This document shows, in pieces, positions 1-64,000 of a stretch of 64,000 nucleotides of DNA. Made by a program: the position numbers and the translations under genes. Under the pieces are notes generated by a model. That model was not told the origin of the DNA and did not search any database. It saw only the letters and a list, made by a program, of their open reading frames with translations. Position 1 is the stretch's first letter. Each line of letters begins with the position of its first letter. This stretch comes from Squalus acanthias (taxonomy: Eukaryota): NCBI GenBank assembly GCA_030390025.1, contig JASTWF010000336.1, positions 310,001 through 374,000 of the forward strand, written 5' to 3'.

Positions 1-1641
1 CAGTGTTATTGTCTGAACTCACTGCAGTACAGCGGCACTCAGATTCTCCACACCAGGTGTGTAGGACGGTTCTATAGTAAGTTATCAGCATCCAGACACA
101 TCCCAAACCCAGCACTGGACCATGAATGGGACCACCCGATTGGCACAGTCTAGATTTATATCTCCCATTCCCATGGGGCTACCTGTGAAATTCTGAATTG
201 CTTCCTGGAATAATTCCATAGGTAGCTGGGCTGTACAACAATTATTTTCAATCTACTGAAACCGAGTTGAGGGCCTGTGTAGTTAACAGAAAGTCACAGA
301 GCCCGGATCCTGACTTATCTGAGGGAGCGACAATGTATCTCTCGATCACCAGGAACTCGGTTCTGGAGAACTCAACACACCGAAACAAAATAACCCATTT
401 TTGAAATGTGTTCTTTCACATTTCTCACCTGGTGCCTGCAATAGATGCACTTTGTGAAACTCCTCACATCCTCACTGTCAGGCTGTGTTTCCACTGTTCC
501 CTGTCCAAGAACAACAGACACAGTGAGATTGGAATTGAATCAGGAACATTCACTACTGATTTGGGGGAAGAAATCAGCAATGATTTGAAAGAGCGAGGTG
601 CTTTACTTTCTATGATACCTTACACTGTCCACACACAGCCCGAGAATGGCCACTCCCTTCCCCCACTCACTCCATGTTCTGGAACTAGTTCCTTCTCCAC
701 TCTCCCTCTTAAAATCTGCCCCGATGGCCATTGAACTTACCCCGACTGAATTGTGTAATTTACAGTCTCTCGTAATGTACTATTCTTGCTCTGTGTGACT
801 GTTGGATGCCATTCTTTCTCCACCTTGTGCAGGGGAATGCTATTTTGAGATTATCTGAGACTGAATCAGGAGGAGGTTTAGTTCAGTCCATTACCTCCGA
901 TTCTCTGGTCTTGTCTGTTAGTTGTTGGGTTTGACAGTCTGTGTACAGCCAGCAGTGTGGATTCACACCTTATCAGTGTCTATCTGTTCGTGAGTGTGTG
1001 TGAGGGAGTGAAAATAGATCTGTCTGTCATTGCGATATGATTGGACTTTGAAACAACATCTTATTCTACTGCTGCAAGTGACTGTGGGATTCATAATGTT
1101 ACTCTGGGAATTCAGATCACTGTGGGACTGACTGCTTCTGCTGCCTGTGATAATAGGATTGAGGCCAGTTCTGTGTCTCTCTGCTGTGTGAGTGATAATG
1201 TACTTACTGTGTGTGAGATGGAGCTGCCTGCACTGTTCCTTGTGTTCCAGGTGGAGGAAAGATCACATTTATTCTGGCTCATTGAAGTATTTTGCTAGGG
1301 ACTAATAAGAGAACAATATTAGTTATAAGATGTGGACAGGTGTCGGTAGAATATAAAAATAAAGTTATAATGAATGTGTCTGTTTATAATAAAGTAAAGT
1401 ATCTGGAGAGAGGAAACCGAGATACAAACAGTGTCATTGTCTGACCGCACTACAGTACAGCAGCACTCAGATTCTCCACACCAGGTGTGTAGGACGGTTC
1501 TATGGTAAGTTATCAGCATCCAGACACAACCCAACCCCAGCACTGGACCATGAATGGGACCACCCGATTGGCACTGTCCAGGTTTACATCTCCCATTCCC
1601 ATGGGACTACCTGTAAAATTCTGCATCGCTTCCTGGAATAT

Positions 1642-2620
1642 AACATAGAAACATAGAAGATAGGAACAGGAGTAGGCCATTCGGCCCCTCGAGCCTGTTC
1701 TGCCATTTAATGAGATCATGGCTGATCATCCAAATTCAGTACCCTGTCCCTGCTTTCTCCCCATATCCCTTGATCCCTTTAGCCTTAAGAAATGTATCTA
1801 ACTCCTTCTTGAATATATTTAATGAATTGGCCTCAACTGCCTTCTGTGGGAGAGAATTCCACAGGTTCACCACTCTCTGGGTGAAGAAATTCCCCCTCAT
1901 CTCAGTCCTGAATGGCTTACCCCTTATCCTTAGACTGTGACCCCTGGTTCTGTACTCCCCCGCCATCGGCAACATCCTTCCTGCATCTAGTCTGTCTGGT
2001 CCTGTTAGAATTTTATAAGTTTCAATGAGATCCCCCCTCATTCTTCTAAACTCTAGCGAATATAAGCCTAATCGACCCAATCTCTCTTCATACATTATTC
2101 CTGCCATCCCAGGTATCAGTCTGGTGAATCTTCGCTGCACTCCCTCCATGGCAAGAACATTCTTCCTCAGATAAGGCGACCAAAACTGCACACAATACTC
2201 AAGGTGTGGTCTCACCAAGGCCCTGTACAACTGCAGCAAGACATTTTTGCTCCTGTACTCGAATCCTCTCGCTATGAAGGCCAACATACCATTTGCCTTC
2301 TTAACCGCCTGCTGCACCTGCATGCTTACTTTCAGCGACTGGTGCACAAGGACACCCAGGTCTTGTTGCACTTCACCTTTTCCCAACCTATTGCCATTCA
2401 GATAATAATCTGTCTTCCTGTTTTTGCCACCAAAGTGGATAACCTCGCATTTATCTACATTATACTGCATCTGCCATGCATCTGCCCAATCACCCAAATG
2501 TCCAAATCATACTGGAGTTTCTCCGCATCCTCCTCACAGCACACACGCCCACCCAGCTTTGTGTCATCTGCAAACTTGGAGATATTACATCTAGTTCCCT
2601 CGTCTAGATCATTAATATAT
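1642..2620 (-). mobile_element. CR1-clade LINE, 5'-truncated 3' fragment
   Basis: ORF 1736-2497(-) is the CR1 ORF2 C-terminus (LYRALVRPHLEYCVQFWSPY...FFTQRVVNLWNSLP). KFADDTK lies upstream. The 3' UTR hairpin and (TTCTATGT)n tail are at 1642-1700. Confidence 0.93.
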
Positions 2621-3228
2621 TGTCTATCTGTCTATCTCTGGTATGTGAGTGTGGGTTTTCCTCTCTATCTGTCAGTCTGTCAATCTCAGTTACAGTATGT
2701 GATTGTGATTCTTTCTCCATCTGTCATTCTGTGAGTGATAATATACTTAACATGTGTGAGAAGGAGCTGCCTGCACTGTTCCTCGTGTTCCGCGTGGAGG
2801 AAAGAACACATTTATTTTGGCTCATTGAAGTACTTTGCTATGAGAATAACAATATGAGAACAATATTAGTTATACGATATGGACAGTTGTGTGTAGAATA
2901 TAAAGATAAAGTTATAATTAACGTATTTGTTTTCAATAAAGTAAAGTATCTGGAGAGAGGAAACCGTGATACAAACAGGGTTATTGTCTGACCTCACTGC
3001 AGTACAGCGGCACTCAGATTCTCCACATCAGGTGTGTAGGACAGTTCTATAGTAAGTTATCAGCATCCAGACACAACCCAAACCCAGCACTGGACCATGA
3101 ATGGGACCACCCGATTGGCACAGTCCAGATTTATATCTCCCATTCTCATTGGACTACCTATGAAGTTCCGGATGGCTTCCTGGAATATAACCACAGGTAC
3201 CTGGGCTGCACAAGCAATTGTTTTCAGT

Positions 3229-3900
3229 CTAAGGAGAGAAAACAGCGAGTTGTGGTAAATGGCTGTTTTTCAGACTGGAGGATGGCAGACAGTAGTGTTC
3301 CCCAAGGGTCAGTGCTGGGGCCACTGCATTTTTAATAGATATAAATGACCTGGATATTGGACTACAAAGTAGAATTTCTAAATTTGCAGATGACACCAAA
3401 CCTGGGGGCGTAGCAGACAGTGAGGTTGATACCAATCGACTGCAACAGGACATAGAAAGGCTAGCAGAATGGGCAGACAAGTGGCAGATGCAATTTAATA
3501 CAGAGAAGTGTGAGGTGATGCATTTTGGATGAAGGAACAGGGAGAGGCAATATCCACTTAATGGCACAGTTTTAAACAGTGTGCAGGGACAGAGGGACCT
3601 GGGAGTTACTGTGCATAGGTCCCTGAAGATGGCATGACATATTGAGAGAGTGGTTAGCAAAGCATATGGGATCTTGGATTTCATAAATAGAGGTATTGAG
3701 TACAAAAGTAGAGAAGTTATGCTGAATCTTTATAAAGCGCTGGTTAGGCCACAACTGGAGTATTGCATACAGTTCTGCTCACCACACTTTAGGAAGGATG
3801 TGAAGACCCTTGAGAGAGTGCAGAGAAGATTTACCAGAATGGTTATGGGGATGGGGGATCTTAGCTACAAGGACAGGTTGGAGAAGCTGGATTTGTTTTC
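3229..3900 (+). mobile_element. CR1-clade LINE internal fragment, decayed RT region
   Basis: Remnants of VPQGSVLGP, KFADDTK and LYKALVRPQLEYC with frameshifts and stops. No 3' tail. Confidence 0.88.
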
Positions 3901-4593
3901 TGATGTATCTGAGGGAGCGACAATGTATCTCCCGATCACCAGGAACACGGCTCTGGAGAACTCAACACACCGAAACAAAATAACCCATTTTTGAAATGTG
4001 TTCTTTCACATTTCTCACCTGGTGCCTGCAATAGATGCACTTTGTGAAACTCATCACAACCTCAGTGTCAGGCTGTGTTTCCACTGTTCACTGTCCAAGA
4101 ACAACAGACACGGTGAGATTGGAACTGAATCAGGAACATTCACTACTGATTCGGGGGAAGAAATCAGCAATGATTTGAAAGGGCGAGGTGATTTCCTTTC
4201 TCTATTACCTTACACTGTCCACACACAGCCCGAGAATGGCCTCTCCCTTCCCCCACTCACTCCATGTCCCGGAACTAGTTCCTGTTCCACTCTGCCTCTA
4301 ACAAACAGCCCCGACTCAAAGCCCATCTGCGGACACAGTCCCAGTGCGATGTGCTGCTGTGAGGACGCTGCTGTTTGCTCCCTTACTCGGGCCCGTGATA
4401 TCTCCGCTCCCTGATGTGTTCAACCATCATCAGCCGAGCACAGAGGAAACGGCCCCCGCTGGCAGAGCTGGGGGAGGGGAGCTCGCAGGGGCACTTCCCG
4501 TCGGTTCAAACACTGTGCGGGGAGAGGGGGAGGAGCAGGCAAGTGTTTATCACGCATGCTCAGACTTCTCTTCCGGACACCAATTAAATAAAG

Positions 4594-4712
4594 CAACAAC
4601 AACAAGAACTTGAATTTATATAGCGCCTTTAAGGGAATCAATCGTCCCAATGAGCATGACAGGAGCGTTATCAAAGAAACATTGACACCGAGACAGATAA
4701 GGAGATATTAGG
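4594..4712 (-). mobile_element. Probable L2-type LINE 3' end fragment
   Basis: caacaacaac...tttatatagcgcctttaa...aggagcgttatcaa resembles the reverse complement of a (TTG)n-tailed shark L2/SINE 3' end. Recognised from memory only. Confidence 0.5.
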
Positions 4713-4907
4713 AGAGGAGAAAGCCACTCTGGACTCACGTCAGTTGCTGCCAGTGAGTGTGAGAACGATGCGAATCCTGTCCCTGAGAGCGATTTGTTTC
4801 CCCAATACTGTATGGAAGGATGGAGAGGAACAGGCTTTGTGAATCTCTGACACTGAACTGCTGGTGACTGGAGAGTTTAATCAGTTTCTTCCTCTCCCCG
4901 CTGGGTG

Positions 4908-7900
4908 AAACATAGAAACATAGAAGATAGGAGCAGGAGTAGGCCATTCGGCCCCTCGAGCCTGCTCCGCCATTCAATGAGATCATGGCTGATCATCCAA
5001 ATTCAGTACCCTGTCCCTGCCTTTTTCCCATATCCCTTGATCCCTTTAGCCTTAAGAAATATATCTAACTCCTTCTTGAATATATTTAATGAATTGGCCT
5101 CCACTGCCTTCTGTGGTTGAGAATTCCACAGGTTCACCACTCTCTGGGTGAAGAAATTCTTCCTCATCTCTGTCCTAAATGGCTTACCCCTTTATCTTTA
5201 GACTGTGACCCCTGGTACTGGACTCCCCGACCATCGGGAACATGCTTCCTGCATCTAGTCTGTCGAGTCCTGTTAGAATTTTATAAGTTTCAATGAGATC
5301 CCCTCTCATTCTTCTAAACTCCAGTGAGCATAAGCCCAATCGACCCAATCTCTCCTCATACGTCATTCCTGCCATCCCAGGTATCAGCCTGGTGAATCTT
5401 CGCTGCACTCCCTCCATGGCAAGAACATCCTTCCTCAGATAAGGCGACCAAAACTGCACACAATACTCAAGGTGTGGTCTCACCAAGGCCCTGTACAACT
5501 GCAGCAAGACATCCTTGTTCCTGTATTCGAACCCTCTCGCTACGAAGGCTAACATACCATTTGCCTTCTTAACCGCCTGCTGCATCTGCATGCTTACCTT
5601 CAGCAACTGGTGCACAAGGACACCCAGGTCTCGTCTCCCCTTCTCCCAATCTATTGCCATTCAGATAATAATCTGCCTTCCCGTTTTTGACACCAAAGTG
5701 GACAACCTCGCATTTATTCACATTATAATGCATCTGCCATGATTCTGCCCAATCACCCAACCTGTCCAAATCATACTGGAGTTTTTTGGCATCCTCCTCA
5801 CAGCACATGCGCCCACCCAGCTTTGTGTCATCCGCAAACTTGGAGATATTACATCTCATTCCCTCGTCTAGATCATTAATATATATTGTGAATAGCTGGG
5901 GTCCTAGGACCGATCCCTGCGGTAACCCACTAGTCACTGCCTGCCACTCGGAAAAAGACCCGTTTATTCCAACTCTTTGCCTTCTGTCTGCCAACCAGTT
6001 CTCTATCCAAGTCAATACCTTGCCCCCAATCCCATGTGCCTTAACTTTACACGCTAATCTCTTATGCGGGACCTTATCGAAAGCCTTCTGAAAGTCCAAA
6101 TACACCAGATTCACTGGTTCTCCCTTATCTATTTTACCAGTAACATCTTCAAAAAATTCCAGTAGATTCGTCAAGCATGATTTACCTTTTGTAAATCCAT
6201 GTTGACTTTGTCCGATCCTGTCACTGTTTTCCAAGTACTCTGCTATTACATCTTTTATAATGTACTCCAGCATTTTCCCCACTACTGATGTCAGGCTTAT
6301 CGGTCTATAATTCCCCGTTTTCTCTCTACCACCTTTTTTGAATAGTGGGATAACATTAGCTACCCTCCAGTCCATGGGTATTGTTCCAGAATCTATTGAA
6401 TTTTGGTAGATGACCAGCAATGCCTCTATTATTTCTAGGGCCACTTCCTTAAGTACCCTAGGATATAGATTATCAGGCCCTGGGGATTTATCAGCCTTCA
6501 ATCCCGTCAATTTCGCTAACACCATTTCCCTACAAATACTGATTTCGATCAGTTCCTCCCTCTCATTAGACCCTATGTTCCCCGACATCTCTGGGAGGTT
6601 ACTTATGTCCTCCTTTGTGAAGACAGAACCAAAGTATGTATTTAATTGGGCTGCCATTTCTTTGTTCCCCATTATAAATTCACCTGATTCTGACTGCAAG
6701 GGACCTACATTTGACTTCACCAATCATTTTATCTTCACATATCTATTAAAGATTTTACAGTCAGTTTTTATGTTCCCTGCATGTTTACTCTCATACTCTA
6801 TTTTCCCCCTCTTAATTAATCCCTTTGTCCTCCTTTGCTGAATCCTAAACTGCTCCCAATCCTCAGGTTTACTGCTTTTTCTGGCCAATTTATATGTCCT
6901 CTCCTTGGATCTTATGCTATTCCAAATTTCCCTTGTTAGCCACGGTTGAGTCACCTTTTTTGTTTTATTTTTATGCCAAACTGGGATGAACAAATTCTGC
7001 AGTTCATCCATGCGATCTTTGAATGTTTGCCATTGCCTATCCACCATCAGCCCTTTGAGTAACATTCCCCAATCAATCCTACCCAACTCGCGCCTCATAC
7101 CATCGTAGTTTCCTTTATTTAAATTCAGGACCCTAGTCTCCGAGTCAACTACTTCACTCTCCATTTTAATGAAGAATTCTATCATATTATGATCGCTCCG
7201 ACCCAAGGGGCCTCGCACAACAAGATTGCTAATTAATCCTTTCTCATTACATAATACGCAGTCTAAGATGGCCTGATCTCTAGTTGGTTCCTCGACATAT
7301 TGGTCCAGGAAACCATCCCGTATACACTCCAGGAATTCCTCCTCCACAGTACAGTTACTAATTTGGTTAGCCCAATCTATATGTAAATTAAAGTCACCCA
7401 TGATAACTGCTGTGCCATTATTGCACGCTTCTCTAATTTCCCTTTTAATGCCATCCCCAACATCCGCATTACTGTTTGGGGGTCTGTATACCACTCCCAC
7501 TAACGTTTTCTGCCCCTTGGTATTTCTCAGTTCTACCCATACAGATTCCACATCATCAGAGCTAATAGCCTTCCTTACAATTGTGTGAATCCCCTCTTTA
7601 ACCAGCAATGCTACCCCACCTCCTTTTCCTTTTTGCCTATCTTTCCTGAATATTGAATACCCCTGGATGTTGAGTTTCCAGCCTTGGTCACCCTGCAGCC
7701 ATGTTTCCGTAATCCCAATCATATCATATTCGTTTACCTCTATTTGCGCAGCTAATTCATCCACCTTATTACGAATGCTCCTCGCATAAAGACACAAAGC
7801 CTTCAGGCTTGTTTTTTTAATGCTCTTAGACCTTTTCGAATTATTATTTACTGTGGCCATGTATGATTTAAACCCTTGATTTCTCTGACTGCCACCTTTG

Positions 7901-8180
7901 TTTTTCTCCTTCCTATCTTTTGCTTCTATCCTTGTTTCCCTTTTCTCTGTCTCCCTGCTCAGGTTCCCAACCCCCTGCTATTTTAATTTAAATCCTCCCC
8001 CAGAGCACTAGCAAACACTCCACCTAGGACATCGGTCCCGGTCCTGCTCAGGTGCAAACTGTCCGGTTTGTACTGGTCCCACCTCCCCCAGAACCGGTTC
8101 CAATGTCCCAGTAATTTGAATCCCTCCCCCTTGCACCATTCCTCTAGCCACGTATTCATCTGAAATATCCTTGATATGAG
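4908..8180 (-). mobile_element. CR1 LINE with ORF1 esterase C-terminus and disrupted ORF2 (APE endonuclease + RT)
   Basis: 7983-8201 encodes the end of ORF1 (NTWLEEWC...DSLHL...DLN*). 6724-7860 encodes the APE domain (ITETW, YRPP, GDFN, SDHN). There is an in-frame stop at 6724, RT in 5569-6723, a frameshift near 5640, and a microsatellite tail at 4908-4925. Confidence 0.95.
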
Positions 8181-11037
8181 TAGGCGACAGATACCAGACA
8201 AGTTCCCAGGCCTGTGCGACTGTCACCCCCTGTGTCTGTCTCTGTGCCTTGTGTACAGGATCAATCATCAGTCCCTCTATCCCCCAGCCCTGCCTGTTAT
8301 ATCTGGATAGATGCTTAACCTCTCAGTTTTCGGTCTATTGAGACCGAGTTCAGGGCATGTGTGGTGAACACAATGTCTCACTATTTCTGTGAATAATACT
8401 ATAATCTAAAAGCAGGCTAGGATCAACACAACCAAACTGTGACACATTCCTGCCCCTAAATCTCGGCAACAGAGAGTGCGTGGAACGCGTGGCTCAGAGT
8501 ACGAAGTTTAAGACTGATATTCTCTCTGGTTGCTGTCTGTCTCTCTCTCTGGTTGCTGTCTCTGGGTGTTGAGAATGGAATGCACAGGACACCATTTTCT
8601 CTGTTCTGTTCCTCAGTTTCGGAGGAGAGAGAGACAGAGAGAGGCTAGAGGGGCGGTGAGCTCATCATTTCTATTTTCATATAAATCAAACCTATTTCTG
8701 CCTGCGAACAAGATAATAACTTGAAAGCAGATACGGGTGAACACAGCCAGAGCTGTGATTGGCTCCTGCCCCTGAATCTGGGGAACAGACACTGTGAGGA
8801 GCGCCGACCTCAGAGTGTTTAACACTGACTGAGCTGAGAAACTCCAACTAACCCCGAGAATCGGCAGCACAGGCCGAGCGGAGAGGAAAACCTGTCCCGG
8901 GAACTGTAAATCTGGGAGCAGATTGTGCTGTGAATGAGCAGAGTGAGCATTGTGTCAGCGAGAGTGTGTTAAAGGGGCGGGCGGGTTAGACTAATGTCAC
9001 TGTGTTTGTGTGTCCGATCTAATCGACGGATTTCAGAGACCCTCTTGTGTAAAATTCAAAGATTTCACTGTCATAGGATCGCCCTGCCCCCCTGCTCAGC
9101 CCTGAAGTGGGAATTAAACGCGAAGTTTTATTTGATTTCAAATTTCAGCCGAAAAACAGCGAACATTTCCGCGATCGGGTGAGAGAGTGCGATCAGTGCA
9201 GCAATGAAACGGCTTTAAATCGAAATTGCTGCCTTGAATTCTGATGAAATTTTCTCGCCGGCAAACATCCCGGTCTTCGAGACAGAAAGAGGCCAGTCTG
9301 GGAATCTGGAGTACCCGAGTTTAATTGGAATCGGAGAGTTAATTCCATATTCCATATTCAATTAGAGGGTGAGAAGGTTGGATCTCAAACAAGCGTGCTA
9401 AGCTTGAATAAAGGAGACTATGAAGGTATGCGAGCGGAATTGACTAGAGTGGATTGGGAAAATAGATTAAAGGGTAAGACGACACATGATCAGTGGTGTA
9501 CATTCAAGGAGTTATTTTACAACTTCCAAAAAATATATATTCCACTGAAAAGAAAAGGGTGTAAAAGAAAGGACAGTCATCCGTGGCTAAGTAAAGAAAT
9601 TAAGGATAGTATTCGACTAAAAACAAGGGCATATAAGGGAGCGAAATCTAGTGGGAGGACAGAGGATTGGGAAAACTTTAAAAGGCAGCAAAAAATAACA
9701 AAAAGATTGATTAAGAAAGGGAAGATAGATTATGAAAGTAAATTAGCAAAAAATATAAAAACAGATAGTAAGAGTTTTTATAGTTATATAAAAAGAAAAA
9801 GGGTGGCTAAAATAAATGTTGGTCCCTTAGAGGATGAGACCGGGAAATTAATGTTGGGAAATATGGAGATGGCAAAAACACTGAATGAATATTTTGTATC
9901 AGTTTTTACAGTAGAGGACACTAAGAATATCCCAACACTGGACAAACAGGGGGCTATAGGGGGAGAGGAGCTAAACACGATCAAAATCACTAAGGAAGTG
10001 GTACTCGGTAAAATAATGGGACTCAAGGCGGATAAATCACCTGGACCTGATGGCTTACATCCTAGAGTCTTGAAGGAAGTGGCGGTAGGGATTGTAGATG
10101 CATTGGTAATAATTTTTCAAAACTCCCTGGATTCCGCTGAAGTCCCGGCAGACTGGAAAACTGCTAATGTAACACCCTTATTTAAAAAGGGCAGTAGACA
10201 GAAGGCTGGTAACTATAGACCGGTTAGCCTAACATCTGTGGTAGGTAAAATTTTGGAGTCCATTATTAAGGAAACAGTAACAGGACATTTGGATAATCAT
10301 AATTTAATAGGACAAAGTCAGCATGGTTTTACGAAGGGGAAGTCATGTTTGACAAATTTGCTGGAGTTCTTTGAGGAAGTAACATATAGAGTGGATAAAG
10401 GGGAACCAGTGGACGTAGTGTATTTAGACTTCCAAAAGGCATTTGACAAGGTGCCACACAAAAGATTATTGCTTAAGGTAAGAAATCACGGGATTGGGGG
10501 TAATATTCTGGCATGGATAGAGGATTGGCTATCCAACAGAAAGCAAAGAGTTGGGATAAATGGTTCATTCTCAGACTGGCAATCAGTAACTAGTGGTGTT
10601 CCACAGGGGTCAGTGCTGGGTCCCCAACTCTTTACAATCTATATTAACGATTTGGAGGAAGGGACCAAGTGTAACATATCAAAATTTGCAGATGATACAA
10701 AGATGGGAGGGAAAGTAGTGAGTGAGGAGGACATAAAAAACCTGCAAGGGGACATAGACAGGCTAAGTAAGTGGGCAGAGATTTGGCAGATGGAATACAA
10801 CACTGGAAAGTGTGAGGTGATGCACTTTGGCAGGAAAAATCCTAGAGCAATTTATTATCTTAATGGCAAGAAACTGGAGAGTACTGAAGTGCAAAGGGAT
10901 CTGGGGGTCCTGGTGCACGAAACTCAAAAGGTTAGTATGCAGGTGCAGCAAGTGATTAAGAAGGCAAATGGAATGTTGGCTTTCATTGCTAGGGGGATAG
11001 AATATAAAAATAGGGAGGTATTGCTTCAGTTGTACAA

Positions 11038-11370
11038 GGTACCAACGACGTAGCTAAAAAAAGGGAAGAGGTCCTACAAGTAGAATTTAGGGAGTTAGGA
11101 GCCAAGCTAAAAAGTAGGACCTCTAAGGTAGTAATCTCTGGATTACTACCAGTGCCACGTGCTAATAAGAGTACAGAGAACAGGATAGTTAGGCTAAATA
11201 CGTGGCTTGAGCAGTGGTGTAAGAGGGAGGGTTTTAAATTTTTGAGGCATTGGAACCAGTTTTGTGGTAGGTGTGACCTATACAAAAGGGACGGTCTACA
11301 CCTGTGCAAAGATGGAACTGATGTTCTCGGGTTAATTTTTGATAAAGCAGTTCAGGAGCATTTAAACTAG
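11038..11370 (+). CDS. CR1 ORF1 C-terminal SGNH/GDSL esterase-like domain, 5'-truncated
   Basis: GTNDVAKKREEVL...VVISGLLPVPR...LNTWLEQWC...DGLHL...HLN*. GTND and DGLH are SGNH-family blocks. Confidence 0.88.
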   Translation, partial: GTNDVAKKREEVLQVEFRELGAKLKSRTSKVVISGLLPVPRANKSTENRIVRLNTWLEQWCKREGFKFLRHWNQFCGRCDLYKRDGLHLCKDGTDVLGLIFDKAVQEHLN

Positions 11371-14300
11371 TATGGCAGGGGGCTAGAAACCTATGTAGTG
11401 AAATAGAGGAAAGTGAAAGGCAGACAGAAATAAATGGTAAAAGGGTGAGGAACAAAAAACAAAGGGCCAAACTAATTCATAAAAAATGTGAGCATAAAAA
11501 AAGCCTGAGGGTTTTATACCTTAATGCGAGAAGCATCAGGAACAAGGTAGATGAATTAGCTGTGGAAATAGAGGTTAATAATTATGATCTAATTGGGATT
11601 ACGGAAACATGGTTGCAGGGTGAGCAGGGATGGGAGCTTAACATACAGGGGTATTCAGTATTTAGGAAGGATCGACAAAAAAGAAAGGGAGGAGGGGTAG
11701 CATTGCTGGTAAAAGAGGGGATAAATGCAATTGAAAGGAAGGATATTAACTCAGTTAATACAGAATCTATATGGGTGGAGCTAAGAAATAGCGAGGGGCG
11801 AAAAACTTTAATAGGAGTGGTATATAGGCCTCCAAATAGTAAAATAGAGGTTGGGGAGGGCATCACGAGGGAAATTAGAGAAGCGTGCAATAAGAGCACA
11901 GCTGTCATCATAGGTGACTTTAACTTACATATAGATTGGACTAGCCTTATCAGTAAAAATAATGAGGAGGAGGAATTCCTTGAGTGTTTAAGGGATGGTT
12001 ATCTGGATCAATATGTCGAGGAACCAACTCGGGAACAGGCTATATTGGACTGGGTACTGTGCAATGAGAAGGGACTAATTAGTAATCTTGTTGTACGGGG
12101 ACCCTTGGGTCAGAGCGATCATAACATGATCGATTTCTCACTCGAAATGGAGAGCGAAGAAATTGACTCAGAGACTAAGGTCCTGAATTTAAACAAGGGG
12201 AATTATGATGCCATTAGACGGGAACTGAGTAGGTCTGATTGGACAACGTTCCTGGGAGGACTGGAGGTAGATAAACAATGGCAAGCATTTAAAGATAGAA
12301 TGATAAAATTGCAAAATTTGTTTATACCAATCTGGCATAAAAGGAAATCTAAAAAGGTGACTCAACCGTGGATAACAGGGGAAATTAGAGAAAGCATAAA
12401 ATCCAAAGATAGGGCGTATAAAATAGCCAAAAAAAGCGCCAGAGCGGAAGATTGGGAACAGTTTAAGATAGAGCAAAGGAAGACAAAGGGCTTAATCAAG
12501 AGGGGCAAAATAGCTTACGAAAGCAAGCTGGCGGAAAATATAAAAACTAACTCCAAAAGCTTTTATAAGTATATCAAGAGGAAAAGACTGGTGAAAACCA
12601 AAGTTGGTCCATTGCAGTCAGATACGGGGGAATATATAATGGGAAATAAGGAAATGGCAGACCAACTAAATGCATACTTTGGGTCAGTCTTTACGAAGGA
12701 AGACACAAAAAACCTCCCTGGGATATCGGGAAAAATAGGGACATTGGCAAAGGAGGAACTGATGCAAATCAATATCTCTAAGGATATGGTGTTAAGGAAG
12801 CTAAAGGGATTGAAGGCGGACAAATCCCCAGGGCCTGATAACATGCATCCTAGGGTACTGAAGGAGGTGGCACTAGAGATAGCGGATGCACTAAGTATGA
12901 TTTTTCAGAATTCATTAGACTCGGGAACGGTGCCCATGGATTGGAGGGTAGCTAACGTTACCCCACTATTCAAAAAGGGGGGTAGGGAAAAAGCAGGTAA
13001 TTACAGACCTGTAAGCCTTACATCAGTTGTGGGCAAAATGCTGGAGTCCATCATTAAGGATGAAATAGCGGAGCACTTAGCAAATGGGGACAGGATAGGA
13101 CAGAGTCAACATGGATTTACAAAGGGTAAATCGTGCTTGACTAACCTATTGGAATTTTTTGAGGGAGTAACTGGTAAAATAGATGAGGGAGAGTCAGTGG
13201 ATGTGGTGTACCTGGACTTCCAAAAGGCCTTTGATAAGGTCCCACATAAAAGATTAGCATGGAAAATTGAAGCTCATGGGATAAAGGGGCAAGTATTGAC
13301 GTGGATAGAGAACTGGCTGTCAGATAGAAAACAGAGAGTTGGAATAAACGGCTCATTTTCTGAATGGCAGGCAGTAACAAGCGGGGTACCACAGGGATCT
13401 GTCCTGGGTCCCCAGCTGTTCACAATTTACATTAATGACCTGGATCAGGGAGTCGGATGCAGCATTTCCAAATTTGCAGACGACACCAAACTAGGAGGGG
13501 GGGTGGGCTCAGAGGAGGAGATCAGGAAGCTCCAGAGCGATTTGGACAGACTGGGTGTTTGGGCGGATAAATGGCAGATGCACTATAATGTGGACAAGTG
13601 CGAAGTTATCCACCTTGGGTGCAGGAACGGGAGGGCAAATTATTATTTAAATGGCAATAAATTGGGAGAGGGGGAAGTACAGAGAGACCTGGGTGTTCTT
13701 GTACACCAGTCACTGAAGGCGAGCATGCAGGTGCAACAGGCGGTCAAGAAGGCAAACGGTATGCTGGCCTTCATAGCAAAAGGGTTGGAATACAGGAACA
13801 GGGATACCTTGCTGCAGCTGTACAGGGCACTGGTGAGACCACACCTCGAGTACTGTGTACAGTTTTGGTCGCCTCATCTGAGGAAAGATGTTCTTGCCAT
13901 GGAGGGGGTGCAGCGGCGATTCACCAGGCTGATACCAGGAATGGCGGGATTGACCTATGAGGAGAGACTATGTAGTTTAGGGATGTACACACTGGAGTTT
14001 AGAAGATTGAGAGGGGACCTCATAGAAGTGTATAAAATTCTGACAGGTCTAGACAGACTAGATGCAGAAGGAATGTTTCCCTTGGCGGGTGAGAACAGAA
14101 CTAGAGGACATAATTTAAGGATAAGGGCTAAACCATTTAGGACAGAAATGAGGGGAAATTTCTTCACTCAGAGAGTGGTGAACCTGTGGAACTCATTGCC
14201 ACAGAGGGCAGTGTACGCCAGCTCATTAAATATATTTAAGAGGGAATTAGATATATTTCTACAGGCAAAAGGGGTTAAGGGTTACGGAGAGAAGGCGGGG

Positions 14301-14411
14301 ACGGGATACTGAATTGGAGGATCAGCCATGATCACATTAAATGGCGGAGCAGGCTCGAAGGGCCGGATGGCCTACTCCTGCTCCTATCTTCTATGTATCT
14401 ATGTATCTATG
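11042..14411 (+). mobile_element. Nested CR1 LINE with 3' part of ORF1 and complete ORF2
   Basis: Interrupts the outer CR1 at TACAAGGTA|TTGGTGAG. Has its own 3' UTR hairpin and (TCTATGTA)n tail at 14340-14414. Confidence 0.95.
11445..14312 (+). CDS. CR1 ORF2: APE endonuclease + reverse transcriptase, uninterrupted, 955 aa
   Basis: Motifs LNARSI, ITETW, YRPP, GDFN, SDHN, KSPGPD, YRPVSL, DFQKAFD, GVPQGSVLGP, FADD. The frame is open from 11361. The first in-frame ATG is only at 12126. Confidence 0.95.
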   Translation: MRNKKQRAKLIHKKCEHKKSLRVLYLNARSIRNKVDELAVEIEVNNYDLIGITETWLQGEQGWELNIQGYSVFRKDRQKRKGGGVALLVKEGINAIERKDINSVNTESIWVELRNSEGRKTLIGVVYRPPNSKIEVGEGITREIREACNKSTAVIIGDFNLHIDWTSLISKNNEEEEFLECLRDGYLDQYVEEPTREQAILDWVLCNEKGLISNLVVRGPLGQSDHNMIDFSLEMESEEIDSETKVLNLNKGNYDAIRRELSRSDWTTFLGGLEVDKQWQAFKDRMIKLQNLFIPIWHKRKSKKVTQPWITGEIRESIKSKDRAYKIAKKSARAEDWEQFKIEQRKTKGLIKRGKIAYESKLAENIKTNSKSFYKYIKRKRLVKTKVGPLQSDTGEYIMGNKEMADQLNAYFGSVFTKEDTKNLPGISGKIGTLAKEELMQINISKDMVLRKLKGLKADKSPGPDNMHPRVLKEVALEIADALSMIFQNSLDSGTVPMDWRVANVTPLFKKGGREKAGNYRPVSLTSVVGKMLESIIKDEIAEHLANGDRIGQSQHGFTKGKSCLTNLLEFFEGVTGKIDEGESVDVVYLDFQKAFDKVPHKRLAWKIEAHGIKGQVLTWIENWLSDRKQRVGINGSFSEWQAVTSGVPQGSVLGPQLFTIYINDLDQGVGCSISKFADDTKLGGGVGSEEEIRKLQSDLDRLGVWADKWQMHYNVDKCEVIHLGCRNGRANYYLNGNKLGEGEVQRDLGVLVHQSLKASMQVQQAVKKANGMLAFIAKGLEYRNRDTLLQLYRALVRPHLEYCVQFWSPHLRKDVLAMEGVQRRFTRLIPGMAGLTYEERLCSLGMYTLEFRRLRGDLIEVYKILTGLDRLDAEGMFPLAGENRTRGHNLRIRAKPFRTEMRGNFFTQRVVNLWNSLPQRAVYASSLNIFKRELDIFLQAKGVKGYGEKAGTGY

Positions 14412-15269
14412 TATTGGTGAGACCGCACCTGGAATACTGCATACAGTTTTGGTGTCCTTACTTAAGGAAAGATATCCTTGCTCTCGAGGCCGTGCAAAAA
14501 AGGTTCACTCGGTTAATCCCGGGGATGAGGGGGTGGTCATATGAGGAGAGGTTGGGTAGATTGGGACTCTACTCATTGGAGTTCAGAAGAATGAGAGGCG
14601 ATCTTATTGAAACATATAAGATTGTGAAGGGGTTGGATCGGGTGGATGCGGGGAGGATGTTCCCGATGACGGGTGAGACTAGAACTAGGGGACATAGTCT
14701 TAGAATAAGGGGCTGCTCTTTCAAAACTGAGATGAGGAGGAACTACTTCACTCAGAGGGTGGTAGGTCTATGGAATATGCTGCCACAAAAAGCTGTAGAA
14801 GCTACAACATTAATTAAATTTAAAACAGAAATAGACAGTTTCCTAGAAGTAAAGGGCATTAAGGGTTACGGGGAGCGGGCAGGAATTTGGACATGAGTCT
14901 AGGTTCGGATCGGTCATGGCCCTGTGTGTAGTGGAGCGGGCCCAGTGTGCAATTCTGTTAGATGCAGGAGATGGTTCTGTGATAGATAGTAGATTGGCGG
15001 TTAGGATCAGATCAGCCATGATCTTATTGAATGGCGGAGCAGGCTCGAGGGGCCGATTGGCCTACTCCTGCTCCTATTTCTTATGTTCTTATGTTCTTAT
15101 GTTCTTAATGAGGAGGGAGAAAACAGAGATACTGGAGGGGCCGGGAGCTGACAGCAGGATGTCTCCGCCCCGTCCGCTCGCTGCCTTTAAGTTGCTCTGT
15201 GTCGCCGCCTCTTGTTTCATTTCTGACCCAGCTCTGACTGTCAGAGAGAGTTTCTACAGAGTCGCGGAC

Positions 15270-15953
15270 ATGACTGAGACTGCAGCCGCCGAAACGGCTC
15301 CTCCTGCCGCCGTCGCTCAAAACAAGTCTCCCATCAAGAAGAAGAAGCTGGCTCCCCGCTCCAAGACAACCGGTCCCACGTTGGGCGAGCAGATCCTCAA
15401 GGTTGTGGCGAGTGGCAGCGGTCGCAAGGGGATGTCGCTGGCCGCAATAAAGAAGGCTCTGGCTGCCAACGGCGTCGATGTGCAGAAGTTCCGGTCCCAG
15501 ATCATTTTAAGTATCAAGAGGAAAGTGGGAAACGGCTCCCTGGAGCAGACCAAGGGCACGGGCGCCGCGGGCTCCTTCAGGCTCGCTAAGAAGGAATCCC
15601 AACCGAAAGAGGGAGAGACGGTGAGGAAACCGGCTGCCAAGAAATCTGCAGTAAAGAAACCAGCAGCCAAGAAATCTCCAGCCAAGAAACCAGCAGCCAA
15701 GAAATCTCCAGCCAAGAAAACGATCGCCAAGAAAACGATCGCCAAGAAGGCACCAACATCAAAAAAGTCAGCGAAAGTGGCGGCTGGGAAGAAGAAGGCG
15801 GCGGCGAAGAAGCCCAAGAGCCCCAAGAAGACCACAGGCGGAATGGTGAAGGCGGCCAAGAAGGTGGAAAAACCGAATGCCAAGCCCAAATCAGCAAAGT
15901 CTCAGAAAGCAGCGACCAAAAGAAACTATAAAGGACAACTTGTAAACATCTGA
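15270..15953 (+). CDS. H1: Histone H1 (copy 1); normal stop lost, giving a short C-terminal extension
   Basis: MTETAAAETAPPA...SLAAIKKALAANG...QTKGTGAAGSFRL plus a Lys/Ala/Pro tail with KSPAK repeats, followed by a histone stem-loop. The ORF-track start at 14916 lies in CR1 sequence. Confidence 0.93.
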   Translation: MTETAAAETAPPAAVAQNKSPIKKKKLAPRSKTTGPTLGEQILKVVASGSGRKGMSLAAIKKALAANGVDVQKFRSQIILSIKRKVGNGSLEQTKGTGAAGSFRLAKKESQPKEGETVRKPAAKKSAVKKPAAKKSPAKKPAAKKSPAKKTIAKKTIAKKAPTSKKSAKVAAGKKKAAAKKPKSPKKTTGGMVKAAKKVEKPNAKPKSAKSQKAATKRNYKGQLVNI

Positions 15954-15960
15954 ACCCAAA

Positions 15961-16001
15961 GGCTCTTTTCAGAGCCGCCCAAGTCTTTCCAAAAAGAGCT
16001 G
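15961..16001 (+). terminator. Histone 3' stem-loop and downstream element (H1 copy 1)
   Basis: GGCTCTTTTCAGAGCC at 15961-15976, then GCCCA and AAAAGAGCTG. Confidence 0.92.
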
Positions 16002-16735
16002 ATCGCGGAATCAAATGATCCATGTCCCGGGTCCGGGCTCAGACTCCCGATTGAAATCATTTCAAATGAACCCCGGCTCCCTGGTGACTCGCTGACATTC
16101 GCTGCACCCACCCCTCCCCCAGTGTCTAATAAATCAGAGAGAATGGGATGTCCGGGCCGGGCCTCACTCTAACTGGGGGGGTGTTCGGCTCCAGTCTCAG
16201 TTCATGGTCATTTTCAGTTCACAGGTTCAGGGTGAGAGTCTCTGTGAGACGGTGACACTGGCGGAGATACCCCGCGTCACAACTCACACCCCAACACATG
16301 AGATTCTCCAAATCAGCTGGAATAAGGTGTTTGTAAACTGCTGAACCCGTCTGTGAGGGCAGTGTGGGGAGATGGAATAATGGCAGAGATTGACATGGAA
16401 GGAGACGGGTTGACTTGTGATAGAAGGGACAGGATATCGGCGGGAATATTACTGATTGTTAATTGTAACGCGAGGTTATTTAAAAGATTCTGGTTTCAGG
16501 AAACCCTTGAATATGAAGTCCGAGTTTGTAAGGGTTTGTGCGGAGCGCTGGGTTTCGATTCTATTGTCGATAAACGGTTTGAAATTGGCGGTTGGAGAAA
16601 GCTGGAGGTGCAGCTGGAAGATCAGAGGCCGCTCTCTGCTCTGTCTGTCACTCTTGAAACTGTCTCCTCCCCTCCCGCTCTCTCTGTTTAATCTCTCACT
16701 CTGTCTCCTCCCCTCCCCGCCTCTCTCACTCTGCG

Positions 16736-16772
16736 CTTTCTCAGTCAGGTCGGAGTCGGCTATCTATAAGAG
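16736..16772 (+). promoter_or_regulatory. H4 proximal promoter: HINFP-site-like element + TATA
   Basis: ctttctcagtcAGGTCGG...ctataag. The paralogous H4 on the minus strand has tttctcagccAGGTCCG...gtataaat at ~27558-27590. Confidence 0.6.
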
Positions 16773-16816
16773 CAGCCAGAAGCAGTCCGTTTCTCATTCA
16801 GCAGAAGTTTGAGTGA

Positions 16817-17137
<321 letters not shown>

Positions 17138-18327
17138 ACAACTCGACTCTTTCCCCCAAACACAACACAAAGGCTCTTTGAAGAGCCACCCACCGCCTCA
17201 CAGAGAGAGCAGTGACCTGAGAACGGGAGCTGGGGTAGATTGTGCTCAAAAGTGGATTGTCGTCAGAAATATTTGTAACGGATTTGCGCTGTGTTCTGAA
17301 TTTTGGAATCTGAATTTCGCTTTCGGTTGCACCAGATTTATTGAAAGTTTTTCCCCAGACGGGAGATGCTCCCTCGGTGAAAAATCACATCACATCACAT
17401 TTGTTCATTGTGTTATTCTATAATAATTATCTGGCTGGTCGGGCAGGAGCCGTTGAATGGGTCACTGAAATGAGTCCAACATGTGAATTATTTCCCGCCA
17501 GACGGTGATATTCGGCACTGATACTGACAGGGTTTGTGAAATTGAACAATTTCAGCTCAGTTATTCGGCGTCTGAAATTACCGCGGTTTTTGAACCCGCT
17601 CTAACCCGAGCTTACTTCTGATTGGCGGTCCGCGTCACAATACCATTTCTTAACCAATCGCAGAGCCGCAGATTAGAAAATAAGCACATCATTGGTTGAA
17701 ATTGTCGACCTAGCAAAATGTTTGAAATTTTTTGTATTTGAAAAAGCCCGCCAATTCCAGTGCCGGAAAGAAGCGAATTAATCGAAAGTCAAATTTCCAG
17801 GGAACGATTTTAAAATCTCGGGCCTTTCGTTCTGTTATTCTCGGTTCACCGTCACACATTCCTGGCGCTGTTCCACGAACAGGGTTAATTTGTCAGCCTC
17901 TTATCTGTAACAGGCGGCAATAAGTCTCCACTCAGCAATCTAAAATGTGCCGAGTATCAGATCGCTCACTGCACAGTTACCGAATGACAGATTATTGGCC
18001 AAGCCCTTCTCACAGGCTCCACGGGGATAGAGAGAAGCGACTGATTTCTGATCCTCGCCCCTGAAAGCGGCGGCTATTGTCACAATCGGACGGGCGGAGG
18101 GAAAATCTGAATCGGCTTGAGAGGAGAGGAATAGCGGGAGATTGGCGCGGGACCCTTTCCCCGCTCCTGTCAGCATCAACAGCCCAGAGTGCGGGCAATT
18201 GGAAGGGCTCTAAAGCACTAAGCCGAGGAAGTTACATTTAAAACGTTCACTGATTCTGTTAATGATCATGTCAATTATTGCAGAATAAAATCGATTCGTG
18301 TCAAAACGGTTATTTCCTGCACTAAAA

Positions 18328-18482
18328 TTGGCGGTCTTTTTGAAATGGGCGATTAATCACAGCTCAGCCAATCGGGGCCTGAGTTTCCAGCGTTTCATTG
18401 ATTGGTCAGAGTTGGGTATAAAGTGGGTGGGCGCCGTTCTCCAGCCAATCAGTGCTCGGGGCGGTCCCGCACTGGGTATAAC
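18328..18482 (+). promoter_or_regulatory. H3 promoter: CDE/E2F-CHR element, three CCAAT boxes, TATA
   Basis: TTGGCGG-TCTT-TTTGAA at 18328-18344. CCAAT at 18368, ATTGG at 18401, CCAAT at 18445, TATAA at ~18477. Confidence 0.7.
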
Positions 18483-18539
18483 AAGGCGGACACAGCAAAT
18501 TCCGCATTAACAGTCCGCGTGTTCCAGATTGTGCTGTGA

Positions 18540-18962
<423 letters not shown>

Positions 18963-19780
18963 ACTCACCCTGCCCGGCTCCAGACTTTAGCACCAAATAC
19001 AACAAAGGCTCTTTTAAGAGCCACCAAATCAGCACAGGAAAGAGCTGCGATCGGCGCAAAGCAAACTGATCTGTACACACACCGTCCCAGTCTTGTAGTG
19101 GTACTGGAACTGGGCATTTATAACGTGGGCTGAGCACACACCTGAATAATGTGGGTGGGAAACTAGAAGTAGGAGCTCTGGTAGTTAATTGCCCCCACTC
19201 CACATACCGTGACAGAGAATGAGGTGGCTGAGGTCTGAATCTCACCTATAAATCAGCTCTTGTTGCGGCGACAGGTGGGAACCTCAGTTAATATTTGGAA
19301 TATTTTAAATTAACCGGAGCTGTAATGCTGGCTCCATCCTGTCTAAATTAAAAGGGAAAATAATTGTATTCAGGATGTATATACTTCTCCCCATGGCATT
19401 ATTGCCCCCTAACTGCCCATCAACAACTCCTTTATACTCGGTTCTCCGACAGAGTGTTCAATGCCGCCCACGCTCTCAAATTTCCGTTGGTTGTTTTTCT
19501 CTGAAGCCGGTCCAATCACTGATCTGAATAGCCGGTAACAGCAAACCTGCGGCAGTGTGTGTGGATCTAGATTTCAACATGTCCGACAGTGTCCTGTTCA
19601 TAACCGAGAATGTCATTCATTTGTGATCAGGAAACTCCCAGCTTAATCGCAGAAATTCAATGTTTAATTAAATCTGGGATAAGTGCGATTCATATAACAG
19701 AACAAGGAGCAGCCCTTTCTCAGATACAGTGCGTAGCTCTGAAAAGAGCCTTTGGGTTATTAGATTGAATCTTGTCCGCT

Positions 19781-20182
<402 letters not shown>

Positions 20183-20224
20183 TCAAGTCAGACAAAGACT
20201 AAGAATCTCCTCTCACATCCGCCC

Positions 20225-20403
20225 TACTTATACCTTCCTGAGGAATGCAGGGAGTGAGCTATTGATTGGTCGCTCTGTGGTGAATTTCATTGGTCCTTTC
20301 CGGTGGCCAATCACAGCCTGTTTCTCCCGCCAATGAAAAGAGGGCGGAAATAACTGTCAACAGTCAGACCGCCAACGATTTCAAAATTCAAAAAGCCCGC
20401 CAA
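20225..20403 (-). promoter_or_regulatory. H2A promoter: TATA, CCAAT boxes, E2F-like sites and CDE-CHR
   Basis: TATAAG at ~20227-20232 on the minus strand, ATTGG/CCAAT at ~20265-20312, and TTCAAAAAGCCCGCCAA at 20387-20403. Paralogous to 29466-29644. Confidence 0.65.
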
Positions 20404-20492
20404 TATTTTCCTAAACTGGAGAATTAATTAAATAAATTCACCATTAGCCAAATATTTTCGAACTTTTTAAAATTCTTTTTGCCTTATTCCAT

Positions 20493-23216
20493 TTTAACAG
20501 CACAAATAGATGTAAACGGATACAATATAATTACAATTACGGAGACGTGGTTGCAGGGTGACCAAGGCTGGGAGCTGAATATCCAAGGATATTCGATATT
20601 TAGGAAGGACAGGCGAAAAGGAAAAGGAGGTCGGGTGGCCTTGTTAGTAAAGGATGAAATCAGAGCAATAGTGAGAAAGGATATTGGATCAGAAAATCAA
20701 GATGTAGAATCAGTCTGGGTGGGGCTAAGAAGCACCAAGGGGCAGAAAGCATTGGTGGGAGTTGTCTATAGGCCTCCAAACAGTAGTGGTAATGTAGATG
20801 ACGGCATCAAACAGGAAATTAGAGATGCATGTAACAAGGGTACTACAGTAATCATGGGTGACTTTAATCTACATATAGACTGGCCAAACCAAATTAGCAA
20901 TAATACTGTGGAGTGTGTACGAGATTTTTTTAGACCAGTAGGGAAGAGTGACCATAACATGATAGAATTCTTCATTAAAATGGAAAGTGAAGAAGTCTAA
21001 TCCGAAACTAGGGTCCTAAATCTAAACAAAGGAAACTACGATGGTATGAGGAGTGAGTTGGCTATGATAGATTGGGGAGCTTCATTAAAAGACATGGGTA
21101 GGCAATGGCTAACATTTAAGGAACGAATGCACGAATTGCAACAGTTATACATTCCTTTCTGGCGCAAAAACACAAAGTAAAAGCGGCCCAACCATGGCCA
21201 GCAAAATAAATTAAGGATAGTATTCGATCCAAAGAGGAGTCATTTAAAGTTGCCAGAAAAAGTAGCAAGCCTGAGGAGTGGGAGCTGTTTAGAGTTCAGC
21301 AAAAAAGGACCAATAGATTGATTAAGTGGGGAAAAATAGAATATGAGAGTAAACTTACAAGGAACATAAAAGCGGATTGTAAAAGCTTCTACAAGTATGT
21401 AAAAGGAAGTGAGTAGTGAAGACAAATGTAGGTCCCTTACAGTCAGAAACGAGATATTTTTTAATGGGGAACAAGGTAATGGCTGAGCAATTAAACAAAT
21501 ACTTTGGTTCTGTCTTCACAGAAGAGGACACAAATAACTTCCCAGAAATGCTAGGGAACCAAGGGTCTAGTGAGAAGGAGGAATTAAAGGAAATTAGTAT
21601 TAGTAAAAAAACAGTGCTGGAGAAATTAATGGGACTGAAACTAATAAATCCCCAGGGACTGATAATCTGCATCCCAGAGTACTAAAAGAGCTAGCCATGG
21701 AAATAGTGGAGGCATTGGTTGTCATGTAGAAAATTCTATAGATTATTGAACAGTTCCTGCAGATTGGAGGGTGGCAAATGTAACCCCACTATTTAAAAAA
21801 GGAGGGAGAGAGAAAACAGGGAACTACAGATCGGTTTGCCTAACATCAGCAGCAGGGTAAATGCTAGAGTTTATTATAAAGGATGTGATAACAGGACACT
21901 TAGAAAATATCAACGGGATTAGACAAAGTCAACATGGATTTATGAAAGGGAAATCGTGTTTGACAAACCTACTGGAGTTTTTTGAGGATGTAACTGCTAG
22001 AATAGATAAGGGAGAACCAGTGGATGCTGTGTATTTGGATTTTCAGAAGGCCTTTGATAAAGTTCCAAATAAGATGTTAGTGTGCAAAATTAAAGCATAT
22101 GGAATTGGGAGATTGAATGGAAAATTGGTTAACAGACAGGAAACAGAGAGTAGGAATAAATGGCTCTTTTTTGGGTTGTCAGGTGTTGACTAGTGGGGTA
22201 CCGCAGGGATCAGTGTTTGGGTCCCAACTATTCACCATATATATCAATGATTTGGATGAGGGAACCAAATGTAATATTTCCAAGTTTGCTGACGACACGC
22301 AACTAGGTGGGATTGTGAGTTGTGAGGAGGATGCAAAGAGGCTTCAAGGCGATTTAGACAAGTTGAGTGAGTGGGCAAATACATGGCAGATGCAGTATAA
22401 CGTGGATGAATGTGAAGTTATCCACTTTGGTCGGAAAAACAGAAAGGTAGAGTATTACTTAAATGGTGATAGATTGGGAAATGCTGATGTACAGAGGGAT
22501 CTGGGTGTCCTGTACAACAGTCACTGAAAGCAATCATGCAGGTGCAGGAAGCAGTTAGGAAGGCAAATGGTATGTTGGCCTTCATTGAAAGAGGATTTGA
22601 GTACAGGTGCAAGGATGTCTTACTATAGTTGTACAGGGCCTTGGTGAGACCACACCTGGAGTACTGTGTGCAGTTTTGGTCTCCTTACCTAAGAAAGGAT
22701 ATACTTGCTGTAGAGGGAGTGCAGCGAAGGTTCACCAGACTGATTCCTGGGATGGCAGGACTGTCGTATGAGGAGAGATTGGGTCGACTAGGCCTGTATT
22801 CACTGGAGTTTAGAAGAATGAGAGGGGATCTCATTGAAACGTATAAAAGTCTGACAGGGCTAGACACACTGGATGCAGGGAGGATGTTTCCCCTGGCTGG
22901 GGGGCCTAGTACGACGAGTCACAGTCTCAGGATATGGGATAGGACATTTAGGACTGAGATGAGGAGAAATTTCTTCACTCAGAGTGTGGTGAACCTGTGG
23001 AATTCTCTACCACAGAAGGCTGTGGAGGCCAAGTCACTGAATATATTTAAGAAGGAGATAGATAGATTTCAAAACACAAAAGGCATCAAGGGTTATGGGG
23101 AGAGAGTGGGAATATGGTATTGAGATAGAGGATCAGCCATGATCATATTGAATGGCGGAGCAGGCTCGAAGGGGCGAATGGCCTACTCCTGCTCCTATTT
23201 TTCTATGTTTCTATGT
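20493..23216 (+). mobile_element. Decayed CR1 LINE (APE+RT remnants) in the H2A-H2B spacer
   Basis: Fragmented ORF2 pieces (20479, 21416, 21861, 22117, 22629) and a 3' tail at ~23200. About 60 bp of spacer is missing at the site compared with 29733-29790. Confidence 0.93.
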
Positions 23217-23794
23217 AACAGGCGGTAATCGATCCCCATTGATTCTGTAACGGGACACATTCCAGCTCAATCTTTGTAAAAGTGAGGTTTCACAGATTAT
23301 CGATTGATCCTTTGCACAGGCGCTGCTGCGGGAGTGAAGCCAGAACTGGGAGTCCTTCTGTGTGAAAAGAGAAGAGGGACAGAGTGTTCAAACTGTCCCG
23401 GTTCTGGTCTCTGTAAGAACTCCCATTCTGGGTAGTTACAATGCAGGAGAACGACCAATAACAAAAGAGACCCTCACCTGTCCTTCTGCCCTGATGCTGC
23501 CTTTATCAGACCGTCTGATTTAACACGTTTCTTATTTGTAACTGCTGCTTTAAATACAGTAATTATTTTAGTATTACCTTCCCCTGGAGTATCCACAGCA
23601 CTGTTTGTGACCTGAACTCTGCTCTTCTCCCTTTTTTGTGTATCTAACTACCATTTTTACTACTGTTTCTGACTGAGAACAGATTTATTAGTTTAAAGTC
23701 CTTTTTCATTCTATGGGAGATGATGAAAGTTTTTTGTCAATTGTAATTTAGAAATGGCAGAGGCAATTATTTTGTTATACAATCCTGCTGCTGG

Positions 23795-24145
23795 ACATCT
23801 CAAAGCGCTTTACAGCCAATTAAGTATTATTTTGTTGAGTGGAGTCACTGTTGTAACGTGGGAGATGCGGCAGCCAATTTGCGCACAGCAATGTGATAAT
23901 GACCAGATCATCTGTTTTTGTTATATTGGTTGATGACTCCCCTGCTCTTTATCGGAATAGTGCCATGAGATCTTTTACATCCACCTGAGAGAGCAGAGGG
24001 GGCCTCGGTCTGAAAGACAGCACCTCCGACAGTGCAGCACTCCCTCAGCACAGCTCTGGAGTGTCAGCCGAGCTTTATGTGTTACGGTCCCTGGAGTGGG
24101 ACTTGAATCCACAACCTTCTGACTCAGAGGCGAGTGAGCCACAGC
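23795..24145 (-). mobile_element. tRNA-headed DeuSINE (SacSINE1-like)
   Basis: Reverse complement has ctctgagtcagaaggttgtgg-ttcaagtcccactccag (B box) and gagggagtgctgcactgtcggaggtgc...gatgtaaaagatc-catggcact, matching the Deu domain as recalled. Confidence 0.75.
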
Positions 24146-24203
24146 ATACACAGGCACCATAAATCAGTTCTGACCAGTGAGGGGTATATAAAAGTACCTC
24201 GGT

Positions 24204-24275
24204 TGCGATGGCCGGGAATCGAACCCGGGTCAACTGCTTGGAAGGCAGCTATGCTCACCACTATACCACCATCGC
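24204..24275 (-). tRNA. tRNA-Gly (TCC)
   Basis: GCGATGGTGGTATAGTGGTGAGCATAGCTGCCTTCCAAGCAGTTGACCCGGGTTCGATTCCCGGCCATCGCA. Full cloverleaf, intact A and B boxes, TTTT terminator about 10 nt downstream. Confidence 0.96.
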
Positions 24276-24580
24276 TCAGATGTTAATGTTTTTATATTTA
24301 CAGACTAACTACTTGTTTCAGATCCTAAGCGGGACAAATAAGATACTCAGCAATCATTTTAATCAGTACGTAAGCACTATACTGAGGCACCTTCCCTCCA
24401 ATTACAAATGGCCACTGTGAATAGTTAACTTGCTTCGACTGAACCGTCACCCCATTTAATATTTTAAAGCCCTTTATAGTTTAAAAACAGTTATACACAA
24501 AAAATAGTTGAAAATCAGGTTAATGGGAGGAGCAAATGGAGGATGATTGTGTTTTGTAAATTTTAGAGAAATGGCATTTA

Positions 24581-25990
24581 GAACATAAGAATATAAGAAA
24601 TTGGAGCAGGAGTCGGCCATTTGGCCCATCGAGCCTGCTCTGTCATGCAATAAGATCATGGCTGATCTTCTACCTCATCTCCACTTTCCTGAACTATCCC
24701 CATATCCCTTGATTCCCTTAATATTCAAACATCTATCAATCTTTGTCTTCAATATACTCATGAGAGAGCCTCCACAGCCCTCTTGGGTAGAGAATTCCAA
24801 AGATTCACCACCCTCTGAGTGAAGACATTTCTTCTCATCTCAATCCTAAATGGCCGACCCCTTATTCTGAGACTGTGACCCCTGGTTCTAGACTCCCCAG
24901 CCAGGGGAAGCATCCTCCCTGCATCTACCCTGTCAAGCCCTGTAAGAATGTTATACATTTCAATGAGATCACCCTTCATTCTTCTAAACTATAGAGAATA
25001 TAGGCCTAGTCTACTAAATCTTTCTCCCAATCCCAGGAGCAGTCTGGTGAACCTTCGTTGCACTCCATCTATGGCAAGTATATCCTTCCTTAGGTAAGGA
25101 GAACAAAACTGTAAACAATACTCCAGTTTCTGTCTCACCAGGGCCCTATATAATTGCAGTAAGACGTCTTTACTCTTATACTAATAAAGGCCAACAGCCC
25201 ATTTGCTTTCCTAATTGCTTGATGTACCTGCATGTTAACTTTCAGTGATTCGTGTACAAGAACACCCAGGTCCCTCTGAGCACCAACAGTTCCCAATCTC
25301 TCACCATTTAAAAAATACTCTGATTTTCTATTTTTCCTACCAAAGTGGATAACTTCACATTTCTCCACGCTATATTCCATTTGCCACGTTCTTGCCCGTT
25401 CACTTAACCTGTCTATATCCCCTTGAAGTCTCCTTGCATCCTCCTCACAACTTACATTCCCACCCAGATTTGTATCATCAGCAAACTTGGATATATTACG
25501 TTTGGTCCCCTCATCCAAATCATTGATGTAGATTGTGAATAGCTGAGGCCCAAGCACTGATCCTTGCAGTACCCCACTAGTTACAGCCTGCCAACCCGAA
25601 AATGACCAGTTTATTCCTACTCTGTTTTTTGTCTGTTAACCAATCCTCAATCCATGCTAGTATATTACCTCCAATTCCATGAGCCCTAACTTTGTTTAAT
25701 AACCTCTTGTGTCACACCTTATCGAATGTCTTCAGAAACTCCAAATACACCACATCCACTGGTTCCCCCTTATCTATTCTGCTGTTACAAACTCAAAATC
25801 TCTAACAGATTTGTCAAACACGATTTCCCTTTCATAAATCCGTGTTGACTCTGACCAATGCTATTATTATTTTCTAAGTGCCCTGTTACAACGTCCTTAA
25901 TTATAGATTCGAAAATTTTCCATGCTACTGATGTCAAGCTAACTAATCTGTAGTTCACCGTCTTCTCTCTCCCTCCTTTCTTAAACAGTA
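24581..25990 (-). mobile_element. Decayed 5'-truncated CR1 LINE
   Basis: RT remnants (LGPQLFTIYINDL, KFADD) and a 3' tail at 24581-24610. Confidence 0.92.
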
Positions 25991-26058
25991 CTGGAACATT
26001 TACTGGAAGGCACTAAACTCCGATAGTGTGACCTAAACTGTATTAACATGAGCTTGGT

Positions 26059-26131
26059 TGCGAAGCCACGAATCGAACCCGAATCAAGTCGCTCCGAAGG
26101 GCAGCTGTGTTCTCCACTGTACCACCATCGC
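26059..26131 (-). pseudogene. Degenerate tRNA-Gly pseudogene
   Basis: GCGATGGTGGTACAGTGG...GGTTCGATTC...CGCA aligns to 24204-24275, with disrupted anticodon, T and acceptor stems. Confidence 0.75.
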
Positions 26132-26374
26132 TCTAATTTTAAAATGTAAGCCTCTGTATTTACAGATCACACGCCATGGGTCTTTGGAGCGTCAGTCAGG
26201 ACGAGTAAAACACTTTGCAATCATCTTAATTTGAACGTAAACAAGGTGTTCAGGTTATTTCTCTCCAATTTAAAATAGTTGCTGATGAAGGGTTATCTTG
26301 TTGCACTACTGACTGGCGGCCAGGTGATGGCACCAAAGTCCAATGGTTTGGAGTGTGCGGATTGTGTTCCACAC

Positions 26375-26512
26375 ATTCAGAACGCAGTGAGTCTGGAGCT
26401 GCCCGGGGAGCTGGCCAAGCACGCCGTGTCGGAAGGGACAATGCCGGTGGCCATTGCAAATAAATTTCACAACGCACTGAAAAACCATAAAACAAAGCAA
26501 CGGCTCTTTTGA
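26375..26512 (+). pseudogene. Histone H2B 3' remnant
   Basis: [22 protein letters not shown] (compare [22 protein letters not shown]), followed by a broken stem-loop GGCTCTTTT. Confidence 0.8.
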
Positions 26513-26599
26513 GAGGAAAGCACAGCATTAATTTAATCGAATTATTAATTCCGACCATCGTCCTTTTTATAGAATCACAGAACGATTCAGTATTTCAGG

Positions 26600-26985
26600 G
26601 GTCCAAGGGGAGACTTGATTGAGGTGTATATGATGGGCCGAGATAGAGTGGATAGGTAGGACCCATTTCTCTTAGCAGAGAGGTCAATAACCAGGGGGCG
26701 GAGATTTAAAGTAATTGCCGGAAGGATTGGAGGAGAGTACAGAAGAATTTTTTAATCCCAATGGGTGGTTGGGGGTCTGGAACTCACTGCCTGAAAGGCT
26801 GGTCGAGGCAGAAACCCTCATCGCATTCAAAAAAGTACTTGTATATGCGGTTGAAGTGCCGTAAACTGCAAGGCTACGGAACAAGTTTTTGAAAGTGGGC
26901 TGAGGCTGGATAGATATTTTTTGGCTGACAGACACGATGGGCCGAATGGCCTCCTTCTGTGCCGTAAATTTCTACGAGTCTATGA
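26600..26985 (+). mobile_element. CR1 3' fragment
   Basis: Decayed GDLIEVY...TRG...WNSLPE remnants and a 3' UTR hairpin (ggccgaatggcc). Confidence 0.75.
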
Positions 26986-27191
26986 ATAAAGGCCATTCGG
27001 CCCATCGTACCTATGCTGATTTAAAACACCTCCACACTAAGATATAAATCTTGAGTAAAATATAGATTTACATCGAATACAATGTAAATGAACTATCTAT
27101 CCTCGTTCCCAGGTCACTGCTCTCTCTGTGAGGCGGTGGGTGGCTCTTAAAAGAGCCTTTGTGTTGTGTTTGGTGGAAAGAGTCGAGTGGT

Positions 27192-27512
<321 letters not shown>

Positions 27513-27876
27513 TCACTCAAATCGTCGCTAAATGAGAATCTCTCGCCTTGCAGCTTTATTTATACAGCCTGAGCGGACCTGGCTGAGAAAGGCAGACTGT
27601 GCGTCAGGTGGACGGGAGGGAATTTGAATGAGAGACTGAGCAGAGAGCGGGAAGGGAGGAGACAGATCCAGAGTGAAAGAGAGAAAGGGCTCTGAGCTTC
27701 CAGCAACCTCTCCAAGTTGAAGTTACAATCCTCTTTAAAATCTTCACCATACTTCACACAAATTCAGATAAATCCTGATAATCAAGAATTGATATTCCGG
27801 GATTTCTAGAAAAGCAATAGCCGGACAATATAATTAAAATTCATTAAATGTGTCCCGCTGCACTTCAAATCTATTA

Positions 27877-28243
27877 TAGAATCATAGACTGGTGACAGCG
27901 CAGTAGGAGGCCATTCGGCCCGTCGAGCCCGTGCCGGCTCTCTGCGAGATCACTTCAGCTCGTCCCACTCCCCCGCCCTTTCTCCGCAGCCCTGCAATTA
28001 TTTTCCTTCAGGTTCTTATCCAATTCCGTTTTGAAAGTTACGATTGAGTCTGCCTCCACCTCGCCGGCAGGCAGTACATTCCAGATCCTAACCACTCGCT
28101 GTGTAAAACAGTTTTTCCTCATGTCGCCTTTGGATCTTCTGCCAATCGCTTTAAATCTGTGTCCTCTGGTTCTCCACCCTTCCGCCAATGGGAACAGTTT
28201 CTCTCTATTACACTCTGTCTGGACCCCTCATGATTTTAAACAT
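27877..28243 (-). mobile_element. CR1 3' fragment
   Basis: TRGHRFK...FTQRVVRIWNVLP and a tail atagaatcatag. Confidence 0.8.
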
Positions 28244-29021
28244 TAAACACAATAATTACCATAGCATAATCAACCACAACCCCTACAGAACCATTCAAGG
28301 ACACTTTTAGTTCCCTGAATCCAGCTGACGAGGCGCCCAATAGTTCAATGAACTTACACCGGTGTTGAAGGCATCAGATGCCTTTCCCGGGTCTCAAATC
28401 TCCCCCAGTCTAACCCGGAGTGCGGCGTGGCGGCAGAGCCCGTGGAAATCGGACAATAAACAGACAACTTTTGGTCCGGGAAAATGCGCCAAATGCCGAT
28501 CTGAGCAGCTCTTGACCGGGGACTAGTCCTACAATGGATGTAACTGAAATTCAATGTGGGACTGGACAGATTCAGGGACCGGCTGGCCGGTGACAGGCCC
28601 AGTGTGGGTTCAATGAATTTAACTGGGATCAGTGTGGGACTGAATAGATTCGGGGATGGGATTGTGTTTGCAACAGTTACACAGAATATTGTTTAATTGT
28701 TTTCCGCCATCCTGTAGTTCACTTAGTTTGATCAGTAATGTGGTCGGACCAATTGGCGCTGGGATTCTGCCAATGCTGAATAGATTGGTGTCGCTTTACC
28801 TGCTCTTCCTGTACAGACTGGAACTTGTTTATAACCGGCACACTGAGGGCCATTACAGATCAGGAGACTCCCACTTAATCAGCAGGGATCTAATATATTT
28901 AATCAGAGGAGATAATTGTGATCAATGGATCATTTTCTTCAGACAGTAACAAGCCCTTTCTCAGATACAGTGGGTGGCTCTGAAAAGAGCCTTTGGGTTA
29001 TTAGATTGAATCTTGTCCGCT

Positions 29022-29468
<447 letters not shown>

Positions 29469-30195
29469 TTATACCATCTGGAGGAATGCAGGGAGTGAGC
29501 TTGTGATTGGTCGCTGTGGTGAATTTCATTGGTGTTTTCCGGTGACCAATCACAGTCTGCTTCTCCCGCCAATGAAAAGAGGGCGGAAATAACTGTCCTT
29601 CAGTCTGACCGCCAACGTATTTTTAATTTCAAAAAGCCCGCCAATATTTTCCGAAACGAGCGAATTAAGTTAATAAATTCACCATTAGCCAAAGAATTCC
29701 GAACATTTTTTTTTATTCCTTTTCTTATTCCATCTCTCCCTTGCTAATTCAAGGTTGTTACAATCAGGATTAATTTCGGGTTCAATTTCAAACGGGCGGG
29801 AAGCGATCCCCATTGATTCTGTAACAGGACACATTCCAGCTCAACCTCTGTAAAAGTGAGGTTTCACAGATTATCGATCGATCCTTTGCACAGGCGCTGC
29901 TGCGGGAGTGAAACCAGAACTGGGAGTCCTTCTGAGAAAAAAGAGGGACAGAGTGTTCAAACTGTCCCCGTTCTGGTCTCTGTAAGAAGTCCCATTCTGG
30001 ATTGACTCTCAACAGGCACTAAAAAACATTGAAAAGGTCTTGAACTACTGGAGCTTCAAACCTTCTCAAACACACTTGTCAAGAAAACAATAACAGTACA
30101 GCGATTCTAAACGGAGATGCATTTGTGTCGCTCTTTCAAAGAGGTTGTGGGTGGCTCTTAAAAGAGCCGTTTTGTTTTGAGGAGAGCGTGGAGTT

Positions 30196-30573
30196 TTACT
30201 TGGAGCTGGTGTATTTGGTCACCGCCTTTGTCCCTTCAGACACGGCGTGCTTGGCCAGCTCCCCGGGCAGCAGCAGGCGCACGGCGGTCTGGATCTCCCG
30301 GGAGCTGATGGTGTGCCGCTTGTTATAATGGGCCAGGCGGGAAGCCTCACCCGCGATGCGCTCGAAAATATCGTTCACAAACGAGTTCATGATGCTCATG
30401 GCCTTGGAGGAGATGCCGGTGTCGGGGTGAACCTGCTTCATCACTTTGTAGATGTAGATGGAGTAACTCTCCTTCCTCGACTTTCTGCGCTTCTTGCCGC
30501 CCTTCGCTGCTGGTTTAGTGACGGTTTTTTTGGCGCCCTTCTTGGCAACTGGTTTCTTCTTTTCGTCAACCAT
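30196..30573 (-). CDS. H2B: Histone H2B
   Basis: [16 protein letters not shown]...[26 protein letters not shown]...AVTKYTSSK. Stem-loop at 30153-30168. Confidence 0.97.
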
Positions 30574-30625
30574 TCTCAAACTCGATTTCAGACACAAAAT
30601 GACGCCAAATCACTCCGCGCTCGGA

Positions 30626-30760
30626 TTAAATAAGCAGCCCCCACAGCCCTATGCTAATGAGGGATTGGTGAAGGCAATGATTTTCATTGGCTGGTTAGGA
30701 GTGATGTCAAATTTCCATTGTTCTGCATCTCTCCGATTGGCTTCTTTATGTATCCAATCA
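30626..30760 (-). promoter_or_regulatory. H2B promoter: TATA-like box, octamer variant ATTAGCAT, CCAAT boxes
   Basis: TTATTTAA at 30626-30633(-), CTCATTAGCATAG around 30651-30658, ATTGG at 30664, 30686 and ~30736, CCAAT at 30754. Confidence 0.7.
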
Positions 30761-33700
30761 GACTTAGTGTTTGCCACCAGCGCGCCCTCTGCAGTCAGAA
30801 AAGTCATTCCAAGAGCAGAGAGAGCATCATCTCCCCATTTCCCAGACCATTATCCAGGGTCCCAAGCACTCCTTGCGGACGAGACAGCAATTTAGATGTA
30901 CTTCCTCCAACCAGTGCACTATCTTCACGCCTTGCGGTGTGGTCCCCGCCACATTAGTTCAGTATCTGTCAGTCTCCAGTACTGTGTGTGTGGGAATAGT
31001 TCTATATCACTCAGTCTCTGGTGATTTATGTCAGTGTGGGAATCATTCTCAATCTCAGTCTCTGTTACATTCTGAGAGTGTGGGATCCATTCGTTTCCTG
31101 TCCGTCACTGGTACCACGTCTCAGGGTGGGATTCCATCTGTATCCGTCAGACTCTGGTACCGTGTGTCAAGTGTTGGGATTCATCCTGAATCTGTCATTC
31201 TCTGGTAATATATGTCAGTGTCTGATTAGTTCTGAAGCTGTCTGTCTCTGGTACTGTATTTCAGCGACAGATTCCGCATGAATCTGCTACTCACTCGGTT
31301 TATGAATGTGGCATTCATACTGTATCTATCAGACTCTGGTACTTGATAGTTTGAGATTCATTCCATCTCTGCTAGTGAGTGTGGGTCTGAATCTATCTGT
31401 AAATCAATTGAACTGCATGTAATGGTGTACTCATTCTGTATCTGTCAGGGACTCTGATACTCTGTGTCAGTGTGAGAAAGATTCTCTGTCTGTCAGTCTA
31501 TGTTCTGTAGGTGTATGTTAGAGTAATTATATATCTGTCAATCTCTGGTGCTGTATGTGAAAGTGAGATTCATTCTGTACCAATCAGTCTTTAATGTGGG
31601 GTTAATTTTGTCTCTTTCATTTTCTGGTACTGTATACGAGTGTGTATTAATTCTGTGCCTGTCACCCTCTGATACTCTGTCATTCTCTCTCTCTCTGCCA
31701 ATCTGTGATAGTGTGTGTGAAATTGAGATTTATTCTATATCTATCAGTTCCTGGTATGGCATGTGAGTTTGGGATTTATTCTGTACCTGTCAGTCTCTGA
31801 TACTATATGTGAGAGTTAGTTTAATTCTGTCTCTGTCACTATCTGGAACTGTATGTGAGTGTGAGATTTATTCTGTATCTGTCAGTCTCTGATAATCTGT
31901 GTCAGTGTGGGATTGATTCTGTATTAGTCAGTGTCTGATACTCTATGTGACAGTGAGATACATTCTGTATCTGCCAGTCTCTGGTGTTATGTGTGAGATT
32001 CAGTTTCATTCTGTATCAGTCAGTCTTTAATACTCTGTATCAGAGTGGAATTCATTTTGTCTCTCTCATTTTCTGGTACTGTATGTGAGTGTGGGATTTA
32101 TTCTATGTCTGTCAGGCCCTGTCACTAAGTTAGCGTGAGATTCATTCTCTGTCTGTCAGTCTATGATTCTGCATGTGAGATTTAGATTAATTCAGTATCT
32201 GTCATTCTCTGGTGTTGTATGTAAGTGTGGGGTTCATTCTGCATCTGTCAGTCTCTGATATTGTATGTGAGAATGAGATGTATTCTATATCAGTCAGTTT
32301 CTGGCATGGCATGAGAATTTGGGAATCATTCTATATCTGTCAGTCTCTGATATCTTATGTGAGAAATAGATTAATTCTGGCTCTCTTAATCTCTGGTACC
32401 GTATGTGAGAGTGATATCCAATCTTTATCTCTCAGACTTTGATACTCTTTGTCAGCATGTGATTTATTCCATATCTGTCAGCCTATGATACTCTATGTGA
32501 GAGTTAGTTTAATTCAGTCTCTGTCACTATCTGGTACTGTATATGAGTGTGGGATTCATTCTGTACCTGTCTGTCTCTGATACTTTGTATTAGTGTGAGA
32601 TTCATTCTCTCTCTGTCAGTCTCTGGTACGCTATGTGAGAGTTAGATCCAATCTTTATCTCTCAGACTTTGATACTCTTTGTCAGTGTGTGGTTAATTCT
32701 GGATTTGTCGGTCTCTGGTACTGTATGTGACAATGAGGTGCGTTCATGTGAGAGTTAGATTAATTCAGTATCTATCAGTCCCTGGTGTTGTATGTAAGTG
32801 TGGGATTCATTCTGTATCTGTCAGTCTCTGATACTGTATGTGAGAGATAGATAAATTCTGGGTCTGTCAGTCTCTGATACTGTATGTGAGAGATAGATTA
32901 ATTCTGGGTCTGTCAGTCTCTGATACTGTATGTGAGAGATAGATTAATTCTGGGTCTGTCAGTCTCTGATACTGTATGTGAGAGATAGATTAATTCTGTA
33001 TCTGTCAGTCTCTGGTGCTCTATGTGAGATTTAGATTAATGTTCTGCCTCTCAGTCTCCGGTACTGTGTGCGAGAGTGAGAATCATTCTGTATGTCTGTC
33101 TCTGTATCTCTTGTCATTGTGTGATTGATTCTGTATTTGTGAGTGTCTAGTACTTTATATTCTCTGTCAGTCTCTGGATTATGTGTGAGAGTGAGATTCA
33201 TTCTGTACCAGTCAGTCTTTAATTATCAGTGCCAGTGTGGGATTCATTGTGTGTCTATCATTTTCTGGTACTGTATGGGAGTGTGGGATTCATTCTGTGT
33301 CTGTCACCCTCTGATACTCTGTGTCAGTGTGTGATTCAATCTGTACCTGTCAGTCTCAGGTACATGCATGTGGGTTTTACCCTGTACCTGTCAGTCTCTG
33401 ATGAGAGTGTGGGTTTTACTCTGTGACTGTCAGTTTCTGATATGTGAATTTTGGGTTTTATTCTGCCTCTTTCAATTTCTGTTCTGTGAGAGTGGGTTTT
33501 ATTCTGTATCTGTCAGTTTGTGGTTTGTGAATGTGGGTTTTAGTGTCTGTCTGTCTGTCTATCATATTGAATGCATTTTTTATTCTGTATCTATCAGTGT
33601 CTGATGTGAGAGTGTGTGATTTATGCTATAACTGGCTGTTTCTGATATGTGATTGTGAGTTTTACTCTGCATGAATCAGTCTCTGGTTTGTGAATGTGGG

Positions 33701-34647
33701 TTCTATTCTGTATCCATCGGTCTCTGGTATGCTAGTATTGGTTTTACTCAGTACCAGTCAGTTTCTGATACATGAGTGTGGGTTTTCCTTTCTACCTGTC
33801 AATTTCTGCTGTGGAAGAGAGGGTTTGCTCTGAATCTAAGTTCTGGTACATGAGTGTGGATTTTAGTCTTTATCTGTCAGTCTCTGCTATGTGAATGTCT
33901 TTTTCACTATCTTCTGTTTCTGGTATGCAAAGGTGGATTTTATTATGTACCTGTCAGCTTCTGGTATGCGAGTGTGGGTTTCTTCTGTATCAGTCAGTCA
34001 TTGGTGAGTGAGTGTGAGTTTATTCTGTATCTGTCAGTCTCTGATATCTGAGTGTGCATTTTTCTTTGTACCTGTCAGTGTCTGGCTTGTGAGGATGGGC
34101 TTTATTCTGCACCTTTTGGTTTCTTGTATGTGCGAGTGGGTTGTATTATGTACATTTTAGTTTCTGATATGTGTGCGAGGATTTGAATCAGTACCTGCTA
34201 GTTTCTGGGATGTGAATGTGAATATTACTCTGTATCTGTTAGTCTCTGGTGTGTGATTGTGGGACTTACTTTGTATCTGTCAATCTCTGGTGTGCGAGGG
34301 TGGGTTTTACTCTGTATCTGTCATACTCTGGGATGTTAGTGTGTGTTTTACTCTGTATATATCATACTCTGGGATGTGTGTGTGGGATTTACTCTGTATC
34401 TGTCATACTCTGGGATGTGAGTTTTAGATTTTACACTGTATCTGTCATACTTTGGGATGTGAGTGTGTGTTTTACTCTGTATCTGTCATACTCTTTGATG
34501 TGAATGTGGGTTTTACTCTGTATCTGCTATACTCTGGGATGTGTATGTGTGTTTTACTCTATATCTGCTATACTCTGGAATATGTGTGTGGGTTTTACTC
34601 TGTATCTGTTAGTCTTTTGTGTGCAAGGGTGGGTTTTACTCTGTATC

Positions 34648-35480
34648 TCATAGAGTCATAGATTTATACAGCACAGAAAGAGGCCCTTCAGCCCATCGTG
34701 TCCACACCGGCCATCAAGCCCTATCTATTCTAATCCCATTTTCCAGCACTTGGTCCGTAGCCTTGTATGCTATGGTGTTTCAAGTGCTCATCTAAATGCT
34801 TCTTGAATGTTGTGAGGGTTCCTGCCTCTACCACCCTTTCAGGCAGTGAGTTCCAGATTCCAAACACCCTCTGGGTGAAAACGTTTTTCCTCAAATCCCC
34901 TCTAAACCTCCTGCCCCTTACCTTGAAACTATGCCCCCTTGTTATTGACCCCTCTACTAAGTGGAAAAGTTCCTTTCTATCTACCCTATCTATGCCCCTC
35001 ATAATTTTGTACACCTCAAATCAGGTCCCCCATCAGCCTTCTCTGCTCTAAGGAAAACAACCCCAGCCTGTCCAGTCTCTCTTCATAGCTGAAACGCTCC
35101 AGCCCAGGTAACATCCTGGTGAATCTCCTCTGCACCCTCTCCAATGCAATCACATCCTTCCTATAGTGTGGTGACCAGAACTGCACACAGTATTCTAGCT
35201 GTGGCCTAATTAGCGTTTTGTACAGCTCCATCATAACCTCCCTGCTCTTACATTCTATGCCTCGGCTAATGAAGGCAAGTATCCCATATGCCTTTTTAAC
35301 CACCTTATCTACCTGTCCTGCTGCCTTCAGAGATCTATGTACATGCACACCAAGGTCCCTCTGATCCTCTGTCCTTCCTAGGGTCCTACCATTCATTGTG
35401 TATTCCCTTGCCTTCTTAGTCCTCCCAAAATGCATCACCTCACACTTTTCAGGGTTAAATTCCATTTGCCACTGTTCTGT
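34648..35480 (-). mobile_element. CR1 3' fragment within the satellite
   Basis: ORFs 35016-35552 and 34730-35014 encode the CR1 ORF2 C-terminus. Tail catagagtcatag. Confidence 0.9.
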
Positions 35481-35980
35481 TATTCTTTGGTGTGCGAGGG
35501 TGGGTTTTACTCTATATCTGTCAGTTTCTGGTATGGAAGAGTGGGTGGTCATTCTGTACCTGACAGTCTCTGTTGTGTGACTGTGGCTTTATTCTGTATC
35601 TGTGATGCTCGAGGGGCCGTATGGCCTACTCCTGCTTCTAATTCTTATGTCTCTGGGATGTGAGTGTGGGTTTCTGTCTGTAGTTCTCAGTTTCTGCCAC
35701 GTGTGTGTGTTTTACTCTGTACCTGTCTGTCTCTGGGATGTGAGTGTGGGTTTTTCTTTGTACCAGTCAGTGTCTGGTATGTGAGTGTGGGCTTTATTTT
35801 GTACCGGTTGGTTTGTGGTATGTGTATCTGTCAGTTTCTGTTATATGATTGAGGATTTTACTCTGTCCCTGACAGTCTCTGGTATGTGAGTGTGGATTTT
35901 CCTCTGTCCCTATTCAGAGGGATTTGAGTGTCCTTTTACATGAATTACAGAAAGTTAACATGCAGGTACAACAATCAATT

Positions 35981-36148
35981 AGAACATCAGAACATAAGAA
36001 ATAAGAGCAGGAGTCGGCCATTTGGCCCTTCGAGCCTGCTCCGCCATTCAATAAGATCATGGCTGATCTTCTACCTCATCTCCACTTTCCTGAACTATCC
36101 CCATATCCCTTGATTCCCTTAATATTGATAAGTCTATCGATCTCTGTA
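35981..36148 (-). mobile_element. Short CR1 3' end
   Basis: agaacataagaaataagagcaggagtcggccatttggccc 3' UTR and tail. Confidence 0.8.
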
Positions 36149-37320
36149 CATTGTTTGTGAGAGATAGATTAATTCTGGATCTCTCAGTCTCTGATAGTGT
36201 ATGTGACAGTTAGATTAATTCTGTAAATGACAATCTCTGATACTGTATGTGGGAGTGAGGTTAATTCTATATCTGTCAGTCTCTGGAGCTCTATGTGAGA
36301 TTTAGATTAATGCTGTGTCTCTCAGTCTCCGATACTGTGTCTGAGAGTGAGAATCATTCTGTATGTCTGTCTCTAATACTCTTGTCATTGTGTGATTGAT
36401 TCTATATTTGTCAGTTTCTGGTACTTTATGTGACAGTGAGGTACATTCTCGGTCAGTCTCTGGATTATGTGTGAGAGTGAGATTCATTCTGTACCAGTCA
36501 GTCTTTAATAATCTGTGACAGTGTGGGATTCATTGTGTCTATCATTTTCTGGTACTGTATGTGAGTGTGTGATTCTTCTGGATCAGTCAGTCACAGGTGA
36601 CTGAGTGTGAGTTTATTCTGTATCTGTCAGTCTCTGGTATCCGAGTGTGCGTTTTTCTTTGTACCTGTCAGTGTCTGGTTTGTGAGGATGGGCTTTATTC
36701 TGCACCTTTTGGTTTCTTGTATGTGCGAGTGGTTTGCATTATGTACCTTTTAGTTACTGTTATATGTGTGAGGATTGGAATCAGTACCTGCTAGTTTCTG
36801 GGATATGAGTGTCGGTTTTGCTCTGTATTTGCTATACTCTGGGATGTTTGTGTGGGTTTTAACCTGTAAATGTCATAATCTGGGATGTGTGTGGGTGTTT
36901 GACTCTGTATATGTCATACTCTGGGATGTGAGTTTGTGTTTTACTCTGTATCTGTCATAATCTGGGATGTGTGTGCGGGTTTTACTCTGTATCTGTTAGT
37001 CTTTGGTGTGTGAGGGTAGGATTTACTCTTTATCTGTCATACTCTGGGATGTGAGTGTGGGTTTTTCTCTGTAATTGTCAGTTTCTGCCATGTGTGTGTG
37101 TGTTTTATTCTGTATCTGTCTGTCTCTGGGATGTGAGTGTGGGTTTTTTTTGTATCAGTCAGTGTCTGGTATGTGAGTATGTGCTTTATTTTGTTCCTGT
37201 GGTTTCTGGTATGTGTGAGTGGGTTGCATTATGTATCTGCCAGTATCTGTTGTATGATTGAGGATTTTACTCTGTCCCTGACAGTCTCTGGTATGTGAGT
37301 GTGGGTTTCCCTCTGTCCCT

Positions 37321-38042
37321 ATTCAGAGGGATTTGAGTGTCCTTTTACAAGAATCGCAGGAAGTTAACATGCAGGTACAACAATCAATTGGGAAGGTAAA
37401 TGGTACATTAGCCTTTATGGCAAAGGGGTTGCTGTAAACGAATAAGTAAGTATTGCTGGAATTACATAGGCCTTTGGTTATACCATAACTTGAGTACTTT
37501 GTACATTTTGTTCTCCTTATATAAGGAAGGTTATACTAGGTTTAGAGGGTGCAACAAATGTTCACCAGATTGATTCCTGGGATGAGAGGGCTGTCCTATG
37601 AGGAGAGATTGAGTAAAATGCGCCTATATTGTCTGGAGTTTAGAAGAATGAGAGGTGATCTCATTGAAACATTTCAAATTCTTCGTAGTTTGACAGAGGT
37701 AGATGCTGCGAGGCTGTTTCCCCTGGCAGGAAAGTCTAGAACTAGGGGTCATCGTCCCACAATAAGGCATCGGCCAATTAGGATTGAGATGATGAGAAAT
37801 GTATTCACTCAGTGGGTTGTGAATCTTTGGAATTCTCTACCCCAGAGGGCTGTGGAAGCTCAGTCGATGAGTGTATTCAAGACTGAGATCGATAGAATTT
37901 TGGGCACTAAGGGAATCAAGGGATATCGGGAGAGGGTGGGATATTGGAGTTGTGGTTGAAGTTCAGACATGATCTTAGTGAATGGCGGAGCAGCTTGAGG
38001 GGCTGTTTGACCTATTCCTGCTCCTATTTCTTATTTTCTTAT
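37321..38042 (+). mobile_element. CR1 3' fragment
   Basis: FTRLIPGMRGLSYEERL...VVNLWNSLPQ plus 3' UTR. Confidence 0.88.
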
Positions 38043-38079
38043 AGCTGACAGTTTCAAGGATGTGAATGTGAGTTTCACT

Positions 38080-39138
38080 CTGTATCTGAAAGTCTCTGGT
38101 ATGTGAGTGTGAGTTTCACTCTGTATCTGACAGTCTCTGGTATGTGAGTGTGAGTTTCACTCTGTATCTGACAGTCTCTGGTATGTGAGTGTGAGTTTCA
38201 CTTTGTATCTGAAAGTCTCTGGTATGTGAGTGTGGATTTCGTTCTGTTTCTGTCAGTCTCTGGTATGTGAGTGTGAGTTTCACTCTGTATCTGACAGTCT
38301 CTGGTATGTGAGTGTGAGTTTCACTCTGTATCTGACAGTCTCTGGAATGTGAGTGTGAGTTTCACTCTGTATCTGACAGTCTCTGGAATGTGAGTGTGAG
38401 TTTCACTCTGTATCTGACAGTCTCTGGAATGTCAGTGTGAGTTTCACTCTGTATCTGACAGTCTCTGGAATGTGAGTGTGAGTTTCACTCTGTATCTGAC
38501 AGTCTCTGGAATGTGAGTGTGAGGTTCACTCTGTATCTGACAGTCTCTGGAATGTGAGTGTGAGGTTCACTCTGTATCTGACAGTCTCTGGAATGTGAGT
38601 GTGAGTTTCACTCTGTATCTGACAGTCTCTGGAATGTGAGTGTGAGTTTCACTCTGTATCTGACAGTCTCTGGTATGTGAGTGTTAGTTTCACTCTGTAT
38701 CTGACAGTTTCAAGGATGTGAGTGTGAGTTTCACTCTGTATCTGACAGTCTCTGGTCTGTGAGAGTGAGTTTCACTCTGTATCTGACAGTCTCTGGTATG
38801 TGAGAGTGAGTTTCACTCTGTATCTGACAGTCTCTGGAATGTTAGTGTGAGTTTCACTCTGTATCTGACAGTCTCTGGTATGTGAGTGTGAGTTTCACTC
38901 TATATCTGACAGTCTCTGGAATGTGAGTGTGAGTTTCACTCTGTATCTGACAGTCTCTGGAATGTGAGTGTGAGTTTCACTCTGTATCTGACAGTCTCTG
39001 GAATGTGAGTGTGGGTTTCACTCTGTATCTGACAGTCTCTGGTATGTGAGTGTGAGTTTCACTCTGTATCTGTTAGTCTCTGGAATGATTTTGGGTTTCA
39101 CTCTGTATCTGACAGTCTCTGGAATGTGAGTGTGAGCT
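38080..39138. repeat. Homogeneous 41-bp tandem array, about 25 units
   Basis: (gtgagtgtgagtttcactctgtatctgacagtctctgg[t/a]at)n with few variants. Confidence 0.95.
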
Positions 39139-40827
39139 TGTAGAATTCGCAATATATCGCGATTTTATTAATGAGGAGAAAACACATAGTTTCGTTCAAA
39201 CAGCTTTTATTTCAGCAGAATGCTGTCAGGTTTCAAAGTGGACACAAGCAGCTTGTAAAATGGCCGCCGCACCTCGTGGCAGAACATTCTAGACTTTTCG
39301 ACAGGCAGACAAGATGGCGTTCCAATAAACATTTGTGCAAGATCGATTAAGATTCAGCACATTGAAGATAATACACGAGACATCTTGGGTTTGCAGTATA
39401 CACATAGATACTGAAATCGGTCTCCCGGGTACGAATAAAGGCTATTGTACCAAGTAATCAAGAGCCCATCCAAAGACATTAATATGTAAAATCCCAACGA
39501 CTCTACGATGAGAGAGCCGTTAGCGGGTAGTTACAGAAAACACTTGGAGGCCCCAAAACCCCTCCAGGGAGAACACCGACCGATTAAACAATGGGAGAAA
39601 TATTAACAGGTACTCAGACATTTACGAGTAGCCCCGAAACCCATTAAAAACGGAAATCACCTATACAAGACATTTGAGCGCCAAACCCTAACAAAAGGAA
39701 AAGACATTAAGGTTGGGCGGGAAACAGAAGATTTTGTACTATAATTACAAGCTCCAACCGTCCATCTCTCTCTTATCCTCTTATCTTGCTGGTGTTCATC
39801 CTCGTGGCTGCTCCTGTGTTCTTGACTCGCCGTCTTGTTCCTGTTTGCCTCGTGTCTCTTTTTAAAAGACTGTTGAACTTTGTGATCCGCTCGGATCTAC
39901 CTCGTGTCGTGTCACGAAGACCTGTGTTGGTAACCGGCATCGGAACCAACGGCCCGAGAAGAGATGAGATGAGATGAGATGAGAAGAGACGAAGACCATA
40001 CTTATCGCCACGGTCAGTAAGCCCCGACCGCGCCTGTAGGTCGAATTGACATTTTTCCTTGCCAGGAAGACTTCTTTGAACTTTAAAGAACGGACACCGG
40101 AAGATTCTTTTCGTAAGTGTTGACTGGAATGTGAAACCCACCAAAACAGATCTTCATGACGGACACCGGGAGATTATTCTCTTAAGTGTTGACTGGTACG
40201 TGAAACCCACAAACACAGATCTTCATAACAACAGACGTTCCAGCCGCTAGCCGGAGCAGAAGCAAGTAAACAAGTGGGGCCAGGAGACCCCCTGATCGAC
40301 ACGTGGGTGCTGCGGTGAAAAACATCCGATCAGCTATTCGGAATTTCTCTGAGTTATCACGAATGGTGAGCATGAGTCTCGAATCCTACGAATCTAGTTT
40401 AGAATAGGTATTGATAGGGGAGGGTTTAAGTATTAAGGATAATTGTAATGTGTGCCCCCATTTACGGTGTGTCGTTCGTTCCTCGTTTCCCTGAAATCAG
40501 TTACATAACTGCGTGTAAGATTGTACTGTCATTAATCTGTGCTTATGACATGTATTTCGTAATCTTAAATATTATGCAATAAAGATTTTCCATTTCGTAC
40601 CATTCAACCGAGTCTACCTGAGTTTCATCTCCATTACTGCTCTCGCATCTAAGTCCAGTGTCTAGAACCGTAAGGGCGAGTGATTCGAACCACTCACAGG
40701 TGTGTCTAGTGCTCCCAGACTGGCTGGAGACCAGAACAGGCAACAAGGCCTAAACCCGCACTGACATACAGGCTGCACAGAGCCACGTGAATCTCACAGG
40801 CTGAGGGACACGTTCAAAACCCTTACA
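39139..40827 (+). mobile_element. Solo LTR, 1689 bp (ERV or Gypsy lineage)
   Basis: Starts TGTA, ends TACA, flanked by a 4-bp duplication AGCT (39135-39138, 40828-40831) inside a satellite unit. TATAAT at ~39740 and AATAAA at 40578 suggest + orientation. No recognisable coding sequence. Confidence 0.8.
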
Positions 40828-42120
40828 AGCTTTATGCTGTACCTGTCAACTTCTGTTGTCAGAGTAAGAGTTTTATTCAATGCCTGACAGTTTCTGAGAG
40901 GGGAGTGTGGAATTTAGTCTGCATCTGTAAGTCACTTGTTTGTGAGTAATGGCATTAATCTGTATATGTATCATTCAGAGTCTGGAATGAGAGTGTGGGC
41001 TTTACTCTGTACCTGTCAGTCTCTGGGATTTGATTCTGTATCTGTCAGCTTCTGGTGTGCGAGTGTGGATTTCACTCTGTAACTTTCTATCTCTTGTATG
41101 TGAGTGTGGTACTATCTCTGTAAATGTCAGTTCCTAGTATGTGACTGGGGTTTTATTTTGTACCTGTCAGTTTCTGTTATATGAGTAAAGGTTTTAATCA
41201 GTCGCTGCCTGTTTCTGGTAGGGGAGTGTGGATTTCAGTCTCTATCTGCCAGTCTATGCTTGTGAGTGTGCGTTTCACCCTGTACCTGTCACTCTCTGAG
41301 ATGTGAGTGCGAGTTTCACTCTGTATCTGTCAGTCTCTTTTAAGTGAGTGTTGATTTTATCTATAGCTGTCAACCTGGTATGTTAGTGTGGGTTTTACTC
41401 TAGCTATCGGTCACTCGGATGTGTGTGTGGATTTTACTCTAACTCAGTTTCTAGTATATGGATGTGGAGTTTTGTCTGTACCTGTCAGTTTCTGGTGTGA
41501 GTGTGGATTTTACTTTGTACCTGTCTGTCTCTGCTTTGTGAGTGTGGGATTGATTCTGTATCTGTTAGACTGGTAATGTAGGTGAGTGTGAGATTCATTA
41601 TGTAATTTACAGTCTCTTGTACTGCACTATTCTTGCTCTGTGTGATTGTTGGATTCCATTCCTTCTCCACCTTGTGTAGGCCGATGCTAGTTTGAGACTA
41701 CCTGCGACTGTCTCAGGAGGAGATTTGGTTCAGTCCATTACCTCCGATTCTCTGGTCTTGTCTGTTAGTTGTTGGGTTTGACTGTCCGTGTACAGCCAGC
41801 AGTGTGGATTCACACCGTATCAGTGTCTATCTGTTTGTGTGTGTGAGTAAGGGAGTGAAAATAGATCTGCCTGCCAGTGCGAGATGTTTGGACTTGGAAA
41901 CAACAGAGCTGTGATTGGCTCCTGTCCCTGAATCTGGGGATCAGACACTGTGAGGAGCGCCGGCCTCAGAGTGTTTAACACTGACTGAGCTGAGAAACTC
42001 CAACTAACCCCGAGAATCGGCAGCACAGGTCGAGCGGAGAGGAAAACCTGTCCCGGGAACTGTAAATCTGGGAGCAGATTGTGCTGTGAATGAGCAGAGT
42101 GAACATTGTGTCAGCGAGAG

Positions 42121-42592
42121 TGTGTTAAAGGAGCGGGCGGGTTAGACTAATGTCACTGTGTTTGTGTGTCCGCTCTCATCGCCGGATTTCACAGACCCTC
42201 TTGTGTAAAATTCAAAGATTTCACTGTCATAGGATCGCCCTGCCCCCCTGCTCAGCCCCGAAGTGCGAATTAAACGTGAAGTTTTATTTGATTTCAAAGT
42301 TTAGCCGAAAAACAGCGAATATTTCCGCGATCGGGTGAGAGTGTGCGATCAGTGCAGCAATGAAACGGCTTCAAATCGAAATTGCTGCCTTGAATTCTGA
42401 TGAAACTTTCTCGACAGCAAACATCCCGGTCTTCGAGACAGAAAGAGGCCAGTCTGGGAATCTGGAGTGCCCGAGTTTAATTGGAATCGGAGAGTTAATG
42501 AGGAGAGAGAAACACAGAGAGGCTGGAGGGGCCGGGAGCTGACAGCAGGATGTCTCCGCCCCGTCCGCTCGCTGCCTTTAAGTTGCTCTGTG
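42121..42592 (+). promoter_or_regulatory. H1 promoter: TG boxes, H1 (AC) box, GC box, TATA-like element
   Basis: TGTGTTA at 42121, TGTGTTT at 42157, AAACACA at 42510-42516, CCGCCC at ~42556, TTTAAG at ~42577. Confidence 0.65.
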
Positions 42593-42660
42593 TCGCCGCC
42601 TCTCGTTTCATTTCTGACCCAGCTCTGACTGTCAGAGAGATTTATTACACAGTCGCGGAC

Positions 42661-43347
42661 ATGACTGAGACTGCAGCCGCCGAAACGGCTCCTCCTGCCG
42701 CCGTCGCTCAAACCAAGTCTCCCAGCAAGAAGAAGAAGGTGACTCCCCGCTCCAAGCCAGCCGGTCCCACGTTGGGCGAGCAGATCCTCAAGGTTGTGGC
42801 GAGTGGCAGCGGTCGCAAGGGGATGTCGCTGGCCGGGATAAAGAAGGCTCTGGCTGCCAACGGCGTCGATGTGCAGAAGTTCCGGTCCCAGATCATTTTA
42901 AGTATCAAGAGGAAAGTGGGAAACGGCTCCCTGGAGCAGACCAAGGGCACGGGCGCCGCGGGCTCCTTCAGGCTCGCTAAGAAGGAATCCCAATCGAAAG
43001 AGGGCAAGAAAGTGAGGAAACCGGCAGCCAAGAAATCTGCAGTAAAGAAACCGGCAGCCAAGAAATCTGCAGTAAAGAAACCAGCAGCCAAGAAATCTCC
43101 AGCCAAGAAACCAGCAGCCAAGAAATCTCCAGCCAAGAAAACGATCGCCAAGAAAACGATCGCCAAGAAGGCACCAACATCAAAAAAGTCAGCGAAAGTG
43201 GCGGCTGGGAAGAAGGTTGCGGCGAAGAAGCCCAAGAGCCCCAAGAAGGCCACAGGCGGAATGGTGAAGGTGGCCAAGAAGGTGGAAAAACCCAAGGCCA
43301 AGCCCAAATCAGCAAAGTCTCAGAAAGCAGCGACCAAAAGAAAGTAA
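42661..43347 (+). CDS. H1: Histone H1 (copy 2)
   Basis: 228 aa paralog of 15270 with a normal TAA stop. Stem-loop at 43379-43394 plus ACCCA and AAAAGAGCTG. Confidence 0.96.
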   Translation: MTETAAAETAPPAAVAQTKSPSKKKKVTPRSKPAGPTLGEQILKVVASGSGRKGMSLAGIKKALAANGVDVQKFRSQIILSIKRKVGNGSLEQTKGTGAAGSFRLAKKESQSKEGKKVRKPAAKKSAVKKPAAKKSAVKKPAAKKSPAKKPAAKKSPAKKTIAKKTIAKKAPTSKKSAKVAAGKKVAAKKPKSPKKATGGMVKVAKKVEKPKAKPKSAKSQKAATKRK

Positions 43348-43557
43348 AAAGGACAACTGATAAACATCTGAACCCAAAGGCTCTTTTCAGAGCCACCCAA
43401 GTCTTTCCAAAAAGAGCTGATCGCGGAATCAAATGATCCATGTCCCGGGTCCGGGCTCAGACTCCCGATTGAAATCATTTCAAATGAACCCCGGCTCCAT
43501 GGTGACTCGCTGACTTTCGCTGCGCCCACCCCTTCCCCAGTGTCTGCAATAAAACAA

Positions 43558-46500
43558 ATGCGAGAAGTCGCACAACACCAGGTTATCAAGAGGCGGGAGG
43601 CCCGGGTCGGGCGATTGGAGAAAGAAGTGCTCGACCTGGAGTCCCGTCTCGGTCAAGTCGTCGAGGACCCGGCCCTGCGGAAGGAGTACGAAGAGAAGAA
43701 GGGCGCGCTGAAGGACCTGCAGCTGGTCGGGTCCCGAGGCGCGTACGTGAGGTCGCGGATCCAGTTCCTGCGGGACCTGGACCGCGGCTCCCCCTTCTTC
43801 TACTCGCTGGAAAAAAGACGGGGGGTCCGTAAGCAGCTCTTGGGGCTGCTGGCCGACGACGGATCTCTGGTCTCGGATCCGGAGGGCATCAGCGCGGAGG
43901 CCCGGGCCTATTACGGGGCTCTGTTCTCTTCGGATCCGTCCAGCGAGGATGCGCGCAGAGTTTTGTGGGAGGACCTGCCGAAGGTCGGCCCGGAGGGCGC
44001 CGAGAATTTAGAAGCCCCGCTAAGCCTGGCGGAGCTGACCGGCGCCCTGCGCCAGCTCTCGAGGGGCAAGTCCCCGGGGCTGGACGGGCTGACCGTGGAG
44101 TTCCACAGGGCGTTCTGGGACGTCTTGGGGGACGACTACGCGCGGGTCCTGGGGGAAAGTCTGGCGACCGGGGAGATGCCCCTCTCTTGGCGCAGGGCGG
44201 TCATCGTCCTGCTGCCCAAGAAGGGCGATCTCCGCCTACTTAAGAACTGGCGCCCGGTCTCCCTCCTCAGCACGGACTACAAAATTTTCGCCAGGGCTAT
44301 GTCTGCTCGCCTTGGCACCGTGCTGGCCCGCATGATCCACCCCGACCAGTCCTACACGGTCCCGGGCTGGAGTATCCACGATAACATCCATCTGGTCCGG
44401 GACCTGGTCCACCATTCCCAGAGGGCTGGTCTGTCGGTCGCCTTCCTTTCCCTGGATCAGGAGAAGGCGTTCGACAGGGTGGATCACGAGTATCTTTTCG
44501 GGACTCTGCGCGCATTCGGGTTCGGGACGCATTTCGTCGCCCGGATCCGACTTCTGTACGCCGCCGCGGAGTGTCTGATTAAAGTTAACGGGTCTTTGAC
44601 GGCGCCCCTTCGCTTCGGGAGGGGGGTGCGTCAGGGATGCCCCATGTCCGGTCAGTTATACGCCGTTTGCGTGGAGCCTTTCCTGCGCCTCTTGCGGAAG
44701 AGGTTGACGGGACTGGCTCTGCAAGGGCCGGGCGTGGAGGTGGTCCTCTCGGCTTACGCCGATGACGTGCTCCTCGCGGTCACGGATCCCGTCGACTTGC
44801 GGAGGATGCGAGAATGCCAGCAGATTTACTCGGACGCATCCTCCGCCAAGATCAACTGGGAGAAATGTTCTGGACTCCTGGTGGGCCCATGGCGGGTGGA
44901 CTCCCTGCCGGAGGAGTTCGGGCCTTTCGCCTGGAGCACCACGCACCTCCTCTACCTGGGAGTCTACCTCAGCCCGGCCGAGGACGCCTGGCCGGCGAAC
45001 TGGCAAGAGCTGGAGGCCAAAGTCACCGCTCGCCTAGGACGCTGGACAGGACTGCTCCGAGTGTTGTCCTACAGGGGTCGAGCGCTGGTCATAAACCAGC
45101 TGGTGGCCGCCATGTTGTGGTACCGGTTGGTCACTTTGATCCCTCCCCCTGCGTTTGTCGCCAAGATGCAGAAGAAGCTCGTCGACTTCTTCTGGGACAA
45201 AAGGAAGCACTGGGTCTCTGCCGCGGTTTTGAGTCTCCCGCTTAGGGAGGGCGGTCAGGCGCTGGTGTGCCTTCGCACCCAGGCGGCGACTTTCCGTCTT
45301 CAGACGCTGCAGAGATACCTGTACGTGGAGAATCCTCCTAGGTGGCGTGCGCTGGCGACGTATTTCTTCCGCCAGCTGCACGGCCTCAATTACGACACGC
45401 AGCTCCTGTTTGTGAGAGTGGGTGGCACGCGTGCCAGCCTGCGGGAGCTGCCTGTCTTCTACCAGGAACTGCTATGGGTTTGGAACAGCGTCGCCTCCGA
45501 GCGCAGTTCTCCCCCGTCAGGAGCGGCGGCCGTCCTTCGGGAGCCGCTGTTCAGGAATCCGCACCTCCACGACCGCGGGTTCGGCTGGCTGGCGGAGGGC
45601 AGGGCTGTGCCCGGTAAGGTGACCAGAGTCGGGGACCTGCTCGATGGCGGAGGAGCGGGCTGGATGGCGCCGGAGGAGTTGGCGAGGCGCATGTCTTGGG
45701 TCAACGTCCGGCTCGCGGTCAAAGCCATCGAGTCGCTAAAAGTGGCACTGGGCCCCGTCTCCACTAGGTGTGTCGAGGAGGCTCAAGCACGTGGGGCGAT
45801 CCCGTCCGAACTGACCCCCGTTCGGACGGAATTCCTTATCGGCGCCCGGCCCCGAATCCTCCCTCGGGAGCCGCCGCCTCACCACTTGAGCCTTCTCGGA
45901 GAAATGCCCTCCGTGCCCTTTCAATCCGCACGGAGGCGTTTCCTGTACGGGCTGCTCCTGCACACTCTCCACTTTGCCATCTTCGTCTGCCGTCCGGACA
46001 CGCCTTGGCGTACCATCCTGCCGTCCGGCGGAGGCGAAGGTCCCCATTGGAAGGCTCTCTACACGGGAGTCTTCCCTTGTTCTATTGGGGACTTGGCCTG
46101 GAGGGTGTTGCACGGAGCAGTCCCGTGCAATAGGATTTTAAGTAGGTTTACGGACTCCCAGGCTGCTTGCCATTTCTGCGGCCTGGAGGAGTCCGTCTAT
46201 CACAATTATATTGAGTGTGAGAGGTTGCAGCCCCTCTTTCATTATTTGAAGGGGCTGCTCCTCAATTTCTGGTTGCACTTCAGCCCCACGCTCCTGATCT
46301 ACGGTCACCCGGTGCGGAGGGGAGCGGGTAGGTCGGAGGACCTCCTCGTAGGACTGCTCCTGGGCCTGGCCAAGAAAGCCATTAATTGGTCCAGGCAGCG
46401 GGCGGTCGAGGGGGTCGTTCGGCCCGATTGCCTGCCTCTCTTCCGCGGCCATGTTCGCGCCCGGGTGGCCCTGGAGATGGAGCACGCGGTGTCCGCCGGC

Positions 46501-46581
46501 ATGCTTGAGTTTTTCCGCGACCGGTGGGCGCCGCGGGGACTGGAGTGCATCGTCACCCCGGACTTTCAAATTTTAATTTGA
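43558..46581 (+). CDS. Endonuclease-less Tx1 ORF2 (RT + zinc knuckle), open from an ATG in flanking sequence, 1007 aa
   Basis: The ATG at 43558 is in frame with the uninterrupted RT ORF. Expression is unknown. Confidence 0.55.
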   Translation: MREVAQHQVIKRREARVGRLEKEVLDLESRLGQVVEDPALRKEYEEKKGALKDLQLVGSRGAYVRSRIQFLRDLDRGSPFFYSLEKRRGVRKQLLGLLADDGSLVSDPEGISAEARAYYGALFSSDPSSEDARRVLWEDLPKVGPEGAENLEAPLSLAELTGALRQLSRGKSPGLDGLTVEFHRAFWDVLGDDYARVLGESLATGEMPLSWRRAVIVLLPKKGDLRLLKNWRPVSLLSTDYKIFARAMSARLGTVLARMIHPDQSYTVPGWSIHDNIHLVRDLVHHSQRAGLSVAFLSLDQEKAFDRVDHEYLFGTLRAFGFGTHFVARIRLLYAAAECLIKVNGSLTAPLRFGRGVRQGCPMSGQLYAVCVEPFLRLLRKRLTGLALQGPGVEVVLSAYADDVLLAVTDPVDLRRMRECQQIYSDASSAKINWEKCSGLLVGPWRVDSLPEEFGPFAWSTTHLLYLGVYLSPAEDAWPANWQELEAKVTARLGRWTGLLRVLSYRGRALVINQLVAAMLWYRLVTLIPPPAFVAKMQKKLVDFFWDKRKHWVSAAVLSLPLREGGQALVCLRTQAATFRLQTLQRYLYVENPPRWRALATYFFRQLHGLNYDTQLLFVRVGGTRASLRELPVFYQELLWVWNSVASERSSPPSGAAAVLREPLFRNPHLHDRGFGWLAEGRAVPGKVTRVGDLLDGGGAGWMAPEELARRMSWVNVRLAVKAIESLKVALGPVSTRCVEEAQARGAIPSELTPVRTEFLIGARPRILPREPPPHHLSLLGEMPSVPFQSARRRFLYGLLLHTLHFAIFVCRPDTPWRTILPSGGGEGPHWKALYTGVFPCSIGDLAWRVLHGAVPCNRILSRFTDSQAACHFCGLEESVYHNYIECERLQPLFHYLKGLLLNFWLHFSPTLLIYGHPVRRGAGRSEDLLVGLLLGLAKKAINWSRQRAVEGVVRPDCLPLFRGHVRARVALEMEHAVSAGMLEFFRDRWAPRGLECIVTPDFQILI

Positions 46582-46650
46582 TTTATTAAGTTTCATTTCA
46601 AGTTTTAATTGATTTACAGTAAATTTGCGTTCTGTCAAACCAAAAAGATC
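43587..46650 (+). mobile_element. Tx1-clade (L1 group) non-LTR retrotransposon, 5'-truncated, copy 1
   Basis: Motifs KSPGLDGL, KNWRPVSLL, DQEKAFDRV, GVRQGCPMS, YADD, EGG, and C-terminal CHFC..ESVYH...C zinc knuckle. No APE domain. GC- and CpG-rich. Confidence 0.92.
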
Positions 46651-46663
46651 AACACCAGGTTAT

Positions 46664-49600
46664 CAAGAGGCGGGAGGCCCGGGTCGGGCGATTGGAGAAA
46701 GAAGTGCTCGACCTGGAGTCCCGTCTCGGTCAAGTCGTCGAGGACCCGGCCCTGCGGAAGGAGTACGAAGAGAAGAAGGGCGCGCTGAAGGACCTGCAGC
46801 TGGTCGGGTCCCGAGGCGCGTACGTGAGGTCGCGGATCCAGTTCCTGCGGGACCTGGACCGCGGCTCCCCCTTCTTCTACTCGCTGGAAAAAAGACGGGG
46901 GGTCCGTAAGCAGCTCTTGGGGCTGCTGGCCGACGACGGATCTCTGGTCTCGGATCCGGAGGGCATCAGCGCGGAGGCCCGGGCCTATTACGGGGCTCTG
47001 TTCTCTTCGGATCCGTCCAGCGAGGATGCGCGCAGAGTTTTGTGGGAGGACCTGCCGAAGGTCGGCCCGGAGGGCGCCGAGAATTTAGAAGCTCCGCTAA
47101 GCCTGGCGGAGCTGACCGGCGCCCTGCGCCAGCTCTCGAGGGGCAAGTCCCCGGGGCTGGACGGGCTGACCGTGGAGTTCCACAGGGCGTTCTGGGACGT
47201 CTTGGGGGACGACTACGCGCGGGTCCTGGGGGAAAGTCTGGCGACCGGGGAGATGCCCCTCTCTTGGCGCAGGGCGGTCATCGTCCTGCTGCCCAAGAAG
47301 GGCGATCTCCGCCTACTTAAGAACTGGCGCCCGGTCTCCCTCCTCAGCACGGACTACAAAATTTTCGCCAGGGCTATGTCTGCTCGCCTTGGCACCGTGC
47401 TGGCCCGCATGATCCACCCCGACCAGTCCTACACGGTCCCGGGCCGGAGCATCCACGATAACATCCATCTGGTCCGGGACCTGGTCCACCATTCCCAGAG
47501 GGCTGGTCTGTCGGTCGCCTTCCTTTCCCTGGATCAGGAGAAGGCGTTCGACAGGGTGGATCACGAGTATCTTTTCGGGACTCTGCGCGCATTCGGGTTC
47601 GGGACGCATTTCGTCGCCCGGATCCGACTTCTGTACGCCGCCGCGGAGTGTCTGATTAAAGTTAACGGGTCTTTGACGCGCCCCTTCGCTTCGGGAGGGG
47701 GGTGCGTCAGGGATGCCCCATGTCCGGTCAGTTATACGCCGTTTGCGTGGAGCCTTTCCTGCGCCTCTTGCGGAAGAGGTTGACGGGACTGGCTCTGCAA
47801 GGGCCGGGCGTGGAGGTGGTCCTCTCGGCTTACGCCGATGACGTGCTCCTCGCGGTCACGGATCCCGTCGACTTGCGGAGGATGCGAGAATGCCAGCAGA
47901 TTTACTCGGACGCATCCTCCGCCAAGATCAACTGGGAGAAATGTTCTGGACTCCTGGTGGGCCCATGGCGGGTGGACTCCCTGCCGGAGGAGTTCGGGCC
48001 TTTCGCCTGGAGCACCACGCACCTCCTCTACCTGGGAGTCTACCTCAGCCCGGCCGAGGACGCCTGGCCGGCGAACTGGCAAGAGCTGGAGGCCAAAGTC
48101 ACCGCTCGCCTAGGGCGCTGGACAGGACTGCTCCGAGTGTTGTCCTACAGGGGTCGAGCGCTGGTCATAAACCAGCTGGTGGCCGCCATGTTGTGGTACC
48201 GGTTGGTCACTTTGATCCCTCCCCCTGCGTTTGTCGCCAAGATCCAGAAGAAGCTCGTCGACTTCTTCTGGGACAAAAGGAAGCACTGGGTCTCTGCCGC
48301 GGTTTTGAGTCTCCCGCTTAGGGAGGGCGGTCAGGCGCTGGTGTGCCTTCGCACCCAGGCGGCGACTTTCCGTCTTCAGACGCTGCAGAGATACCTGTAC
48401 GTGGAGAATCCTCCTAGGTGGCGTGCGCTGGCGACGTATTTCTTCCGCCAGCTGCACGGCCTCAATTACGACACGCAGCTCCTGTTTGTGAGAGTGGGTG
48501 GCACGCGTGCCAGCCTGCGGGAGCTGCCTGTCTTCTACCAGGAACTGCTATGGGTTTGGAACAGCGTCGCCTCCGAGCGCAGTTCTCCCCCGTCAGGAGC
48601 GGCGGCCGTCCTTCGGGAGCCGCTGTTCAGGAATCCGCACCTCCACGACCGCGGGTTCGGCTGGCTGGCGGAGGGCAGGGCTGTGCCCGGTAAGGTGACC
48701 AGAGTCGGGGACCTGCTCGATGGCGGAGGAGCGGGCTGGATGGCGCCGGAGGAGTTGGCGAGGCGCATGTCCTGGGTCAACGTCCGGCTCGCGGTCAAAG
48801 CCATCGAGTCGCTAAAAGTGGCACTGGGCCCCGTCTCCACTAGGTGTGTCGAGGAGGCTCAAGCACGTGGGGCGATCCCGTCCGAACTGACCCCCGTTCG
48901 GACGGAATTCCTTATCGGCGCCCGGCCCCGAATCCTCGCTCGGGAGCCGCCGCCTCACCACTTGAGCCTTCTCGGAGAAATGCCCTCCGTGCCCTTTCAA
49001 TCCGCACGGAGGCGTTTCCTGTACGGGCTGCTCCTGCACACTCTCCACTTTGCCATCTTCGTCTGCCGTCCGGACACGCCTTGGCGTACCATCCTGCCGT
49101 CCGGCGGAGGCGAAGGTCCCCATTGGAAGGCTCTCTACGCGGGAGTCTTCCCTTGTTCTATTGGGGACTTGGCCTGGAGGGTGTTGCACGGAGCAGTCCC
49201 GTGCAATAGGATTTTAAGTAGGTTTACGGACTCCCAGGCTGCTTGCCATTTTTGCGGCCTGGAGGAGTCCGTCTATCACATTTATGTTGAATGTGAGAGG
49301 TTGCAGCCCCTCTTTCATTATTTGAAGGGGCTGCTCCTCAATTTCTGGTTGCACTTCAGCCCCACGCTCCTGATCTACGGTCACCCGGTGCGGAGGGGAG
49401 CGGGTAGGTCGGAGGACCTCCTCGTAGGACTGCTCCTGGGCCTGGCCAAGAAAGCCATTAATTGGTCCAGGCAGCGGGCGGTCGAGGGGGTCGTTCGGCC
49501 CGATTGCCTGCCTCTCTTCCGCGGCCATGTTCGCGCCCGGGTGGCCCTGGAGATGGAGCACGCGGTGTCCACCGGCACGCTTGAGTTTTTCCGCGACCGG

Positions 49601-49722
49601 TGGGCGCCGCGGGGACTGGAGTGCATCGTCACCCCGGACTTTCAAATTTTAATTTGATTTATTAAGTTTCATTTCAAGTTTTAATTGATTTACAGTAAAT
49701 TTGGGTTCAACCAAAAAAGATG
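46664..49722 (+). mobile_element. Tx1-clade element copy 2, frameshifted
   Basis: Near-identical to copy 1 with the same 5' end. A 1-bp deletion near 47678 splits the ORF (46692-47783, 47702-49657). Confidence 0.92.
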
Positions 49723-49735
49723 AACACCAGGTTAT

Positions 49736-52700
49736 CAAGAGGCGGGAGGCCCGGGTCGGGCGATTGGAGAAAGAAGTGCTCGACCTGGAGTCCCGTCTCG
49801 GTCAAGTCGTCGAGGACCCGGCCCTGCGGAAGGAGTACGAAGAGAAGAAGGGCGCGCTGAAGGACCTGCAGCTGGTCGGGTCCTGAGGCGCGTACGTGAG
49901 GTCGCGGATCCAGTTCCTGCGGGACCTGGACCGCGGCTCCCCCTTCTTCTACTCGCTGGAAAAAAGACGGGGGGTCCGTAAGCAGCTCTTGGGGCTGCTG
50001 GCCGACGACGGATCTCTGGTCTCGGATCCGGAGGGCATCAGCGCGGAGGCCCGGGCCTATTACGGGGCTCTGTTCTCTTCGGATCCGTCCAGCGAGGATG
50101 CGCGCAGAGTTTTGTGGCAGGACCTGCCGAAGGTCGGCCCGGAGGGCGCCGAGAATTTAGAAGCTCCGCTAAGCCTGGCGGAGCTGACCGGCGCCCTGCG
50201 CCAGCTCTCGAGGGGCAAGTCCCCGGGGCTGGACGGGCTGACCGTGGAGTTCCACAGGGCGTTCTGGGACGTCTTGGGGGACGACTACGCGCGGGTCCTG
50301 GGGGAAAGTCTGGCGACCGGGGAGATGCCCCTCTCTTGGCGCAGGGCGGTCATCGTCCTGCTGCCCAAGAAGGGCGATCTCCGCCTACTTAAGAACTGGC
50401 GCCCGGTCTCCCTCCTCAGCACGGACTACAAAATTTTCACCAGGGCTATGTCTGCTCGCCTTGGCACCGTGCTGGCCCGCATGATCCACCCCGACCAGTC
50501 CTACACGGTCCCGGGCCGGAGTATCCACGATAACATCCATCTGGTCCGGGATCTGGTCCACCATTCCCAGAGGGCTGGTCTGTCGGTCGCCTTCCTTTCC
50601 CTAGATCAGGAGAAGGCGTTCGACAGGGTGGATCACGAGTATCTTTTCGGGACTCTGCGCGCATTCGGGTTCGGGACGCATTTCGTCGCCCGGATCCGAC
50701 TTCTGTACGCCGCCGCGGAGTGTCTGATTAAAGTTAAAGGGTCTTTGACGGCGCCCCTTCGCTTCGGGAGGGGGGTGCGTCAGGGATGCCCCATGTCCGG
50801 TCAGTTATTCGCCGTTTGCGTGCAGCCTTTCCTGCGCCTCTTGCGGAAGAGGTTGACGGGACTGGCTCTGCAAGGGCCGGGCGTGGAGGTGGTCCTCTCG
50901 GCTTACGCCGATGACGTGCTCCTCGCGGTCACGGATCCCGTCGACTTGCGGAGGATGCGAGAATGCCAGCAGATTTACTCGGACGCATCCTCCGCCAAGA
51001 TCAACTGGGAGAAATGTTCTGGACTCCTGGTGGGCCCATGGCAGGTGGACTCCCTGCCGGAGGAGTTCGGGCCTTTCGCCTGGAGCACCACGCACCTCCT
51101 CTACCTGGGAGTCTACCTCAGCCCGGCCGAGGACGCCTGGCCGGTGAACTGGTAAGAGCTGGAGGCCAAAGTCACCGCTCGCCTAGGGCGCTGGACAGGA
51201 CTGCTCCGAGTGTTGTCCTACAGGGGTCGAGCGCTGGTCATAAACCAGCTGGTGGCCGCCATGTTGTGGTACCGGTTGGTCACTTTGATCCCTCCCCCTG
51301 CGTTTGTCGCCAAGATGCAGAAGAAGCTCGTCGACTTCTTCTGGGACAAAAGGAAGCACTGGGTCTCTGCCGCGGTTTTGAGTCTCCCGCTTAGGGAGGG
51401 CGGTCAGGCGCTGGTGTGCCTTCGCACCCAGGCGGCGACTTTCCGTCTTCAGACGCTGCAGAGATACCTGTACGTAGAGAATCCTCCTAGGTGGCGTGCG
51501 CTGGCGACGTATTTCTTCCGCCAGCTGCACGGCCTCAATTACGACACGCAGCTCCTGTTTGTGAGAGTGGGTGGCACGCGTGCCAGCCTGCGGGAGCTGC
51601 CTGTCTTCTACCAGGAACTGCTATGGGTTTGGAACAGCGTCGCCTCCGAGCGCAGTTCTCCCCCGTCAGGAGCGGCGGCCGTCCTTCGGGAGCCGCTGTT
51701 CAGGAATCCGCACCTCCACGACCGCGGGTTCGGCTGGCTTGCGGAGGGCAGGGCTGTGCCCGGTAAGGTGACCAGAGTCGGGGACCTGCTCGATGGCGGA
51801 GGAGCGGGCTGGATGGCGCCGGAGGAGTTGGCGAGGCGCATGTCCTGGGTCAACGTCCGGCTCGCGGTCAAAGCCATCGAGTCGCTAAAAGTGGCACTGG
51901 GCCCCGTCTCCACTAGGTGTGTCGAGGAGGCTCAAGCACGTGGGGCGATCCCGTCCGAACTGACCCCCGTTCGGACGGAATTCCTTATCGGCGCCCGGCC
52001 CCGAATCCTCCCTCGGGAGCCGCCGCCTCACCACTTGAGCCTTCTCGGAGAAATGCCCTCCGTGCCCTTTCAATCCGCACGGAGGCGTTTCCTGTACGGG
52101 CTGCTCCTGCACACTCTCCACTTTGCCATCTTCGTCTGCCGTCCGGACACGCCTTGGCGTACCATCCTGCCGTCCGGCGGAGGCGAAGGTCCCCATTGGA
52201 AGGCTCTCTACACGGGAGTCTTCCCTTGTTCTATTGGGGACTTGGCCTGGAGGGTGTTGCACGGAGCAGTCCCGTGCAATAGGATTTTAAGTAGGTTTAC
52301 GGACTCCCAGGCTGCTTGCCATTTCTGCGGCCTGGAGGAGTCCGTCTATCACATTTATGTTGAATGTGAGAGGTTGCAGCCCCTCTTTCATTATTTGAAG
52401 GGGCTGCTCCTCAATTTCTGGTTGCATTTCAGCCCCACGCTCCTGATCTACGGTCACCCGGTGCGGAGGGGAGCGGGTAGGTCGGAGGACCTCCTCGTAG
52501 GACTGCTCCTGGGCCTGGCCAAGAAAGCCATTAATTGGTCCAGGCAGCGGGCGGTCGAGGGGGTCGTTCGGCCCGATTGCCTGCCTCTCTTCCGCGGCCA
52601 TGTTCGCGCCCGGGTGGCCCTGGAGATGGAGCACGCGGTGTCCGCCGGCACGCTTGAGTTTTTCCGCGACCGGTGGGCGCCGCGGGGGCTGGAGTGCATC

Positions 52701-52799
52701 GTCACCCCGGACTTTCAAATTTTAATTTGATTTATTAAGTTTCATTTAAAGTTTTAATTGATTTACAGTAAATTTGGGTTCTGTCAAACCAAAAAGATG
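49736..52799 (+). mobile_element. Tx1-clade element copy 3, two nonsense mutations
   Basis: Same 5' end. TGA at 49884 and TAA at 51153. Confidence 0.92.
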
Positions 52800-53542
52800 A
52801 ACACCAGGTTATAGTCCAACAGCTTTATTTGAAATCAAATCTTTCGGAGTGCTGCTCCTTCGTCACATTTGTCCACCCCAGTCCAACACCGGCATCTCCA
52901 CATCATGTAATAAAACACACAGAGAATGGGATGTCCGGGCCGGGCCTACCTCTTACTGGGGCCGGGGGGTTTTCGGCTCCAGTCTCAGTTCATGGTCATT
53001 TTCAGTTCAGAGGTTCAGGATGAGAGTCTCTGTGAGACGGTGACACTGGCGGAGATACCCCGCGTCACAACTCAAACCCCAATACATGAGATTCTCCAAA
53101 TCACCTGGAATAAGGTGATTGTAAACTGCTGAACCCGTCTGTGAGGGCAGTGTGGGGAGATGGAATAAGGTCAGAGATTGACATGGAAGGAGACGGGTTG
53201 ACTTGTGATAGAAGGGACAGTATATCGGCGGGAATATTACTGATTGTTAATTGTAACAGGAACTTATTTAAAAGATTCTATTGTCGATAAACGGTTTGAA
53301 ATTGGCGGTTGGAGAAAGCTGGAGGTGTAGCTGGAAGATCAGAGGCCGCTCTCTGCTCTGTCTGTCACTCTTGAAACTGTCTCCTCCCCTCCCGCTCTCT
53401 CTGTTTAATCTCCCACTCTGTCTCCTCCCCTCCCCGCCTCTCTCACTCTGCGCTTTCTCAGTCAGGTCGGAGTCGGCTGTATATAAGAGCAGCCAGAAGC
53501 AGTCAGTTTCTCATTCAGCAGAAGTTTGAGTGAAGAATCATC

Positions 53543-53752
53543 ATGACTGGACGAGATAAAGGAGGCAAAGGACTGGGCAATGGCGGAGCCAAGCGCCACC
53601 GTGAAGTGCTCCGTGACAACATCCAGGGCATCACCAAACCAGCCATCCGCCGCCTGGCTCGCCGTGGCGGTGTCAAGCGGATCTCAGGGCTGATCTACGA
53701 GGAGACCATGGATGAACGGCAGGCCCGCACTCTCTATGGATTCGGCGGATGA
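53543..53752 (+). pseudogene. Histone H4 pseudogene
   Basis: Two internal deletions (102 bp total) remove most of the histone fold. Also G4D, K12N and K20E. Stem-loop retained at ~53788-53803. Confidence 0.93.
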
Positions 53753-55107
53753 ACAACTCGACATTTTCCACCAAACACAACACAAAGGTTCTTTTAAGAG
53801 CCACCCGCTGCCTCACAGAGAGAGCAGTGACCTGGGAACGGGAGCTGGGGTAGATTGTGCTCAAAAGTAGATTGTCGTCAGAAATATTAGTAACGGATTT
53901 GCGCTGTGTTCTGAATGTTGGAATCTGAATTTCGCTTTCTGTTGCACCAGATTTATTAAAAGTTTTTCCCCAGACGCCAGATGCTCCCTCGGTGAAAAAT
54001 CACATCACATTTGTTCATTGTGTTATTCTATAATAATTATCTGGCTGGTCGGGCAGGAGCCGTTGAATGGGTCACTGAAAAGAGTCCAACTTGTGAATTA
54101 TTTCCCGCCAGACGGTGATATTCGGCACTGATACTGACAGGGTTTGTGAAATTGAACAATTTCAGCTCAGTTATTCAAGGATCTGAAGTTACCGCGGTTT
54201 TTGAACCCGCTCTAACCCGATCTTACTTCTGATTGGCGGTCCGCTTCACAATCCCATTTCTTAACCAATCGCAGAGCCGCAGATTAGAAAATAAGCACAT
54301 CATTGGTTGAAATTGTCGACCTAGCAAAATGTTTGAATTTTTTTGTATTTGAAAAAGCCCGCCAATTCCAGTGCCGGAAAGAAGCGAATTAATCGAAAGT
54401 CTAATTTCCAGGGAATAATTTTAAAATCTCGGGCCTTTCGTTCTGTTATTCTCGGTTCACCGTCACACATTCCTGGCGCTGTTCCACGAACAGGTTTAAT
54501 TTGTCAGCCTCTTATCTGTAACAGGCTGCAATAAGTTTCCACTCAGCAATCTAAAATGTGCCGAGTGTCAGATCGCTCACTGCACAGTTACCGAATGACA
54601 GATTATTGGCCAAGCCCTTCTCCACGGGGACAGAGAGAAGCGACTGATTTCTGATCCTCTCCCTGAAAGTGGCGCCTAACGTCACAATCGGACGGGCGGA
54701 GGGAAAGTCTGAATGGGCTGGAGAGGAGAGGGAGAGGAATAGAGCAGGAGAGCGGGAGATTGGCGCGGGTCTCTTTCCGGTGACCAATCACAGCCTGGTT
54801 CTCCCGCCAATGAAAAGAGGGCGGAAATAACTGTCCTTCACAGTCAGACCGCCAACGAATTTTTAATTTCAAAAAGACCGCCAATATTTTCTTAAACGGG
54901 CGAATTAAGGTAATAAATTCACAATTAGCCAAAGAATTCCGAACAATTCTTTTTATTCCTTTTGTCTTATTCCATCTCTCCCTTGCTAATTGAAGGCTGT
55001 TACAATCAGGATTAATTTCGGGTTCAATTTCAAACTGTAACGGGCGGGAATCAGTCCCATTGATTCTGTAACAGGACACATTCCAGCTCAATCTCTGTAA
55101 AAGTGAG

Positions 55108-56071
55108 AAATTATAACAGAAAACGCTGGAAACACTCAGCAGGCCAGGCAGCATCCGTGGAGAGTGAAACAGAGTTAACGTTTCAGGTCGAAGACCTTTC
55201 GTCAGAACTGGAAATAGCAGGAAATGAATTAGATTTAAAGCAAGTATAAAGCTGGGAAAAGGAGGAGGGGATGAAAGAACAAAAGGAGAGATTAAGAGAC
55301 ATTCAGAGATAATCAAGGCAAGAGGAGGTGTTGATGTGACAGGTTGAGGCTGGATGAAGTGTGAAATGCACTGGCAGAATGAAGGACAGCTGCCAGCTTC
55401 TGGGAGGAAAAATAAAGGGGGGGGGCAAACAAAAGGCTGGATGAAAAAATAAAATATAAATGTGATGGGGGCCGGGGTTATGATCTGAAATTGTTGAACT
55501 CTATGTTGAGTCCAGAGGGCTGTAGAGTGCCTAAATGAAAGATGAGGTGCTGTTCCTCGAGCTTACGCTGAGCTTCCGTGGAACAGTGTAATAGGCCGAG
55601 GACGGTGAGGTCAGAGTGGGAGTGGAGCGGAGAATTAAAGTGACAGGCCACCGGGAGCTCGGGGTCCCCCTTATGGACTGAATGGAGGTGTTCCACAAAG
55701 CGGTCACCCAATCTGCATTTGGTCTCCCCAATGTAGAAGAGACCACATTGTGAGCAGCGAATACAGTACACTAAATTGCAAGAAGTACAAGTAAATCGCT
55801 GTTTCACCTGGAAGGGGTGTTTGGGGCCCTGGACAGTGGGAAGAGCGGAGGTATAAGGGCATGTGTTGCATCTCCTGCGCTTGCACAGGAAGGTGCCGGG
55901 CGAAGGGGAAGGGGTGCTGGGGTGGTAGAGGAGTGGACTAGGGTTTTGCGGAGGGAGCGGTCCCTGCGGAATGCTGAAATGGGAGGTGAGGGGAAGATGC
56001 GTTTGGTGGTGGGATCACGCTGGAGATGGCGGAGGATGATCCGTTGAATCTGGAGGCTAGTGGGGTGAAAG
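55108..56071 (-). mobile_element. Penelope-like element 3' fragment with GIY-YIG endonuclease
   Basis: 55478-55807 encodes FTCTSCNLVYCIRCSQCGLFYIGET...RFVEH...HF...E...GLN. Inserted at AAAGTGAG|GTTTCACAG relative to the empty site at ~29852-29868. Confidence 0.9.
55173..55210 (-). ncRNA. Minimal type I hammerhead ribozyme in the Penelope terminal repeat
   Basis: CAGTT-CTGACGA-A-AGGTC-TTC-GACCT-GAAA-CGTT-AACT: core boxes CUGANGA and GAAA, 5-bp stem II, palindromic ACGU stem III, AGUU/AACU stem I. Confidence 0.75.
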
Positions 56072-56399
56072 GTGAGGTTTCACAGATTACCGATCGATCC
56101 TTTGCACAGGCGCTGCTGCGGGAGTGAAACCAGAACTGGGAGTCCTTCTGAGAAAAGAGAAGAGGGACAGAGTGTTGAAACTGTCCCCATCCCCGAAACA
56201 GATTGACTCTCAACTGGCATTAAAAAAAATTGAAAAGGTCTTGACCTGCTGGAACTTCAAACCTTCTCAAACACATTTGTCAAGAAAACAATCGATTCTA
56301 AACGGAGATGCATTTGTGTCGCTCTTTCGAAGACGTTGTGGGTGGCTCTTAAAAGAGCCATTGTGTTTTGGCTTTGTTGGTTGAGGACAGCGTGGTGTT

Positions 56400-56766
56400 T
56401 TACTTGGAGCTGGTGTATTTGGTCACCGCCTTTGTCCCTTCCGACACGGCGTGCTTGGCCAGCTCCCCGGGCAGCAGCAGGCGCACGGCGGTCTGGATCT
56501 CCCGGGAACTGATGGTGTGTCGCTTGTTGTAATGGGCCAGGCGGGAAGCCTCACCCGCAATGCGCTCGGAAATATCGTTCACAAACGAGTTCATGATGCT
56601 CATGGCCTTGGAGGAGATGCCGGTGTCGGGGTGAACCTGCTTCATCACTTTGTAAATGTAGATGGAGTAACTCTCCTTCCTCGACTTTCCGCGCTTCTTG
56701 CCGCCCTTCAGTGATGGTTTTCGTGGTGCCCTTCTTGGCAGCTTTTTTCGTCTTTTCGTCAACCAT
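56400..56766 (-). pseudogene. Histone H2B pseudogene
   Basis: 11-bp deletion near 56709 relative to 30196-30573 causes a frameshift. DIFE is changed to DISE. The promoter is cut at ~56876. Stem-loop at 56344-56359. Confidence 0.92.
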
Positions 56767-56876
56767 TCTCAAACTCGATCTCAGACAGAAAATGACGGGA
56801 AGCCCCTCAGCGCTCGGATTAAATCGGCAGCCCCACAGCTCTATGCTAATGAGGGATTGGTGAAGGCAATGATTTT

Positions 56877-58135
56877 TATGAAAGGAAAATTGTGTTTGAC
56901 AAATCTGTTAGAGATTTTGAGGTTGTAACAGCAGAATAGATAAGGGGTAACCAGTGGATGTGGTGTATTTGGAGTTTCTGAAGACATTCGATAAGGTGTG
57001 ACACAAGAGGTTATTAAACAAAGGTAGGGCTCATTGGATTGGGGGTAATGTACGAGCATGGATTGAGGATTGGTTAACAGACAAAAAACAGAGAGTAGGA
57101 ATAAACGGGTCATTTTCGGGTTGGCAGGCTGAAACTAGTGGGTACTGCAAGGATCAGTGCTTGGGCCTCAGCTATTCACAATCTACATCAATGATTTGGA
57201 AGAGGGGACCAAATGTAATATATCCAAGTTTGCTGATGATACAAATCTGGGTGGGAATGTAAGTTGTGAGGAGGATGCAAGGAGGCTTCAAAGGGATATA
57301 GACAGGTTAAGTGAACGGGCAAGAACATGGCAAATGGAATATAGCGTGAAGAAATGTGAAGTTATCCACTTTCGTACGAAAAATAGAAAATCAGAGTATT
57401 TTTTAAATAGTGAGAGATTGGGAAATGTTGGTGTTCAGACGGACCTGGGTGTTCTTGTAACCAAATCACTGAAAGTTAACATGCAGGTACAGCAAGAAAT
57501 TAGGAAAGCAAATGGGATGTTGGCCTTTATTAGTATAAGAGTAAAGACGTCTTACTGCAATTATATAGGGCCCTGGTGAGACAGAAACTGGAGTATTGTT
57601 TACAGTTTTGGTCTCCTTACCGAAGGAAGGATATACTTGCCATAGATGGAGTGCAATGAAGGTTCACCAGACTGCTTCCTGGGATTGGGAGACAGATTTA
57701 GTAGACAAGGCCGATATTCTTTTTAGTTTAGAAGAATGAGAGGTTATCTCATTGAAACATACAAAATTCTGACAGGCCTTGACAGGGTAGATGCAGGGAA
57801 GATGTTTTCCCCGGCTTGGGAGTCTAGAACCAGGGGACACAGTCTCAGAATAAGGGGTCGGCCATTTAGGATTGAGATGAGAAGAAATTTCTTCACTCAG
57901 AGGGTGGTGAATCTTTGGAATTCTCTACCCCAGAGGGCTGTGGAGGCTCTGTCATTGAGTATATTGAAGACAAAGATCGATAGATGTTTGAATATTAAGG
58001 GAATCAAGGGATATGGGGATAGTTCAGGAAAGTGGAGATGAGGTAGAAGATCAGCCATGATCTTATTGAATGACAGAGCAGGCTCGAAGGGCCAAATGCC
58101 CTACTCCTGCTCCAATTTCTTATATTCTTATGTTC
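56877..58135 (+). mobile_element. Decayed CR1, inverted duplicate of 24581-25776
   Basis: Shares the same lesions, e.g. AFISIRVKTSYCNYIGPW in both copies. Confidence 0.92.
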
Positions 58136-58433
58136 TAAATGCCATTTCTCTAAAATTTGCAAAACACAATCGTCATCCATTTGCTCCTCCCATGAACCTG
58201 ATTTTCAACTATTTTTTGTGGATAACTGTTTTTAAACTATAAATGGCTTTAAAATATTAAATGGGGTGATGGTTCAGTCGAAGCAAGTTAACTATTCACA
58301 GTGGCCATTTTTAATTGGAGGGAAGGTGCCTCAGTATAGTGCTTATGTTCTGATTAAAATGATTGCTGAGTATCTTATTTGTCCCGCTTAGGATCCGAAA
58401 CAAGTAGTTAGTCTGTAAATAGAGAAACATTAA

Positions 58434-60304
58434 GTATCAGTCTTTACAGTAGAGGACACTAAGAATATCCCAACACTGGACAAACAGGGGGCTATAGGGG
58501 GAGAGGAGCTAAACACGATCAAAATCACTAAGGAAGTGGTACTCGGTAAAATAATGGGACTCAAGGCGGATAAATCACCTGGACCTGATGGCTTACATCC
58601 TAGAGTCTTGAAGGAAGTGGCGGTAGGGATTGTAGATGCATTGGTAATAATTTTTCAAAACTCCCTGGATTCCGCTAAGGTCCCGGCAGACTGGAAAACT
58701 GCTAATGTAACACCCTTATTTAAAAAGGGCAGTAGACAGAAGGCTGGTAACTATAGACCGGTTAGCCTAACATCTGTGGTAGGTAAAATTTTGGAGTCCA
58801 TTATTAAGGAAACAGTAACAGGACATTTGGATAATCATAATTTAATAGGACAAAGTCAGCATGGTTTTACGAAGGGGAAGTCATGTTTGACAAATTTGCT
58901 GGAGTTCTTTGAGGAAGTAACATATAGAGTGGATAAAGGGGAACCAGTGGACGTAGTGTATTTAGACTTCCAAAAGGCATTTGACAAGGTGCCACACAAA
59001 AGATTATTGCTTAAGGTAAAAAATCACGGGATTGGGGGTAATATTCTGGCATGGATAGAGGATTGGCTATCTAACAGAAAGCAAAGAGTTGGGATAAATG
59101 GTTCATTCTCAGACTGGCAATCAGTAACTAGTGGTGTTCCACAGGGGTCAGTGCTGGGTCCCCAACTCTTCACAATCTATATTAACGATTTGGAGGAAGG
59201 GACCAAGTGTAACATATCAAAATTTGCAGATGATACAAAGATGGGAGGGAAAGTAGTGAGTGAGGAGGACATAAAAAACCTGCAAGGGGACATAGACAGG
59301 CTAAGTAAGTGGGCAGAGATTTGGCAGATGGAATACAACACTGGAAAGTGTGAGGTGATGCACTTTGGCAGGAAAAATCCTAGAGCAATTTATTATCTTA
59401 ATGGCAAGAAACTGGAGAGTACTGAAGTGCAAAGGGATCTGGGGGTCCTGGTGCACGAAACTCAAAAGGTTAGTATGCAGGTGCAGCAAGTGATTAAGAA
59501 GGCAAATGGAATGTTGGCTTTCATTGCTAGGGGGATAGAATATAAAAATAGGGAGGTATTGCTTCAGTTGTACAAGGTATTGGTGAGACCGCACCTGGAA
59601 TACTGCATACAGTTTTGGTGTCCTTACTTAAGGAAAGACATCCTTGCTCTCGAGGCAGTGCAAAAAAGGTTCACTCGGTTAATCCCGGGGATGAGGGGGT
59701 GGTCATATGAGGAGAGGTTGGGTAGATTGGGACTCTACTCATTGGAGTTCAGAAGAATGAGAGGCGATCTTATTGAAACATATAAGATTGTGAAGGGGTT
59801 GGATCGGGTGGATGCGGGGAGGATGTTCCCGATGACGGGTGAGACGAGAACTAGGGGACATAGTCTTAGAATAAGGGGCTGCTCTTTCAAAACTGAGATG
59901 AGGAGGAACTACTTCACTCAGAGGGTGGTAGGTCCATGGAATATGCTGCCACAAAAAGCTGTAGAAGCTACAACATTAATTAAATTTAAAACAGAAATAG
60001 ACAGTTTCCTAGAAGTAAAGGGCATTAAGGGTTACGGGGAGCGGGCAGGAATTTGGACATGAGTCTAGGTTCGGATCGGTCATGGCCCTGTGGGTAGTGG
60101 AGCGGGCCCAGGGACTGTGTAGCCTGATTCTGCTCCTATTTCGTGTGTGCAATTCTGTTAGATGCAGGAGATGGTTCTGTGATAGATAGTAGATTGGCGG
60201 TTAGGATCAGATCAGCCATGATCTTATTGAATGGCGGAGCAGGCTCGAGGGGCCGATTGGCCTACTCCTGCTCCTATTTCTTATGTTCTTATGTTCTTAT
60301 GTTC
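58434..60304 (+). mobile_element. Young 5'-truncated CR1 with open RT frame, inserted 3 bp upstream of a tRNA copy
   Basis: ORF 58536-60062 is uninterrupted and near-identical to the outer element 9344-15104. Absent from the paralogous site at ~24280. Confidence 0.95.
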
Positions 60305-60307
60305 TGA

Positions 60308-60379
60308 GCGATGGTGGTATAGTGGTGAGCATAGCTGCCTTCCAAGCAGTTGACCCGGGTTCGATTAACGGCCATCGCA
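60308..60379 (+). pseudogene. tRNA-Gly(TCC) duplicate with broken T-stem and B box
   Basis: Identical to 24204-24275 except GGTTCGATTAACG in place of GGTTCGATTCCCG. Confidence 0.85.
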
Positions 60380-60437
60380 ACCGAGTTACTTTTAATACCC
60401 CTCACTGGTCAGAACTGATTTATCGTGCCTGTGCAGG

Positions 60438-60810
60438 CTGTGGCTCACTCGCCTCTGAGTCAGAAGGTTGTGGTTCAAGTCCCACTCCAGGGACCGTAAC
60501 ACAAAGCTAGGCTGACACTCCAGAGCTGTGCTGAGGGAGTGCTGCACTGTCGGACGTGCTGTCTTTCGGACCAAGGCCCCGTCTGCTCTTTCAGGTGTAC
60601 GTAAAAGATCCCATGGCACTATTCCGGTGTCCCGGCCAATATTTCTCCCTTAACCAATATAACAAAAACAGATGATCCGGTCATTATCACATTGCTGTTT
60701 GTGGGAGCTTGCTGTGCGCAAATTGGCTGCCGCATCTCCCACATTACAACAGTGACTCCACTCAAAAAAATAATACTTAATTGGCTGTAAAGCGCTTTGA
60801 GATGTCCAGC
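60438..60810 (+). mobile_element. DeuSINE (SacSINE1-like), inverted duplicate of 23795-24145
   Basis: Same tRNA-like head and Deu-domain motifs. Confidence 0.75.
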
Positions 60811-61383
60811 AGCAGGATTGTATAACAAAATAATTGCCTCTGCCATTTCTAAATTACAATTGACAAAAAACTTTTTTCAGCTCCCATAGAATGAAAAAGG
60901 ACTTTAAACTAATAAATCTGTTCTCAGTCAGAAACAGTAGTAAAAATGGTAGTTAGATACACACTAAAGGGAGAAGAGCAGAGTTCAGGTCACAAACAGT
61001 GCTGTGGATACTCCAGGGGAAGGTAATACTAAAATAATTACTGTATTTAAAGCAGCAGTTACAAATAAGAAACGTGTTAAATCAAACGGTCTGATAAAGG
61101 CAGCATCAGGGCAGAAGGACAGGTGAGGGTCTCTTTTGTTATTGGTCGTTCTCCTGCATTGTAACTACCCAGAATGGGAGTTCTTACAGAGACCAGAACC
61201 GGGACAGTTTGAACACTCTGTCCCTCTTTTCTTTTCACACAGAAGGACTCCCAGTTCTGGCTTCACTCCCGCAGCAGCGCCTGTGCAAAGTATCGATCGA
61301 TAATCTGTGAAACCTCACTTTTACAAAGATTGCGCTGGAATGTGTCCCGTTACAGAATCAATGGGGATCGATTACCGCCTGTT

Positions 61384-64000
61384 ACATAGAAACATAGAAA
61401 AATAGGAGCAGGAGTAGGTCATTCGGCCCTTCGAGCCTGCTCCACCATTCAATATGATCATGGCTGATCCTTTATCTCAATACCATATTCCCGCTCTCTC
61501 CCCATACCCCTTGATGCCTTTTGTGTTTAGAAATCTATCTATCTCCTTCTTAAATATATTCAGTGACTTGGCCTCCACAGCCTTCTGTGGAAGAGAATTC
61601 CACAGGTTCACCACCCTCTGAGTGAAGAAATTTCTCCTCATCTCAGTCCTAAATGTCCTACCCCATATCCTGAGACTGTGACCCCTCATACTAGGCCCCC
61701 CAGCCAGGAGAAACATCCTCCCTGCATCCAGTCTGTCTAGCCCTGTCAGACTTTTATACGTTTCAATGAGATCCCCTCTCATTCTTCTAAACTCCAGTGA
61801 ATACAGGCCTAGTCGACCCAATCTCTCCTCATACGACAGTCCTGCCATCCCAGGAATCAGTCTGGTGAACCTTCGCTGCACTCCCTCTAAGGCAAGTATA
61901 TCCTTTCTTAGGTAAGGAGACCAAAACTGCACACAGTACTCCAGGTGTGGTCTCATCAAGGCCCTGTACAACTGTAGTAAGACATCCTTGCTCCTGTACT
62001 CAAATCCTCTTTCAATGAAGGCCAACATACCATTTGCCTTCCTAACTGCTTCCTGCACCTGCATGTTTGCTTTCAGTGACTGTTGTACAGGACACCCAGA
62101 TCCCTCTGTACATCAGCATTTCCCAATCTATCACCATTTAAGTAATACTCTACCTTTCTGTTTTTCCGACCAAAGTGGATAACTTCACATTCATCCACGT
62201 TATACTGCATCTGCCATGTATTTGCCCACTCACTCAACTTGTCTAAATCGCCTTGAAGCCTCTTTGCATCCTCCTCACAACTCACAATCCCACCTAGTTG
62301 CGTGTCATCAGCAAACTTGGAAATATTACATTTGGTTCCCTCATCCAAATCATTGATATATATGGTGAATAGTTGGGACCCAAACACTGATCCCTGCGGT
62401 ACCCCACTAGTCAACACCTGACAACCCAAAAAAGAGCCATTTATTCCTACTCTCTGTTTCCTGTCTGTTAACCAATTTTCCATTCAATCCCCCAATCCCA
62501 TATGCTTTAATTTTGCACACTAACATCTTATGTGGAACTTTATCAAAGGCCTTCTGAAAATCCAAATACACAGCATCCACTGGTTCTCCCTTATCTATTC
62601 TAGCAGTTACATCCTCAAAAAACTCCAGTAGGTTTGTCAAACACGATTTCCCTTTCATAAATCCATGTTGACTTTGTCTAATCCCGTTGATATTTTCTAA
62701 GTGTCCTGTTATCACATCCTTTATAATAAACTCTAGCATTTACCCTGCTGATGATGTTAGGCAAACCGATATGTAGTTCCCTGTTTTCTCTCTCCCTCCT
62801 TTTTTAAATAGTGGGGTTACATTTGCCACCCTCCAATCTGCAGGAACTGTTCAATAATCTATAGAATTTTCTACATGACAACCAATGCCTCCACTATTTC
62901 CATGGCTAGCTCTTTTAGTACTCTGGGATGCAGATTATCAGTCATTGGGGATTTATCAGCTTTCAGTCCCATTAATTTCTCCAGCACTATTTTTTTACTA
63001 ATAATAATTTCCTTTAATTCCTCCTTCTCACTAGACCCTTGGTTCCCTAGCATTTCTGGGAAGTTATTTGTGTCCTCTTCTGTGAAGACAGAACCAAAGT
63101 ATTTGTTTAATTGCTCAGCCATTTCCTTGTTCCCCATTAAAAATTATCTCGTTTCTGACTGTAAGGGACCTACATTTGTCTTCACTAATCATTTTCCTTT
63201 TACATACTTGTAGAAGCTTTTACAATCCGCTTTTATGTTCCTTGCAAGTTTACTCTCATATTCTATTTTTCCCCACTTAATCAATCTATTGGTCCTTTTT
63301 TGCTGAACTCTAAACAGCTCCCACTCCTCAGGCTTGCTACTTTTTCTGGTAACTTTAAATGTCTCCTCTTTGGATCTAATACTATCCTTAATTTATTTTG
63401 CTGGCCATGGTTGGGCCGCTTTTACTTTTGTGTTTTTGCGCCAGAAAGGAATGTAAAACTGTTGCAATTTGTGCTTTTGTCCTTAAATCTTAGCCATTGC
63501 CTATCCATGTATTTTAATGAAGCTCCCCAATCTATCAGAGCCAACTCACTCCTCATACCATCGTAGTTTCCTTTGTTTAGATTTAGGACACTAGTTTCAG
63601 ATTAGACTTCTTCACTTTCCATTTTAATGAAGAATTCTATCATGTTAAGGTCACTCTTCCCTATAGGATCCCACAGAACAATATTATTAATTAACACCTT
63701 CTCATTGCACAATACCCAATCTAGGATAACCTGTTCCCTAGTTGGCTTACTGGTCTAAAAAAAATCTCGTACACACTCCACAGTATTATTGCTAATTTGG
63801 TTTGACCAGTCTATATGTAGATTAAAGTCACCCATGACTACTGTAGTACCCTTGTTACATGCATCTCTAATTTCCTGTTTGATGCCATCGTCTACATTAC
63901 CACTACTGTTTGGAGGCCTATAGACAACTCCCACCAATGCTTTCTGCTCCTTGGTGCTAATTAGCCCCACCCAGACTGATTGTACATCTTGATTTTCTGA
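61384..64000 (-). mobile_element. Decayed CR1, inverted duplicate of 20689-23216
   Basis: Near-identical broken ORFs (62073-62483 = 22117-22527; 62407-62739 ~ 21861-22193). Confidence 0.93.

Follow-up and report, generated by a model that had tools for sequence, protein, structure and literature searches.

A young Tx1-lineage LINE family in Squalus acanthias that inserts preferentially into the terminal repeat of a Penelope element

A young LINE family of the Tx1L lineage inserts in antisense orientation, mostly at one base, into an abundant Penelope repeat in Squalus acanthias. The nick of the element's endonuclease and the pairing of its poly(A)-less RNA end with the target probably determine the site together, and we assign this reading a probability of about 0.7. 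The window analysed is a stretch of 64,000 nucleotides (assembly GCA_030390025.1, contig JASTWF010000336.1, positions 310,001 to 374,000). A sequence-only reading of it had suggested a Tx1 family that targets Penelope terminal repeats. The suggestion is supported by other loci: when the flanks of other genomic copies were compared, 29 of the 30 best matches had the same flank, the window included.

Structure of the window locus

The features of the locus are, in order:

42661..43347, + strand: histone H1 gene, presumably, as read off its translation; context, upstream of the spacer
43546..43556, + strand: left-hand target duplication flanking the Penelope remnant, 11 bp, with one mismatch against its right-hand counterpart; present once in empty paralogs
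43557..43573, - strand: end of the Penelope pseudo-LTR, upstream half of the Tx1 target; terminates ...GTCGCAC at the putative nick
43574..43586, + strand: Tx1 target duplication, copy 1, 13 bp
43587..46650, + strand: Tx1 unit 1, a 5'-truncated ORF2 with RT and zf-RVT, without endonuclease
46651..46663, + strand: Tx1 target duplication, copy 2, 13 bp
46664..49722, + strand: Tx1 unit 2, 5' breakpoint as in unit 1; one frameshift, a different 3' tag, 4 private changes
49723..49735, + strand: Tx1 target duplication, copy 3, 13 bp
49736..52799, + strand: Tx1 unit 3, 5' breakpoint as in units 1 and 2; two premature stops
52800..52812, + strand: Tx1 target duplication, copy 4, 13 bp
52813..52865, - strand: remaining fragment of the Penelope pseudo-LTR; at 52841-52865 it includes a minimal hammerhead core that is broken
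52866..52906, + strand: Penelope tail, 41 bp, in inverted orientation; it forms the final 41 bp of the insert and is what is left of an inverted pair's second arm
52907..52917, + strand: right-hand target duplication flanking the Penelope remnant
53543..53752, + strand: internally deleted histone H4 copy, 69 codons; context, downstream

The 13-bp target duplication described earlier, AACACCAGGTTAT, starts at 43574, 46651, 49723 and 52800, its sole occurrences in the window. Between these lie three ORF2 copies of ~3.06 kb each, which have the first base in common, differ pairwise at 23-30 positions (as aligned) and, as had been noted, end without a poly(A) run. The frame of unit 1 is open up to a stop at 46581, its 3' UTR is short and it carries 4 private changes. 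Unit 3 has 11 private or near-private changes, and we infer it to be the oldest of the three.

The insert in the H1-H4 spacer that hosts the array is a Penelope remnant of 128 bp (117 bp plus an 11-bp duplication). Its own flanking duplication was found as described, GCAATAAAACA at 43546-43556 and GTAATAAAACA at 52907-52917, and the insert is indeed missing from the paralogous spacer at ~16125. Among 19 other paralogous spacers that were fetched, 17 are empty and two (L231 and L237) contain a Penelope fragment at the same AATAAAA. The Penelope fragment would have entered the spacer first and the three Tx1 copies later, unit 3 leading.

Two details of the sequence-only reading had to be revised. 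The hammerhead-like core is correctly placed at 52841-52865 on the minus strand, but the window copy is broken and does not fold as a hammerhead; its C3 position holds a G, and the loop-III palindrome is disrupted. The marked insertion point is the top-strand end of the duplication and not the priming nick, which is placed 13 bp upstream, at GCAC^AACACC.

Target preference across the genome

Genome-wide, the first six bases adjoining young Tx1 3' ends are AACACC in 268 of 278 cases, a tally that covers these six bases and one 3' variant of a family with 915 3' ends in all. AACACC was likewise present at 29 of the first 30 loci taken in genome order. At 56 distinct flanks of array ends, a non-random sample, the full Penelope site was found 47 times, against a per-base chance of 1.4e-5; this is also above the 68% expected were the 9-mer CACAACACC alone decisive (105,812 of 156,512 sites; binomial p=0.005). 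Kojima classed a Tx1 element as target-specific when >20% of its flanks lie in one repeat, and the 47/56 found here, with duplications of 13-14 bp, exceed this share. Targeting is leaky: the other 9 flanks still start with AACA but share no more than this core with the site. C at position -1 is kept at 8 of 9 off-target sites of subfamily A (see below).

The copies lie antisense in the Penelope repeat. A strict antisense rule was rejected on account of one exception, L182, where a further AACACC site, located in the Penelope tail, is occupied in sense orientation. The hammerhead was also rejected as the target, since 11 of the 47 on-target flanks have no intact hammerhead half and the nick falls in the pseudo-LTR 39 nt past the predicted hammerhead cut, outside the ribozyme.

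The Penelope host element

The host repeat is the pseudo-LTR of an intact coding Penelope, probably of the Neptune/Nematis type, in line with the idea of Tx1 as a parasite of another mobile element. Between its two repeats, this Penelope has an open frame of 919 codons with an RT (RVT_1, E=2e-8), the CX2-5CxxC linker (a Neptune/Nematis feature, defined in PMC8557442) as well as a GIY-YIG-like motif at the C-terminus, read by eye as VVYLIRC...WYIGET; a Pfam search of both Penelopes did not detect GIY-YIG. This layout, one ORF between pseudo-LTRs, fits an EN+ Penelope-like element. The predicted hammerhead and the site are present at 20 of 20 loci with the Penelope ORF, 18 of them empty and 2 filled at the same base. 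The minimal hammerhead core and its stems fold in L002 and L014, with z of merely -1.7 and -0.3. An Rfam search gave no hammerhead hit and, as far as this search shows, minimal hammerheads of Penelope-like elements fall outside the Rfam models.

The Penelope is young and very abundant. The site is located within the final ~30 nt ahead of its first end point, so that even the shortest fragments carry it, which yields >100,000 mostly dispensable landing sites. A Tx1 insertion in the 5' pseudo-LTR would come immediately ahead of the start codon of the Penelope and would probably inactivate that copy.

Full-length Tx1 copies

The full-length element of 7.17 kb has an ORF1 with a zinc knuckle (zf-CCHC, E=5e-4, 20.4 bits, just below the 20.8 cut-off) and an ORF2 with APE endonuclease, RT and zinc finger; in ORF2 of the full-length copy L048, Pfam gave Exo_endo_phos, RVT_1 and zf-RVT, the last under its curated cut-off. 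The window copies lack the endonuclease through truncation. Copies of the family are ~99% identical and have intact ORFs, which marks it as young. The Tx1-clade assignment is supported by an RT tree of 43 rows (midpoint-rooted, without an L1 outgroup or reference sequences of Keno, Dewa, Mutsu, Kibi, Koshi or Tx1-Mar), in which ORF2 joins Xenopus Tx1L (P0004) with clade support of 100/100. ORF2 of human L1 is much further removed, at 284 bits as against 1388 bits for Tx1L.

At their 5' end, full-length copies have target-like sequence of up to ~57 nt. An inverted half-hammerhead in these heads was rejected as a requirement, as at least three head types exist and one has none of it. Among sequencing runs, the Tx1 element was covered only by contigs of unconfirmed kind; in the 6% of one raw-read run that was read, the target was present and the Tx1 element was not found.

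Probable joint site choice by enzyme and RNA end

In the mechanism we propose, the first step would be a bottom-strand nick made by ORF2 at CAC^AACACC. Read-through RNA from a copy that already occupies such a site would end in AACACC..., pair with the freed strand and prime reverse transcription, and the top strand would be cut 13-14 bp downstream.

Sister subfamily B (5 copies compared with 47 of A) is 98.5% identical to A in ORF2 DNA and has two fixed endonuclease differences. It avoids the Penelope site of A and favours a 5' UTR of CR1/L2 type: 25 of 25 loci with a B tail start with AAG, and not one of them occupies the A site. Copies with a C tail begin CAG in 23 of 24 cases. The sole full-length C copy sits in a CAG variant of the same host repeat; it has private changes, one of them in the hairpin loop, plus a stop codon. 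The match to this copy's flank weakens between +1..+3 and +5, and upstream there is little constraint. Tail variants thus land at sites that match the flank of their own full-length copies, which points to pairing of RNA and target.

The main competing explanation, which we regard as rather unlikely, is that the endonuclease alone sets the target, R113/R167 or other ORF2 differences having re-tuned the nick and the RNA end being uninvolved. According to excerpts of PMC1950540, the Tx1L endonuclease alone nicks its own target almost exclusively in vitro. One of the two A/B endonuclease differences, R113 vs Q, corresponds in alignment to L1 N118, next to the catalytic YAP motif, at a residue that varies among homologs; as the C kept at -1 is also unexplainable by RNA pairing, much of the change may be due to the enzyme. 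Against the endonuclease acting alone, B- and C-tail copies both have Q113/Q167 at readable positions, but their base +1 differs in exactly the way that the flanks of their full-length copies differ, and the majority sequence of the target-reading hairpin loop is identical in A and B.

A more tentative claim, to which we give somewhat less than even odds, is that the lineage was retargeted mainly by RNA, the sequence after an active source copy becoming the landing site of its progeny. If so, one lucky Penelope-tail insertion would have switched the lineage from 402 exact CR1/L2-type sites to >100,000 with almost no enzyme change, and the family would be a naturally programmable, flank-guided LINE.

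Growth of the arrays

Array units have a common 5' breakpoint yet represent different family variants, so that arrays likely grow by re-insertion in which the 5' end of the neighbour is copied. We propose that the upstream half and the duplication together rebuild the site, whereby new copies would insert 5' of old ones, and that completion of the new cDNA involves pairing with the 5' end of the old copy, whereby all units would inherit one breakpoint. At L177, one 5' variant is restricted to the five upstream units. The first 100 nt are identical in 44% of 16 pairs of adjacent full-length units vs 0% of between-array pairs, and adjacent units are somewhat closer than average in their bodies too. 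Age polarity was scored in 7 arrays: it holds in 4, is uninformative in 2 and is slightly reversed in 1.

Targeting could be real and the three window units still be tandem duplicates (by unequal crossing-over with later conversion) or an assembly expansion, which appears improbable. Apart from the breakpoint, the three units have a private base in common at unit position 99, where 37/37 other copies differ. Units 1 and 3, not unit 2, have another at position 2477; to account for it, local conversion or a recurrent CpG change is required. Elsewhere C10_1 and C10_3 are one base apart; together with the closeness of adjacent bodies, this indicates that some arrays include plain duplication. However, 11 family-polymorphic sites distinguish the window units, each unit has a 3' tag of its own, and 12 of 13 truncated arrays likewise have two or more 3' tags.

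That there is no targeting at all, one Tx1-in-Penelope composite having multiplied (through retrotransposition of the Penelope or through segmental duplication) or the flank being part of the Tx1 3' end (transduction), would suit the target-like 5' sequence and a host so young and abundant, but it is contradicted by the junction tables and is extremely improbable: independent 5' junctions have different truncation points, each with a true 13-14-bp target duplication and an upstream target half, the flanks derive from different Penelope subfamilies, off-target insertions retain the core alone and duplicate local sequence, and in paralog L231 the left arm is empty and the opposite arm filled.

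Comparison with known systems

Among Tx1 elements, Dewa targets tRNA and Mutsu 5S. The shark target, a Penelope pseudo-LTR, also differs from those of Keno (U2), Kibi and Koshi (microsatellites) and Tx1-Mar. A close known counterpart is Tx1L of Xenopus laevis (UniRef YTX2_XENLA, P0004), with an ORF2 50% identical over 1299 aa; the RT clade of both (100/100) also holds turtle, ray and sturgeon-record sequences. Tx1L, too, inserts into a mobile element, the non-autonomous piggyBac Tx1D, according to excerpts of PMC4494074. Its target is thus a DNA transposon, whereas that of the shark family is a Penelope repeat with >100,000 sites.

Crocodilian Tx1-Mar, Tx1-8_Crp, Tx1-4_AMi and Tx1-9_AMi prefer other transposons, namely Mariner-N4, LTR elements and Harbinger (Kojima 2015, PMC4494074). 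They form tandem insertions around a duplication as the shark family does, but are old (85-87% to consensus; PMC4494074), in contrast to the ~99% identity and intact ORFs found here. Since Tx1 elements that parasitise other mobile elements are already known (PMC4494074), the novelty is limited to the host element. The word 'Penelope' has no occurrence in the main text of PMC4494074, and no Tx1 element with a Penelope target was found in the literature searched, a search separate from the shark entries of Repbase/Dfam.

R1 of Drosophila and R1Bm/SART1Bm are site-specific APE-type LINEs with ~14-bp duplications, as here, and R1 elements form tandem arrays through re-insertion at the 5' duplication (excerpts of PMC2718515 and PMC7265360). 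In R1-type elements, target sequence in the RNA ends anneals to the target, R1Bm read-through being cited via PMC7265360 (in excerpt). They belong to a different clade with host-gene or telomere targets, and the excerpts of PMC2718515 and PMC7265360 describe for R1 no 5' truncation points common to units from different templates.

Target switching by site-specific LINEs is usually studied between families too diverged for comparison. The two young subfamilies have near-identical ORF2, different targets and intact copies, so that simple exchanges between them should separate the contributions of enzyme and RNA. Should the site be set by the RNA end, such elements would be candidate tools for site-directed gene insertion.

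The host agrees with known Neptune/Nematis-type Penelope-like elements (PMC8557442, PMC4209133) in its GIY-YIG-like C-terminus, CX4CxxC linker, pseudo-LTRs, inverted pairs, ~40-bp tail and predicted minimal hammerhead with palindromic loop. Unlike those, it acts as a landing site for a LINE, and Penelope repeats thereby join the list of mobile elements that serve as safe landing sites.

Locus in the histone cluster

The window (G000:C2628:310001-374000) lies in a histone cluster of a 3.7-Gb genome and contains three Tx1 units delimited by four copies of AACACCAGGTTAT.

Features of the window
11346-14312 (-), CR1/L2-type ORF2 frame, 988 codons
21638-23891 and 60709-62962, inverted duplication (2.25 kb, 98%)
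31000-41600, satellite arrays of 41 and 46 bp
38045-39136, homogeneous block of the 41-bp satellite
43587-46650, Tx1 unit 1, 5'-truncated, RT-bearing
46664-49722, Tx1 unit 2, 5'-truncated, RT-bearing
49736-52799, Tx1 unit 3, 5'-truncated, RT-bearing
53543-53752, H4 copy, 69 codons, in-frame internal deletion
55160-56014 (-), second Penelope family, 3' fragment; distinct hammerhead-like motif near 55200, without the Tx1 site

The array is flanked by an H1 gene on one side and a deleted H4 copy on the other, and its host insert comprises 117 bp plus an 11-bp duplication. The sequence-only reading had described this insert as absent from the paralogous H1-H4 spacer; 17 of the 19 further paralogous spacers examined besides the window are empty too. 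One spacer (L231) shares the left junction of the window, has an empty left arm and, in the other arm, a Tx1 of 6.7 kb, and another (L237) holds an independent Penelope fragment without Tx1. From these two spacers and the 17 empty ones, the Penelope fragment came first in the window and Tx1 later. The AATAAAA 3' of the H1 gene was struck by Penelope at least twice independently (L231, L237, window 43546) and is a possible hot spot.

Preference for the Penelope site

Specificity for Penelope repeats had been raised as a possibility from the window alone, and tabulating the 3' flanks of other copies bore it out. With the last 300 bp as query, 29 of the 30 best matches run on into AACACCAGG (one with a mismatch; the window is one of the 30). 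Exact matches to a 27-nt motif in the Tx1 3' UTR number 915 in the genome; at the first 30 in genome order, AACACC was found at 29 loci and AACACCAGG within one mismatch at 25. Genome-wide, AACACC is directly joined at 268/278 ends of one 3' variant, a tally that takes in array-internal junctions. Among all loci examined, a non-random sample with one exception chosen deliberately, the Penelope site accounts for 47 of 56 distinct array-end or solo flanks, and the remaining nine start AACA. Two off-target insertions lie in a short satellite containing CACAACACC (L178, reverse strand).

Copies with a visible 5' end retain the upstream half of the target and a duplication of 13-14 bp, and their truncation points differ, which rules out 3' transduction or hitch-hiking as the cause of the common flank. 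The exact 35-mer Penelope site occurs 65,792 times in the genome, and 105,812 of the 156,512 sites of the CACAACACC 9-mer (68%) are of Penelope type, so that abundance explains much of the preference. The observed share of 84% nevertheless exceeds the 68% expected from 9-mer abundance (p=0.005). Taken alone, the preference of Tx1 for the Penelope site is given a probability of about 0.97.

The Penelope host and its putative hammerhead

The end of a Penelope ORF was found downstream of one Tx1 copy. At 20/20 loci with this ORF end, a hammerhead core and then the Tx1 site follow 230-310 nt past the stop; 18 sites are empty and two are filled at the same base, namely the query's own locus and one independent locus. 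Three complete Penelope copies have a 919-codon frame flanked by two repeats; in the 5' repeat, the Tx1 site directly precedes the start codon (ATG). The frame encodes an RT and a CX4CxxC linker, which is typical of Neptune/Nematis according to PMC8557442. The ribozyme is consistent with the minimal, dimer-dependent class described in PMC4209133; by reading of the sequence, its cleavage is predicted after AAGCUU, 39 nt upstream of the Tx1 nick. The hammerhead-like core noticed in the window insert is present, but that copy is broken. Penelope insertions have two end points around the tail, in agreement with the two starts of reverse transcription described for a lizard Penelope (PMC11167929). 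As the Tx1 site lies 13 nt inside the first end point, nearly every Penelope fragment should carry it.

Tx1 element and sister subfamilies

Full-length Tx1 copies are ~7.17 kb long. ORF1 has a zinc knuckle, and ORF2 (1299 aa) has an APE endonuclease, RT and zinc finger and is 50% identical to Xenopus Tx1L across its length. In a midpoint-rooted tree of 43 rows picked out of 120 listed matches, both fall in one 100/100 clade; the element belongs to the Tx1L lineage. The nearest named ORF2 fragments are from Heterodontus (75%) and Hemitrygon (69%), the basis for calling the genome shark-like. The 5' ends of full-length copies (L031-L064) show at least three head types: a long copy of the target that includes an inverted half-hammerhead, a target copy stopping at the palindrome, and a plain 13-14-bp duplication together with a 5' UTR start that subfamily B also has, the last being likely ancestral. 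Older Tx1 3' fragments, 74-83% identical and with different flanks, occur in the C2a array flank (L146) and at L181, and may represent further target lineages. In sequencing runs X1-X18, under seven organism codes, 66-76% of the element's words are present; contigs are ~99% identical and one extends into the same target; candidate explanations are close relatives, mislabelling or transfer.

Subfamily B was traced from a divergent 3' end (L192). Its tail was found at 25 of 30 loci examined; all 25 start AAG and none is at the Penelope site of subfamily A. Seven lie in one repeat. A GDSL esterase domain is encoded in the frame downstream, which we take to be a CR1/L2-type ORF1. The site in this repeat has 402 exact copies, and 6/6 full-length B copies examined terminate in it. 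The tail of subfamily C has 24 exact matches, 23 starting CAG, and the sole full-length C copy, with Q113/Q167, is located in a CAG variant of this repeat.

Examples of subfamilies B and C
L244-L248, L281, L275 (e.g. G000:C9:88893000-88902999), full-length copies within a CR1/L2-type LINE, in its 5' UTR

The short B/C copies lie at AAG or CAG sites. When 47 copies of A are compared with 5 of B, the majority residue differs at 18 ORF2 positions, with only two, R113Q and R167Q, in the endonuclease; the B/C endonuclease is 99% identical to that of the Penelope-targeting family.

Proposed growth of the arrays

All three window units have a private base at position 99; they differ at 11 family-polymorphic sites and have, left to right, 4, 4 and 11 private changes. 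Within each of 13 truncated arrays the 5' start is common (in two, the upstream unit is internally deleted), and 12 contain at least two 3' tags, i.e. 3'-end variants. The first 100 nt are identical in 44% of 16 adjacent full-length pairs vs 0% of between-array pairs, and the bodies of adjacent full-length units are often closest to other loci. One array (L177:3268-6917), made up of at least 11 units each ~333 bp long, has a single breakpoint and several 3' tags; a 5' variant is limited to the five upstream units. We infer that arrays grow by re-insertion: a new copy would insert at the rebuilt 5' site, and its cDNA would be completed on the neighbour's 5' end. Against re-insertion with copying of the neighbour stand a private base common to units 1 and 3 only, bodies that in certain pairs are closer than average, and a polarity seen in just 4/7 arrays. 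Re-insertion resembles the proposal for R1 arrays in PMC2718515.

Target choice and comparison with known systems

At 28 B and 17 C junctions, a few with duplications mis-assigned by the script, the flank matches that of full-length copies near-totally from +1 to +3 and partially at +4 and +5, and upstream constraint is slight apart from a bias towards T in B. Read-through RNA that pairs with the nicked strand would be expected to give such a pattern; pairing of this kind is reported for R1Bm and SART1Bm (PMC7265360). C is kept at -1 in 8/9 off-target A sites, whatever the last base of the tail, and residue 113 aligns with L1 N118; an enzyme contribution to site choice is therefore likely. The Tx1L endonuclease is specific on its own, according to PMC1950540. 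Joint targeting by enzyme and RNA is fairly probable.

No Tx1 with a Penelope target was found in the literature listings searched, a scope exclusive of Repbase, Dfam and subscription papers, and the available part of a 2026 retrozyme preprint does not mention Tx1. The observation is real, and the novelty of this Tx1L-lineage family is its target: the published mobile-element-targeting families, in the main text of PMC4494074, whose supplements may add targets, insert into piggyBac, Mariner, LTR and Harbinger elements, whereas the target here is Penelope.
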